DNA of 64,000 nucleotides from Macrostomum lignano (lineage: Eukaryota): NCBI GenBank assembly GCA_002269645.1, contig NIVC01001165.1:158261-222260 (forward strand). Direction: 5' to 3'. The notes beneath the pieces were generated by a model. It saw nothing but the letters and a program-made list of their open reading frames with translations, had not been told where the DNA came from and searched no databases. Both the position numbers and the translations under genes were made by a program. This document shows, one piece after another, positions 1 to 64,000 of the stretch (position 1 is its first letter; every line of letters begins with the position of its first letter).

Positions 1-1
1 C

Positions 2-1021
2 AAAGACCTCACTCCGATGGACGCTGAGCTGACCGACTTCCTGAAGTGGTTCGTCAGCGAGAACCTCATCAGCAACACGACTCTCATCCTGATGTCGGAC
101 CACGGACAGAGACTCGGGCCGCTGAGGAACTCGATGCAGGGCAAGCTGGAGGAGTCGCTGCCGCTCATGACAGTCGCGCTGAGTCGACAGCTCGAGGCTC
201 GGCTTCCTCGAGCTCGGCAGACTCTGGCGACCAACCGGAACCGACTGACGATTCCCACGGACATTCACCGGACTCTGCTGAGCATCGCTGGATCCGATGC
301 GACCGCTGCTGCTGCTGCGGACAAGTTCAGGTCGTACTCGTTGATCGATGAGGAAGTTCCCGAGACCAGAGGCTGCTCAGACGCGGGCATCCCGGCTCAC
401 TGGTGCTCGTGTCTGAGCTCTGAGAAGATGCAACATCCGGAGAGTGAGCAGCTGCCCGTGAGAGCTGCTCAGTTCGCTGTGGCGCAGATGAACCTCGCCA
501 CGGCCGGCTTCCGGAACGCGTGCGCCGAGCTGCGGCTTGACAGCATCGGCGAAGCGGACGTGACGCGGGTGAGTTGGGCCTTTAAGTGCGGACCTTTTGG
601 ATTTTTTACGCATTTTTATTGTTTTTATACGTCCAGGGATTTATTGTTGAAACAGAAACTCTTTTACAGAAGTCATTGAATCCAGTTGAAGACTATGAAT
701 TGCATCGTTCTCTATTAGGCCAGCAACGACCTGGCTCAGAGGAAGCGCGGAATCGAGGGCCGTTTTGCGCTCACCACCACAGACCTGTCGGTTCGAGCCT
801 CCGGTTACGTCACCAGCCGTTTCAGGACTTCGCCTAACGAAGGGCAGTACGAAGCCACAGTGCAGTTCACGCTGACCAGAAAAGGCTCAGAATTTCACCT
901 GAATTTCGAGCAGCTGGGCGAGTCATCGAGGATCAATAAGTACGGAAGCCAGGCCGATTGTGTCGTTACTCGAGCACCTCACCTGAGGAAGTTTTGCTAT
1001 TGCTTAACTAATCAGCTGTGA
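2..1021 (+). CDS. 3' part of a DUF229-family (sulfatase/alkaline-phosphatase-like) gene; exons <2-568 and 719-1021; 5' end outside the window
   Basis: Exon 1 has LILMSDHG, KLEESLP, NRNRLTIPTDIH and CSDAGIPAHWCSC. GT at 569 and AG at 717-718 join in phase 0. Exon 2 ends YEATV...SRINKYGSQADCV...LRKFCYC-TGA, typical of the DUF229 C-terminus. Confidence 0.85.
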
Positions 1022-1298
1022 CCTGACCTGACCTGTGAGCTGTGACTTGTCTCATGAGTCTAACTTGAGTTTAGATGCTTGAGACATTTAGAAATTTTGA
1101 TCCTGTGAAAGCATCTCGCTAGGCCTAATTTAGGTATAGTGGAATTCATTTTGGCAATAATTTTATCGCGCTTGTGCCAATCAATATACATTGCTATAGT
1201 ATCATACTCAAGCTCAATTTGAGTCAATTTCACTTACAAGTCAGTTGCTTATGCATTTACTCATTGAGGTTTGGTGAGGTGGGGTTAAATGTAAACTG

Positions 1299-2006
1299 AG
1301 TCAGTCAGTCAGTCAGTCAGTCAGTCAGTCAGTCAGTCAGTCAGTCAGTCAGTCAGTCAATCAGTCAGTCAGTCAGTCAGTCAGTCAGTCAGTCAGTCAG
1401 TCAGTCAGTCAGTCAGTCAGTCAGTCAGTCACCCACTCACTCAAGTCAGTCAGTCAGTCAGTCAGTCAGTCAGTCACCCACTCACTCAAGTCAGTCAGTC
1501 AGTCAGTCAGTCAGTCAGTCAGTCAGTCAGTCAGTCAGTCAGTCAGTCAGTCAGTCAGTCAGTCAGTCAGTCAGTTAGTCAGTCAGTCAGTCAGTCAGTC
1601 AGTCAGTCAGTCAGTCAGTCAGTCAGTCAGTCAGTCAGTCAGTCAGTCAGTCAGTCAGTCAGTCAGTTAGTCAGTTAGTCAGTTAGTCAGTCAGTCAGTC
1701 AGTCAGTCAGTCAGTCAGTCAGTCAGTCAGTCAGTTAGTCAGTCAGTCAGTCAGTCAGTCAGTCAGTCAGTCAGTCAGTCAGTCAGTCAGTTAGTCAGTC
1801 AGTCAGTCAGTCAGTCAGTCAGTCAGTCAGTCAGTTAGTCAGTCAGTCAGTCAGTCAGTCAGTCAGTCAGTCAGTCAGTCAGTTAGTCAGTCAGTCAGTC
1901 AGTCAGTCAGTCAGTCAGTTAGTCAGTCAGTCAGTCAGTCAGTCAGTCAGTTAGTCAGTCAGTCAGTCAGTCAGTCAGTCAGTCATCCACTCACTCAAGT
2001 CAGTCA
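1299..2006. repeat. (AGTC)n microsatellite, about 700 bp
   Basis: Near-perfect tetranucleotide run with occasional AGTT variants. Confidence 0.98.
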
Positions 2007-2330
2007 GAGTGGGTGAGTGAATGAATGAACGAGTGAGTCACTGAGTGAATGAATGAGTCAGTAAATGAGGGAGTGAATGAGTGAGTGAATGAATGCATGA
2101 ATGAGTGAGTGAATGAGTGTATGAGTGAGTGAACGAGGAGCGAGTAAGTGGGTGAGTGAGTGAGTCGGTTTTACACCGTGCTTTGATTCATAATAAATGA
2201 AATGTAAATGACTGAGTGAGAATGAGTGAAAGAAAGAATGATTGAATGAGTGAGTCAGTAATTGAGGGAATGAATGATTAAATGAGCCAGTGGGTGAGTG
2301 AATGAGCAAGTGAGTGAATCAGCCAGTAAA
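2006..2330. repeat. Degenerate (GAGT/GAAT)n microsatellite
   Basis: Repeated gagtgaatgaatgagt words. Confidence 0.85.
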
Positions 2331-2794
2331 ATGAGTCAAATAAAATTCAACAGACATCATGGTTTACATAGAGCTGAGCAAACAAAGCCGCACAGCATCA
2401 TGGGTATCTATTTAAAGAAGCATAAATGCTACCGGAGACGCCACTCAGTCAGTCAGTAAAAATGAACCGCAAGTACAAGCAGTGCTACACCAAAGTAACA
2501 AAAAGTGAAATGAGATAAGTCGGTTCAGGCGATTCGCGGGGGGGGGATAAAAAAAGAAAGCAATTAATTATGAATTAAAGCACAATGTAAAACCGACTGT
2601 CGCATTTAATAATTTTAGTAATAAAGAACGATCAGAATATAAAACATAGAACAAAAGTACATTATATTAGCAAATAGCAGATTATGCAGTTAGTTAAACA
2701 AGAGACAAATCAGCACCTTACACATTAAACGACAGGAGCTGCTTTGGCTAACGGGTGAATGAGTAGGAACCACTTCTTATGACTAGCTCAACCT

Positions 2795-3100
2795 CTCCAC
2801 ATGCAGACTGGAGAGGTCACTGCAGCAGATTGGAAGGGGTCACTGCAGCAGATTGGAGGGGGTCACTGAAGCAGATTGGAGGGGGTCACTGCAGCAGATT
2901 GGAAGGGGTCACTGAAGCAGATTGGAGGGGGTCACTGCAGCAGATTGGAGGGGTCACTGCAGCAGATCGGAGGGGTCACTGAAGCAGATTGGAGGGGGTC
3001 ACTGCAGCAGATTAGAAAGGGGTCACTGCAGCAGATTGGAGGGGGTCACTGCAGCAGATCGGAGGGGGTCACTGCAGCAGATCGGAGGGGGTCACTGCAT
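2795..3100. repeat. 22-24 bp minisatellite (GGGGTCACTGCAGCAGATTGGA), about 13 copies, overlapping the HIRA stop codon
   Basis: Direct tandem copies. On the minus strand the first unit contains the final HIRA codons CTG ATG CAG TGA. Confidence 0.92.
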
Positions 3101-4107
3101 CAGCGGATGCATTTGCACACCGCCAGCCTCGCCAGCAAACAAGTCGAGTCGTTGCCGGACCTCCTGGAAGAGCCGCTGCAAGCCGAGGTTCAGCGCGAAG
3201 GCAGGCAGCACGAGGTCGCACAGGAGGCTCCGCTTGCTGAGCCCCAGCACACTGCTGGCGGAAGCGGTGGCGGTCGAACCGGCAGCCGAAGGCAGGACGG
3301 CGCCGCAGCCCAGCAGGAGGTCCTCGCACAGGGCCCGCAGGCGGGTCTCCAGGCCGCTGGCAGCCAGGTGCCGAGCGTACAGCCCCAGCCAGTGCCGCAG
3401 CTCCGCGGGCGACTCCAGAGCGCGGGCAGCAGCCACCTGACGTTCGAGGAAGGCCGCCACAGAGGCTGCAGCAGCCGCCGGGGTCAGCTGGCTGGGACCG
3501 GGTACCGCGGGGGCTGCGGCTGCTGCTGATGAAGCTGCCGATTGCAGAAGCTGGAGAACTCCGCCACTGCCGTTGCCGCCGCCGCCGAGTGCAGCGGTGC
3601 GGGCGTGGCTGCGGAACCAAATGACAGCTCCGGGGTCTTCGGGGTCCTGCAGTGGGGTATGGACAGTGGCTATAGATAGATAGATAGACAGACAGAGAGG
3701 CAGACAGACAGACAGAAAGAAAGAAAGAGACAGATAGACAGACACAGACACACAGACAGACAGACAGACAGACAGACACACAGACAGACAGACAGACAGA
3801 CAGACACAGACACACAGACAGACAGACACAGACACACAGACACAGACAGACAGACAGATAGAAACAGACACACAGACACAGACAGACAGAAAGACAGACA
3901 CAGACACAGACAGACAGACAGACAGACACAGACAAACAAGACAGACACAGACACACAGACACAGACAGACACAGACAGACAGACAGACAGACACAGACAC
4001 ACAGACACAGACAGACAGAAAGACAGACAGACAGACAGACAGAACAGACAGAACAGACAGACAGACAGACAGACACAGACAGACAAGACACAGACAGACA
4101 GACAGAC

Positions 4108-4146
<39 letters not shown>

Positions 4147-7100
4147 CCCACCAGAATGTCCAGCCAGGCGCCCTGAGCAGCGCAGTAGCAGACTGCGTGG
4201 CCGCTAGCCAAGGCCAGCAGGAGGCCGCCGGCCCCGTGCAGGCTGACAGAGACGATTCGCACAGGCGCGCCGGTAAGGCGTGGCGCGCGTTCCTGCAGTT
4301 GGCGCCGAATCGGCGCTGTCGAGTTGAAGCAGCCGGTCGGCGGCGCCGCAGGCGAGGCCAGCAGTTGCCAGACGCAGAGCCGGCCGGAGCAGGTCACCGC
4401 GGCCACCCGGCCGTCGTCGCTGGCTGTCAGGGCGGCCGGCGGCCCGGCGGAGTCGGGCAGCAGCAGCGGCGGCGCCAGCCGGGAGCCGTCGTGGCCGAAC
4501 AGGTGGAGGCGGCCGCCCGAGTCGCCCACAGCGATAACCCGGCCGCCGGCGGCCAGACATGTGGGTGGGCGGGACAGCGGGATCTGAAAGGAGTGGGAGG
4601 AATGCGGGTAACATAACTGCTACTAATACTACTACTACTACTACTGCTACTAATATTACTACTGCTACTACTACGTCTATTCGTTAGGTCGTATCTCATA
4701 CGAGTCATTATTCCATTGCCATCAGGCTAAACGCATTACAATGCATTGGGTCGATTTTCTACTCTATAAAGGTCACTCAGTGCTGAAATGCCAACCCACC
4801 GTCCATAGCGCCGTCTCGCCCAAGCACAGGCTCAGCCAATAGACGTAGGCGCCGCTGCTAGGGCGCCGTTCAATCCGCGCCAGGCGGCCGTTAGCTAACG
4901 GAGCGGTCGCGGCAGCAATACCGCCTGTAGCAGAGGCGCCCGAAGCAGAGGCGGCAGGGTGGAAGCTCAGCTTACACGGAAGAAAGGGCGGCCTGTCTCG
5001 CAACTCGCCAGCGTCCAGCTGCTCCGAGTCGCTGGAACTCGCCGAAGAGTCGCCGGCATCGCCCGAGGCTGAAGCCGACTCAGACGATGCCGATGAAGAA
5101 GAGATTCTGGACCGGCGCTGTCGGTTCTGTTGCTGCTGTTTCTTCTGCGAATTTTTCTGCTTTAAATGCTGCTTCTTCTGCAACAGTTTCTGCTGCTTTG
5201 CTGGCGGCTTATTGTTCGTGTCGGGCTCGTTGAAGTCCCGGCTGTCATGGGCATCGACTGAGGACATCGACACGAGCCGGGGAGGACGGCCTCGCTTCTG
5301 GCTTTGCTTCTGCTGCTCCTGCTTGCTTGGAGAGGCCGACGGCGAGGAGTGGACAGGCTGGGGCGGAGGGGGCGGAGGCGGCGGTGGTGGTGGAGGAGGG
5401 GGCGGAGGAGGGGGCGGAAGAACCGGTCCGTCAAGAACTGGCGGCTGCGGGCTGGGGCCGCTGGTCGCCTCTGAGCTGGCGAGGGCGGTGGGCACGGAGG
5501 CTGGGACCTGCTGCTCAGCCACCTGAGGCTGAGGCTCGTACAGGTGGCCGAGAAACTTGGGCGTGATGCGCCGTTTGCCGTCTTTGCCGCGGCTCTCCAG
5601 CTGCTCTGACGGCCCCGCTGGCAGAGGCGCCGGCCGCTGGGGCTGCTGCTGCTGCTGAGCGGCTGCAGATGAAGCCGCTTTGGCCACGGAGGCCTGCTGG
5701 AGTCTGCAGCGAATTAATAATAGTTACAGTATATGCGTGACTGTACAGCATGGCGTGAATCACCCACTAGAGTATGGCGTGAATCACTCTCTAGATCATG
5801 GGGTGAATCACTCACTAGATCATGGGGTGAATCACTCACTAGATCATGGGGTGAATCACTCACTAGGTCATGGGGTGAATCGCTCACTAGGTCATGGGGT
5901 GAATCACTCACTAGATCATGGGGTGAATCACTCACTAGGTCATGGGGTGAATCACTCACTAGATTATGGCGTGAATCACTCACTAGATTATGGCGTGAAT
6001 CACTCACTAGATCATGGCGTGAATCACTCACTAGATCATGGCGTGAATCACTCACTAGATCATGGGGTGAATCACTCACTAGATCATGGGGTGAATCACT
6101 CACTAGATCATGGGGTGAATCACTCAATAGGTTATGGCGTAAATCACTCACTAGATTATGGCATGAATCACTCACTAGATCATGGCGTGAATCACACAAT
6201 AGATTATTAGGTGAATCACTCACTAGAGTATGGCGTGAATCACACACTAGATTATGGGGTGAATCACTCACTAGATTATGGGGTGAATCACTCACTAGAT
6301 TATGGGGTGAATCACTCACTAGATTATGGGGTGAATCACTCACTAGGTCATGGGGTGAATCGCTCACTAGGTCATGGGGTGAATCACTCACTAGATCATG
6401 GGGTGAATCACTCACTAGGTCATGGGGTGAATCACTCACTAGGTCATGGGGTGAATCACTCACTAGGTCATGGGGTGAATCACTCACTAGATTATGGCGT
6501 AAATCACTCACTAGATTATGGCGTGAATCACTCACTAGATCATGGCGTGAATCACTCACTAGATCATGGGGTGAATCACTCACTAGATCATGGGGTGAAT
6601 CACTCACTAGATCATGGGGTGAATCACTCAATAGGTTATGGCGTAAATCACTCACTAGAGTATGGCGTGAATCACACACTAGATTATGGGGTGAATCACA
6701 CAATAGATTATTAGGTGAATCACTCACTAGAGTATGGCGTGAATCACACACTAGATTATGGGGTGAATCACTCACTAGATTATGGGGTGAATCACTCACT
6801 AGATTATGGGGTGAATCACTCACTAGACATGGCGTGAACAACAAATAAGCGTAATCACCCGGTCACCAACCTACCTGAGCAGTTGCGGGTCGCTGACAGG
6901 CAGCGGCCGGTCGCAGCCGGGGGCGCTGCCGTACTCAGTCAGCAGTGCGGAGTTGCCGTACCGCTGCCGGTGAATCCTGGCCAGGTCCCGCCGGCTGACC
7001 GGCTTGCCCAGTTCATCGGGGCCGAAGTGAAGCAGCGCCACGGTGCCGTCGTGAGACGCCGCAGCCAGCACGAGACCGTCCGATGACCAGGCGAGATCGC

Positions 7101-9049
7101 AGACGCTGCCAGCGAACAGGTCGTGCAGGGCGAGCACAGGACGGCGCATTGAAGTCAGCCAGATGGACACGCTGCGGTCCTGGTGGGTTTAAGGGGCGAT
7201 TCTCAGGTAGGTTTATGGAGTGATTCTCAGGTATGTTTATGGGGCGATTCTCAGGTAGGTTTATGGGGCGATTCTCAGGTAGGTTTATGGGGCGATTCTC
7301 AGGTAGGTTTATGGGACGATTCTCAGGTAGGTTTATGGGGCGATTCTCAGGTAGGTTTATGGGGCGATTCTCAGGTAGGTTTTTGGGGCGATTCTCAGGT
7401 AGGTTTATGGGGCGATTCTCAGGTAGGTTTACGGGGCGATTCTTCAATCCTCACCTTAGATCCCAATGCCATGCAAGCGGCATGCACCTCCTCTTCCTCC
7501 TTTTCAGCATTCAGATCGCTTCCACCATTTCTCAGGCCAGCTCCAGGCCCACTCAGCAAGCAGGGACTGACTGAGCAGCAGGTGACAGCCTTGATGTGGC
7601 CCACCAGGTCCATGTCTGAAGCCCATTTGTCGCGGTGGATCAGCGGGGCCGTGGGGAAGCCGGAGTTCACGGCATTGGCGGCCAGAATGAAGCTGCCGTC
7701 CGGTGACCAGGAGGGCCGCAGAAACGGCGTGGACTGCGGCGCGCCTTTGAATGGCGCCGTGATTCGCGCCTCCTGGCGCCACGTGTCGGTGCGCCACACG
7801 CACAGGCTGCCGTCGTCGCTCTGCGTTGTTTTGTTGGGTCAAACAGGGGGCGAGTTTTGAGTTGCCGATTTGTGGGTCAGGCGTATTGGTCGGTGATCCG
7901 TAACTTGTGGAAAAAGACAAGAAATAGGTAAACTCTCGGGGGTCAGTGGACATGTGGGTCAACTGTAATGCTCGATTAGTGGGTCAATGGTATGGGTCAA
8001 TTAGTAGGTCAACTGTTTGGGTCAATTAGTTAATGAATTAGTAGGTCAACTGTTTAGGTCAATTAGTAGGTCAACTGTTTAGGTCAATTAGTGGGTCAAC
8101 TGTTTAGGTCAATTAGTGGGTCAATGGTATAGATCAATTAGTGGGTCAACTGTTTGGGTCCATTATTGGGTCAATTAATAGGTCAACAATTGGGTCAAAT
8201 AGTGTGTCAATTAGTGGGTCAATTAGTAGGTCAACTGTTTGGGTCAATTAGTGGGTCAACTGTTTGGGTCAATTAGTGGGTCAATCATTTGGATCAATTA
8301 TTGGGTCAACCGTATGGCTCGATTAGTGGGCCAACGGTATGGGTCAGTGAAATAAGTGGGTCAACCGTATGAATCAGTTGGATGAGTCAAAAACCGGGTT
8401 AAGATGAGTAAAGTCTAAGTACGCCGACCAAGATGCGAAACCGCACCTGACTAGCCAAGTAGCGACCCACAGGGTCCCAGGTGACGCCCTTAACCAGTCC
8501 GCCATCGCCTTTGAGTGTAGCCAACCGCTTGTGCTGACCAGCTGGCCAGGCCTGCCACACGGTCACCGTGTTGTCAACCGAGGCGGAGGCCAGCTTGTCG
8601 CCCAGCGGTGACCACTGCAAATCCAGCACGTCGCCGTCGTGTCCGCGCAGAGTGGCTGCGCAGCGCCAGTGCTCCAGGCCGCCGCCGAACAGCGGGTTGC
8701 TGGCGGCCTCGGAGTCTCCGCTGCCACCGCCGCCGCCCATGTGGCACCAGAGCATGACCAGGCCATCAACAGCGCCTGAGGCCAGCCATCGCTTATTGTT
8801 ACTGCTATTAGTAGTGATTGGCGCAAATCTGACGGCATTGACGCAGCTGGCGTGGCTGGTGAGGCGGCACAGCTGCCGCGGCCGCCGGCTAGAGGGGTCC
8901 AGAGCGGGCTCCAGGTGCCACAGCACAACTAGGCCGCAGCCGTCGCCTTGGCCGCCTGTGGCGATCCTCTCGCAGCCGGCGTCGATATCAACAGAGAAGA
9001 TTGGAGCGCCGCCGTCTAATTGGATCCATTGAGGCTTCACCACCTTCAT
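3092..9049 (-). CDS. HIRA: Histone H3.3 chaperone HIRA, complete, 6 exons (9049-8447, 7820-7455, 7179-6875, 5703-4800, 4583-4152, 3646-3092), about 1054 aa
   Basis: N-terminal [23 protein letters not shown]40 repeats ([36 protein letters not shown]|DRSVSIWLT), B-motif DGKRRITP and C-terminal FLERQVAAA...LRHWL...[10 protein letters not shown]. All five introns are GT-AG with consistent phases (0,0,2,0,0). Confidence 0.95.
3672..4147. repeat. (AGAC)n/(AC)-mixed microsatellite filling HIRA intron 5
   Basis: Run of agat/agac/acac words between donor 4151 and acceptor 3647. Confidence 0.97.
4615..4675. repeat. (TAC)n microsatellite in HIRA intron 4
   Basis: tactactactgctac run. Confidence 0.85.
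5750..6835. repeat. 24-bp minisatellite (GGGGTGAATCACTCACTAGATCAT), about 45 copies, HIRA intron 3
   Basis: Tandem copies with 8-aa periodicity in the spurious ORFs (GVNHSLDH). Confidence 0.97.
7190..7443. repeat. 24-bp minisatellite (GGGGCGATTCTCAGGTAGGTTTAT), about 10 copies, HIRA intron 2
   Basis: Tandem copies making up nearly the whole intron. Confidence 0.96.
7935..8385. repeat. Degenerate GGGTCAA-based tandem repeat, HIRA intron 1
   Basis: Recurring gggtcaattagt/gggtcaactgttt words every 12-14 bp. Confidence 0.85.
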
Positions 9050-9287
9050 GACATAGCGGCTGGAGTGATGGTCAGATGGAATAATTAAGTCAGGGCCAAT
9101 GTACACAGGCAATGAGAGCCTGTGTACAGTATTGGCGGGCTTGCCTGTGCTCAGCAGTCAGCAACCTGTTTATACATACAAGTACTTTCACAGGGTTTAC
9201 AGCGGCCCGGACTTTCTCGCTCAGCGTCAGGGTTAGGGGGGAGAGGAGGGTTATCGCAAACCCTGATTTCTATATTTCTAGAACCCT

Positions 9288-9630
9288 ATTTTTTATTAGA
9301 AGCAGGGGGGTTGTGTGCACCCTGGCGCACTTTAAGCGACATAGGCACACAACCGGCGAGAGGCATTACTGCCCATTCCGCCGACTCCCCTGAGCAGGCA
9401 TACAAGCGCGCGGATACGTACGCAGGCACACACTCACACAGGAGTGTACAGCGGCCCTAACTTTATTTTATCGCGCCTTGGGGGGTTGGCTCTCAAGGCC
9501 GTTAATTGCACGAGCAGAGCCAAGCCGAGATTCCAATTCAGCCCCAAATTAATGTGACTGCACTTGGAATCGAGCCTGGGTCGCTGGCACACCAGAGCAG
9601 CTGCGCTACCGCTGGGCTACGGCCCCCCTT
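9288..9630 (-). mobile_element. tRNA-derived SINE, copy 1
   Basis: Minus-strand head GGGGCCGTAGCCCAGCGG (A box)...GGCTCGATTCC (B box), A-rich tail, 9-bp TSD TAGAACCCT (9279-9287, 9631-9639). A near-identical copy lies at 35621-35983. Confidence 0.88.
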
Positions 9631-9979
9631 TAGAACCCTGTTACTTCCATCCATTAAAAAGCCCATCTATTAGTGTGTTTCTATGAATACATCTGCGAAT
9701 GCTCCGCCTTTACTCAAAACAGCTACCATCCTGACTTTCTTGACTCTTCGAACGGGACCGCGGCTCGACGGACGCCGGAACCACCGGATCTCCCAGCGCG
9801 ACACCGCAGCACCAGCTGCCCGTGGTCACCACAGTTTAGGGGAATGAACGTCATATTCATCAAAAAAAGAAAAACATTTCCATAAATCTCTTGTTAGAAG
9901 AACATAATGTTTTTTTTAATCTTCAAATCATGGGTTGGTCCGTTAAAAATTCACAAATAGCAATCTGGCCCGTTCGATG

Positions 9980-10520
9980 TTGATATCTCTTCTCAGCGCT
10001 CTTCTCTCTCATCTCCTCTCTAGTCTCTTCTCTACCCTATCTCTTTTCTCTCTTGTCTTCTCTATCATCTCCTCTTCTCTTCCTCTCATCTCATATCCTC
10101 CTTTCCTCCCTTCCCATCTTCTCTCGCCTTTCTCTCTTCGCCTCTCTTCTCTCTCTCTCTCTCTTCGCCTCTCTTCTCTCTCTTGTCTTCTCTATCATCT
10201 CCTCTTCTCTTCTCTCTTATCTCATATCCTCCCTTCCCATCTTCTCTCGTCTTTCTCTCTTCGCCTCTCTTCTCTCTCTCTTGTCTTCTCTATCATCTCC
10301 TCTTCTCTTCTCTCTTATCTCATATCCTCCTTTCCCATCTTCTCTCGTCTTTCTCTCTTCGCCTCTCTTCTCTCTCTCTCCTATCCTTCTTTCCTCTTCT
10401 ATCTCCTCTCCACTTCACTTGTTTTCTACTATATTCTCTCGCCTCTTCTTTCTCTTATCACGCTTCCCTCTTCTTTATCCTCTCTCCTCTCTTCTCCTCC
10501 GGCCAGCAGACATTCTCTAG
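9980..10520. repeat. CT-rich low-complexity tract with internal longer repeat units
   Basis: Almost purely pyrimidine; repeated blocks such as ctttctctcttcgcctctcttctctctct. Confidence 0.9.
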
Positions 10521-11156
10521 ATTCTCTATTTGGCTCTTAAGGTAAAACAAGTTTGCCGAACCCTGCTCAAGTTCCTACCCTATTCCCTACCTCCGTGGAG
10601 CCTTCAAAAAGTTTTCTAACAAACATTCAAGAGTTGACAAGATTTGCAGCGACTTAAGCCTACATCTATTAGCTGGGGAATATCAATTAGAAAATAAATT
10701 TAAAATGATTCACTGATTTGCACTAACCAATGCCAGCGACCAGTAATATCGTTATTAGTCATATTTACTATCATTGTATTTCATAGTTATTAGATTTAAT
10801 TATTAAACACGAGTTTTAACCGGATGGTTATTAAAGCGACGGGTGCACTTAGCGAATATTGTTGATCAATAAGGTGTCAATTAAGGTGATAACAGTAATT
10901 ACACGGAATAGTTATTAGCATTACTACTGAATAAACACCAGAGTTGCTTTTCAACGTCAGTGAATAATAATATTTTAAATAATTATTGAATTGTAAGAAG
11001 AAATGAAGGTATTTTGATCCAATGAGAGTTACAGACAGACAGACTTCAGCACAAATGCGAACAGCTGCTACGGACAACACCCAATTAAAAAATTGAACAG
11101 CGATTCAGGTCCACAAAATCATAAGCAGAACGAGAGCAACACACTCAGTCAGCAGC

Positions 11157-13856
11157 CTAGCGGCCTTCGATGTAGGACGAGATCTCAATCTCCTCGGGCA
11201 GCTCCGTGATGTTCACCTCGAAGCGGTTCTGCACATCGTTGAGGATTTTCACGTCGGCCTCGTCAGACACGAAGGTGATGGCCAGGCCCTTCGTGCCGAA
11301 ACGGCCTGCGCGGGCCACCTGGAAAGAGATTGGAAATAATTTAGATTGCGTGTCCGAACTGCACTACTGAGTGAATTGGAAAGTAGCCAGTAATACATTT
11401 CTGTTCATTTTTGTGCTTACATCCAAAAATTTAGGTTTATGAAGTGTCCGAGATCCCAATAATACCAGCTGTTTACCTTGTGCAGCTAAGTGTCCGAGAT
11501 TCCCCATCCCAGCTGCTCACTCTGTGCAGGTAAGTGTCCGAGATTCCCAATCATCCCAGCTGCTCACTCTGTGCAGGTAAGTGTCCAAGATTCCCAATCA
11601 TCCCAGCTGCTCACTCTGTGCAGGTAAGTGTCCGAAATTCCCAATCATCCCAGCTGCTCACCCTGCGCAGGTAAGTGTCCGAGATTCCACATCCCTGTGC
11701 AGGTAGGTGTCCGAGATCCCCATCCCAGCTGCTCACCCTGTGCAGGTAGGTGTCCGAGATCCCCCATCCCAGCTGCTCACTCTGTGCAGGTAAGTGTCCG
11801 AAATTCCCAATCATCTCAGCTGCTCACCCTGTGCAGGTAAGTGTCCGAGATTCCACATCCCTGTGCAGGTAGGTGTCCGAGATCCCCATCCCAGCTGCTC
11901 ACCCTGTGCAGGTAGGTGTCCGAGATCCCCCATCCCAGCTGCTCACCCTGAGCAGGTAAGTGTCCGATATTCCCCATCCCTGTGCAGGTAGGTGTCCGAG
12001 ATTCCCAATCATCCCAGCTGCTCAACCCGTGCAGGTAAGTGTCAGAGATTCTCAATCATCCAAGCTGCTCACCCTGTGCAGGTAAGTGTCCGAGATTCTC
12101 AATCATCCCAGCTGCTCACCCTGTGCAGGTAAGTGTCCGAGATTCCCCATCCCTGTGCAGGTAGGTGTCCGAGATTCCCAATCATCCCAGCTGCTCACCC
12201 TGTGCAGGTAGGTGTCCGAGTTCTCGGGCATGTCGTAGTTGAAGACGATGTTCACCCGCTCGATGTCCATGCCTCTGCCGAACAAGTTCGTGGCCACCAT
12301 GATCCTCTTCTCGAAGTTCTTGAAGCTCTGGTACTTCTCCAGCCGCTCCTCCTGAGTCATGCCGCGGTGGATGGCGATGGCGGGGAAGTTCTGCTCAACA
12401 AGCAGCTGCGACAGAGCCATGCAGCGCTGCACGGACTTGACGAAGATGATCACCTGCGGGAATTGGGGCCGGCAGGTCAGCTGAGCAGGCCTCATCTGTG
12501 CTCACTGAGTCAGCTGTCTGCATTGCTGAGCAGGCCTCATCTGTGCTCACTGAGTCAGCTGTCTGCATTGCTGAGCAGGCCTCATCTGTGCTCACTGAGT
12601 CAGCTGTCTGCATTGCTGAGCAGGCCTCATCTGTGCTCACTGAGTCAGCAGCTGTCTGCATTGCTGAGCAGGCCTCATCTGTGCTCACTGAGTCAGCTGT
12701 CTGCATTGCTGAGCAGGCCTCATCTGTGCTCACTGAGTCAGCAGCTGTCTGCATTGCTGAGCAGGCCTCATCTGTGCTCACTGAGTCAGCTGTCTGCATT
12801 GCTGAGCAGGCCTCATCTGTGCTCACTGAGTCAGCAGCTGTCTGCATTGCTGAGCAGGCCTCATCTGTGCTCACTGAGTCAGCTGTCTGCATTGCTGAGC
12901 AGGCCTCATCTGTGCTCACTGAGTCAGCTGTCTGCATTGCTGAGCAAGCCTCATCTGTGCAGACCCCAGCTGCCAGTCCGCTTTGTTCTCACCTGGTTAA
13001 ACTCCAGAACGTCGATCAGCTCAAACAGCTTGCGGTTCTTCTCATTCTCCTTCACCTTCAGGTAGTGCTGCTTGAGTCCGTGAAGGGTCAGCTTGCTCTC
13101 GTCATCGATGTAAATCTCCAGCGGGTCCTGCATGAACTTCTTGCAGATTGGCCGGATCTCCTTGCTCAGCGTGGCGCTGAACATCATCACCTGCTTCTGA
13201 TGAGGCGTCATCTTGAAGATCTCCTGCACATCCCTGCGCATGTCCAGCTGGTCCAGCATCTTGTCGCACTCGTCCAGCACAAAGTGCTTCACGGACTTCA
13301 GGCTCAGCGCTTTGTTGCGCACGAGGTCGAGCACCCTGCCAGGTGTGCCAACAACGATGTGGGGCATCGACTTCTTCAGCGCTTCGATGTCCTTCTTGAC
13401 CGGCACTCCGCCAAAGTACACGCTGATGTTCACCCCCGGCATGTACTTGGAGAACCTCTCGTACTCCTTGGAGATCTGGAAGGCCAGCTCTCTGGTGTGG
13501 CACAGCACAAGAACCCTCGGCTCGGCCTCATCAACGCTCTCCAGCTGCTGCAGAGTGGCCAGCACAAACACGGCAGTTTTGCCCATGCCTGACTTGGCCT
13601 GGCAGAGCACATCCATGCTCAGGATGGCCTGCGGGATGCATTCGTGCTGCACCTCGCTGGGGTGCTCAAAGCCGCAGTCCACGATGGCCCGCAGCAGCTC
13701 CGGCTTCAGCAGGAAGTCCCTGAATCCTGAGCTGTGGATTGTCACGTAGGAGCCCTTGTGACCTGCCTTCTTGCCTTCCGATACCTTGGCAACGTTGGTT
13801 CCGGCCTCAGCCTCCTGCTCCTCATCATCATAGTCCAGCAGCTCTGGGTCGGCCAT
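11157..13856 (-). CDS. DDX39B: DEAD(DECD)-box RNA helicase DDX39/UAP56, complete, 3 exons (13856-12993, 12453-12199, 11318-11157), 426 aa
   Basis: [63 protein letters not shown]|[11 protein letters not shown]. Two phase-0 GT-AG introns. Confidence 0.97.
11443..12220. repeat. Minisatellite of about 47/32-bp units, about 18 copies, derived from the DDX39 exon 2/intron 2 junction
   Basis: Minus-strand unit TCGGACAC(C/T)TACCTGCACAGGGTGAGCAGCTGGGATGATTGGGAATC begins with the SDTYLHR codons and contains the donor site. Confidence 0.95.
12480..12960. repeat. 45/48-bp minisatellite, about 10 copies, DDX39 intron 1
   Basis: Unit ctgagcaggcctcatctgtgctcactgagtcagctgtctgcattg. Confidence 0.96.
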
Positions 13857-14999
13857 GGCAGTGCTTTGCTGCAATAACAGATAAATATGAATATGAATAT
13901 TATTATTATTGTCATTTAAATATACTTTTGAGAGACAATTTTACAGTCTGATCAAAGTATATAGTTTGAATGTAAATTTTTATAAGGACTTTCAAGACCT
14001 TCTATATTTAATTGGAAGTGATACAAGAGTTAAGTCAATAGTAAATACTTAGATTTTGTTATAGACATGACATTTAAGTATATTTTTTAGCTGTAAGATT
14101 ATCTTAGTTTAAAACTTTTAGTTTCATTAATTTTGTCAGTCAAACTACAATAGCTATTGCTGGGTCTCCAGTTTAGTAAATACTGAGTATGTCATACAGT
14201 TGTCTCTATCTTTTTCCTTGATTTTGTGCTCTTTCTATCTGGGGGATGCTTGCTTCTATAAGCTATAAGCTTTATAAGTCGTCTTCATCTGGTATCTGAC
14301 AGCACAATCAATCAATGAAAAAGCTTAGATGTTCTTCATCCAGTGAAAATGAAATGGCTCATTGAAAATGAAGGTTAAAATAACTAATAGCCTGAAGGTT
14401 GATTAATGTGACTTTGGGTAAATAAATGTTACTTGATATTACTTTACATAGTTTTTATTTCTGTTAATTTACAAGTTTTTTAACCAAAATTAACCTACAA
14501 AGTGTGTGTGATTAATTAACATAATTTTGCTTTTTAGAAAGTTAAATTGTGGTAAATTAACCAAACAAAAGTTACTTTTCGTCCATTTACTTGAAAAAGA
14601 TTATGTATTAAAATAACATTTGATAGATTCCTCCAATTAAATGCTAATGATGTTTGTGTTTCAAATACTAAGCAGGATTCTATGTGGCCCATTAAATCAA
14701 CAATTTCAAATGTAAATCCCCACTTGCAATAGTCACTTGACACTTTTGATAAGCAAAGATACTTTGGTTTGCTTTGTTTGAGCATGTGGTGCAACTTGAG
14801 AATCAACCATGGGATGCTGAAAATAACTCCATCAATGTTACTATGTTGCTTAAACTTTCACATATTTTGTGCAACCTACCTGCCCTAGCTAGCATCATCC
14901 AAATAAATGTTCACAATGTTTTCTCATGTCTTAAGTGTATAGATACTAAGAACAGAACAGTATGAGGATAAAAAGGGTAGATCTGTCATGTTGTACAGC

Positions 15000-15300
15000 T
15001 TGCAGAACAACTTATCTGCCTGAAACTATTGCCAATTTTTGAGAATATGCTATTGAAGCAACTGTAACAAACAAAGAAATTTTTGGTCTAAAGTTGGTCT
15101 TTTCATTGATGAATTTGTAGAAATGCTGACTAATGTAATTTTACATGTCTTTTTAAGGCAATTTAAAAAACTAATCACATATGCCAAAAAGTCCACAATG
15201 GCCAACATGCCCTTGAAGCACTAAACTGACATCTTCAAAAGCAGCCTATTCCTCAATTCCTCATCATAGAAAGCATATACCCTAAAGAACTTTTCTGTTT
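15000..15300 (-). pseudogene. Possible very degenerate hAT (Buster-like) transposase fragment
   Basis: Minus translation ...IVDFLAYVISFLNCL... resembles the LAYL.DIF..LN motif; many stops. Confidence 0.3.
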
Positions 15301-15439
15301 TTTAGTAAGTCACTAGTTTAGTTTAGGTGCCACACTAGTCAGCTGTCTCCTTGCTCTTGCCCTGGGCTTCTGTCTGTGGCTGAACAGTTGCCTATCTTTT
15401 CTTACCTGTCTCCCTTGTCCTCTTCCTGTTCTCATGTGC

Positions 15440-15930
15440 TAGCAGCTGCCAAAGGTCATCCTGACCAAGTCTCTAGATGCCAAGGTGCTCTAGGAGCTCC
15501 ACAGTTTGCCACTATGTGGACACCTAGGCCAATGAGACACTAATATGGCTACATGAATGGTTTTGTGCCATTCAGATTAGCCTGTGCCATTGAGAACTCC
15601 AATATTAAGTGCCGTGCCTGATTAGAGAGTAAATTGCAAAAGCAAGACAAGGTTCCTATATAGAGCTTTCCATTGTGTAAAGTTCTGGGAAGAGAATATT
15701 GTGATATTAGGCACTATTGCTCAGAAGAGCAAGAGTGGGAACAGCTACATCTTGACACTATGTGACATGACATTAAAGCACCCATTTGCCTATCCAATGA
15801 AGAACTAGAAAGCCAAGACAGTTATCAAGATCCTACAGGATTGCTTCATCCCTGACTTTGGTATACCCTACTAGATACACACTTATTAAGGAACCAACTT
15901 TACTGGCTTAGCTTTCAAGAAGTTCCGTGA
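15440..15930 (+). pseudogene. Heavily decayed Ty3/Gypsy integrase fragment
   Basis: Translation fragments LHSLPLCGHLG, KSKSGNSYILTLCD, AYPMKN*KAKTVIKIL..FIPDFGIP and GTNFTGLAFKKF, interrupted by stops. Confidence 0.7.
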
Positions 15931-17449
15931 CCTATTTGGCATTAGCATACAGTGACAACTCAGTACTGTATGATGAGCACTACTTGAATTTTCTCACTAC
16001 CAAGAAGCTAAAAAATGGTGACTTGGTCTTCCTTAACAACCTAGTGCTCAAACTGAATGAGGTGGCAAGTTTTATCAACCTTACAAAGCATTGTGCAAGG
16101 CCATCAAGCCCAAGGGCAAGGTCATCTACAATAATATAAAATGCAAACTACCAAACCTGCAAGCTAGACAAGATAAACTAGTGGTTCATCACTGGAACAC
16201 TGACCTTTGTTCTGGAAGTTGACAAGGACAAGAAGTGCTAAAAGCCAACTAATTTCACAGATAATGCAGGACCTACAACCCTGACACCCATCTTTGAAGA
16301 TGATAACAATGATGACAATGACTGATACAAGGACAGCTTTCTGGTGGCACTTCTGGCCATTAGTAATCCTGGACATGCAGCCAGAAGGTAGACCAGTCCT
16401 GAGTCCCAACATTAGCAAACTTGGCAAATATACTTTGGCGTGAGCTACTGCTATATGGTAAATTCTATCTGAATAGGCCTGGTATGAATATATTTGAACC
16501 TATTTCTTTTTCACCTGTCCATGTGTCCATTCTCTCTAACCCTGTTTTTGCAGTGTAGTCTCCTATACCACTTTTGCACTGGTTAGATAGAAGTGTTTAA
16601 GAAAGCCAAGACAGAAAGCTCACTACTCTACTAATAGAGTAGGTAGGCCAATCAAGGATTGGAGACTACAGAAAGGCTTCTGATTAGTGATCCTAGAGCC
16701 AAGACATACATTAGTTGCACTGCCTACATGCACACACACAAAATAACACATTTCAACATAGAGAGATATACTCTTAACATTTCTAGAAAAGCATCAAGTG
16801 CTTGCCATCAGAGTGCTTTCTGCCACTAGAGTGCCACCACAGTAATTTTCATAAGATTCCTTGAGAGAATTCCCAGAATGTTTTCTTGCATGCCTTTAAT
16901 TATACACCACAAAAAATTATTTCAGATTATTAATGTGCATTTGCTGTTTCATATTCTTGATTACTATGGTACTTTATAGATCAATAGTCAGAAATATTGC
17001 CATACTATTTTTTTTGAATCAAGAATGAGAGTTTTCAAAGGTTTCATCAAGGGCATAAGATTTCATAGAAAGCAAATTGTCAAAAAGTTTTGCTTAGAAA
17101 GAATCATTCACTTTTATTTTTTTAGCCATGGCATTTGCAAACCCATTTTGATAATATTGCTACTGCAATTAAAAACCCTTTGAATAGAAATCATATTTTG
17201 TATATATGCACAACATTGGAAATCACCTGGCTATTTCTATTAGCAACACACACATGTAAGTTGCTATTGGCTTAGAGCAGTCACATGACTACTATTTTGT
17301 CTAACAGCTGGATGAATCCCAAGCATACATGCGCAACCTCCAAAATTTGGTCGGCCGTGCGACTTAGTTTTAACAAAAATGCGACGTAGTTTTCGGCCAA
17401 AAATGCGACTTACATGAAAAAAACCTGAAAGCAAAATTAACGCAACTTT

Positions 17450-17514
17450 GGGTAAACGGCAGGAGTAACTATAACTGTCTTTATTAAGGCAAAATGCTTC
17501 GTCAGCTACTTAAT
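17450..17514 (+). other. Diverged 28S rRNA-derived fragment (region around the R2/I-PpoI/Pokey target site) inside the hAT left end
   Basis: GGGTAAACGGCAGGAGTAACTATAACTGTCTT matches the eukaryotic LSU GGGTAAACGGCGGGAGTAACTATGACTCTCTT at all but 3 positions, followed by AAATGCTTCGTCA versus AAATGCCTCGTCA. Not an rRNA gene. Confidence 0.75.
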
Positions 17515-18054
17515 ACTACTTTGGTATTTATTTGGGTGGGCATTTTTGCAACTTACCTTGGTTGGCCGCCAAATCAGTCGTCCATATCGGCCAACTATTG
17601 TGCATGTATGGTTTTGACTCTTGTCATTCCTAATCGTATTTGTACCCCATGTGGCACTAGAACAGTACACTTGACACGGAGTGTTTTAGGCATGATTGTA
17701 CAGTGTAAGGTTGCAAAAGTGGGGAGTGGCAGAGATACATATGTATATATAGCTGTATGAGTATGATGGCACAAGCTAAGGCTAAGTCAATGCATGCAGC
17801 GATAAAAGCAGTCTGTAAAGCCAAATAGTGAAAGTTAACCTTAACTTATAGCACCTTGGCAGCCTATGCTGTCTGCCTGCATCTGATACGAGCATATAAC
17901 TAAACTACCAAGGCAATTGGTTGTATTTACACTTACTTTCTGTACATGAATTGGTAAAGGTAAGGGCTTTTAAATGTTTTATTTATATAGTAATACTCAT
18001 AAATCAATTTTATTTTATCACCAAAATCATATACTCGACTTAATCTTTCACAGA

Positions 18055-21000
18055 ATGATGTACAGCCTTAGTTGTCTTTGCCTACTGATTCTAAGTGGCA
18101 TCCTAGCTATCAATGGTATTCTAGCTGAGAGTGAGTGCTCAATTGTTATAAATGAGTTAAATACTGATGAGCCTAATATTGGATCTCAAGAATTTTCAGA
18201 GTTCATTGAGCTGAAGAAAGTTTGTTCCACAACTGCAATGCTATTAGGATCAGTGCCAGTGAGACTCCGTGATTTTCTTCTGATTGGAGTTCAAGAATAT
18301 AGCGGCGATTTTAGATGACCTGTGGTTTCATTTTCTGCTGACTTCTATCGGTCCTCGGGCTTCAAAACGGACAGCAGTTTCTTTGTTATTGCATCAAAAG
18401 AGAAGCAGGAAGCAGCAGATATGTTTTTTACCGATACATCTATTGGGTATCAGGGAAAAACTAGACATGGGCTGCCAAGTTCCGCTCCTAGTGGATCATC
18501 GCAGTCATCCATCATTGATTTTTTCAAGTCTGCTAGTAAGACAATTCCAACAGAACCAAATGCATTAAAGAATGGGAATGGTAAAAGTGCTATGGCCATT
18601 ATTCTCTTGTATCAACGAGACTTTTCTAGATCAGAATCGGACAGTTCAAGTTCCACAACTGCCAGTAGCATTGGAAAACTGCGACTAGCTAAAATGCATG
18701 CAACACAAAGAAGACCTGTTTATGAAGATAAAATTATCATTGATAACTCATCAGCTGAAATTATTAGGAACAATGTGCATGACATGATCATCTATGCACG
18801 AAGTACACAAAATAACAGGTGCACATTTTTTTAGTCCATTTATCGTAGGCTAAGAGACAAGCCCAACTACATCTTAAAGCCAGCAAGAGAATGGGATGAA
18901 CTTGGTCATGAGGACTATTCAATAAACCGGTGCCCTGAATCCAGCAGTGAGTTACGAAAGCCTTTGCTTTTTACAAGGTGGAAACTTGGACAGTTGACTC
19001 CAGGTAGAGAAAATGACTGCTCAGGTGCTCATTGGATTTTAGAGGACAATATTGAAGCCATCATAAATACACCTTCAAGAGAAGCAGGTACATTGGCAGA
19101 CTCAGCATTAGCATCTGCTTCATCAGCAACAGAAAGAATCGAAATGCGACTAGCTCCTGCTCCAGCTCCATGTTCTGAAAGCTCACACCGTAGTGAATTG
19201 GCCAGGTCCTATGAATTTTCAGAGCAAATAGCAGCTAATCGAGATCATGCTGTTCAAACTGCTGCTGCAGAAACTTCTAATTTTTGCTCTGCTGCAAATG
19301 TACAGGAAAGAAGAGAGTTGTTGGAGAATGACCAGCAAACAAGCAAACTACAAGTAGAAATTATTAGGCAAGTAAATATTCAAAGACAATCAACGAAACG
19401 ATCACTTTGCCAAAGTCCTATTGTTGATTTAGATTCGAGCGACTCAAGGGGTTCAGGTGATGTTGAAATAGTACAAGTAAATACTGCAGAAGCAGGGCCA
19501 TCGCAAAAAAAATACCATGCATAAGCACATCTGCAGACGCATGTCTAGCCACTTCAGCATCAAAGCCCTCGTCTTCCTCTATGATGGGCGAAAATATTGA
19601 AGTTTTCCCTAAAAAGGACTGGGAGGATACATCTGGTTTTCGAGAGGAGTGGTTACATTCTTTGGAGATGCACCAGTCACAGTAAGTAAATGGAAACTGA
19701 CGAACTGTAAATTAATGTATAGTGTATTGTGTATTGCACTTATTAGCATATTGCTTTTAGATACTCACAAATAGTCCAAATCCCAAAATATTCTCTAATT
19801 TGACCATTGCAGATCATTTTCAAGAAAATTTGTGTCACAAGAAATGAAGACATGGTTTCAATATGTTCAAAACACCGAAGATCTATCAAGATCTGGAATA
19901 CAATGTCGGATCTGCAGAAAATTTTTGAATGCACATAAGAAAAAGGAGACAAATCTAGAGAGCCAACGTAAGTTAACTTTTGCAACAGAACAAGGCTACA
20001 TTCCCAAAGGTCATGCAAAAGATAGCGTACGAAGAAAACTACAGGAACATTCATCAAATACACTTCAGTGACGCCATAAAGTGGATGAAGGAAAAACATA
20101 CTTCAGTTCTTGCAAAGCAACTCAAACAGATGAATGAGGCCGCTAGACTAGCTAAAACTAAACGAGATGAAATAATAGCCCGAGTTTTGACAACAGTTTA
20201 TGCCGAAGTCAAATCTAATATTCCATTCAGTGCTCATCCAAATATGATTGATTTACAAGTAAAAAATGGGTTGGATATGGGGAGCCATCATAAGCATCGC
20301 AAAAGTGCCGCAGCAATGGTGGAATCAATCAGTAATACAATGCATCGGACATTTGTGAATTACATTAAAAGTGCTGACAACCTTCCAATTTCTATTGTAC
20401 TAGATACAACGTCTGATATTCATTCAAACAGCTACGTCATGATATACTTCAGAGTTCTTGAAAACAGCCAACATTTGATGTTTTTTATCGGTTTAAACGT
20501 CTGACTGAAGTAGAGACTGGACGAAGCATTTATGAACTTCTCATCCGTTTATTTTCGGATGACAAGCTAGAAGATGAAATCAAACGAAGGCTATTGGGGG
20601 TGACAACTGATGGTGCATCCGTAATGACAGGAAGTCGAGTGGGATTAATAAGTCAACTGAGGCCTTGGGCTAGCAAACAATTTTTTCAGCACCATTGTGC
20701 AGCGCATAAGTTAGAACTTTCAATCTATCATGCCTTTGAAATCTTCCCATTTATGCAACATCTCGATAAGAATATAAATTCTCTACACAAATTTTATATG
20801 AGCCACGCTGTTAAACGTAAGGCATCTTTGGCACAAACTTCGGAAGCACTCAACTTGGTTTTCTATGAATTAAAAAGAATATATCGCATCAGGTGGGTTG
20901 CATCGGAAGTGTCTGCTCTTGATGTGATTCGAAAGTCGTACTACTTGCTTCTGACAAATTTAGAAAATATCAAATCACCTTCCTCAGGCTTTGATGACGA

Positions 21001-21835
21001 AAGTAAAGCAACTGCCTCTGGATTATTGAAAACATTGCAAAATGTCCGGTATTATTCATTACATCTATTTCTCATGGACATTCTAAAATTACTGGAATTT
21101 GAGTCCTTGCAGTTTCAAAGAGCCAAGGGTACATTTATTGGCTTGCAAGAACGCCACACTAACCTTATCCATTCACTAGAAACCTTAAAAACGAACAATG
21201 GTCCTCGCATTGTGGACTTTTTGGCTTCCTGCAAGTGTCGTCGAGTTTTGGGAACTGCAGATGGATATCCGCAGCTGGAATACCATTCAGGATGTCACAC
21301 AAGAGACCTATCTTATTCTAACTTTGCTTGTCCTTCCGGCCCTGGAAGCAGCGATCCAACAGAGAGGTTTGAGTTGAAGCAACCAGGTTCTGCTGCAGAC
21401 AGATCTCTAAGAAATAGATTATTTGATGCTAGTGGACGTGGCAGTGTTGTTGACATGGGAGCTTATCCAGCACTGGATGAGATTCGCAGTCGAATCATTG
21501 ATAGCATAATTGATCAGCTGCGTAATTATTTTCCTGAGGATGACTACTCAATATTTAATGTGCTCAACCCAGTGTTATTGCCTAATGCTGAAACATTACA
21601 TACTGTCTTTACATACAGTTCGAGAATCATACCTCTTGCTAGACGGTTTGGAATGGAAGATGACAGCTCTGAATCTGAAACAGAGGACCATCTTTCTGAT
21701 TCAGACTCTAGAGATGCAGATGCTTCAGAACGCGCTACAGAAAGGACAATCTCTGGTCAGACTACAGTTCTTCTAAGTTCATATATAAGACCGTTAGAAT
21801 CTTGCAGTTTTAATTTGCTAATTAAATATTATTAA
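18055..21835 (+). pseudogene. Disrupted gene: signal peptide + lamin-tail-like domain + zinc finger + ZNF862/KIAA1586-type hAT transposase
   Basis: One frame from 18055 to 19524 broken only by in-frame stops at 18316 and 18832 (IVINELNTDE...EFIELK; YSINRCP; KLGQLTPGRENDCSGAHWILE). After frameshifts and a probable intron come CRIC, IVLDTTSD, TTDGASVMTG, HCAAHKLEL and IRWVAS transposase motifs. Confidence 0.8.
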
Positions 21836-22039
21836 AAGTATGATTTGCAATTGTAATAGGGCTGAAAAATTACTGCTTATAAGTTATTCTATCCCTATTT
21901 CTATTCCTTAGCCATTTCTGGCTTCGTAATTCTTAATTTTTCAAATTGATGCGTTAATGCACACGTAGCCTACACCCTAGTAAGTGATACATTAAATTCA
22001 TCCTAAACTAATCCTATCCTAATAATCCTAAAGATGCTC

Positions 22040-23500
22040 TGCGACTTAACTCAGTCCTGCTGCGACTTACCTCGGCCCTGCTGCGACTTACTCGGTCCTG
22101 CTGCGACTTAGCTCGCCCTCAGTGCGACTTAGCTCTCGCTCGGTGCGACTTAGCTCGCCCTCGGTGCGACTTAGCTCGCCCTCGGTGCGACTTAGCTCGG
22201 TCCTGCTGCGACTTAGTGCGACTTAGCTCTCGCTCGGTGCGACTTATTTTGCCCTCGGTGCGACTTAGCTCGCCCTTAGTGCGACTTAGCTCGGTCCTGC
22301 TGCGACATAGCTCGCCCTCAGTGCGACTTAGCTCTCGCTCGGTGCGACTTAGTTCGCCCTCGATGCGACTTAGCTCGGTCCTGCTGCGACTTAGCTCGCC
22401 CTCGGTGCGACTTAGCTCTCGCTCGGTGCGACTTAGCTCGCCCTCGGTGCGACTTAGCTCGGTCCTGCTGCGACTTAGTGCGACTTAGCTCGGTCCTGCT
22501 GCGACTTAGTGCGACTTAGCTCTCGCTCGGTGCGACTTAGTTCGCCCTCGGTGCGACTTAGCTCGGTCCTGCTGCGACTTAGTGCGACTTAGCTCTCGCT
22601 CGGTGCGACTTAGTTCGCCCTCGATGCGACTTAGCTTGGTCCTGCTGCGACTTAGCTCGCCCTCGGTGCGACTTAGCTCTCGCTCGGTGCGACTTAGCTC
22701 GCCCTCGGTGCGACTTAGCTCGGTCCTGCTGCGACTTAGTGCGACTTAGCTCGGTCCTGCTGCGACTTAGTGCGACTTAGCTCTCGCTCGGTGCGACTTA
22801 GTTCGCCCTCGGTGCGACTTAGCTCGGTCCTGCTGCGACTTAGCTCGCCCTCAGTGCGACTTAGCTCTCGCTCGGTGCGACTTATTTTGCCCTCGGTGCG
22901 ACTTAGCTCGGTCCTGCTGCAACTTAGCTCGCCCTCGGTGCGACTTAGCTCGGTCCTGCTGCGACTTAGTGCGACTTAGCTCTCGCTCGGTGCGACTTAT
23001 TTTGCCCTCGGTGCGACTTAGCTCGCCCTTAGTGCGACTTAGCTCGGTCCTGCTGCGACATAGCTCGCCCTCAGTGCGACTTAGCTCTCGCTCGGTGCGA
23101 CTTAGTTCGCCCTCGGTGCGACTTAGCTCGGTCCTGCTGCAACTTAGCTCGCCCTCGGTGCGACTTAGCTTGGTCCTGCTGCGACTTAGTGCGACTTAGC
23201 TCTCGCTCGGTGCGACTTAGTTCGCCCTCGGTGCGACTTAGCTCGGTCCTGCTGCAACTTAGCTCGCCCTCGGTGCGACTTAGCTCGGTCCTGCTGCGAC
23301 TTAGTGCGACTTAGCTCTCGCTCGGTGCGACTTATTTTGCCCTCGGTGCGACTTAGCTCGCCCTCGGTGCGACTTAGCTCTCGCTCGGTGCGACTTAGTT
23401 CGCCCTCGATGCGACTTAGCTCGGTCCTGCTGCGACTTAGCTTGCCCTCGGTGCGACTTAGCTTGCCCTCGGTGCGACTTACCTTGTCTTCAGTGCTGCA
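22040..23500. repeat. Array of roughly 70 TGCGACTTA(G) motifs in 21-bp and 10-bp units in the hAT right subterminal region
   Basis: Units such as ctcgccctcggtgcgacttag and ctcggtcctgctgcgacttag. The same core occurs three times at 17357-17415. Confidence 0.95.
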
Positions 23501-26210
23501 ACTTACAGCACTTACAACTCTTTTTGTGTTTTTCTCTTTCTCTTTGCTCCCTTTTTCTCATTTTTTCCTTTTCCTTTCCCCTTTTTCGTCTTTTGTTTTT
23601 TCGTTTTTTTTGGCGGTTAATCAATTTTGCGACTTACTTGGTTGGCCGCCAAATCGGTCGGCCGGATCGGCCGACTCGGCCGACTGTTGCGCATGTATGA
23701 TCCCAAGGTTATGCCTAAGCATGTTCTATTGTCATCACCCTAAAGAAAGGAAAGTGTTAACTATGGTATTTGCTATGTCAATGATAAAATTGGCTTATTG
23801 GTAATTATAAGCAATAATCACAACTAAGTATCAATGTTATATCAACTAGTCAATATGACAAATTCTTTTTTTACCTAGCAGAACTATGAAGATAGTTATA
23901 TTGCATATACAAATGACAATTATAATAATATTGACATCATATAAACTATATACATAACCTTGGGAATCACCCAGCCATCTCTATTGGCAACACATGGCTG
24001 AGAATAGTCACATGACTATTCTGTCCAATTGCAACTTATATATATGTATAAAATTCTATCTTATTATACTTAGACCAATGCTAAGACTTAGGCTCAGAGG
24101 TGCATTATAATCTATCACCTAAGGTCATTATCATCTAAGGTCAAGGACTTTATACACTGCAATTATGCGCTGCATGTGCGAGGAACTTCAGTGTGTGCCA
24201 TGATTGTGCCATAGTCTGGATCACGCTGGGTGCACGCCCAAACAAAAATTGAATAATTACAAATGCATGCCGAAAAAAATTAATGCATGCCCATTTTCAA
24301 AAATACACCATTGTTGTAACAATAAAAGACTTTTTTTACGTTACGACAATAAAAGACCTTTTTTTAAATTGCGTAATACACCCTTATTATTAAATAATTT
24401 TGTTGCTTTTAAAGCTTTTTCGGCAATACTATTTATAGCGTAATAGTGAAAAGTTTATACACGCAAAGCCAAAGGTTCATTTAAATACTCTTTTACGAGC
24501 TGGAAAAAACTGCAAAGCTAGAAATTTGCGCCTAAAAATGAACTTTTTTATCTTTTTTCTACTTTACAATAACTCTTACCTACAATTCTATCAAGTGCAT
24601 GCCAGGTGTGCATGCATACTTTTTTTGGAGTGCAAGGCCAATGTATACCCAAATTTTCAGGCATATACTACATGATACGAGGAATGGAGTGTGGTGATTG
24701 TGCGCCTCGTATGCCAGGGACCTCAGTGTGCGCCATGATTGTGCACCAAGGACCCCTGGTGTATGCTGGAATTTTCCATGGCAAAGGCCACCTTCCTGAC
24801 TATGGGGTTAGGGGATGCTCAAATATGCTAACATCAGCTTTTCAGATGAAGAAAGTGTGAAAAACATTGAAAAAATAGTTTAACAAATGTCAAATCAAAT
24901 GATTTGAGAATGTCAAAAAGTGAAATATATTCAATATTTCAAAAAAATGAAAAAAATCAAATAGAACATGACCTTAAAAATTTCATTAATTTGATATAGT
25001 TTAATGAGAAAGTGAGTAGGTTTTTTAGGCCTAGGCCTACAAAAAAATTTGAGTCTGCAGTCTGGCCTACACCCTACTATACTACAAGGTAAAGCTTAAT
25101 ACCGAATTTAATTACTAGGCCTAGCCTAAATCATGTGACGTGGGTATACTGTCTGAAAATGTGCTCACTGAATGATACTGAAAAGAAATAAACAAAAAGG
25201 CTTAGGAAAATGGGAAAAATAAAACGATAAGCTTTCTTTCCATTCCATGCCATTGCCATGCAAGGGGCATAAGTTTCAATGCATTTTGACTTGATACCCA
25301 ACATTGTTTCTTTTATTCAAATAAAATCGTGCATCATAAGTAGCTACGTGCAGCGCTTAGCCCTCATCGTGCTTCTAATTTACCTTGCAGAAGGCCGTTC
25401 GTTTGTTTGAGCCAGGAGCTAAGATGCGAGGTACATGCGCGCGGGAGGTAAAATTGATTTTTTTTCTACAATTGATTCAGTGGTAAATTTGACAGTTATA
25501 ACAAAATTGTACTAATATTATTATTTGGAGAAAATTTATTCGAAAAGAAATTAATTTGGTGCTACAAAATTTAGACCGATTTTTTCCTAAAATATTTACA
25601 TATCTTAGTTGGTACTTTTACGATTTAGTTTCAATTTCTGTCTAATGCCACATTAACTTAGTTTTTCCCACTAGATTTTATGCCATTGAGCCGTAGAAAA
25701 TTGTTTCGTGCAAAATTCTTTTATTTACATAAACTTATAAAACCCAGTAACAGACAAAAATTGTGTGCCTAATTATAATACAAAATTACTCTTTTTGCTG
25801 TTTGCCCATGGTTTCTCTGACAAAAAAAGTTTAAAGTCTTTTGTTTTAGCACCAATTGTCATTGTCATTCGCAGAAAATCGGTATGCAATTTACATACTG
25901 TATATATGTTCACGTAAGTAGTCGCTACACTAATAATGATGTATATGTTCAGTCACTGCAATTTTCTACACCGCCCGCAGTGCATATATGGTCCAGCGAG
26001 TGCGCAGCGCGTGTGCCTGTTACCTTCGCAGATTTGCAGATTTCTATATTTGCTCCATACATGTACACATGTATGTTTCAAGAATGCACACTGCGCGCAT
26101 GCGACACGCAAAAAGACGGTGATTGTGAATGCTCTGCAAACAGGTTTTGCTAAAATGGCTTATTGCATTATATATATAGCCTGCATGTTGCAGAGGAAGA
26201 CACCATGCAG

Positions 26211-29200
26211 TGTTAAATCGACTAACTCTTCGAAACCGAAAAAAATAACTAAGTAGGCAAAAATCGGATGCTTGTAGGCTTCAATACCTCTGCGTTCTCG
26301 CGCAGGCAAAACAAAACAACCAAGTTAGTAAAAAAACACGCTGACCAAAAATCACGCCCTTTTTAATTATTATTTAACGTGGGGTGGGGTTAGCAAATCG
26401 AGGGGGGTTGGCTCATGTACATTAAATAAAGAGAAAATACATGTACAATTAAATAAGTAAAACCCCAAAAATATGACAAAAAATTAACCTCCAGAACATT
26501 CCCCCCTTCCTGATTGGGGCCAATCAGCAAAAAAGCAGAAAAAAAATTGCCTCCTTGAAACTTACGTGCAATTAATTGAAACGGTTGCAAGCATAATTCG
26601 AAAAAACAGTAAACTCCTGTAAACAAAAAAATAAATCGCGCGAAATCAGAAATTAACATTAAGAACGCATGCAATGTGAAGTGTCAATTGGGATCAAAAG
26701 ATAGTGTGCCAAATATAAACCTTTGCAATCGCTAGCCAACACAAAAAATCTCTGCTAAGAAACGAACACAAACGAACTCAAAGATGCTCAAACGATAATT
26801 AGTGAAATAACACGGGATGAAAAATGTCTTGAAAACTTAAATAATCTCTAACTGTAAACATATGAAAAAATCAAAGCACAAAATCTGCCAAAAGAACTCG
26901 CATTCAAGCAAGCAACAAGTCTTTTTACTCAAAATAAAAAAACACAAATTACGCAAAAATAAGCAATCCATCACCACTTCAGCTATTAGGAGCAAAAAAC
27001 GGCAAATAATGACACGAAAAAGATAAATAATTCCAAACACCATAAACTAGCCGTCAAAAAACTACATATTTGAAAAGTTTTGTTTAGCAATAAGTCAACA
27101 GTCACTGTTCACCTCGCTGCAGCAGACACAACTTCGTCACGGGTCGCAGCACTGTCCCACCGCCAGTCCGCACCTTGGCCACGCGCACATGGCCGTCTCG
27201 TCCAGGAAATACCTCGAGAACTCGCCCGAGCGGCCAGTGTCCTCGAGGCGCATCCGCTCGTAGCGCCAAGACGATGTCGCCGACAGCGAGATCCGGCTGC
27301 TCCTTGACCCACTTGGATCTGGCATTGAGTCTTGGCACCCACTCACGCAGCCATCGGTGCCAGAAGTGCCGCACCAGCTCTTGGACACGTTGCCACCGCC
27401 GGCGCGGGTCGCGGCTGACCTCGGTCGAGACTTCCGTAGCAAAGTCACCACCCAGCTGTCCATGCAAGAAATGGTTTGGCGTCAACGGCGTGTCGTCCTT
27501 TGGGCTTGCGGTTTGGTATGTCAACGGCCTGGAATTGATAAGCGCTTCCGCACCGGTGAAGGTGGAATGCAGCTCTTCGTCGGTGATGTCAGCGTTGCTA
27601 AGGATGGCGCGCACAGCTCGCTTAGCGGCGCGAACCATAACTTCGTGGGCGCCGCCGAAATGGGGCGCCGACGGAGGCTGGAAGCGCCACTTGATGCCGC
27701 GCTCAGCTGCCGCTCTCTGGATTTTGTTCTGCTGCTCGTTTTCGAATTCTCGTAGTTCTCGCTCGCCTTTGACAAAGTTGCCGCCGTTGTCCGAGTAAAC
27801 TTCGAGTGGCCGGCCTCTACGGTTGATCATGCGCGCGAAAGCATTCAGAAACGAGTCAGAATCCAAGCTATACGCCATCTCTAGGTGCACGGCTCTCGTC
27901 TCCAAACAGGTGAACAGGGCCAAATACCTCTTCGTTCGCCGTCTTCCGCGTCCTTGTACCGTTTCAAACGGACCACCGAAGTCGACTGCCACAAAGCTGA
28001 ACGCTCGGAGAGAGTTCTTCAGCCTGGCCTCTGGCAGCGGCGCCATCTGCTGCACCTCCGGTCCTGCTTTTTGCCTTCTGCATCGCGCGCACTCCTTCTC
28101 CCATTCTCGAATGGCTTCGCGCCCACCGATCACCCAAAACTTCGTCGACATCGCTGCCAGCGTCTGGTTTGTTCCGCCATGTCCTTGATCTTCGTGATAG
28201 TGCTTCACCAACAACTTCGTGACCCAACTTCGCCTCGGCAGAATGACCGGATGCTTGGACTGATATGACAGATTCTGGTCGAACTTCAGTCTTCCGTCCA
28301 CTCGCAGCAGTCCGTCTTCATCAAGAAATGGTTGGAGACAGCGAAGCTGACTGCTGGAGAAGACTGGCTTTCCCCTACGCACCTGCTGAACTTCTGCTTT
28401 GAAAGCTTCTTCCTGAGCCACGCGTAGGATTCGATCCTCAGCTTCTTGCAGCTCCTCGACCTCGAGGTCACCAAGTCGTCTCTCATCTCGTGGAAGTCGG
28501 CAATTACTGATGAAGCGCTGAACCCATGCTGTCACGCTACGCAGCCTGCGGTAGCTCGAAAATCGCTCTGGATTCAAACGACAATCGTTGTCTGTGGTGT
28601 CGTTCGACAACAGAGTTACGGCCGCCGATTTACTACTCTTGCTCGCCTCTCGCCGAACTTCTTGATCTCCGTCAACCGATGTCGGAACTAGCCTTGCCGG
28701 CCAGCCATCCTCATCTAGCAGCAGAAACTCTGGTCCCGCGCTCCAGACCGCTGATTGGCAAAGGTCTTTGGCGCTACAGCCTCGCGATACGGCATCAGCG
28801 GGGTTCAGATCGGTCGGCACGTGACGCCACTGACAAGTCTTCACCGCCTCCTGAATGAACGCAACACGATTTGCTACGAACGGCTTGAAAATTCTACTGC
28901 GACCTCGAAGCCACCAGAGCACATTTGCACTGTCACTCCAGAACACCGACTCTCTCAGGTCTAAATCGAGCGCATCTGCCACCGTCTGGGCGAGTCGCAC
29001 GCCAAGCACCGCCGCCATGAGCTCGAGTCTGGGGATGCTGCATGCTGCCAATGGAGTTACACGTGCTTTTGCGGCTACAAGACGAACACAGATTTCGTCC
29101 AGGCTTGTGGCGCTCCTGAGATAGATTACCGCGCCGTAAGCCACCTGAGATGCATCCACAAAGACGTGTAGCACTGCCTTTTTGGTAGGATCAGGCCATA

Positions 29201-32200
29201 GACATCGTGGAATTTTCAGCATGCTCAACTCTTCAATCTCCGCTGCCCATTGCGTAGCCTTCGCGGCAACTTGCTGGTCCAAGGGCTCATCCCAATCCGC
29301 TCCATTCTGCCAAATCTCCTGCAGAAGAATTCGCCCGCGAATTGTAAATGGACTCAGAAACCCGCATGGGTCGAACACCATCGCAACGCGCTTGAGCAGC
29401 TGTCGTTTCGACTCAACGGACACTTCCTTCGCACCTGCATTTCCCGTGATCGCGAGCATATCATCATTGGCTGTCCAAGTCACTCCCAACGCCTTCGACG
29501 TCGCCATTTCTCCACGAAGCACGTGCTGCGCTTTCACCGCTCGATCCTCCGGAGCTACTGTCTCCAACACCTCAGACGCGTTCGACATCCATTTTCTCGC
29601 ACGCATGCCGGCTTTTTCCCACAGAGCTGTCAGTTCGCGGCGCAACTGGATAGCTTCATGGACGCTGTTCACTGAGTCCAAACTGTCGTCCATGTAGGTC
29701 GACTTCAGAATGGTTTCTGACGCTCTTGGAAAAGTTTCCTGATGACTCCTAGCATGCTCCTGCGACACGAACTGAGCAAGAAACGGCGAACAATTAACTC
29801 CAAAAACGACACTCTGAAACTCGAATACCTCAAGTTTGCCCGTTTCGGTCCTGTCTCGCCACAAAAATCGAAAGTAGCACCGATCTTCTGGCTTGAGGCG
29901 AATTCTGAGGTACATCTCTTCAATGTCGCAAACGATTGCCACTGGACCGCGACGGAATCGAAGGAGCACTTGAAATAGGTCGTTCTGAAGCTTCGGTCCT
30001 GGAAGGATGACGTCATTGAGACTCACTCCTTGGCAGCGCGCGGAAGCGTCAAACACGATACGGACCTTGGTGGTGTCCTTGTCTTCTCTGATTACCGGAA
30101 AATGCGGCAGGTACCATTCGGTGTTTTGAAGCTCACTGCTGTCTTCGACCTTCTTGAGATAACCTTTTTCCAACTGGCCTTCCAACACCTCCTGATACGC
30201 TTTTGGCAATCCTTCACTCCTCTGCAGTCGCTTCTCCGTGCTGATCAGTCTGCGTTCCGCAGCTTCACGATTGCTCGGCAGAGCACGATTTTGAGACTTC
30301 CATGGAATGGCTACCTGATATCTTCCTTCCACCACCGACATCGACTCCTTGACTACCGCCACAGCACGCTGCTCATCCGCAGTTAACGTCCCTCTTTCGC
30401 GGTTCAGCTCAGCTACATCAGGAACTTCCTCGATCGCCCACAACCTTCGAACCTGACTGTCGACCTGATCTTGACACTCGTGGCAGAGGAACGATTCCCC
30501 GCTCTTGCTGCTTCCCTCATCCGAACCTAACTGCCCGATGCAGGTCCATCCAATAGGAGTCAGTCGAGCTATTGGTTCCCCTGGCATTCCACAGACTTCT
30601 TTGCAAGCCAGATGCATCTCGGCATTGTCGACACCGATAAGCATGTCAACCGTCTTCCGGCTTGATGTTGACTCAAACGGAATGCCTCTCAGATGCGCCC
30701 AGTGCTCCGCCAGTTGACTCCAATCAACTGCCTTCATTCCGCCGGTTACTTTCTCCGCTGTGAAAGCAACAATTTTTGTCTCAAACGCTGCATCGACACT
30801 CCGGACTGTCACCTCTACAGGCGCTGTTTCAAACGACTCGACTCCTCCGTTGAGCACCTTAACGTTTATGCGCTGAAGTTTACCTTCGAGTCCCAGCTCT
30901 GCTGCTACGTCCGCATTGAGGTACGTGCGCGTACTCGCATCATCAAGCAACGCGTTGATCCGAACTTGGCGCTCACCAGCCACCAATATCACCGGCACCG
31001 TCCTCAACGCAGTTTCCTTTACGACTTCAGCCAGCATAGTGCGCTCCTTCTTCGTCGCCGCTGATATGTCCTCCGCGGGTTTTCGTGCCTCTCCTTCGCC
31101 GCCTCTCGTCACTGCAGCTGCTGGTTTCGGCTCCCGCTTCTGGTGAAGCATTCGATGGTGTTTTCCTTGGCAACCATCTACGCCACAGGTTCTAGACCGC
31201 CGACAAGCTAAACCAGAGTGATTGACGCCGAGACAATGAAAGCACAGCTTCTTCTCACGAGCAACGGCCCATCGCTTCACTACATCCATCTCCACAAACT
31301 TCGGGCACTCCCAGGCGCCATGGCTTCCTTCACAGACACGGCAGTTTTTCTTGCGCTGCTCATCGGCTCTCGTTGACTCCGCGACAGCGCCAAAATGCGT
31401 TCGAGCTGTTTCCGTGCGCTGCATCCCGCTGAATTTCTTACTTTGCTCCATCTTCCCTGCTCCTGGCCCATTCTGTGCCGCAACTCCATGCACTGCCTCC
31501 ATAGCAACCGTCTGATACTCAGCCTCCCGCAGCAGCCATTGATGAAGAGCGCTGAGCGTGTCATTTCTGCCATTCTCCCCTACCCATCGGTGATACCGTG
31601 CCAGGGTGTCAGTCGGCAATTTCTTTTGCACGCGAAGATGAAGCAATCCATTGCTGTCTAGTTCAGCTTCATGACCCGCCTCTATCAGATTGATAACCGC
31701 TACATCCACCAGATCAGCCAGCTTCTTCAACTGAGGCGCGCTCTCCGTCACAATGGGCCGAAAACGGTCTAGATCCTCCAACACTAGCACCAGCCGGCGC
31801 CGCTCTCCTCCATATTCTCTCTCCAACCTATCCAGAGCCGCCTTGTACGCAAATTCAGAATGCCCCAGGTTGGCTATTAGCTTCAGCGCATCGCCCTGCA
31901 GACACTGCCTCAGTTGCAATAGCTTGTACACTCGAGAGGAGGGTGCAGCATCTACACACGCGTAAAAGGCCGCCTTCCACCCCTCGTATTGACGCTTATC
32001 ACCTGAGAAACTGGGAATCGCCACCCGCTGCAATTGCCGCCACATGTCCTGACTGACCTGCCTCTCCGCTTCTTCTCTCACCCTCTGTGTACACTCTTGC
32101 TGAACGATTGGCTCTCTAAGTTGCCACTGTACACTGGCTGACTGTGAGGTGGCTGGCCTGGGTGCAGGGTTTTGTTTTATCGATCGCTCGCCTGACCCCC

Positions 32201-33207
32201 CTTCGTGGGCAGTCCAATCAGCTTTTTCACTCCTGTCTGGCGCAGCGCTTACACCCACCTCAGCCCCAATCGACTGTTCAGCCAAACCTGAACCTGGGCT
32301 TGCCCTTTCACACGGGCTCTCTGCCTTAGTGCTGCCAGTAACAATTTTCAATCGCCTCAGCTCCTCTGCCAACTGCTCATGCCGTTGTTGATAGTCTCTC
32401 TCTAGCTCTCTCTGCACCTCTTCCAACTCCAGCGCTCTGTGCTCTGCGGCTTGCACTTTTCGCTGCTCTTCCTCACGCCTCTGCTGTTCTTCAGACTCCG
32501 CCAAGCGATCCTGTTCCTCCCTCTCAGCTGCTTCGCTTCTGCTACGATCTTTCCAGAACTCGGTCATCAGACCCACAGTCTCACCATAGTCCTTTTCAGC
32601 ATTCTCCAGCTCCTTGATCGTTTGGCGACGCAGTGGCAGGTCGTTTCCGGCGAGCTCCAACAGCTTCTCCAGCTCAGTTGTCACCGCCTCGAATAGCTTC
32701 TCCATGAGAGTCGCTTGCTGTTGTACTTCGGCGCCGTCTTGACCACCAGCAGCGAGTTGTTGTACCAGCCGGTTTCTTCCTTTGGTGAATGCGGCCTTGG
32801 CCCTCGTCTTGGCGGCCTTCGCGTCCATCAGCTTGCGTTCTTCCTCGTCCGCCGGCGGGTAGTTCGACTCGAATTCTTCTCCGTCCTTTTGCATTTTTCA
32901 ACCACGCTCTGCTACCAGTTGTTAAATCGACTAACTCTTCGAAACCGAAAAAAATAACTAAGTAGGCAAAAATCGGATGCTTGTAGGCTTCAATACCTCT
33001 GCGTTCTCGCGCAGGCAAAACAAAACAACCAAGTTAGTAAAAAAACACGCTGACCAAAAATCACGCCCTTTTTAATTATTATTTAACGTGGGGTGGGGTT
33101 AGCAAATCGAGGGGGGTTGGCTCATGTACATTAAATAAAGAGAAAATACATGTACAATTAAATAAGTAAAACCCCAAAAATATGACAAAAAATTAACCTC
33201 CAGAACA
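26211..33207 (-). mobile_element. Full-length BEL/Pao LTR retrotransposon, apparently intact and young
   Basis: Two 288-bp LTRs (26211-26498, 32920-33207), TG...CA, identical by eye. 5-bp TSD TGCAG. PBS TGGTAGCAGAGC (initiator tRNA-Met) at 32906-32917. PPT GGAAGGGGGGAA next to the 3' LTR. Confidence 0.97.
27102..32894 (-). CDS. BEL/Pao gag-pol polyprotein, 1930 aa
   Basis: Gag with CCHC arrays, protease (LLDDAS), RT (DIEEMY, YMDD), RNase H (VFVDAS) and integrase (HxxxxHGG, CARC, DFGGP, SDNGGNF), with no interruption. Confidence 0.97.
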   Translation of the reverse strand: MQKDGEEFESNYPPADEEERKLMDAKAAKTRAKAAFTKGRNRLVQQLAAGGQDGAEVQQQATLMEKLFEAVTTELEKLLELAGNDLPLRRQTIKELENAEKDYGETVGLMTEFWKDRSRSEAAEREEQDRLAESEEQQRREEEQRKVQAAEHRALELEEVQRELERDYQQRHEQLAEELRRLKIVTGSTKAESPCERASPGSGLAEQSIGAEVGVSAAPDRSEKADWTAHEGGSGERSIKQNPAPRPATSQSASVQWQLREPIVQQECTQRVREEAERQVSQDMWRQLQRVAIPSFSGDKRQYEGWKAAFYACVDAAPSSRVYKLLQLRQCLQGDALKLIANLGHSEFAYKAALDRLEREYGGERRRLVLVLEDLDRFRPIVTESAPQLKKLADLVDVAVINLIEAGHEAELDSNGLLHLRVQKKLPTDTLARYHRWVGENGRNDTLSALHQWLLREAEYQTVAMEAVHGVAAQNGPGAGKMEQSKKFSGMQRTETARTHFGAVAESTRADEQRKKNCRVCEGSHGAWECPKFVEMDVVKRWAVAREKKLCFHCLGVNHSGLACRRSRTCGVDGCQGKHHRMLHQKREPKPAAAVTRGGEGEARKPAEDISAATKKERTMLAEVVKETALRTVPVILVAGERQVRINALLDDASTRTYLNADVAAELGLEGKLQRINVKVLNGGVESFETAPVEVTVRSVDAAFETKIVAFTAEKVTGGMKAVDWSQLAEHWAHLRGIPFESTSSRKTVDMLIGVDNAEMHLACKEVCGMPGEPIARLTPIGWTCIGQLGSDEGSSKSGESFLCHECQDQVDSQVRRLWAIEEVPDVAELNRERGTLTADEQRAVAVVKESMSVVEGRYQVAIPWKSQNRALPSNREAAERRLISTEKRLQRSEGLPKAYQEVLEGQLEKGYLKKVEDSSELQNTEWYLPHFPVIREDKDTTKVRIVFDASARCQGVSLNDVILPGPKLQNDLFQVLLRFRRGPVAIVCDIEEMYLRIRLKPEDRCYFRFLWRDRTETGKLEVFEFQSVVFGVNCSPFLAQFVSQEHARSHQETFPRASETILKSTYMDDSLDSVNSVHEAIQLRRELTALWEKAGMRARKWMSNASEVLETVAPEDRAVKAQHVLRGEMATSKALGVTWTANDDMLAITGNAGAKEVSVESKRQLLKRVAMVFDPCGFLSPFTIRGRILLQEIWQNGADWDEPLDQQVAAKATQWAAEIEELSMLKIPRCLWPDPTKKAVLHVFVDASQVAYGAVIYLRSATSLDEICVRLVAAKARVTPLAACSIPRLELMAAVLGVRLAQTVADALDLDLRESVFWSDSANVLWWLRGRSRIFKPFVANRVAFIQEAVKTCQWRHVPTDLNPADAVSRGCSAKDLCQSAVWSAGPEFLLLDEDGWPARLVPTSVDGDQEVRREASKSSKSAAVTLLSNDTTDNDCRLNPERFSSYRRLRSVTAWVQRFISNCRLPRDERRLGDLEVEELQEAEDRILRVAQEEAFKAEVQQVRRGKPVFSSSQLRCLQPFLDEDGLLRVDGRLKFDQNLSYQSKHPVILPRRSWVTKLLVKHYHEDQGHGGTNQTLAAMSTKFWVIGGREAIREWEKECARCRRQKAGPEVQQMAPLPEARLKNSLRAFSFVAVDFGGPFETVQGRGRRRTKRYLALFTCLETRAVHLEMAYSLDSDSFLNAFARMINRRGRPLEVYSDNGGNFVKGERELREFENEQQNKIQRAAAERGIKWRFQPPSAPHFGGAHEVMVRAAKRAVRAILSNADITDEELHSTFTGAEALINSRPLTYQTASPKDDTPLTPNHFLHGQLGGDFATEVSTEVSRDPRRRWQRVQELVRHFWHRWLREWVPRLNARSKWVKEQPDLAVGDIVLALRADAPRGHWPLGRVLEVFPGRDGHVRVAKVRTGGGTVLRPVTKLCLLQRGEQ

Positions 33208-33480
33208 TGCAGAAACCAGCAAGAAAAATCTGTGAGATCTGGGCAGAAAACTGGGTCAGAAAATATTTTTCGATATATAATTTTTTAATCAGAACTTTCA
33301 CACTTCTTCCATATTAGTTGCAGCAATCGAAGCATAGCGAGAGCAGCTTAACAACTCACTGTTTAAATCATGAATCAATTTGAGAATTACAAGAAATTGC
33401 TTTTAGATCTTAATTAGGCAATTATAGTAATAATGTTTGTCTTGAAAATCTTTCTTTGATTTGCTTTTATTTCAGATAAA

Positions 33481-33850
33481 AGGCGGGGTGGGGCAGGCCG
33501 GAGGTGGGGTGGGGCAGGCCGGAGGCGGGGTGGGGCAGGCCGGAGGCGGGGCGGGGCAGGCCGGAGGGGGGTGGGGCAGGCCGGAGGCGGGGTGGGGCAG
33601 GCCGGAGGCGGGGCGGGGCAGGCCAGAGGCGGCGTGGGGCAGGCCGGAGGCGGGGTGGGGCAGGCCGGAGGCGGGGCGGGGCAGGCCAGAGGCGGCGTGG
33701 GGCAGGCCGGAGGCGGGGTGGGGCAGGCCAGAGGCGGCGTGGGGCAGCTGCCGGAGGCGGATTGGGGCAGGCCGGAGGCGGATTGGGGCAGGCCGGAGGC
33801 GCAATGGGGCAGGCCGGAGGCGGGGTGGGGCAGGCCAGAGGCGGGGGTGA
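33481..33850. repeat. GC-rich 21-bp minisatellite (GGGGCAGGCCGGAGGCGGGGT), about 17 copies
   Basis: Tandem copies. The G-tract pattern is compatible with G-quadruplex formation. Confidence 0.95.
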
Positions 33851-34912
33851 GGTCAAAAGTCTATTGCTAAAAATTAGGATTCCGAGAATTTAGTGGGACT
33901 TTGGCTTCAGTTTCAATAACAATATTGGCTCTCTACAAAACTGTGATACGAGTACAGTTGAAAATTTCAAGACTATAATTTTTCGTAAGCTGTTCAAAAG
34001 GCCGAATAACCTCGAGTCCTTATGATGGCCCAGCATTTGCAGCAAGACACAGGTTTTCCTTTTATTCCACGACCGTTTCCTGCTCAAGTCAAGGAGTTCT
34101 TTAATCAACATCTGAATTGAAAACGAGTTTTTTCAATTTTACCTGATGAAGCCACGTACAGAATGTGCTGCTACAGTTGTACAAGTTGTAATGCTGGCAT
34201 ATCAGCTGAAGAAGTTCTAGGTAATTTTTCTCTTAATAAGTGTCAGAAAGGTTTCTTCGGAGCTAAAATCTGTCATCGGATTTCGGATTAAGCTAAAACT
34301 TAAACCTAAAAAACCTTCATATTTGCATAAGGATTGGCCTTAGAAAAATGCTTTTAAACCAGTGTCGTACTTTATAATCTTGATTTTCGAGCTTCGCGTC
34401 CTTCGTAATAATGAATCCATTATATAATGCAGATTCGGACTTTCTAACCCAGAATGCACATGTAATTCACTCTGACTGTATTCGCCTTTTTATTCCCTAG
34501 TGTTAGCACTTGCATAGATCATCAATAGCTTACCTCCGCTACCATAGACGAAACGGAATTCTTTATTTGGCATCAGTGCATTATAGCATGTCGATATTTA
34601 GCTCTAGTTTATCTCTGGTAGAGAAAATAATCTCCGCTCCCTGTATAGATCCATCGCGGCTCTCAGGCCATGAAATAAATTAGAATAATGCACTTAAACT
34701 CGGAGATACTCTATGGCACAAACTCCTCGGCTTGGAACGGCCGTGAACTGTCTATGGCCAAGAAAATTGCACCAGCGGACAGGCAAATCAGCTTAAAGAG
34801 GAGAGACAAAAGCTGCCCACATGCAGAGATCAACAACTATACCGGCTATACTGTAATTGTTGAATCTCACAGCCAACTTGAAAAATTCAGAACCCAACTG
34901 ATTTGGAATCCC

Positions 34913-35217
34913 ATGGCAAAGTTGTGGATTTTTGCTCTACTCTTGGTGGCCGTCTTTATTGTTGGCTCGCACTGCTGCAAACTTCGTAAGTTTTCTGTTG
35001 GCATTCTGGGCTGCCCAATCAGTTAGTACTATACTCGTACATGTTAATCGCCTCGTTAACAATATTGTAATTTTCAGCGCCAATAAAACCCAAGTGCCTC
35101 AAGGCGTACAGAAAATGCACAGGTGAAAACCAGTGCTGTACTCCCTACTGCGAGCCCATCAGCGGGCCGAACAACAGGCGGTGCACCTACTCAACTAATT
35201 CTGGACGAAAGAAATGA
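34913..35217 (+). CDS. Secreted inhibitor-cystine-knot (knottin) peptide precursor, 70 aa, 2 exons (34913-34985, 35078-35217)
   Basis: MAKLWIFALLLVAVFIVGSHCCKL, phase-1 intron (GTAAGT...TTTTCAG, 92 bp), then PPIKPKCLKAYRKCTGENQCCTPYCEPISGPNNRRCTYSTNSGRKK*. Cysteine spacing C-x6-C-x5-CC-x3-C-x10-C; AATAAA near 35348. Confidence 0.85.
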
Positions 35218-35620
35218 TCAATGAGTTCGGCCATGGCTAAGACCGCGCGGCAGCCAATCTGCATTAAACTGTTTCTTTGATTGTTTGATTAGTCGTTCTT
35301 GAATAATTGCTGTTAAACTCGCGGATTTCTCAGCTCAGATAATTCGAATAAAATTAATTAAAATCGAAAAAAATAATTTAAGCTACCGGAAGCAAGACTT
35401 CACGTATTTATTTTTATTGTATTGTCACTTTGGCAAGTTCAAAAAATTGACCTTATTAAAAAGTACCGCAAAAATGTCGGTTACTCCCATTAGGTCGGAA
35501 ATATCTATTGTCGGAAATTGCTCTTTGGCTTGTGGGTTTAACTAACCGTGGTCATAATTGCGTGCTGAGCAAATGCAAGTAGACATTCCTAGTACTGTTT
35601 GTGCAGTGGGGTTGTAGCTT

Positions 35621-35983
35621 TTTTATTAGAGGCAGGGGGGTTGTGTGCACACTGGCGCATTTTAAGCGACATAGGCACACAACCGGCGAGAGGCATTACT
35701 GCCCATTCCGCCGACTCCCCTGAGCAGGCATACAAGCGCGCGGATACGTACGCAGGCACACACTCACATAGGAGTGTACAGCGGCCCTAACTTTATATTA
35801 TCGTTAGGCATGTACACTTCACTGCGCCTCGGGGGGGTTGGCTCTCAGGCCGTTAATTGCACGAGCAGAGCCAAGCCGGGATTCCAATTCAGCCCCAAAT
35901 TAATGTGACTGCACTTGGAATCGAACCTGGGTCACTGGCACACCAGAGCAGCTGCGCTACCGCTGGCCGGGCTACGGCCCCCC
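35621..35983 (-). mobile_element. tRNA-derived SINE, copy 2
   Basis: Near-identical to 9288-9630; 13-bp TSD GGGGTTGTAGCTT (35608-35620, 35984-35996). Confidence 0.88.
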
Positions 35984-36060
35984 GGGGTTGTAGCTTAGTG
36001 GTCAGAGCGTCGCGGAGTTGCGACTATAAACGGTCGGGAGTTCGATTCTCGAACCCACTC
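35984..36060 (+). other. tRNA-like Pol III head (pseudo-tRNA or second SINE family), the target of the SINE insertion
   Basis: A box TAGCTTAGTGG, hairpin GTCGC-GGAGTT-GCGAC and B box AGTTCGATTCT. Acceptor and T stems are broken. Confidence 0.65.
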
Positions 36061-36574
36061 GAAACGATTTGTAGCTTTGAGCAAAACAATTAACTCTGCA
36101 TTGCTTCAGTTCACCCAGCTGTAACATGGGTGCCAGCATTAGCTGGGGTAATCGAGTGTGATTGTTGCGACCCCCCAGTCCTTGGACCTAAACAGCCGTA
36201 CGCAGCCTTCAGATGCGCTGCGGAATAGCTGCGGCTGAGCTCTCGGTTGCACACATGGCCGAATTGGAGCAGGTGTCTATTTATATTAGTCAATTATGAG
36301 CATTATTATGATTACAGGCAAAAATTTGCAAATCTTTCTCGAATTTAGACAAGTCATTTTACTTCCTAGCAAAAGTATATCTAACATTAATTCTTGTATC
36401 CTCCATGCAACAGCCAGGGCAATTTTGTCAATTTTCACATTCAAAATTTACTTTGTGGAACCTGATGTGGACACTGCAGTAGACATCCACGCAGCTTTAT
36501 CCGGAAATGCAGAGAAATTTGTGCAAATTCCTCTTGTGCAAATTTGTGGAAATGCAGAGATGGCGCGCCGCATA

Positions 36575-36790
36575 GCCTGGGAGAGAACAAAATCCGCTCT
36601 GTTGGCAGTGTCGGGCGCCCCAGCGTCGCACAGTAGGCAGTCCACGTATCGACGGGTTCGGGCCTGACCCCGCCTGAACGGGCCCTGCAAGGTGAGCAGC
36701 AGGACGTCCTGAACAGGTTGGGGGCAGTAGCCCTCGGCCCGGATCACGTGGCCCGCCAGTTGACGTTGGCTCGCGTTGCTACCAGAGGTG
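36575..36790 (-). mobile_element. RTE-like LINE 3' fragment
   Basis: QLAGHVIRAEGYCPQPVQDVLLLTLQGPFRRGQARTRRYVDCLL, homologous to the fragments at 37.5, 55.3 and 57.6 kb. Confidence 0.75.
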
Positions 36791-37479
36791 GTGCGACACT
36801 CTCTGGAGAGTATACAGTGGTTACAGTATAAGTAAGAGTAAAATATAGTATCCGAACTGTAGCAAGCTTCCCAGAAGAGCAAGAATAACTCAAATAGGCG
36901 GCTTACTGCAGTGGCCGAGTAACGGACGCTTGTTATGTATATTAATACTCAAGTAAAAATCGCTCGCAGAACTAACTCAATTTGGTGATTATTGGCTAAT
37001 ATGTCCTGACTATATAATAGTCGACGTCTAGAGTCTGCCCTTCTCTGACCCGCTCTCGGGGTTTTCTTCTCTGCTGCATACTTACTCAAACCTGAATCTA
37101 AGAATCGCTATGATCGATGTGAGGCGTGCGAGCTTCACGAAAATTGCGGAAGCAAGAGGCACAGCGCGATAGAAAAGGGGGAATGATAATAAATAGCAAA
37201 ATCAGGCCTGAAGGGGGTTCCACTAGCTTATAGCTGACCACCGGTTAAACAGAAACCACGCACTGGACAGCCAATCAAAACCCCGCCTGTGGGAAAGAGT
37301 GAAAGCCCGCACCAAAGCCATGCAGCCCGGCCGCAGCCAACCAACGCAGAGCAGGGGCAGGACGCACGGCTGGGGAGCCAGCCAGACCTTGCCACGCCAG
37401 CCCCGAAGTGCATCGCGTCCTTGCCAAAAAGACAAGAGCACCTGCACTACACTAATAAAGAAACAAGATACGAGCAAAA

Positions 37480-37970
37480 CAACAACAAAATACGTTGTCA
37501 GAAACAGTCAAGCGAGTCATGAGAAGCAAAGAAAGCGTGACAGGGCGCGTTTTTGGGCCTGGGCACGAACGTAGGTCGCACCGCAGCCAGCCAGAATCAG
37601 CCAGCAAGCAGTCAACGAAACGCTGAGTGCGCGCCTGTTCTTGACAGTAGGGTGCTTGCAGCGTCAGCAGCAGCACCTCCTGCTCCGGCTGTAAGGAGTA
37701 TGACTCGGCGCAGATGATGTGGCCTGCCACTGGAGTCGCAACAGCTAGTTTGCTGGGACGAGCCATGTCAGTGCGGCGATAAAGTGCCCAATTGGTGACG
37801 TGCTCGAAGCCGATCTTGAAGGCGGCGCGCATCGACCTGCTATTCGCGCGAATCCGTCAGCATCCAGGTCTCGTCTTTGTACAACAGGGATGGTCTCGAT
37901 CTCCGCCTGAAACAGCGCCGTTTTTTGGCAGTCAAGCAGGACCTCGGACTGCAGGACAGCCCTCACGGAA
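37480..37970 (-). mobile_element. RTE-like LINE 3' fragment with (GTT)n-type tail
   Basis: RAAFKIGFEHVTNWALYRR...VAGHIICAESY...RTQRFVDCLL. Confidence 0.75.
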
Positions 37971-38531
37971 CGAACACCAGTACGAGTACCACGGTGATAG
38001 AATACATACGTGTCAAGAGTGCAGAAGTGCAGCCTCTAAAACAGCACAGAGAAGGTGGACTCCGAATCTCACGATAGAAAAAATTATAAGATTAGTAAGT
38101 ATTTTTATGTATGCGTATTTATAAAAATTTTTCTCTTTGATCAGCAAGTTCAGCGAAGCAAGTAAGATGCAGCTCGGATTGCGAAATGCGTAGAAAACCT
38201 AAATTCGTTAGTTACCTAAATATGTTTTCTAATCGGAGACTCAATGACACAATGCTGTCCTTACAGCGACATAAACTTTACCAAAGTATGCTGATCATTT
38301 GGTAAGTTGAAGAAAATTTCAATTGGATCCAACCACGTAAGCCCTTTGTAGCTGATTCAGCCAATTATAATACAGTCACGCAAACAAGCAGCTGCTGTGC
38401 ACATTTTCATCCAATAAAACGGCAACGAGACCTCCAATTCAGATGCTTTGACAGCCGGTCGAAGTTGGAATAGCAGACAAAATTATAACGAATTTTTTTT
38501 ATTTTGCCTTACAGTATAGCTGAAGTCCAGA

Positions 38532-40395
38532 ATGAAACTTCTGATTCTGACGTTCCTGAGTCTGGTGGCTCTGTCCTCCGCCTCCGACTGCCAGCAGCCG
38601 TCGCTCAAGCTCACGAGGTTCCCCGGCTGCCCAGCCGACCCCGGCTCCGGGTGGCGGTCTCTGCAGCCGGTCACCAAGCAGCAGTGCGCGATGCTCTGCG
38701 CCAAGCAGTCCTGGTGCGCAGCTTTGACCCTGGATGCTGCCAGCACCGCTGATGGCATCGGGCAGCTCGGTGAGTGCCGACTGTTCACTGCGGAGACCGC
38801 GCTGCTCGGCTGGAATTCGTCCTGTGGCGGACAGTCCGGTCTGGCGTCCAGCGACAGGCTGAGCAGCTTCCGGACTGGTGAGACCGGAGTTCTGTTTTCA
38901 ATTTTTGCAGGACTCGTATTGATCAAACTCACTTTGGCCTTTGCAGAGTACCTTGCGGCTCGAAACGTGACTCACAAGCGGGTCCACATTCCTAACAACT
39001 CGGTGAAGATCTTCGCCACATTCCTTCAGCACCAGCCGGCTTTCTCATCGCTCATTGGCTGCGTTGCCAAGTGCAGCGAGTTGCCGGCCTGTCGCGGGAT
39101 TGTGTTCAACTCCAGCAACTGCTCTCTGCTCACCGACTACCCGCTGTGCCGCTGGTTCGAGCAGCCTCCGAGCAGCTCTAAGCTGGCCGTCTATGTGAGT
39201 GTTGGGAAAGCAGTGCTGGATCGGTGACATCATTTAGGCACTTTTATGGATAGCCGATCTAACAAACCGTTTGAATTTCCAACTCAGGAGTTCCACACTG
39301 TGGGCACTCAGCAGTGCTTCGAGACCGTCAACCTGCGAGTGTCGGACGCGCTGAGCTTCGACCGGCTCTGGGCCGAGTACAAGACCGGCTTCGGCACTTA
39401 TCACGGCAACTACTTTGCTGGTGAGTTACTAGGGGCTCTTTTACTGGAGATTCTGGTCGTATACGCACTGTGTTGTTCATAAAAATATTACATAGTTCTA
39501 AACCTAATCGATCTCATTGGTAAACATTTGAATAAGGCCGAAATTCATGTAGACATGTATGGTGTGTGTCTTGAATCTAAACAATAATTTTTGTTCGAAA
39601 GCATACTTTTAACACCGAATTTTATGAAAAAATAAGATACCGTTTAGATTTTTTCCCATCAAAGTTAACATTAAAAACTCCAATTAGCAGATAGAGAAGA
39701 TACAAGCGGTGACAATGAAATATTTTCTTTTGTCAAAAACCAAATGTGTCTGCCTTGCGCAGCTCAAGTAGCCGCGTGTAAAATCTTCCGGCAGTTTAGA
39801 TGAGATAAATGCACGGAGACACTGTTTATATACATAGAAACGAGACGAATTACATTTGAAGTGCTTCAATCAAACAAGCGATGCTTATGAATTCTGGTAA
39901 GAAAGCAAGCCATGTAAAATTTTCTCACAAACAGGCCTGGAGTGGCTGCACGCCCGGACCAGCGCTCAGCCCAGCAGCAACCGGTTCCGCGTCGACCTGC
40001 TGTACTGGAACGACACCTACATCTACGCCTACTACCTGAACGTGCTCATTCTTGCCGAGAGCACCAACTACACGCTGTCTGACTTTAGGTTTCAGGCTGC
40101 TGGAGGTCTTCGCCAGGACTTGCTCAATGTCAGGAAAATCCAGTTTCAGACTCGAGACCGTGGATCGAGTAGATGCAAACGTGGACAGAACTGTTCTGAA
40201 ATGTACCAGCCTCACTGGCACGCATGCTGCCATGCCTCAGGTCCATTCGGCAGGTACTTCAACTACCCGACAGCGCTGAATGTGCCAGCTAGAAGCCGAG
40301 CTAAGGGCATCGTTTGGAGACGCAATGCCCCCACAAACATCACCGATGGATGGTACTACAGCTTCAAGCAGCTGGAGATTCTCATGCTCACCTGA
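38532..40395 (+). CDS. Secreted protein: signal peptide, two PAN/Apple-like domains and a C-terminal fibrinogen-related domain; 4 exons (38532-38877, 38947-39194, 39288-39420, 39935-40395), about 395 aa
   Basis: MKLLILTFLSLVALSSA; CAMLCAKQSWC and CVAKCSELPACRG PAN motifs; FDRLWAEYKTGFG...GNYFA|GLEWLH and FQTRDR FReD motifs. GT-AG introns with phases 1,0,1. Confidence 0.85.
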
Positions 40396-40559
40396 GTTCT
40401 GTACTGGGTTCTACTATTGATCGTAGGGTTCTGTGACTTCGAATCTTATTAATCCATGCATTAAGAATCTGTATCAGACACTGATGCTTAAAACATGAAA
40501 AAGTGGACTATCTTTTCTTTATTGAAAGAGTTTTCCTTCCAGAACCTACGAGTAAATCA

Positions 40560-40790
40560 TGGAAACTCATTTGGGTTTCGACACTCACCGTGAAGTATGG
40601 AGACTCATTTGGGCTTCGGAAACTCACCCTGAATCACGGACACTCATTTGGATTGAGGACACTCACCGTGAAGTATGGAGACTCATTTGGGTTTCAGAAA
40701 CTCACCCTGAATCACGGACACTCATTTGGATTGAGGACACTCACCATGAAGCATGGAGACTCGATCATTTCGGTTGAGGACACTCGACTT
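40560..40790. repeat. 39-bp minisatellite with two alternating unit types, about 6 units
   Basis: gactcatttgg...cactcacc core repeated; 13-aa periodicity in the spurious ORF. Confidence 0.85.
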
Positions 40791-42520
40791 CATCGCATAG
40801 TCCTCTCTGTCCCAACCCACCTGCGGCCTTTTTACCAGTGATTCTAGTGTAGAAAGATGGTATAGCTCGATGAACGATGAACAGCTTCATGAATGAAGCT
40901 GTTTAACAGCTTCACAGATTAGATGTTCAACTGAGGTACACGTACAAAGGGGGATTATATCGGAGAGGTTGCTCCACCTTTAACTGCTGCGTGATCAAGC
41001 ACACAACAGAACTGTAGAAATTTTAGGCTATGGCGCTGATTAATGCTTGCGGATTCGCTACTCTTCCAGTCGAGAGGTCCACTGTGCTTGAAAACCCAGT
41101 GTGTACATGTAGGTTTAACGTTGAGTTTCGCGTATTTCTACTATGAGTAGCGTGAAGCTGCCAAGATCATAGTAAACGGATAGTACTGTGATGATGGGGC
41201 TCAAGGGCTCGGTCCTTTCGTGCCCCTTTCCCAGACCCGGGTTCGTGTACTGACCCTGGCTGCGGTCCTCCACTGACACGCGTACGACGCGGTGTCCGTC
41301 GGGACTAGGCTGCTCGAGCGTACGACGCACGACAGCCTACAGACTCGCGTACGACGCAGAGCTGCTTGGGGTGGGACCGGCGTACGAAGCACTTAATCCC
41401 TCTAAGGTGCCTAGTACAGATGCAGACCCAAATGACGTACAAATTGGAAGGCTTACCAGCCGCGATTTCAGTCGTACAAGAAACAGCGCCGTCAGCACAG
41501 TGGTGATCTCGATATTCTTTACTTATATATTTGTCTAGCAATTCTGCGAAGAATAGCAATTCAGCAACCAACGCTGGCACAATCGCCGAGGAGCCACGAA
41601 GATGACGAGAATGGGGTCTCAAGGGGGTCTGAATAAATAGGCAGCAAATTGGGGGTCGAGGGCGCGGGATAAAGGCAGAAAAGGGGGCTTAGACATCAGC
41701 CAAGGCAACGCATGAGCTGTACCAGCCAATCGCCGGGGCGCAGCACGGCAGACTGGGACTGGCAGCCAATCACAAACAGGGGCGGGGCAGCAAAGCTAAC
41801 AAAAGAATGGGGCGGGGTCGCACGCAAAGAATGGGGGGGTACGCACGCGCAAAAGTGCAGGTGGGTGAGTCAGAAAAAATCTAAGGAGGGGGGAGGGGGA
41901 GAGGACGGCCCACTGGCCCGGTGCAGCAACTTAGCAAAGAGCACACTGTCATAACGCATTCATGACACTCCCTCCCCCTAGACAAAAGTTCGAGTTCGAA
42001 AAGTCGAATATTGAAATGATGCTACTATAACAAAAAAATTGAACAGAGGAACAAACCGCATTTGAAAAATATTTTGGACTCGCATGGCAACTAGTTCGAA
42101 CAAAAAACAAAACCGCAGTGATTATACCGTTTAAAAATGACGAAGAAACCTTCAAACATAGGATAGTGAGTACGCATCATTAGGAAGCAAAACGCAAATT
42201 TTGGGAAAAACTCACTTTAACAAAAACGCTGAAGTTCGAAAAAAACGCTAAACAAAAAAACAAAACATTTACCCTCACAAGTAATACTAGCACTGCTTCC
42301 CTGCATCCCGCCGAGTGCGGCCGTCGCTCTGGTGCCTCGTCTCCCTGTCGCTACTGTCGCCGGTTGCTCTGGTCGCTCTGCGCTGGTCGTCGAGTCCTGA
42401 GGTTGCTGCACAGCCGTGTCGCTCCGTCAGCACCCGTTAAGGCCGGTCCACCTCCGCTCCGCTGTCCCTGGGTCTGCACTGCAAAGTCCCTAGCCCCAAA
42501 GTCCCTAGGAAGACATAGCC

Positions 42521-43183
42521 TCAGTCAGAGCACGAATCCCACAGCCTACGGAGGGCACCCAGGACCAAACCCTGGCGTCGCAGGTCGAACAGCGGGAACA
42601 CCACCATCACCGACATGTAGACCGCTTGACACGCTTGGCGACTCCACCGACGAACTCCGTGCCCCGGATACTTGCGACCGTCTCGCTCCAAGTAGCCCAG
42701 GATCTGCAGCATCAACTCCGGACCGAATTCCTTGAAATCCACCGAGGCAGTGGCGCACTTCCCCTTCAGGGCTAGCAGCACCTCAAAGATGCCCCACGGG
42801 TCGCCCTTCCGTATTGCCTGGTGCAGTTTCTTCCGACTGGGTCCTACGTTCTCCAGTTCCGCGACGGTCACTGGTCGGCACGGTCTTGTCTGAAGCCGGT
42901 ACGCTCTCTGCAGATTTTCTTCAATCAGGTTTCTACATCCGGCACAATCTTTCTCCGCTTCCCATGACGTCTCAAGCTCCTCTACACCGGCCCACTGCAG
43001 CAGATACTCCGCTCCTCGCTCCGTAACTCGTACTCCTAAGACCTTCTCGACCTCGTACTCCTCCGGCAGTGTCTCACTCGCCTCGTTCATCTCTTCGTCC
43101 GCCTCCTCAGCTAATCGGTCGCTCTCTTGTCGCCTTTCTATCTCTTCTCGGAGATCGTCAGGCATGTCGTCATCCTCTAACAT
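42521..43183 (-). CDS. Accessory ORF of element A: acidic linker + chromodomain + C-terminal helical region
   Basis: EYEVEKVLGVRVTERGAEYLLQWAGVEELETSWEAEKDCAGCRNLIEE matches the chromodomain pattern. It is in the same frame as the upstream J-domain ORF, separated by one TAA. Confidence 0.85.
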   Translation of the reverse strand: MLEDDDMPDDLREEIERRQESDRLAEEADEEMNEASETLPEEYEVEKVLGVRVTERGAEYLLQWAGVEELETSWEAEKDCAGCRNLIEENLQRAYRLQTRPCRPVTVAELENVGPSRKKLHQAIRKGDPWGIFEVLLALKGKCATASVDFKEFGPELMLQILGYLERDGRKYPGHGVRRWSRQACQAVYMSVMVVFPLFDLRRQGLVLGALRRLWDSCSD

Positions 43184-43186
43184 TCC

Positions 43187-43429
43187 TTATGCGAGCCGAA
43201 GCATCTCATCCCGGTCACGAACAGCATTTCCAAAGATATCGTACAGCTTTCTAAGGAACGGACACGACAGTGTTCGGTACGCCTCTTCGCACTCCAGGAA
43301 TCTCTTCCGCGTCTCCTCTGTTGCGCTCTTGTCAGGGTGCAGTTCGCGTGCTCGACCGTAGAACGCTTTCCGAATCTGTGCCGCAGACGCCCACAGCTGC
43401 ACTCCAAGACACTCGTAGAGGTCCGCCAT
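43187..43429 (-). CDS. Accessory ORF of element A: J-domain (Hsp40/DnaJ type)
   Basis: DLYECLGV...ASAAQIRKAFYGRARELHPDK...FLECEEAYRTLS...RKLYDIFG: all four J-domain helices and an intact HPD motif. Confidence 0.92.
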   Translation of the reverse strand: MADLYECLGVQLWASAAQIRKAFYGRARELHPDKSATEETRKRFLECEEAYRTLSCPFLRKLYDIFGNAVRDRDEMLRLA

Positions 43430-43471
43430 CTGTAACAGTCCGGCCTAACTCCGATGAGCAATGAGACACGC

Positions 43472-44394
43472 ACGACATGAACCTCCCTTCCCCCTTGGCT
43501 ATCCAAGCGCCGTACACCGGACCCTTCTTCAGTAGTGGTACACCGGGACCCCAAACCGATCTGGCGGACGCCGCAGACGTCTTGGTCGCCCTGCTTCCTC
43601 CTGTGCCGTCCTCACTTCCTGCTCGGGTACGTTGGCGTCGTTCGGCTCTGCCTCATCCTCTTCGTCCTGCTCCTCGTCGTACCGCGCCTCATCTTCTTCT
43701 TCTTCTTCTTCTGTCCTTTTATCGCCGGGGGGGGGCGTGGACACGGGCACGTTTATTGAGAGGTGCAGGTACGTCTGTGTCTGGCCATGTTGGTCTTGGC
43801 CAGGAGTCTGCCGCAGCTGGGGCACGGTGCTCTCGTGCTGCGGTAGATCCTCGCGCCCAGTTCTTCCACTCTCGCCGGTTGCTCTGGCAGGTGGGCCTGG
43901 ACTCTCGTTGGTCCGCAGGTTTTGCGGTGCCGCGCGAAATTCGACTTGCTCCGCCAGCTCCCGCATTGGGCGCACAGGACGAGGCCTCCAGCTTGCTTTT
44001 CTCCCTGGCATCGTTTCTGGTGGTTTTTCCTGGTTGCTTCTGAGGTGAACGTGGTCAAGCAAATTGGGCATGGTAGCTGCACTCTTTCGAAGATGTGGTG
44101 CATGCGCCTCTGGTGGATCGCCAGTCCTCCTCTTGACGCGCAGGTCTTAGTACACCCCTCGTAGCGGCAGCTACGACATGAACCTCCCTTCCCCCTTGGC
44201 TATCCAAGCGCCGTACACCGGACCCTTCTTCAGTAGTGGTACACCGGGACCCCAAACCGATCTGGCGGACGCCGCAGACGTCTTGGTCGCCCTGCTTCCT
44301 CCTGTGCCGTCCTCACTTCCTGCTCGGGTACGTTGGCGTCGTTCGGCTCTGCCTCATCCTCTTCGTCCTGCTCCTCGTCGTACCGCGCCTCATC
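43472..44394. repeat. 222-bp direct repeat pair (43472-43693 and 44173-44394) duplicating the pol C-terminal tail, stop codon and downstream leader
   Basis: Both copies encode DEARYDEEQ...RRPPDRFGVPVYHY* followed by the same ~60 nt; identical by eye. Confidence 0.95.
43753..44172 (-). CDS. Accessory ORF of element A: one C2H2 and three C2HC zinc fingers
   Basis: CRYEGC..x12..HQRRMH upstream of the annotated Met, then CPIC...HQKRC, CAQC...HRKTC and CPSC...HRRTC. AATAAA overlaps the stop. Confidence 0.75.
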   Translation of the reverse strand, partial: SCRYEGCTKTCASRGGLAIHQRRMHHIFERVQLPCPICLTTFTSEATRKNHQKRCQGEKQAGGLVLCAQCGSWRSKSNFARHRKTCGPTRVQAHLPEQPARVEELGARIYRSTRAPCPSCGRLLAKTNMARHRRTCTSQ

Positions 44395-44920
44395 GTCGTG
44401 CTCTTCTTCGTCATCGTCTGCTTCTCGACGCTCAGGTCCGGGCTCACAGTCTTCGGCCAGCTTTCGGGTGTCCGGTGGAGCGTGATCTCTTGGATCTTGA
44501 AACCGCAGCTGAAGATCTTCAAACTCTTCATCTTCCTGCTCGGATTCCTGGTCCTGCGGCCCTCGCGCTGCGGTCCACCTCTGGGTCTCGCCCCGTTGCA
44601 CTCTCTGCCTTCGGCTTCGTCCAGCAGCGGAATTACCACGTCGCGGCCTGGTTTTTCCCGAACTGGCCCTCCCAATTTCCTCTCCTGTCTCTTGACCGTC
44701 TGCCGCCTCCGTCTGAACCTGAACCGGCCGGAGATTGTTGAAGTGCACCACCTTGGTCTTCTGCGGCTGTGGGATCCTGCACTCGGTACAACGCATCTGA
44801 CAGCTTCTCCAGGACCTTCACTGGGCCGCGCCAGTTGATATGGAACTTGCTTTTCTCTCCCATCTCCAAGCACGGATAGTACAGCAAGACAGAGTCGCCC
44901 TTCTGAATCGCTTTGCCCTT

Positions 44921-47900
44921 TGTTAGATGTATTAATTTGATATAGACTTTTATCTATGGCATGACCGCCACTAGCATTACAGTACAACTTGAATGAGCGG
45001 TGCCTCGTTCTAAGGCCACAATAAATAAAAGTGATGGTGAGAGCTGCTCAACTGGAGCACTTAAGAAATTACCGAGTTAGCTATAGGCTACATCAAAATT
45101 GGTGTTATAGTGTCTGTGCCTTCAGAATCAACACTGGTGACGAGGATGGCGATGATTCCAATCGAACCCCTGGAGACAGACGTGCCTGCCGAGGTCAGCA
45201 GATGGCTACAGCGATTTGAGGCTATAGCCAAAGTTAACAAGTGGAACGACGACGTGCTGAAGTACGCGCTTATAGCACAACTGGGGAAGAAGGCGTTCAA
45301 CCTTTTGGCTGACGCTGTACTGCCAGCAAAACCAGAGGAAAAGACCTTCGATCAGCTGAAGACGCTACTAACAAACGAAACGAAAGCATCAAAGTCGGGA
45401 CTGGCCTATAGATACGCTTTCCACCACATGAAGCAGGAAAGCGGAGAAGACACGTCGGCCTATGCTAGGAGACTTCGACAAGCCGCGGACAACTGTGAAT
45501 TCACGGACCTAAACGACAGGTTGCGCGACCAGTTTGTGTTTGGTCTGTCTAACAAAGACATTGTGAGGAAACTGCTAACTGAAAAACTCGCAGACCTCAC
45601 CTGGGAGAGGGTGACGTCCGTGGCAAGCGCATGCGAAGCCGTAGCGCGAGACGAAAAACAGATGAGCAGCAGCGAAATCTTATCGGTCAAGAGGACGGAT
45701 CGACCGCGTTTGCCAGAGACTCGACAGAACGATCGCAAAGCGTGGCAGCCAACCGGGTACGGCAAGTGGAATCAACAAAGCCATCGCGACCAAACAAAAT
45801 TTTTCTGCTGTGGCAAGGATGGACACCGCAAGGACGTCTGCCAGCACCGTTCTAAGACCTGCCTGAATTGCGGAAAGACTGGCCACCTGAAAGCTGTGTG
45901 TAAGTCTAATCCATCAAGACCTGCTCAAGGGTCAAGACAGACTGTCAAGGTGAGAGCGATCGAACCGCAGAAAGATTCTTCAGGACCTGTAGGAGCACAG
46001 GACAGCATCTTCTCCGTAAATGGCAGCTGTGAGGAGCCCAGCAGGCGCAGGATAACAAGGCTTCTGCTGGTTAATGGGGCCAATCTTCATATGATTATGG
46101 ACACGGGATCCGTCTCATCATTTGTATCGCTAAAGGTGTATCAAGGCCTTCCGTTGAAATCCAATTTAAGACCGACAGCCCGACGATTTACAGCATACCA
46201 AGGAGATCCGGTGCGTGTTTTAGGAGAAGTTACTGTCAGAGTAGAGCGTGGCGGCGCAGTAGCAAACCTGCCATTGTTTGTCGTTGACCACAGAGATGTG
46301 GAGCCCATATATGGTTTGGACTGGATTGCAGAGCTGGAGCCGGAGCTTTATGTCGCCATAACCCAAGGTGGTAATGCTGACACTACTGAAGAACGGCAAT
46401 CAAGTCGCATGTCTCCAGTCGACACCGTGAAGGTGTCACTATCGATCAGGCCAGGCGCAAAACCTGTTTTCTGCAAGCCAAGACCGATTCCCTATGGTAT
46501 TCAAGAAGACGTAAAGAACGAGCTCCGAAGAATGGAATCTGAAGGACAGTTAGAGAAAGTGCAATCAAGCGAATGGGCCACGCCTATAGTGTGTGTCAGA
46601 AAGCAATCTGGTAGTATCAGGATTTGTGGCGACTATAAGATAACACTGAACCCAGTCTTGGAAGACATGGTGTCGACGACGCCATCAATTGATGAAGTGA
46701 TGTCCAGATTGGGTCGAGCCCGGAAATTCTCCACGCTAGATCTCACAAACGCATACTTGCAGGTATCAGTCGACGCCGAGACAAGTCAGATGCAAACTTG
46801 GAGCACACCCTTCGGCCTGTTTCGTCCAACCGCACTGGCTTTTGGAGTAAAACAAGCACCCGCTATCTTCCAGTCACATTTGGATAAACTCCTGCTAAAC
46901 CTCGACGGCGTGATATCCTACCAGGACGATATCCTCATCTGGGGCCAAGGTCAGACTGATCATGACAAAAGGCTCAACACTGTAATGAAGATCCTGGAAA
47001 ACAATGGACTTCGCATTAATGCTGACAAGTCTGTATTAAACAAGTCGTCAATACGATTTTTGGGCTACGAGATCAGTGCTGATGGAATTCGCCCTCTAAA
47101 GGAGAAAGTGGAAGCCATTGCCGGATTAAAAGAGCCAAGCGACCTCAAACAACTACAGGCGTTCTTGGGAATGGTCGATTTCTATGGACGATGCATTCCT
47201 AACTTGGCTACGTTGAAAGAGTCATTGACCAATCTAACCAGGTCAGGTGTGCGATGGACCTGGGGAAGGCAAGAACAGAAGGCCTTTAACACAATCAAGG
47301 AAAGATTGCTAAACGCCGGACTTCTAAAGTCATTCGATCCAGCTGACAATATTATACTTACGACTGATGCATCACCGGTGGGACTGGGAGCCGTGTTGGA
47401 GCAGTCGTCTGGTCCTGTTCTATTTATCTCCAAGACGTTGACACAGGCTGAGAGAAATTATGCACAGATCGAAAGAGAGGCGCTAGCCATAGTCTGGGCG
47501 GTTAAACGCCTCCACAAATATCTGCTAGGACGCAAGTTCGTGCTCAGGACGGACCATCACCCACTGAAATTTTTGTTCAACCCTGGAAAGGCCTTGTCTA
47601 CGGTTGCTGCTGCTAGGCTACAGCGATGGGCAATCACACTCATGGAGTATGATTACGTCATCGAGTGTAAGCGTTCCGAGGAGATCCCTGTCGCCGATGC
47701 CCTATCTCGATTGAATAATAGTGCCGCGGAGAGCGAGCAATTCGACGTCAACTCGATTCAGGACAGTCTACTCGATATACCAGTTGACAAGCAGCGGCTT
47801 AGGCGCACTTCAATGCTTGATCAGGAGATGCGACGGCTGTTTGCGCTCGTCAAGCATGGCTGGACAGCCCAAGGAATCAAGGAGCTACCAACATACGCTC

Positions 47901-49226
47901 GAACTCGTGACGAACTGGTGATCGAGAACGGTCTTCTTTACAGAGGAATACGCCTGCTGATCCCGCAGGAGGAGCGACAAAGAGTTCTTCAACTATTGCA
48001 CGACGGCCACATAGGCGCGGACAAGATGAAATCCATCGCCAGACAATGCGTATGGTGGCCAGGAATAGACGCTGATGTCACTAGGCATACCAAGCAATGC
48101 GTCGCTTGCCAGACAAATAAAGACCATGGAGCATCAATCCAATGGGCATCTTGGCCAGAGGAAAGCGAAAAGTGGTGCCGTGTGCACGCAGACTACGCTG
48201 GACCGTTTAAGGGCAACAAGTACCTGCTCGTAATAGTCGATGCCTACAGCAAATGGGCAGAAGTACATGTTACGCAGTCAACCACATCGGCAGAGACTAT
48301 CCGACGTTTCCGAAGAACGTTCTCGCAAGAAGGTGTTCCCGCAACATTGGTTACTGACAATGGTCCACAATTCACTTCAGTGGAGATGGAGGGCTGGCTC
48401 AAAGGAAACGGATGCAGACACGTGCTCACGCCTCCGTACCACCCACGATCAAACGGCCTTGCCGAAAGGTTTGTGAGAGACCTGAAGAACCATGTGGCGG
48501 CATCAGGAGGCGAAGACGATCTACAAACCAGTGTCGACCGCTTTCTTCTACAGTACAGGAACTCCCGTCACTCCACGACAGGAAGGGCACCTGCAGAGTT
48601 AATGCGAGGACATCTGCTTCGGACGGCAACGTTGACCTTGGCCAAAGAACCGGTGTGGGTAAAGACCTACAGGAACGAAACCGAGAAATGGAAGCCCGGT
48701 GAAATCGTTGCTAGAGAAGGTAAGAAAATTGTGGGCGTACAATTGGAAGACGGAAAACACAGCCGATATCATCTGGAGCAGACAAAACCAAGGATTCCCG
48801 TTGAAACTAGCGAGCCTCAGGAGAGGTCACAGCAAGGTGTTGCTGACCAGAACACAAGTAACCCGACGGAAGAGCCTGGACAACCTGAAAGAGGTCATCG
48901 CTGCCAGCGCACGCGGAAGGCACCCGACAGATTGAACTACTCAACTTTAGGAAGCCCGGATTGCGCGTGAACTGGAGTGAACTCGGACAGTTGCAGAAAC
49001 TATCGGGAAGGAGTGTTAGATGTATTAATTTGATATAGACTTTTATCTATGGCATGACCGCCACTAGCATTACAGTACAACTTGAATGAGCGGTGCCTCG
49101 TTCTAAGGCCACAATAAATAAAAGTGATGGTGAGAGCTGCTCAACTGGAGCACTTAAGAAATTACCGAGTTAGCTATAGGCTACATCAAAATTGGTGTTA
49201 TAGTGTCTGTGCCTTCAGAATCAACA
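44921..49226 (+). mobile_element. Nested full-length Ty3/Gypsy (Mag-like) element 'B', apparently intact
   Basis: 213-bp LTRs (44921-45133, 49014-49226) identical by eye, 5-bp TSD CCCTT, PBS TGGTGACGAGGATGG (tRNA-Ser-like), PPT GGGAAGGAG. Confidence 0.96.
45146..48970 (+). CDS. Element B single gag-pol ORF, 1274 aa
   Basis: Two CCHC knuckles, IMDTGS, RT YQDD, RNase H TTDAS, integrase HDGH..C..C, DYAGP and TDNGPQF. Confidence 0.95.
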   Translation: MAMIPIEPLETDVPAEVSRWLQRFEAIAKVNKWNDDVLKYALIAQLGKKAFNLLADAVLPAKPEEKTFDQLKTLLTNETKASKSGLAYRYAFHHMKQESGEDTSAYARRLRQAADNCEFTDLNDRLRDQFVFGLSNKDIVRKLLTEKLADLTWERVTSVASACEAVARDEKQMSSSEILSVKRTDRPRLPETRQNDRKAWQPTGYGKWNQQSHRDQTKFFCCGKDGHRKDVCQHRSKTCLNCGKTGHLKAVCKSNPSRPAQGSRQTVKVRAIEPQKDSSGPVGAQDSIFSVNGSCEEPSRRRITRLLLVNGANLHMIMDTGSVSSFVSLKVYQGLPLKSNLRPTARRFTAYQGDPVRVLGEVTVRVERGGAVANLPLFVVDHRDVEPIYGLDWIAELEPELYVAITQGGNADTTEERQSSRMSPVDTVKVSLSIRPGAKPVFCKPRPIPYGIQEDVKNELRRMESEGQLEKVQSSEWATPIVCVRKQSGSIRICGDYKITLNPVLEDMVSTTPSIDEVMSRLGRARKFSTLDLTNAYLQVSVDAETSQMQTWSTPFGLFRPTALAFGVKQAPAIFQSHLDKLLLNLDGVISYQDDILIWGQGQTDHDKRLNTVMKILENNGLRINADKSVLNKSSIRFLGYEISADGIRPLKEKVEAIAGLKEPSDLKQLQAFLGMVDFYGRCIPNLATLKESLTNLTRSGVRWTWGRQEQKAFNTIKERLLNAGLLKSFDPADNIILTTDASPVGLGAVLEQSSGPVLFISKTLTQAERNYAQIEREALAIVWAVKRLHKYLLGRKFVLRTDHHPLKFLFNPGKALSTVAAARLQRWAITLMEYDYVIECKRSEEIPVADALSRLNNSAAESEQFDVNSIQDSLLDIPVDKQRLRRTSMLDQEMRRLFALVKHGWTAQGIKELPTYARTRDELVIENGLLYRGIRLLIPQEERQRVLQLLHDGHIGADKMKSIARQCVWWPGIDADVTRHTKQCVACQTNKDHGASIQWASWPEESEKWCRVHADYAGPFKGNKYLLVIVDAYSKWAEVHVTQSTTSAETIRRFRRTFSQEGVPATLVTDNGPQFTSVEMEGWLKGNGCRHVLTPPYHPRSNGLAERFVRDLKNHVAASGGEDDLQTSVDRFLLQYRNSRHSTTGRAPAELMRGHLLRTATLTLAKEPVWVKTYRNETEKWKPGEIVAREGKKIVGVQLEDGKHSRYHLEQTKPRIPVETSEPQERSQQGVADQNTSNPTEEPGQPERGHRCQRTRKAPDRLNYSTLGSPDCA

Positions 49227-49799
49227 CCCTTCACTTTCCGATCGTAATTCATTTTCTGCCGTCGCTGAACCGTCTCGCGTCCTTCTCGAATGCGTTCATG
49301 GGCATGAAGCAGGTTCTGCTGGATCTCTTGCACAAACAAGGGATAGCTGTCCGTCTTTCGCCTAAGGTCCTCTGGTTCGAATCCCAGCGGCATCTCCTGA
49401 CCATGCAGCATGTAGTAGGGCGTGTAACCGGTGGACGCCTGGACCGTCGATCGATAAGCCATCAAGGCACTTGGCAGGTACTCCTCCCAGGCGTTCTGAC
49501 CCTTCTGTACCAGATACGTGCGCAAACTGTTCTTCAGGAACCCGTTAAATCGTTCCACCTGTCCGTTGCCACTCGGGTGGTAGGCGCTCGTCCTGGTCTT
49601 CTTCACACCCAACAGCTCGCACAGCTTCCTGACGATCCCCGACTCAAAGTTCCTTCCTTGGTCTGAGTGAAGTACCCGGGGGCACCCGTGATTGGCAATC
49701 CAGCGTTCGAATAGCACCCTTGCGATCGTTGCCGCCTTCTGGTTCCGGATGGCATAAGCGTCAGGCCACTTTGAGAACGCATCTTGCACCGTGAGGATG

Positions 49800-50453
49800 T
49801 GAAGTGATACATTTTGACTCAAGAAAGTTCCCATCCAGATTGAATGTATTTTAACCAATGAATGCGCTCCAAATAGCAAAAGCTGAGGACACGACCCCAA
49901 CCTCAACCAATGAAAAACAGTTATGTACCATCCAATGCGATCAAGACTGAAAAGTACTATAAAAGCTCATGTTAACCAAGCAAGAAGCTCGCCCTTTTTT
50001 CGCTCTGCCGCTCCCCGCCTTTTCTCTCCTTCGCCCTTCTCCCAGCCTACCTCCTTTTGACTAATTTTGATTAACACAATTAGGGTCTCAACCCAAACGC
50101 TAAAACTGATAAATTGACTCACTAAAGCTAAACCAACACCCAATCCACGTTCTACAATAGACTGAACCTTCGGTTCACCCGAACAATTAGAAACACCTTG
50201 TGACTTAAATCGAACGAGCTTCTTATTTGGAATTCCACCTTAGACATTATATTTTGTGAGAAAACATCTCGAGATTGTGACCATCAAATACAACGGTCTG
50301 TAAGTTACCATCAAGTGTTTGCATCATCAGGAAAAGTCAGTTGAATCCGCCGCCTCAGTTATTCGGCTCTCACATTGATATTTGAAGTAAAACAAGAGCC
50401 ATAGAAGTGAGAGACCAGAAGAAGAACAATAAAATATATTTTAAAATATTTCA
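49800..50453 (+). mobile_element. Solo LTR of a third family, inserted in the element A integrase
   Basis: TG...CA ends and a 4-bp TSD GATG (49796-49799, 50454-50457). Removing it restores GNFYILTVQDAFSKW. Contains TATAAAA and AATAAA. Confidence 0.88.
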
Positions 50454-53169
50454 GATGTAGAAGTTTCCTTTCTTGCTCCGTGGCAGCGGCCCGATGACGT
50501 CCGTCATCACGATATCGAATGGGCTTGAACTCGGAATCGGCTCCATCGGTGCAATTGGTTTCTTGCCAGCTTTGGCCTTGGTGCAGTCCAAACAGGCTTT
50601 TACGTGCTCTTCGACCTCGCGGCCAAGTCCCGGCCTCCAAAACGATTGCCGCACCTTCTCCTTGGTCTTGAAAATCCCAACGTGCCCTCCACTCCGTCCA
50701 CCATGAGCTTCTTCCAGCACCGCTCTCAGCATATTCCGTGGCAACACCACTTGCGGCTGACGTCTACTGGCCGTATGACACAGCAACACCTCACTGTCCG
50801 ACACCTCAAGGTCACGACGTCTTTCGACAATCCTCCTTGCCGTCGGGGATATGCGCCGCAAATGCTCTTCGGTTATCTCTCCGTCGCCGTGAGCCAGCAG
50901 CTCCATCGCCTGACGAATGTCGCTGTCCATCTTCTGGCTCTCTCTGATCTCCTCCGAGGTCCACCTCTGCAATCCCAACGCGTTCACGCCGATCTGCTCT
51001 TGTGCACATCCAGGACAACTCTCGCTTCCTTGATGGCGCCGACGTGGCTTCCTGGAGAGAGCGTCCGCGTGTTGATGTTTCACTCCCGGACGATGTTCGA
51101 TGCGATACCTGTACGGAGCCAAGAGTTCCAGCCATCTGGCCAGTTGTCCTTCTACGCTCGTACCTTCTCACTCCCATCTTTCTGCACCTGCGAAAGCACA
51201 GCGCCAATTCCTTCTTTTGTGCTACCGTCTGTGTCTAAAACGAATTCTCCAGCGTCCTCCGCAAAGTTTGGAAACGCCATGACCTCAGATCCCTGCAACC
51301 TTTCCTTCAGGGCCTCGAATGCGGCTTGATACTCCTCATCCCAGCTCCACGGGCAATCATGTCGGGTCCGTCGCAGCATCGGCTCAGCAATGCGGGAAAA
51401 ATCTGCGATGAATTGCCGGTAATACCCGCACAGTCCCAGGAATGACCTTACTTCCTTCACATTCCTCGGAGTTGGCCAGTCACGAATTTCGGCAATCTTT
51501 TCTGGACTCGTGGCGATCCCATCAGCTGACACTACGTGTCCCAGGAAGGTCACTGACTTCAGCAGGAATGCGCACTTCTTCGGCTTCAGTTTGATGTTCG
51601 CTGCTCGCAACCGTCGAAAAACCGTTTGCAACCGTTCCAGGTGCTCTTCCACCGTTCGTGACCACACTAGCAGGTCGTCCAGATACACCAAACACGTCTT
51701 CCAGCACAACTTCCCCAACACCACATTCATTAGCCGGCTGAATGAAGCCGGTGCATTTGTCAATCCAAATGGCATAACGTTCCAGGCGTACTGCTGTACC
51801 CGGTGTGAAACGCCAAAGGCCGTCTTCAGTCTGTCGCTGGGTTCCACCGCCATCTGCCAGTATCCCGACTGCATGACCATGGTCGAAAAAATCTTGGCAC
51901 CGCCTAGGCTCTCCAACAGGTCATCTGTCCTGGGCAACGGCACTGCATCCTTCTTGGTCACTTCATTCAGTTTCCGGTAGTCGCAACAGAACCTCAGGGA
52001 ACCGTCCTTCTTTTTCACGCACACCACCGGAGAGCACCATGGGGACTGGACCTCGCTGATTCTCCCAGCTTCCAGCAAGTCATCCAACTCCTTGTCCACT
52101 TCCTGCCGCAGGTACGGGGGAATCCGCCTCGCCGCTTCTTTCACAGGCCTGGCATCTCCAGTGTCGATCTCGTGCTTCATCACCGTCGTACAGCCGAGAT
52201 CCTTGGAGTCCTTAGCAAAGACAGCCCGATGTTGGGAAATCAGCTCCCTGAAGTCGGCTTCCTCCTCCTCCGACAGGCCACACGAACCCCACTCGCGGAA
52301 TTCTTCGATTGGGTCCCATGCCTCCGCTTCATTCTTGGCCTCTACGTCGTCGTCCAAGCGCACCACGTTGATACCTCCGTTCGGTTCCAAATGAATAAAC
52401 CAGCCAATTGTCTCTCCTTTCTTGACCCTCTTCCTACAACTGGACGTATTCAGCAATCTCATCGGCAGCCGTCCATCCACGCCGGGCGCTACCAGGGCTC
52501 GAGCCAGCGCCAAATCTCTCTCAGCGGCCTTCACCGGCTTTTCTTCCGTTTTGCCGACCGATCCGCAGTTTTTTGCGCCCTTTTTCTCTACCCTGGCTGG
52601 CATGACCACTTCTTGCGCCGGTTCCAGAAATACCGTTGTCTCGGCTTTGATTCGACACACCACGGGCAGCTCACCTTTCTGCCGTATCGGAACTCTAACA
52701 TCGCCCACTCGAAAGACAAACTCCGAATAGTTGATGACGCTACGATGCTGTTTGAAAAATTCGGACCCGAGAATGACGTCATAACGCAATTCGTCCACGA
52801 CGAAGAAATTCGCTGACCACCGCTTGCCGCCAATCTCCACGTCCAGCACAATACAGCCTCTCATCCTCATCGCACCTCCATTGGCCGTTGAAAGGGAACC
52901 GTCCATTGCAGTCAGTCTCTCCCTCACCTCTTGCGGCAGCCTCAGGAAAACATCACAGCTCAGCACTGACACACTCGCACCACTGTCTAACAGCAGAGCC
53001 ACTGGCTTGCCGGAAATCGCACCGGAAATAAAAACTGTCAGAGGCTCCGTTGATACCGACGAACACGCCTCATGAACCAGGTTGCTCTTTGAATTCCCAT
53101 CACCAGAGACGCACTTGGATTTATTTACAGAGTTAGTGAGCAACCCCGGTTCCTCGCTCCTGGGAGACT

Positions 53170-54318
53170 TCACTTCCTGGCAGGGTCCCGACTCTCCCCG
53201 GTCGGTCCCCTCGGCCCGTTTCCCGACTTCGGACACTTGAAGGATAGGTGGCCTTCACCGTTGCACTTGTGACATCGTACTGGCGATTTCCCGTTTCCAC
53301 TTGTCTGGCTGGTTTTCTTGGGACACTTTGATGAGATATGACCCCACTCTCGACACGAAAAACACTGCACAGCCTTCCGACTCGCCGGGGTCGGCTCTGC
53401 CGCTTCTTCAGACCTCCGCTCCTCCATCTCTTTCATTCGCATCTCCATGGCCACCAGCTGTTTTCGAAGCATCTCGACCTCACTGCTTTCGGAAGCCTCC
53501 TTTCTGGTCTCGGTCGTAACAGCACAAACGGTTCTTTTCGATACCTGACCTGGTGGACCATGACTTGCCCGAACCGCCGCTTCCAGCTGATGCACCAGAC
53601 GCATTGCGTCCGCTAACGTCTCCGGCTGGCTCATGTACAGTCGCTCCCGCACAGGCACCCCCGCACGGACGCCTCGCATAAATCGCTCTTTCGCAAGATC
53701 ATCGCGCACATCGGCAGGCGCATCAGGAAAGGCGTTTGCGACCAACTCAATCACAGCTTCAGAGAAATCTTCTACCGACTCCTTCTCGCTCTGCTCTCTA
53801 TTGCTCAGTTCTGTGCGGTAGTCGACGACGGTACGGTGCATAGTGAACCTATCCCTCAAGGCCTGGGTAAATTCTTCGAACTGCAGGTCGTCATCAAGGT
53901 TCATGTTGTCAACAACTTGGAAGGTGCTGAAGTCTAGGTTGCTGAGCAACTGATCGCGCCGATTCTGCATCGGAATCTGCATGGCATCGCAATAAGCTAC
54001 GAAGAGCCTCAACCACTTCACGAAATTCATTCCTGGAGCATACTTCACCGGCCTCTGAATCCTGAGGGCACCCGCTTGCTGCATGTTCTGCTGAATCTGG
54101 GCAGTCAAGGCGGCGACCAGATCATTAACACCAAAGGCTCCAGCAGCACCTCCACCAGCACCTCCAGCCGCACCTCCAGCCGCACCTCCAGCCGCACCTC
54201 CAGCCGCACCTCCAGCCGCACCTCCAGCCGCACCTCCAGCAGCACCTCCAGCAGCACCTCCAGCCGCACCTCCAGCAGCACCTCCAGCAGCACCTCCAGC
54301 AGCACCTCCAGCATCCAT
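53170..54318 (-). CDS. gag of element A, 382 aa
   Basis: N-terminal (GGAA)n repeat, capsid-like region and two CCHC knuckles; overlaps pol in the -1 frame. Confidence 0.92.
   Translation of the reverse strand: MDAGGAAGGAAGGAAGGAAGGAAGGAAGGAAGGAAGGAAGGAAGGAAGGAAGGAGGGAAGAFGVNDLVAALTAQIQQNMQQAGALRIQRPVKYAPGMNFVKWLRLFVAYCDAMQIPMQNRRDQLLSNLDFSTFQVVDNMNLDDDLQFEEFTQALRDRFTMHRTVVDYRTELSNREQSEKESVEDFSEAVIELVANAFPDAPADVRDDLAKERFMRGVRAGVPVRERLYMSQPETLADAMRLVHQLEAAVRASHGPPGQVSKRTVCAVTTETRKEASESSEVEMLRKQLVAMEMRMKEMEERRSEEAAEPTPASRKAVQCFSCREWGHISSKCPKKTSQTSGNGKSPVRCHKCNGEGHLSFKCPKSGNGPRGPTGESRDPARK
53218..53224 (-). promoter_or_regulatory. Candidate -1 ribosomal frameshift slippery site G GGA AAC
   Basis: X XXY YYZ heptamer in the gag frame, inside the gag/pol overlap, followed by GC-rich sequence with a CCGAC/GTCGG stem. 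Confidence 0.75.
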
Positions 54319-54879
54319 ACCACGGCGTCACAGTTTCTAACCTTAATTTCTCACAATATTCCGCGCCTCGAGCTTTCTTCCTTGCTTAGTCTTCCACAGC
54401 GCAGGGTCCCACCAAGGATGCCAATTTGTGATGATGGGACTCAAGGGCTCGGTCCTTTCGTGCCCCTTTCCCAGACCCGGGTTCGTGTACTGACCCTGGC
54501 TGCGGTCCCGATCCACTGACACGCGTACGACGCGGTGTCCGTCGGGACTAGGCTGCTCGAGCGTACGACGCACGACAGCCTACAGACTCGCGTACGACGC
54601 AGAGCTGCTTGGGGTGGGACCGGCGTACGACGCACTTAATCCCTCTAAGGTGCCTAGTACAGATGCAGACCCAAATGACGTACAAATTGGAAGGCTTACC
54701 AGCCGCGATTTCAGTCGTACAAGAAACAGCGCCGTCAGCACAGTGGTGATCTCGATATTCTTTACTTATATATTTGTCTAGCAATTCTGCGAAGAATAGC
54801 AATTCAGCAACCAACGCTGGCACAATCGCCGAGGAGCCACGAAGATGACGAGAATGGGGTCTCAAGGGGGTCTGAATAA

Positions 54880-55080
54880 ATAGGCAGCAAACTGGGGGTC
54901 GAGGGCGCGGGATAAAGGCAGAAAAGGGGGCTTAGACATCAGCCAAGGCAACGCATGAGCTGTACCAGCCAATCGCCGGGGCGCAGCACGGCAGACTGGG
55001 ACTGGCAGCCAATCACAAACAGGGGCGGGGCAGCAAAGCTAACAAAAGAATGGGGCGGGGTCGCACGCAAAGAATGGGGG
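54880..55080 (-). promoter_or_regulatory. U3 promoter elements of the element A 5' LTR
   Basis: Two GGGGCGGGG boxes, two CCAAT boxes and a TATTTAT downstream of them on the minus strand. Confidence 0.5.
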
Positions 55081-55319
55081 GGTACGCACGCGCAGAAGTG
55101 CAGGTGGGTGAGTCAGAAAAAATCTAAGGAGGGGGGAGGGGGAGAGGACGGCCCACTGGCCCGGTGCAGCAACTTAGCAAAGAGCACACTGTCATAACGC
55201 ATTCATGACAGTACGGACCGTTTTCTCTCTGAGATACGAAGATAAATAAGCTATTTAGACGATCTCGTCAGCCCGCGAGACCAAGGTCGACAGCGGACGA
55301 GGGAACTTAAGAAATTAAC

Positions 55320-55362
<43 letters not shown>

Positions 55363-55930
55363 ATATACGCAGCCCTGCGTGCAAGGTCAGTTAGAGCAGG
55401 GCGCGTCAGATGGCGCACAGCAGAACCTGGGAGCGGACGAAGTTGGAGGCCCCAGCGTCGCATAGCAGGCAGTGCACGTATCGATGGGTTTGGCCCTGAC
55501 CCCGCCAGAACGGGCCCTGCAAGGTGAGCAGCAGAACATCCTGAACAGGGATCAGGTTTGGGGCAGTAGCTCTCGGCCCGGATCACGTGGCCCACCTGTT
55601 GAAGTCGCTGCCAGCGCAGGATGATGGACGGGCGCTGCAGCTTTGCCCGATCGTACCGGGCCTCGGTACCGACGCTCTCGTCAGCTCGAAAGGCTGCACG
55701 CAGCAGCCGTGGGTGCGCCGAGTCCAGCTGCCGCTCCAGCGCGTAGCCGTCAGCGTCCATGTCTCGGCGTAGGACGGTTTCGACCACCGCCTGCTACAGC
55801 ACTGAGCCTTCTGGCGGTCGGGCAGCGCTTCGGACTGGAGGACGGCTCGGATCGAACGGGAGGCCGCCCAGGCAAGTCCTCTGCGCCGCCAGAGGTCTTT
55901 CTCCGCGTGGGGCACCAGACCTCCGAGATA
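55320..55930 (-). mobile_element. RTE-like LINE 3' fragment with (GTT)n tail
   Basis: YAETWTLT, LLRAAF and QVGHVIRAESYCP motifs; (aac)n run at 55320-55360. Confidence 0.8.
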
Positions 55931-56229
55931 GGTGAACGGCTGGCAGCGTTCGAGCTTGGTCGTCTACCCGTCTGCGCCGCGGCACGTCAGGTCCGCTGGG
56001 ATGTCTGCCGGTATGGGGCCCAGTCGCCCAGGGGCCCCATCTCCGGCTCGGTGATCAACTTCTCGCTGATTCCGAGCATCTCCGCAGATGGAACGACACT
56101 CAGAATTGCAGACAATCCTGTGCTGCTGTCCCCTGCCCCTATCCTCTCCTGCGTAGAGCCCTCCTCAAGCTCAACTGCAGAGACCTCAGAGCGGTTAGCA
56201 TGGCCCTCTCCGGGCATGGCTGCTTCTCT

Positions 56230-56350
56230 CGCCACCGCTTCCTTCAGGGCCAGATACCTGAGAAGCGATGCCCCTTCTTCCGCTTAGGCAATGAAAACGC
56301 CGAGCACTTTATCTGCCACTGCCCAGTCTTCATCCGGGCCAGGCTCTGGA
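56230..56350 (+). mobile_element. Non-LTR retrotransposon C-terminal cysteine-knuckle fragment
   Basis: [25 protein letters not shown] resembles the C..C...E...H....CP motif. Confidence 0.45.
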
Positions 56351-57634
56351 CCTCTGGCCAAACCCGTTTCTTTCAGACGTTTGCAGGTCCGAGAGCATCC
56401 CGCTGCTCGCCCGGTAACTTAGGGACACAGGACGAGCTTATTTCTTCCCCACCGCCGGTGAGGAGGACCGCGCTGCAGGCGAGACCGACGGGTCCCCTTG
56501 AGAGACGTCGCTTATATGGAAGTCATTGGTTGCCAGGGGCTTGCGGAATGGGCGGTCTCCTTCGCCTCCTCGCTGCATCCACCGGACGCCCTCTGCAGCT
56601 AAGTCAAGTCAAGAGTAGAAAAAAAGATAAAATTGTAAAATTTTACTGCGGGTTTGTGCTAAGCAAACGCGAAAGTTTCTTTACTTCTTTTTTGAGCGCG
56701 TGAAACATCCCATCTGTTGCGGTGCCGGTCCTCGAAAGCCGAACGCCATAGGCGCTTTCAGCATTATTTCTTTTCTCTGTGCCTGCTGTTCTGCGTCCCA
56801 TCGCGGGGGCGCGCCCGTGCGGTCCACCGGGACCGGCCCAGCTGGTGAGCCGTCTGTCGGCTGGCTGCACTCTCCAGCGGATTGCATTCTGCATCGGTTT
56901 CGCCTCCTCAATTGCGTCGCACCGCTGGCGTCTTTCCCGTGTGCTTACAATGTAATGCTGTTATTTTCATCAACCCATCTGCGTATTACTGCGTATGACA
57001 GTAGGTTGAAATTCTTTGATATTGCATTTGAGTTTTATTCGATAATTTTCAACAAAAATTGATTCGCGCGCATAGTTCGCTGTTTCCCTTCCCTCTGAAT
57101 TTTTCTAATTATGAGGCGTACACTTAACAGTATGCTTTTTGAAGAAAACTATATTTTCACTTTAGGACGATCTTTTGATAATTAGTATGCGCGCACGGTT
57201 CTACTTGTAAGTAGTGTAGCTAACCTCTCTTCGGTAGAGGGGCGCGGGTGTAAAGTCGTCTTCTGCTGTTATTACAGGTTTCTAATTCGCGTTAGGATTG
57301 CGTTAGAATTAATATTCAAAGCTATTTTTATTAATTTGGTCTTATATTTTTCTAATTTTTTATTGTACTTTTTTCTATTGCGTTACAACTTTGGTTATCT
57401 ATTTGCATAAATATGTCTGATTCAAATTTGGTTTCTTGTTTAAAGTTTTTTGCCGTCTGCCCGCGCGCGCTGAGTGTTAGCTTCTCTCGTAGCGGTCGTA
57501 GGCTTGGCGTCAACCTACGAGCTACTAGTCTCAGATTGTGTCTCTGGGCTTGCGCACCTATTAGAATTGCTATACTTCGACTGTCTATAACACATTATTA
57601 AGATTAGTAACAATATTGCCATTAGCTTTGGATT

Positions 57635-58060
57635 AACAACAGCAACAACAACAGAATACGCGTTCAGTGTCACAGGGCGCGCCTCAAGGCCGGGTCGCGA
57701 ATGAACGCCACGCCGCCGGCCGAATCCGGGGCGCCGGCGTCAGCCAGCAGGCAGTCGACGAAACGCCGAGTGCGCGCCTGTTCCCGCCGGTAGGGTGCCT
57801 CCAGCGTTAGCAGCAGCACCTCCTGCACCGGCTGTGAGCACTACGACTCGGCGCGGATGATGTGGCCTGCCAGCTGGAGTTGCCGACGGCGCAACAGATC
57901 GCTTCGATGGACCAGGCCGGCGCGGCGATACAAAGCCGAGAATGCAGTGGAAGATAGGCGTTGTGGAGTCTGTCGTAGTTGGTCGTGGTGGTGCTGTTCG
58001 GTCGGCCGTGGTCCGAGTGTCGAAGGATAGGGGCTCTCGAGGAGCCGAGCACTTCAGACG
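57635..58060 (-). mobile_element. RTE-like LINE 3' fragment
   Basis: Homologous to 37.6 kb (cagccagcaggcagtcgacgaaacgccgagtgcgcgcctg); aacaac tail. Confidence 0.75.
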
Positions 58061-58416
58061 GCGAGTTCAGGCTCTAATCCCTCTGGAATTCACTGCCTCT
58101 TCTATTTGAGCTCGATTTCTTTGCTCCTCTTGGTTTCCACTTTCAAACGAGTAAATTTATTTCCTAGGCAAACCCGATATTAGTATTCAGTGCCCAGGAT
58201 TACTCATTTTGTTATGTCAGCCTACAGGCTTATATATTGCAGATACTACTTACAAGTAGCAGATATATATCTTCTACTCGTATATCTATATACGAGTTGC
58301 AGGCTTATATATATTTCCGGATTTGCCGCCCGATAAGTGTGTGACGAAATGAATACGATATTTACTTCGTAAAAAACTATTGCCGTGTTGATGCGCGTGC
58401 TGAGCGTAAATCCGTT

Positions 58417-58490
58417 AGACCTGGACGCTGACGGAGTTGCTCGAGCAACAAGTTGACGCGGCGCATGCTGGCCTGCTGCGCGCCGACTTC
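58417..58490 (+). mobile_element. Short RTE-like fragment
   Basis: TWTLTELLEQQVDAAHAGLLRA. Confidence 0.6.
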
Positions 58491-59940
58491 AAGCTCTCCG
58501 TGGATCAGAACGACGTCTCCGACCTTTGCAACTGTTCCTCCCTCTGCGAATGAAGCGCCTTTTCATGCATCCTAAGACGTCCAACACTCTTCTCAGATGC
58601 TTCAGACGAACCGGCAATGGAAGAAAGTTTTCACCATTTTTCGAATATTCGGATCTAAGCGGCTCCTGCGTCAATCAGAAAGTTCTAATCAGAAAGTGAG
58701 TCGGTGTCAACACGTCGTTGATCTCATCCGCCGACACGTAGACCAGCGGTCTGCTGTTTACAATGGACTCGATTTCGATAACCGAAGTGGATAGTTCATC
58801 GAATGTTAGTAAAGCCTTGCCAATGCTCTTTCACAGGCCGTATTTACCATACCGACGAGCCTTTCCCAGAATCCTCCCCATCAGGGAGCTTTTTCAAGAA
58901 TGAACGCCCACGAGATTCTCTTGTTGGCACAGAACGATTGAAGTTCGTGACTGGTACTTGCTAATAGAATCCTTACAGCATTGAATGCCTTTGCGTTATC
59001 GCTGATTATGTAAGGTATTCCTCTCCGACTGACAAATCGTCGTAAGCCGTTCAAGAACTGAGCTGTAGTCATATCTGAAAGTAGTTCTAGATAAATGGCG
59101 CGAGTGGAGGAGCACTTAAACAGTAGTATATACGCTTTTTTCGGTTTCACTACCATCCTCCTCCGTCCGATAGAATATTGGACCACAATAATCTATATCG
59201 ACGGACTAAAAAGGTCGAATATCGGCAAGACAAAAGTCCGGTAACTGAGAAATCTGAGGCACTGAGTAGGAACGCCCTTGAATCTTTTTACACACGACGC
59301 ACTTCGACAATTCCTGCTTTGTTCGCTGACGGCCCTTTACGATCCAGTATTTTTCACGGACCTTACATAGTGTTGACGTGACTCCTCCGTGAGCAACTGC
59401 CTGATTAGCGTTTTGAATTATGAGCTGCTCTAATGGACTGTGTCGAGGAACTAAGATCGGATTTTTTACACCGAATGACATCACCGAAATCCGACCGCGC
59501 GAACACAACAGGCCAAGTCGTCCAGCCAAAGATTCAAATCTCTATTTAGTGGTGTGGCCGCCGAACCATTCTGAAGGTGACTAATTTCTTTTGATAATAC
59601 TTGTCGCTGAGCTGACTGCAGCATTGAGCTCGTGCGCTGTCAGTGCTACTGATCTGTCTAGTTGTCTGACCGACTCGACGACTTTGAAGGTTGCTGATAT
59701 CCTTATCCAAGCTAGGACGCGTACTAAACGGAAATAGTTCCAGGATGACAGTTAAAGAAACTTTCTGCTGCGTCTTCCTGACGTTCACAGATTCCCAATG
59801 TTTCAAGCCGCCAGAAGGAGAGGTCGTCTACTGGATCACTGCAGCACAGAGTCTGGGCAGCGCTACAGTCAGCTTGATCGGCGGAGATGGTCTGTTGATC
59901 TTTCGCTGACTCCTCGACAGCCAACAGACCACACAAAAGA
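58490..59940 (-). pseudogene. Deleted and degenerate BEL/Pao pol remnant (integrase region)
   Basis: NPILVPRHSP...AHGGV...YWIVKGRQ...CVVC; KAYILLFKCSSTRAIYLEL...SRRGIP..ISDNAKAF; stops and deletions present. Confidence 0.85.
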
Positions 59941-60694
59941 AACTATAGCGTCGAAGAAATGGCGACCGGCCTGGCATTCCCGCGATCACACTGTCACCTA
60001 CAATTTCAAAATATTGATCTGAGCCAACAAGGATTGAGACTAGACTGTTGGTCTTGTGGAATGCCGGGTCAATAATTCCCTTGCAGGTGCCTGTTTGATT
60101 CCTTTGCAGATATCCGTTTAATTCCCCGGCATGTGCCTGTTTGATTCCCTTGCACATATCTGTTTAATTCCCCCGCAGGTGTCTGTTCGAGACATTTTGT
60201 CCATCATACTAATTTATCCAAATTGTTCATCACAAATTTTGAAGACAATCTGTTGATACAGTGCAACCTTTACTCATCAGTTGAGATTGTACTTCAAGCA
60301 TGCATAGATGAGTAGTGCGACAGACATTCTCACGCCAGAGACAAAAACAACAACAGAATACGCGTTCAGCGTCGCAGAGCGCGCCTCAGGGCCGTTACAG
60401 CTGAATCGGCCCCGGATGAAATTCATCAGCTGCATCCATTGCCGGCTCTCGATCCTGTCAGCTCTCCTAAGCTCTTGATAAAAAAAATGTTCGGTCTAAA
60501 AAGCTGGTGAAATCATCTGCGCAGACGAACATATCAACAGATAGATGGATATTGTTGTGCACCTCTTCCTTAGAAACGCTCGCCTGCAGCCTAACCTGTT
60601 GGGAAGCTGAGACACCAAGTCCCCAGTCAAAGCTCCCACATTCGAGAGAGAGGCAGCAACTCACACAGAGTAGCGCGTGTAGCTGAACGCGCAC

Positions 60695-60878
<184 letters not shown>

Positions 60879-61990
60879 TGAGTATTAGCATGAGTATTAG
60901 CTGGAGGCCGAGGACATCAAGCATGAGTATTAGCTGGAGTCCGAGGACATCAAGCATGAGTATTAGCTGGAGTCCGAGGACATCAAGCATGAGTATCAGC
61001 TGGAGTCCGAGGACATCAAGCATGAGTATCAGCTGGAGTCCGAGGACATCAAGCATGAGTATTAGCTGGAGTCCGAGGACATCAAGCATGAGTATTAGCT
61101 GGAGGCCGAGGACATCAAGCATGAGTATTAGCTGGAGGCCGAGGACATCAAGCATGAGTATCAGCTGGAGTCCGAGGACATCAAGCATGAGTATTAGCTG
61201 GAGTCCGAGGACATCAAGCATGAGTATTAGCTAGAGGCCGAGGACATCAAGCATGAGTATTAGCTGGAGTCCGAGGACATCAAGCATGAGTATCAGCTGG
61301 AGTCCGAGGACATCAAGCATGAGTATCAGCTGGAGTCCGAGGACATCAAGCATGAGTATTAGCTGGAGGCCGAGGACATCAAGCATGAGTATCAGCTGGA
61401 GGCCGAGGACATCAAGCATGAGTATCAGCTGGAGTCCGAGGACATCAAGCATGAGTATCAGCTGGAGGCCGAGGACATCAAGCATGAGTATCAGCTGGAG
61501 TCCGAGGACATCAAGCATGAGTATTAGCTGGAGGCCGAGGACATCAAGCATGAGTATTAGCTGGAGGCCGAGGACATCAAGCATGAGTATTAGCTGGAGG
61601 CCGAGGACATCAAGCATGAGTATCAGCTGGAGGCCGAGGACATCAAGCATGAGTATCAGCTGGAGGCCGAGGACATCAAGCATGAGTATCAGCTGGAGGC
61701 CGAGGACATCAAGCATGAGTATTAGCTGGAGGCCGAGGACATCAAGCATGAGCATCAGCTGGAGGCCGAGGACATCAAGCATGAGTATCAGCTGGAGGCC
61801 GAGGACATCAAGCATGAGTATTAGCTGGAGGCCGAGGACATCAAGCATGAGTATCAGCTGGAGGCCGAGGACATCAAGCATGAGTATTAGCTGGAGTCCG
61901 AGGACATCAAGCATGAGTATCAGCTAGAGTCCGAGGACATCAAGCATGAGTATCAGCTGGAGGCCGAGGACATCAAGCATGAGTATCAGC
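60879..61990. repeat. 33-bp minisatellite (ATGAGTAT(T/C)AGCTGGAG(G/T)CCGAGGACATCAAGC), about 33 copies
   Basis: Tandem copies with two main variable positions. Confidence 0.97.
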
Positions 61991-62237
61991 TACGAGCGAG
62001 TGACCAACGCGGCTTTGTATCATCGCGCCGGCGTGGCGTTCATTCGCGACCTGGCCCTCTGGCTCACACAGGCAGCGAAGCAAAGCAGCTCTACTAGATT
62101 GAGTCAATCGGCTTCTCCCTGCCAGATTCTGCCTCACCTGAGCTTCAGCCTGCAGTCTCAAGGGCTCGATTTGTAAAAATATTCGAAGTTAATTAGCTTT
62201 CAGTTGATTTCTTTTTGAGATTCGTATATTACCTTTT

Positions 62238-63056
62238 CAGGACTGGCACCGGTTCTGAGTGTCCTTTAGGACTGGCACCGCTCCTGAGTGTCCTTCAGGA
62301 CTGGCACCGCTCCTGAGTGTCCTTCAGGACTGGCACCGCTCCTGAGTGTCCTTCAGGACTGGCACCGCTCCTGAGTGTCCTTCAGGACTGGCACCGCTCC
62401 TGAGTGTCCTTCAGGACTGGCACCGCTCCTGAGTGTCCTTCAGGACTGGCACCGCTCCTGAGTGTCCTTCAGGACTGGCACCGCTCCTGAGTGTCCTTCA
62501 GGACTGGCACCGGTCCTGAACTGGCACCGCTCCTGAGTGTCCTTCAGGACTGGCACCGCTCCTGAGTGTCCTTCAGGACTGGCACCGGTCCTGAACTGGC
62601 ACCGCTCCTGAGTGTCCTTCAGGACTGGCACCGCTCCTGAGTGTCCTTCAGGACTGGCACCGCTCCTGAGTGTCCTTCAGGACTGGCACCGCTCCTGAGT
62701 GTCCTTCAGGACTGGCACCGCTCCTGAGTGTCCTTCAGGACTGGCACCGCTCCTGAGTGTCCTTCAGGACTGGCACCGCTCCTGAGTGTCCTTCAGGACT
62801 GGCACCGCTCCTGAGTGTCCTTCAGGACTGGCACCGCTCCTGAGTGTCCTTCAGGACTGGCACCGCTCCTGAGTGTCCTTCAGGACTGGCACCGCTCCTG
62901 AGTGTCCTTCAGGACTGGCACCGCTCCTGAGTGTCCTTCAGGACTGGCACCGGTCCTGAACTGGCACCGCTCCTGAGTGTCCTTCAGGACTGGCACCGCT
63001 CCTGAGTGTCCTTCAGGACTGGCACCGCTCCTGAGTGTCCTTCAGGACTGGCTCCA
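62238..63056. repeat. 29-bp minisatellite (CAGGACTGGCACCGCTCCTGAGTGTCCTT), about 28 copies, with a few shorter variants
   Basis: Tandem copies, no spacers. Confidence 0.97.
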
Positions 63057-64000
63057 GGGAACTCCAAGAGAATCGACCGTATTCCAGGGTCATTCATTCT
63101 TCCTCTTTGCTGTTGAGAGTGCGGAGCAGATCTCCTTGCTATTACTCGGCACAGCTCATCTCCCTCGGCACACACCCGGATTTCCCCAACGTTTTCGGAC
63201 CCGAGAACCAACGGCGCTACCCGCTACCTAAGGGCAACCGGGCGAGCGCCATCCACCCCCTGGACCACCGGATCTCCTTGCTTCCAGCTAAGCCCTTTCT
63301 GGACTTCTGATTGAAGATTTCAAGCATGTACTAAAAGCCTTCGATGCTCAACGGTGTTTTCAAAGTCTTCAGATCGATTTCATCAAGTGAGCACTTGTTC
63401 TGCATCATGACCGCACAAGCAGCTTCCCAAACAACATCAAAACCGATAGGTCGAGCAGACAGCTGATCAGGGCACCCGTGGCGAGTTCGCGTCTGCAGCT
63501 GTAACGGATTTATTTAGAGTCCCTTTTGACGTCATGTAGAGGCTCTGCAGCTGGGCTCCGCTAATACAGGGCCTGGGTCTTGACGTCTTTGATTGCTGCA
63601 TAACTATATTAAAAGAGAATCCAAATTGTACAACATCCAACACACAAAAATAAATGGCACAAAATCTTTTCAATCAATCATTCAATCTCGTGAAGCATTC
63701 ATTTCACACATCCACTGAAAAAAACTTGAGTACTTAAACTGGCAAAAAACCAAGATATTATTTAATCCAACGAATTACATTATTCATTACATTATTCATT
63801 ATCTGCCAGAGAACAGTATGATTAGGTCCACAAAATGACTAAAAAACTTTCATTTCTTTGAAACAAGGAATTACATTGAATTAAAAGGTACATTGAAAGG
63901 TGAGTAAGTATCAGGACTCTAAGCCAGAATTCAAAGAGAGAACTGCGTGCTTTGCCAAAACTTGAACATGCGCAGCTTACGGCCAGCCGCTCATATCCGA

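Follow-up and report, generated by a model that had tools for sequence, protein, structure and literature searches.

A two-exon gene in repeat-rich DNA of Macrostomum lignano, likely encoding the precursor of a secreted knottin-like peptide

The window, by which we mean the whole 64,000-nucleotide stretch of Macrostomum lignano DNA analysed here, contains a small spliced gene on its forward strand. The sequence and translation of positions 34500–35700 reproduced the two-exon gene with its phase-1 intron as it was first described in a sequence-only reading of this DNA, at the same coordinates, and the mechanical list of open reading frames indeed holds only fragments of it. The features of the gene are as follows:

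34688..34912, plus strand: in-frame upstream extension of 75 codons, coding in the GenBank 145-aa model and probably 5'UTR
34913..34985, plus strand: coding part of exon 1, 73 nt, Met1 to Leu24 and the first base of codon 25, encoding the signal-peptide-like MAKLWIFALLLVAVFIVGSHCCKL
34913..34969, plus strand: probable signal peptide, residues 1–19 if cleaved after VGS, by rule-based sequence reading
34986..35077, plus strand: phase-1 intron, 92 nt, with a GTAAGT donor and a pyrimidine-rich TTGTAATTTTCAG acceptor
35078..35217, plus strand: coding part of exon 2, 140 nt, remainder of codon 25 to Lys70, ending in TGA at 35215–35217
35095..35184, plus strand: six-cysteine core CLKAYRKCTGENQCCTPYCEPISGPNNRRC (C31–C60), spacing 6/5/0/3/10, the sole strict-pattern match in the window
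35203..35214, plus strand: C-terminal GRKK, candidate for carboxypeptidase trimming and Gly-directed amidation, leaving Ser66-NH2
35347..35352, plus strand: candidate polyadenylation signal AATAAA, a pattern match 130 nt past the stop codon

The spliced coding sequence (CDS) comprises 213 nt from ATG 34913 and specifies a 70-aa precursor, MAKLWIFALLLVAVFIVGSHCCKLPPIKPKCLKAYRKCTGENQCCTPYCEPISGPNNRRCTYSTNSGRKK, followed by the stop codon. On the 3' side of the gene, ATTAAA additionally occurs at 35263 and 35357 as a pattern match.

The gene had been thought to be unannotated, which proved incorrect: GenBank already holds it, though uncharacterised, as "hypothetical protein" BOX15_Mlig005023g1/g2 (PAA71431.1 and PAA73350.1; UniRef A0A267FCC6). 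This 145-aa M. lignano protein, 100% identical across the query, was the single true match of the exon-2 peptide in an exhaustive phmmer search of 1.84 billion representative proteins. Two contigs of assembly GCA_002269645.1 carry the gene, namely NIVC01001165.1 (locus L002), which is 100% identical to window positions 24688–45217, and NIVC01001016.1 (locus L001), which carries a homeologous copy. The GenBank model has the identical splice junction (...HCCKL/PPIKPK...) but starts at an in-frame ATG at 34688, 225 nt upstream. For Mlig_3_7, the assembly to which the window belongs, the annotation in GenBank rests exclusively on a genome-guided transcriptome from RNA-seq (StringTie, TACO, and de novo assembly), with open reading frames called by TransDecoder and repeat-overlapping transcripts excluded (PMC5730564). 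Given that the annotation is based on RNA-seq, we infer that the 34985/35078 junction is transcript-derived, which indirectly supports, via the annotation pipeline, its presence in RNA. Given the use of TransDecoder, which takes the longest ORF by design, the long N-terminus of the 145-aa model would reflect that choice.

Of the two possible products, the 70-aa prepropeptide initiated at ATG 34913 is most likely the functional one, and not the annotated 145-aa protein. If the annotated protein starting at ATG 34688 were the true product, the hydrophobic segment (its residues 79–93) would act as an internal signal or a type-II anchor, yielding a membrane-tethered or late-cleaved protein with an extracellular cysteine-rich domain. 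This would agree with a TransDecoder ORF that is complete from 34688, so that the assembled transcript reaches at least there, with an in-frame stretch (34679–34912) open over 78 codons, for which the chance was estimated at ∼0.03, and with positive residues (K, R) preceding the hydrophobic segment. However, the hydrophobic stretch of 14–15 residues is below the typical length of a membrane span, a canonical n/h/c signal layout directly after ATG 34913 is unlikely to be a coincidence, and the extension matched no Pfam family and has no confident predicted structure, with AlphaFold pLDDT values below 50 for residues 1–16 and 25–59 of the 145-aa model. Furthermore, so long a 5'UTR would bring in interference from ATGs in other frames at 34713 and 34821 and from a mini-uORF at 34670, and trans-splicing, frequent among M. 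lignano mRNAs, could take the extension out (PMC5730564). Between the homeologs, the extension shows a single difference, at 34912, too few to gauge constraint. We therefore regard the 145-aa protein, including its membrane-tethered or late-cleaved form, as an unlikely product, while under either start codon the cysteine-rich domain would, judging from the sequence, face the secretory lumen.

The choice of start codon has consequences for gene discovery. A pipeline for antimicrobial peptides (AMPs) of helminths dropped proteins without an N-terminal signal peptide (PMC10414684), and the gene would by inference be lost to signal-peptide-based screens because the 145-aa start buries its signal peptide. 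When the longest ORF is called on transcript assemblies, the signal of a small secreted peptide can end up inside a longer protein, and signal-peptide filters then miss the peptide.

A check for selection, suggested in the sequence-only reading, was run by comparing the gene with its homeologous copy. Over a 4.3-kb alignment, the window and L001 differed by 86 substitutions in 4312 aligned sites (2.0%). The 213-nt CDS contained four, one in exon 1 and three in exon 2, and all four were third-position synonymous:

34957: T>C, F15, exon 1, synonymous relative to the homeolog
35091: P29, exon 2, third-position synonymous relative to the homeolog
35115: K37, exon 2, third-position synonymous relative to the homeolog
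35139: C45, exon 2, third-position synonymous relative to the homeolog

The two homeologous copies accordingly encode identical proteins. Of all random single-base changes in the CDS, only 22–29% would be synonymous, which puts the chance of seeing four out of four at 0.002–0.007, for a sample of four substitutions only. With every substitution synonymous in both exons, the proposed frame gains support, as does the phase of the splice, and a meaningless ORF is disfavoured; four substitutions between two homeologs thus support the view that the 70-aa reading frame is under constraint.

The intron of the homeologous copy is interrupted, at L001 10343–10566, by a palindromic MITE of 226 bp. Its terminal inverted repeats (CACCTTTTCACGTTC...) are long, and the target duplication appears to be TA. 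This element is missing from the window copy, and in L001 the splice sites and the protein stay intact despite it. Upstream of the gene, a block of 1,016 bp (window 33896–34911) is without any difference from L001, against a background of 2.0% substitutions and a second-longest identical run of 219 bp. The block stops two bases before ATG 34913; it may represent a tract of gene conversion, an artefact of assembly or polishing, or an upstream region under unusual constraint.

These data bear on whether the gene could be non-functional, being either an ORF that arose by chance where repeat-rich DNA is transcribed or a de novo ORF of very recent origin without selected function. The gene is set in repeat-rich DNA, between transposable elements and minisatellites, with a BEL/Pao element 1.7 kb upstream and nested LTR elements downstream; no homologue was found in our protein searches; and a loose knottin regular expression is expected, from simulation, 0.12 times per 64 kb, which corresponds to more than 1000 matches in a 760-Mb genome. 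The strict six-cysteine spacing, on the other hand, matched once when the window was translated in all six frames and never in 100 simulated 64-kb sequences, and a start codon, a signal layout, a canonical phase-preserving intron, a six-cysteine framework, and a processing motif combined within one 305-bp unit appear, as read from the sequence, to be more than chance. Considering also that the substitutions are synonymous in frame in both exons, that both homeologs are intact despite the MITE in one intron, and that the gene survived the filter removing repeat-overlapping transcripts (PMC5730564), we consider a non-functional ORF very unlikely.

Beyond the M. lignano protein itself, the exhaustive phmmer search of exon 2 against the 1.84 billion representatives recovered no homologue, two matched repeat proteins being rejected as multi-stretch low-complexity matches. 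A word-indexed protein search returned no match for the 70-aa query and only the query itself for the 145-aa protein. Screening of the window and L001 for paralogues with tblastn and a cysteine regular expression yielded none, and the gene region is single-copy there. Among the loose-pattern matches, those at 22.3–23.3 kb were rejected as translated minisatellite and that at 26876–26965 as a chance match; the minisatellite at 22–23.5 kb translates to a repetitive CDL.RPRC that mimics the cysteine framework and so produces false loose-pattern matches. The searchable full text contained no expression, localisation, or proteomic record for Mlig005023, which was also missing from the supplementary files of PMC5816591, PMC7336406, PMC12896417, PMC6410801, and PMC5946080, weak evidence given that these files are possibly incomplete.

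The N-terminus of the 70-aa precursor is signal-like, consisting of an n-region MAK, a 14-residue h-region LWIFALLLVAVFIV, and a c-region GSHC with the small residues G18, S19, and C21. Signal peptides typically have a hydrophobic core of this length, whereas a membrane span would usually be longer. Thus, the signal peptide proposed in the sequence-only reading is legible in its n/h/c layout, although the annotated start at 34688 would place the same segment internally. Cleavage may fall after S19, and cleavage after G18 or C21 would likewise satisfy the −3/−1 rule. The precursor has eight cysteines, at positions 21, 22, 31, 38, 44, 45, 49, and 60; the SHCC motif, previously read as containing one extra cysteine, in fact contributes two (C21 and C22). 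Predicted cleavage after G18 or S19 would keep all eight, and cleavage after C21 would keep seven. The translation confirmed the core C-x6-C-x5-CC-x3-C-x10-C.

At the other end, the precursor terminates in ...TNS-G-R-K-K-stop, in which glycine is followed by basic residues only, in agreement with the earlier description of GRKK as an amidation-type motif. A C-terminal glycine with basic residues is the classical motif for trimming and PAM amidation, and flatworms produce amidated neuropeptides, so that the amidation machinery exists there. By analogy, the predicted peptide would be trimmed and amidated at this site.

The loops of the six-cysteine core (6, 5, 0, 3, and 10) fall inside the knottin consensus CX3-7CX3-6CX0-5CX1-4CX4-13C of Pallaghy and Norton. 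Neither the core nor the mature or full peptide matched a Pfam family at E ≤ 10, so that none of its toxin, conotoxin, or plant knottin models recognises the candidate. In the PDB sequence search, matches had E values of 0.18–2.4, none of them significant; four of the eight listed, including the top four, were knottins (alstotides, which are alpha-amylase inhibitors, GTx1-15, and U4-hexatoxin-Hi1a), and the other four were forms of 5,6-dihydroxyindole-2-carboxylic acid oxidase. AlphaFold2 run without an alignment gave one model with a mean pLDDT of 71.9 and four others at 46–55 (one of five above 55). The best model has three short strands (17–19, 24–26, and 33–35), and this predicted three-stranded sheet adjoins Cys III/IV, V, and VI, as would be expected of a knottin. 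Searched with Foldseek against the PDB, the predicted structure matched mostly knottins (∼28 of the 34 listed matches; TM 0.45–0.68), with a best E value of 0.26 and none below 0.001; PAFP-S, SOTI-III, ACTX-Hi:OB4219, grammotoxin, maurocalcin, DkTx, J-atracotoxin, psalmotoxin, and Alo-3 were among those listed. AlphaFold may simply recognise the cysteine pattern, in which case agreement in Foldseek would not be proof of a knot. Given that homologues and a Pfam family are both lacking, the fold assignment rests on the cysteine spacing and the single-sequence model, and on this basis a knottin-like fold is plausible for the predicted peptide. Of the inhibitor cystine knot claimed in the sequence-only reading, what stands is the spacing within the consensus and the predominance of knottins among structural matches, while neither Foldseek nor the sequence search provided a significant match.

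Compared with knottins in general, including spider and cone-snail toxins, the plant and arthropod antimicrobials PAFP-S and Alo-3, and mussel CRP-I, the candidate shares the C-C-CC-C-C framework with loops within the consensus, a small size, a cationic character, and a (predicted) signal peptide. Unlike these families, it has no significant sequence similarity to any of them, shows no obvious propeptide in its precursor, comes from a free-living flatworm, and adds two N-terminal vicinal cysteines (CC-x8-), an arrangement that we know of in no knottin framework. In the classical knot, disulfides link I-IV, II-V, and III-VI, and the third bridge threads the ring; should the mature peptide keep its N-terminal pair, its own disulfides might be arranged otherwise. 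No description of a knottin from free-living flatworms or Macrostomum turned up in our literature searches.

The scorpion calcins deserve separate consideration, given that the sequence-only reading had described the gene as calcin-type. The spacing C-x6-C-x5-CC-x3-C-x10-C is indeed identical to that of maurocalcine (1C6W) and imperatoxin A (1IE6), whose sequences were verified against the PDB. Both calcins and the candidate are basic and have a Leu after Cys I and an Arg before Cys VI in common. A relationship does not follow from this: in ungapped alignments, only 2 of 24 (maurocalcine) and 3 of 24 (imperatoxin A) non-cysteine residues are identical, the calcin basic cluster KKCKRR, which is needed for activation of the ryanodine receptor (RyR), aligns with TPYCEPIS and is missing in the candidate, and the PDB sequence search (E ≤ 10) returned no calcin. 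Calcins proper are closely alike in sequence, activate ryanodine receptors, and penetrate cells. After Cys VI, the candidate carries a six-residue tail and GRKK where calcins have one residue; it has an N-terminal extension of 11–13 residues bearing the CC pair, unlike calcins; and calcins come from a different phylum. PAFP-S, a plant antifungal knottin with loops 6/8/0/3/10, differs from the candidate in the length of loop 2 only, the other four (loops 1, 3, 4, and 5) being equal, so the calcin spacing is not diagnostic. We therefore rejected calcin homology as a resemblance in spacing only; at the level of sequence, the match appears to be a likeness within a common scaffold and no sign of calcin membership or ryanodine-receptor activity.

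Precursors of framework VI/VII conotoxins (O-superfamily) are similar to the candidate in other respects. They have the same C-C-CC-C-C framework, a C-terminal amidation signal of glycine and basic residues, and an intron between the signal exon and the mature-peptide exon. In contrast to them, the candidate lacks the conserved O-superfamily signal sequence and a propeptide region, and no sequence similarity was detected.

Taken together, we consider it probable, with moderate confidence, that this is a genuine, transcribed, lineage-restricted M. lignano gene, present as two homeologs, whose product is most likely the 70-aa precursor of a secreted knottin-like peptide, for which we propose a function as a host-defence or other extracellular effector. 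The N-terminal hydrophobic segment would take the nascent chain into the ER, with cleavage around residues 18–21, after which the six core cysteines would pair as three disulfides in a manner resembling an inhibitor cystine knot. The N-terminal cysteine pair would either be lost with the signal peptide or make a fourth bridge. A carboxypeptidase would remove the C-terminal KKR, and PHM/PAL would convert the exposed glycine to a Ser-amide. The predicted mature peptide, cationic with a pI of ∼9 and a mass of ∼5 kDa, would then be secreted and act extracellularly through target binding.

As to its role, our best guess, by analogy, is an effector peptide that a gland secretes for host defence or another extracellular function. 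M. lignano is a grazer of diatoms that, to our knowledge, lacks a venom apparatus, and where small cationic knottins occur in non-venomous invertebrates, they typically serve in defence. In flatworms, classical lophotrochozoan AMP families have been reported to be absent, with uncharacterised, mostly cysteine-rich candidates in their place (PMC10414684). It is on these three considerations that we lean towards host defence, while the peptide may instead have a reproductive or channel-modulating role.

A seminal-fluid or other reproduction-related peptide, secreted by the prostate or another reproductive gland and acting on the mating partner, would fit a small, predicted secreted protein without homologues. 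This profile agrees with reports that reproduction-related genes evolve rapidly in Macrostomum and that putative seminal fluid proteins were sought there in a screen (PMC7336406, PMC5977470). However, Mlig005023 was missing from the supplementary files of PMC7336406 (reproduction-related RNA-seq) and PMC5816591 (germline), with the qualification that older studies use other transcript IDs, and the homeologs, identical in protein and with synonymous changes only, point to constraint and not to rapid evolution, albeit over a short timescale; we find a reproductive role improbable. Less probable still is a toxin of ion channels, calcin-type or otherwise venom-like, that is related to maurocalcine or imperatoxin A, or resembles them in function, and acts on ryanodine receptors or other channels. 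The spacing and the cationic charge of the peptide are in its favour, as are the position of maurocalcin at rank 9 in the Foldseek list (TM 0.45/0.55) and the presence of several spider channel toxins among the weak sequence and structure matches. Against it stand the few non-cysteine identities, the missing pharmacophore, the absence of calcins from the PDB sequence search, the non-diagnostic spacing, a net charge (K+R minus D+E) of +4 for the 37-residue core compared with +7 for maurocalcine, and, from general knowledge, a diatom-grazing host without venom apparatus.

A more far-reaching version of the preferred reading, that of a secreted knottin-like peptide, can be put forward tentatively, although we hold it to be rather unlikely in its entirety. 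The gene would then encode the first peptide of the knottin type from free-living flatworms, lineage-restricted and possibly of de novo origin, with an undescribed eight-cysteine framework CC-C-C-CC-C-C in which the vicinal pair forms a fourth bridge on a calcin-spaced knot, antimicrobial or channel-modulating in function, and hidden by a mis-called start. If true, this would be one more independent occurrence of the knottin scaffold, and a verified secreted knot peptide would, in a model open to transgenesis and RNAi, offer a tractable entry to the biology of flatworm secretory effectors. Otherwise, the gene is one orphan peptide gene among many, encoding an uncharacterised member of a well-known class of molecules.

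The surroundings of the gene contain several further features. The BEL/Pao LTR retrotransposon upstream (26211–33207) has 289-bp LTRs that are 100% identical, a TGCAG target duplication, and an intact 1930-aa gag-pol ORF on the minus strand (27102–32894). Given that L001 has an empty site at this position, the insertion is very recent and specific to one homeolog. Minisatellites occupy 33481–33846, between this element and the peptide gene. Downstream, a Gypsy-type element with identical 214-bp LTRs, a 1286-aa ORF, and a CCCTT duplication is nested in an older LTR element (41187–55210 and 44921–49227); the older element has 784-bp LTRs that are 99.1% identical, with gag (53170–54318) and protease-RT (51152–53236) on the minus strand. 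A dispersed repeat of ∼340–365 bp with 90% identity lies at 35619–35983, 400 bp downstream of the gene, and at 9289–9628, 26 kb upstream, and the repeat is also present at the homeologous locus. Long minisatellite arrays are located at 1299–2313, 5744–6847, 11442–12225, 22040–23505, 60695–61991, and 62236–63055, and Rfam and tRNA scans of the window returned no match. On the plus strand 3.3 kb beyond the peptide gene (38532–39227), a PAN/apple domain is found in a 231-aa ORF that is absent from the called genes listed for L002, and at the edge of the window an ORF fragment on the plus strand (17–679) has a strong match to DUF229 (E = 7e-40).
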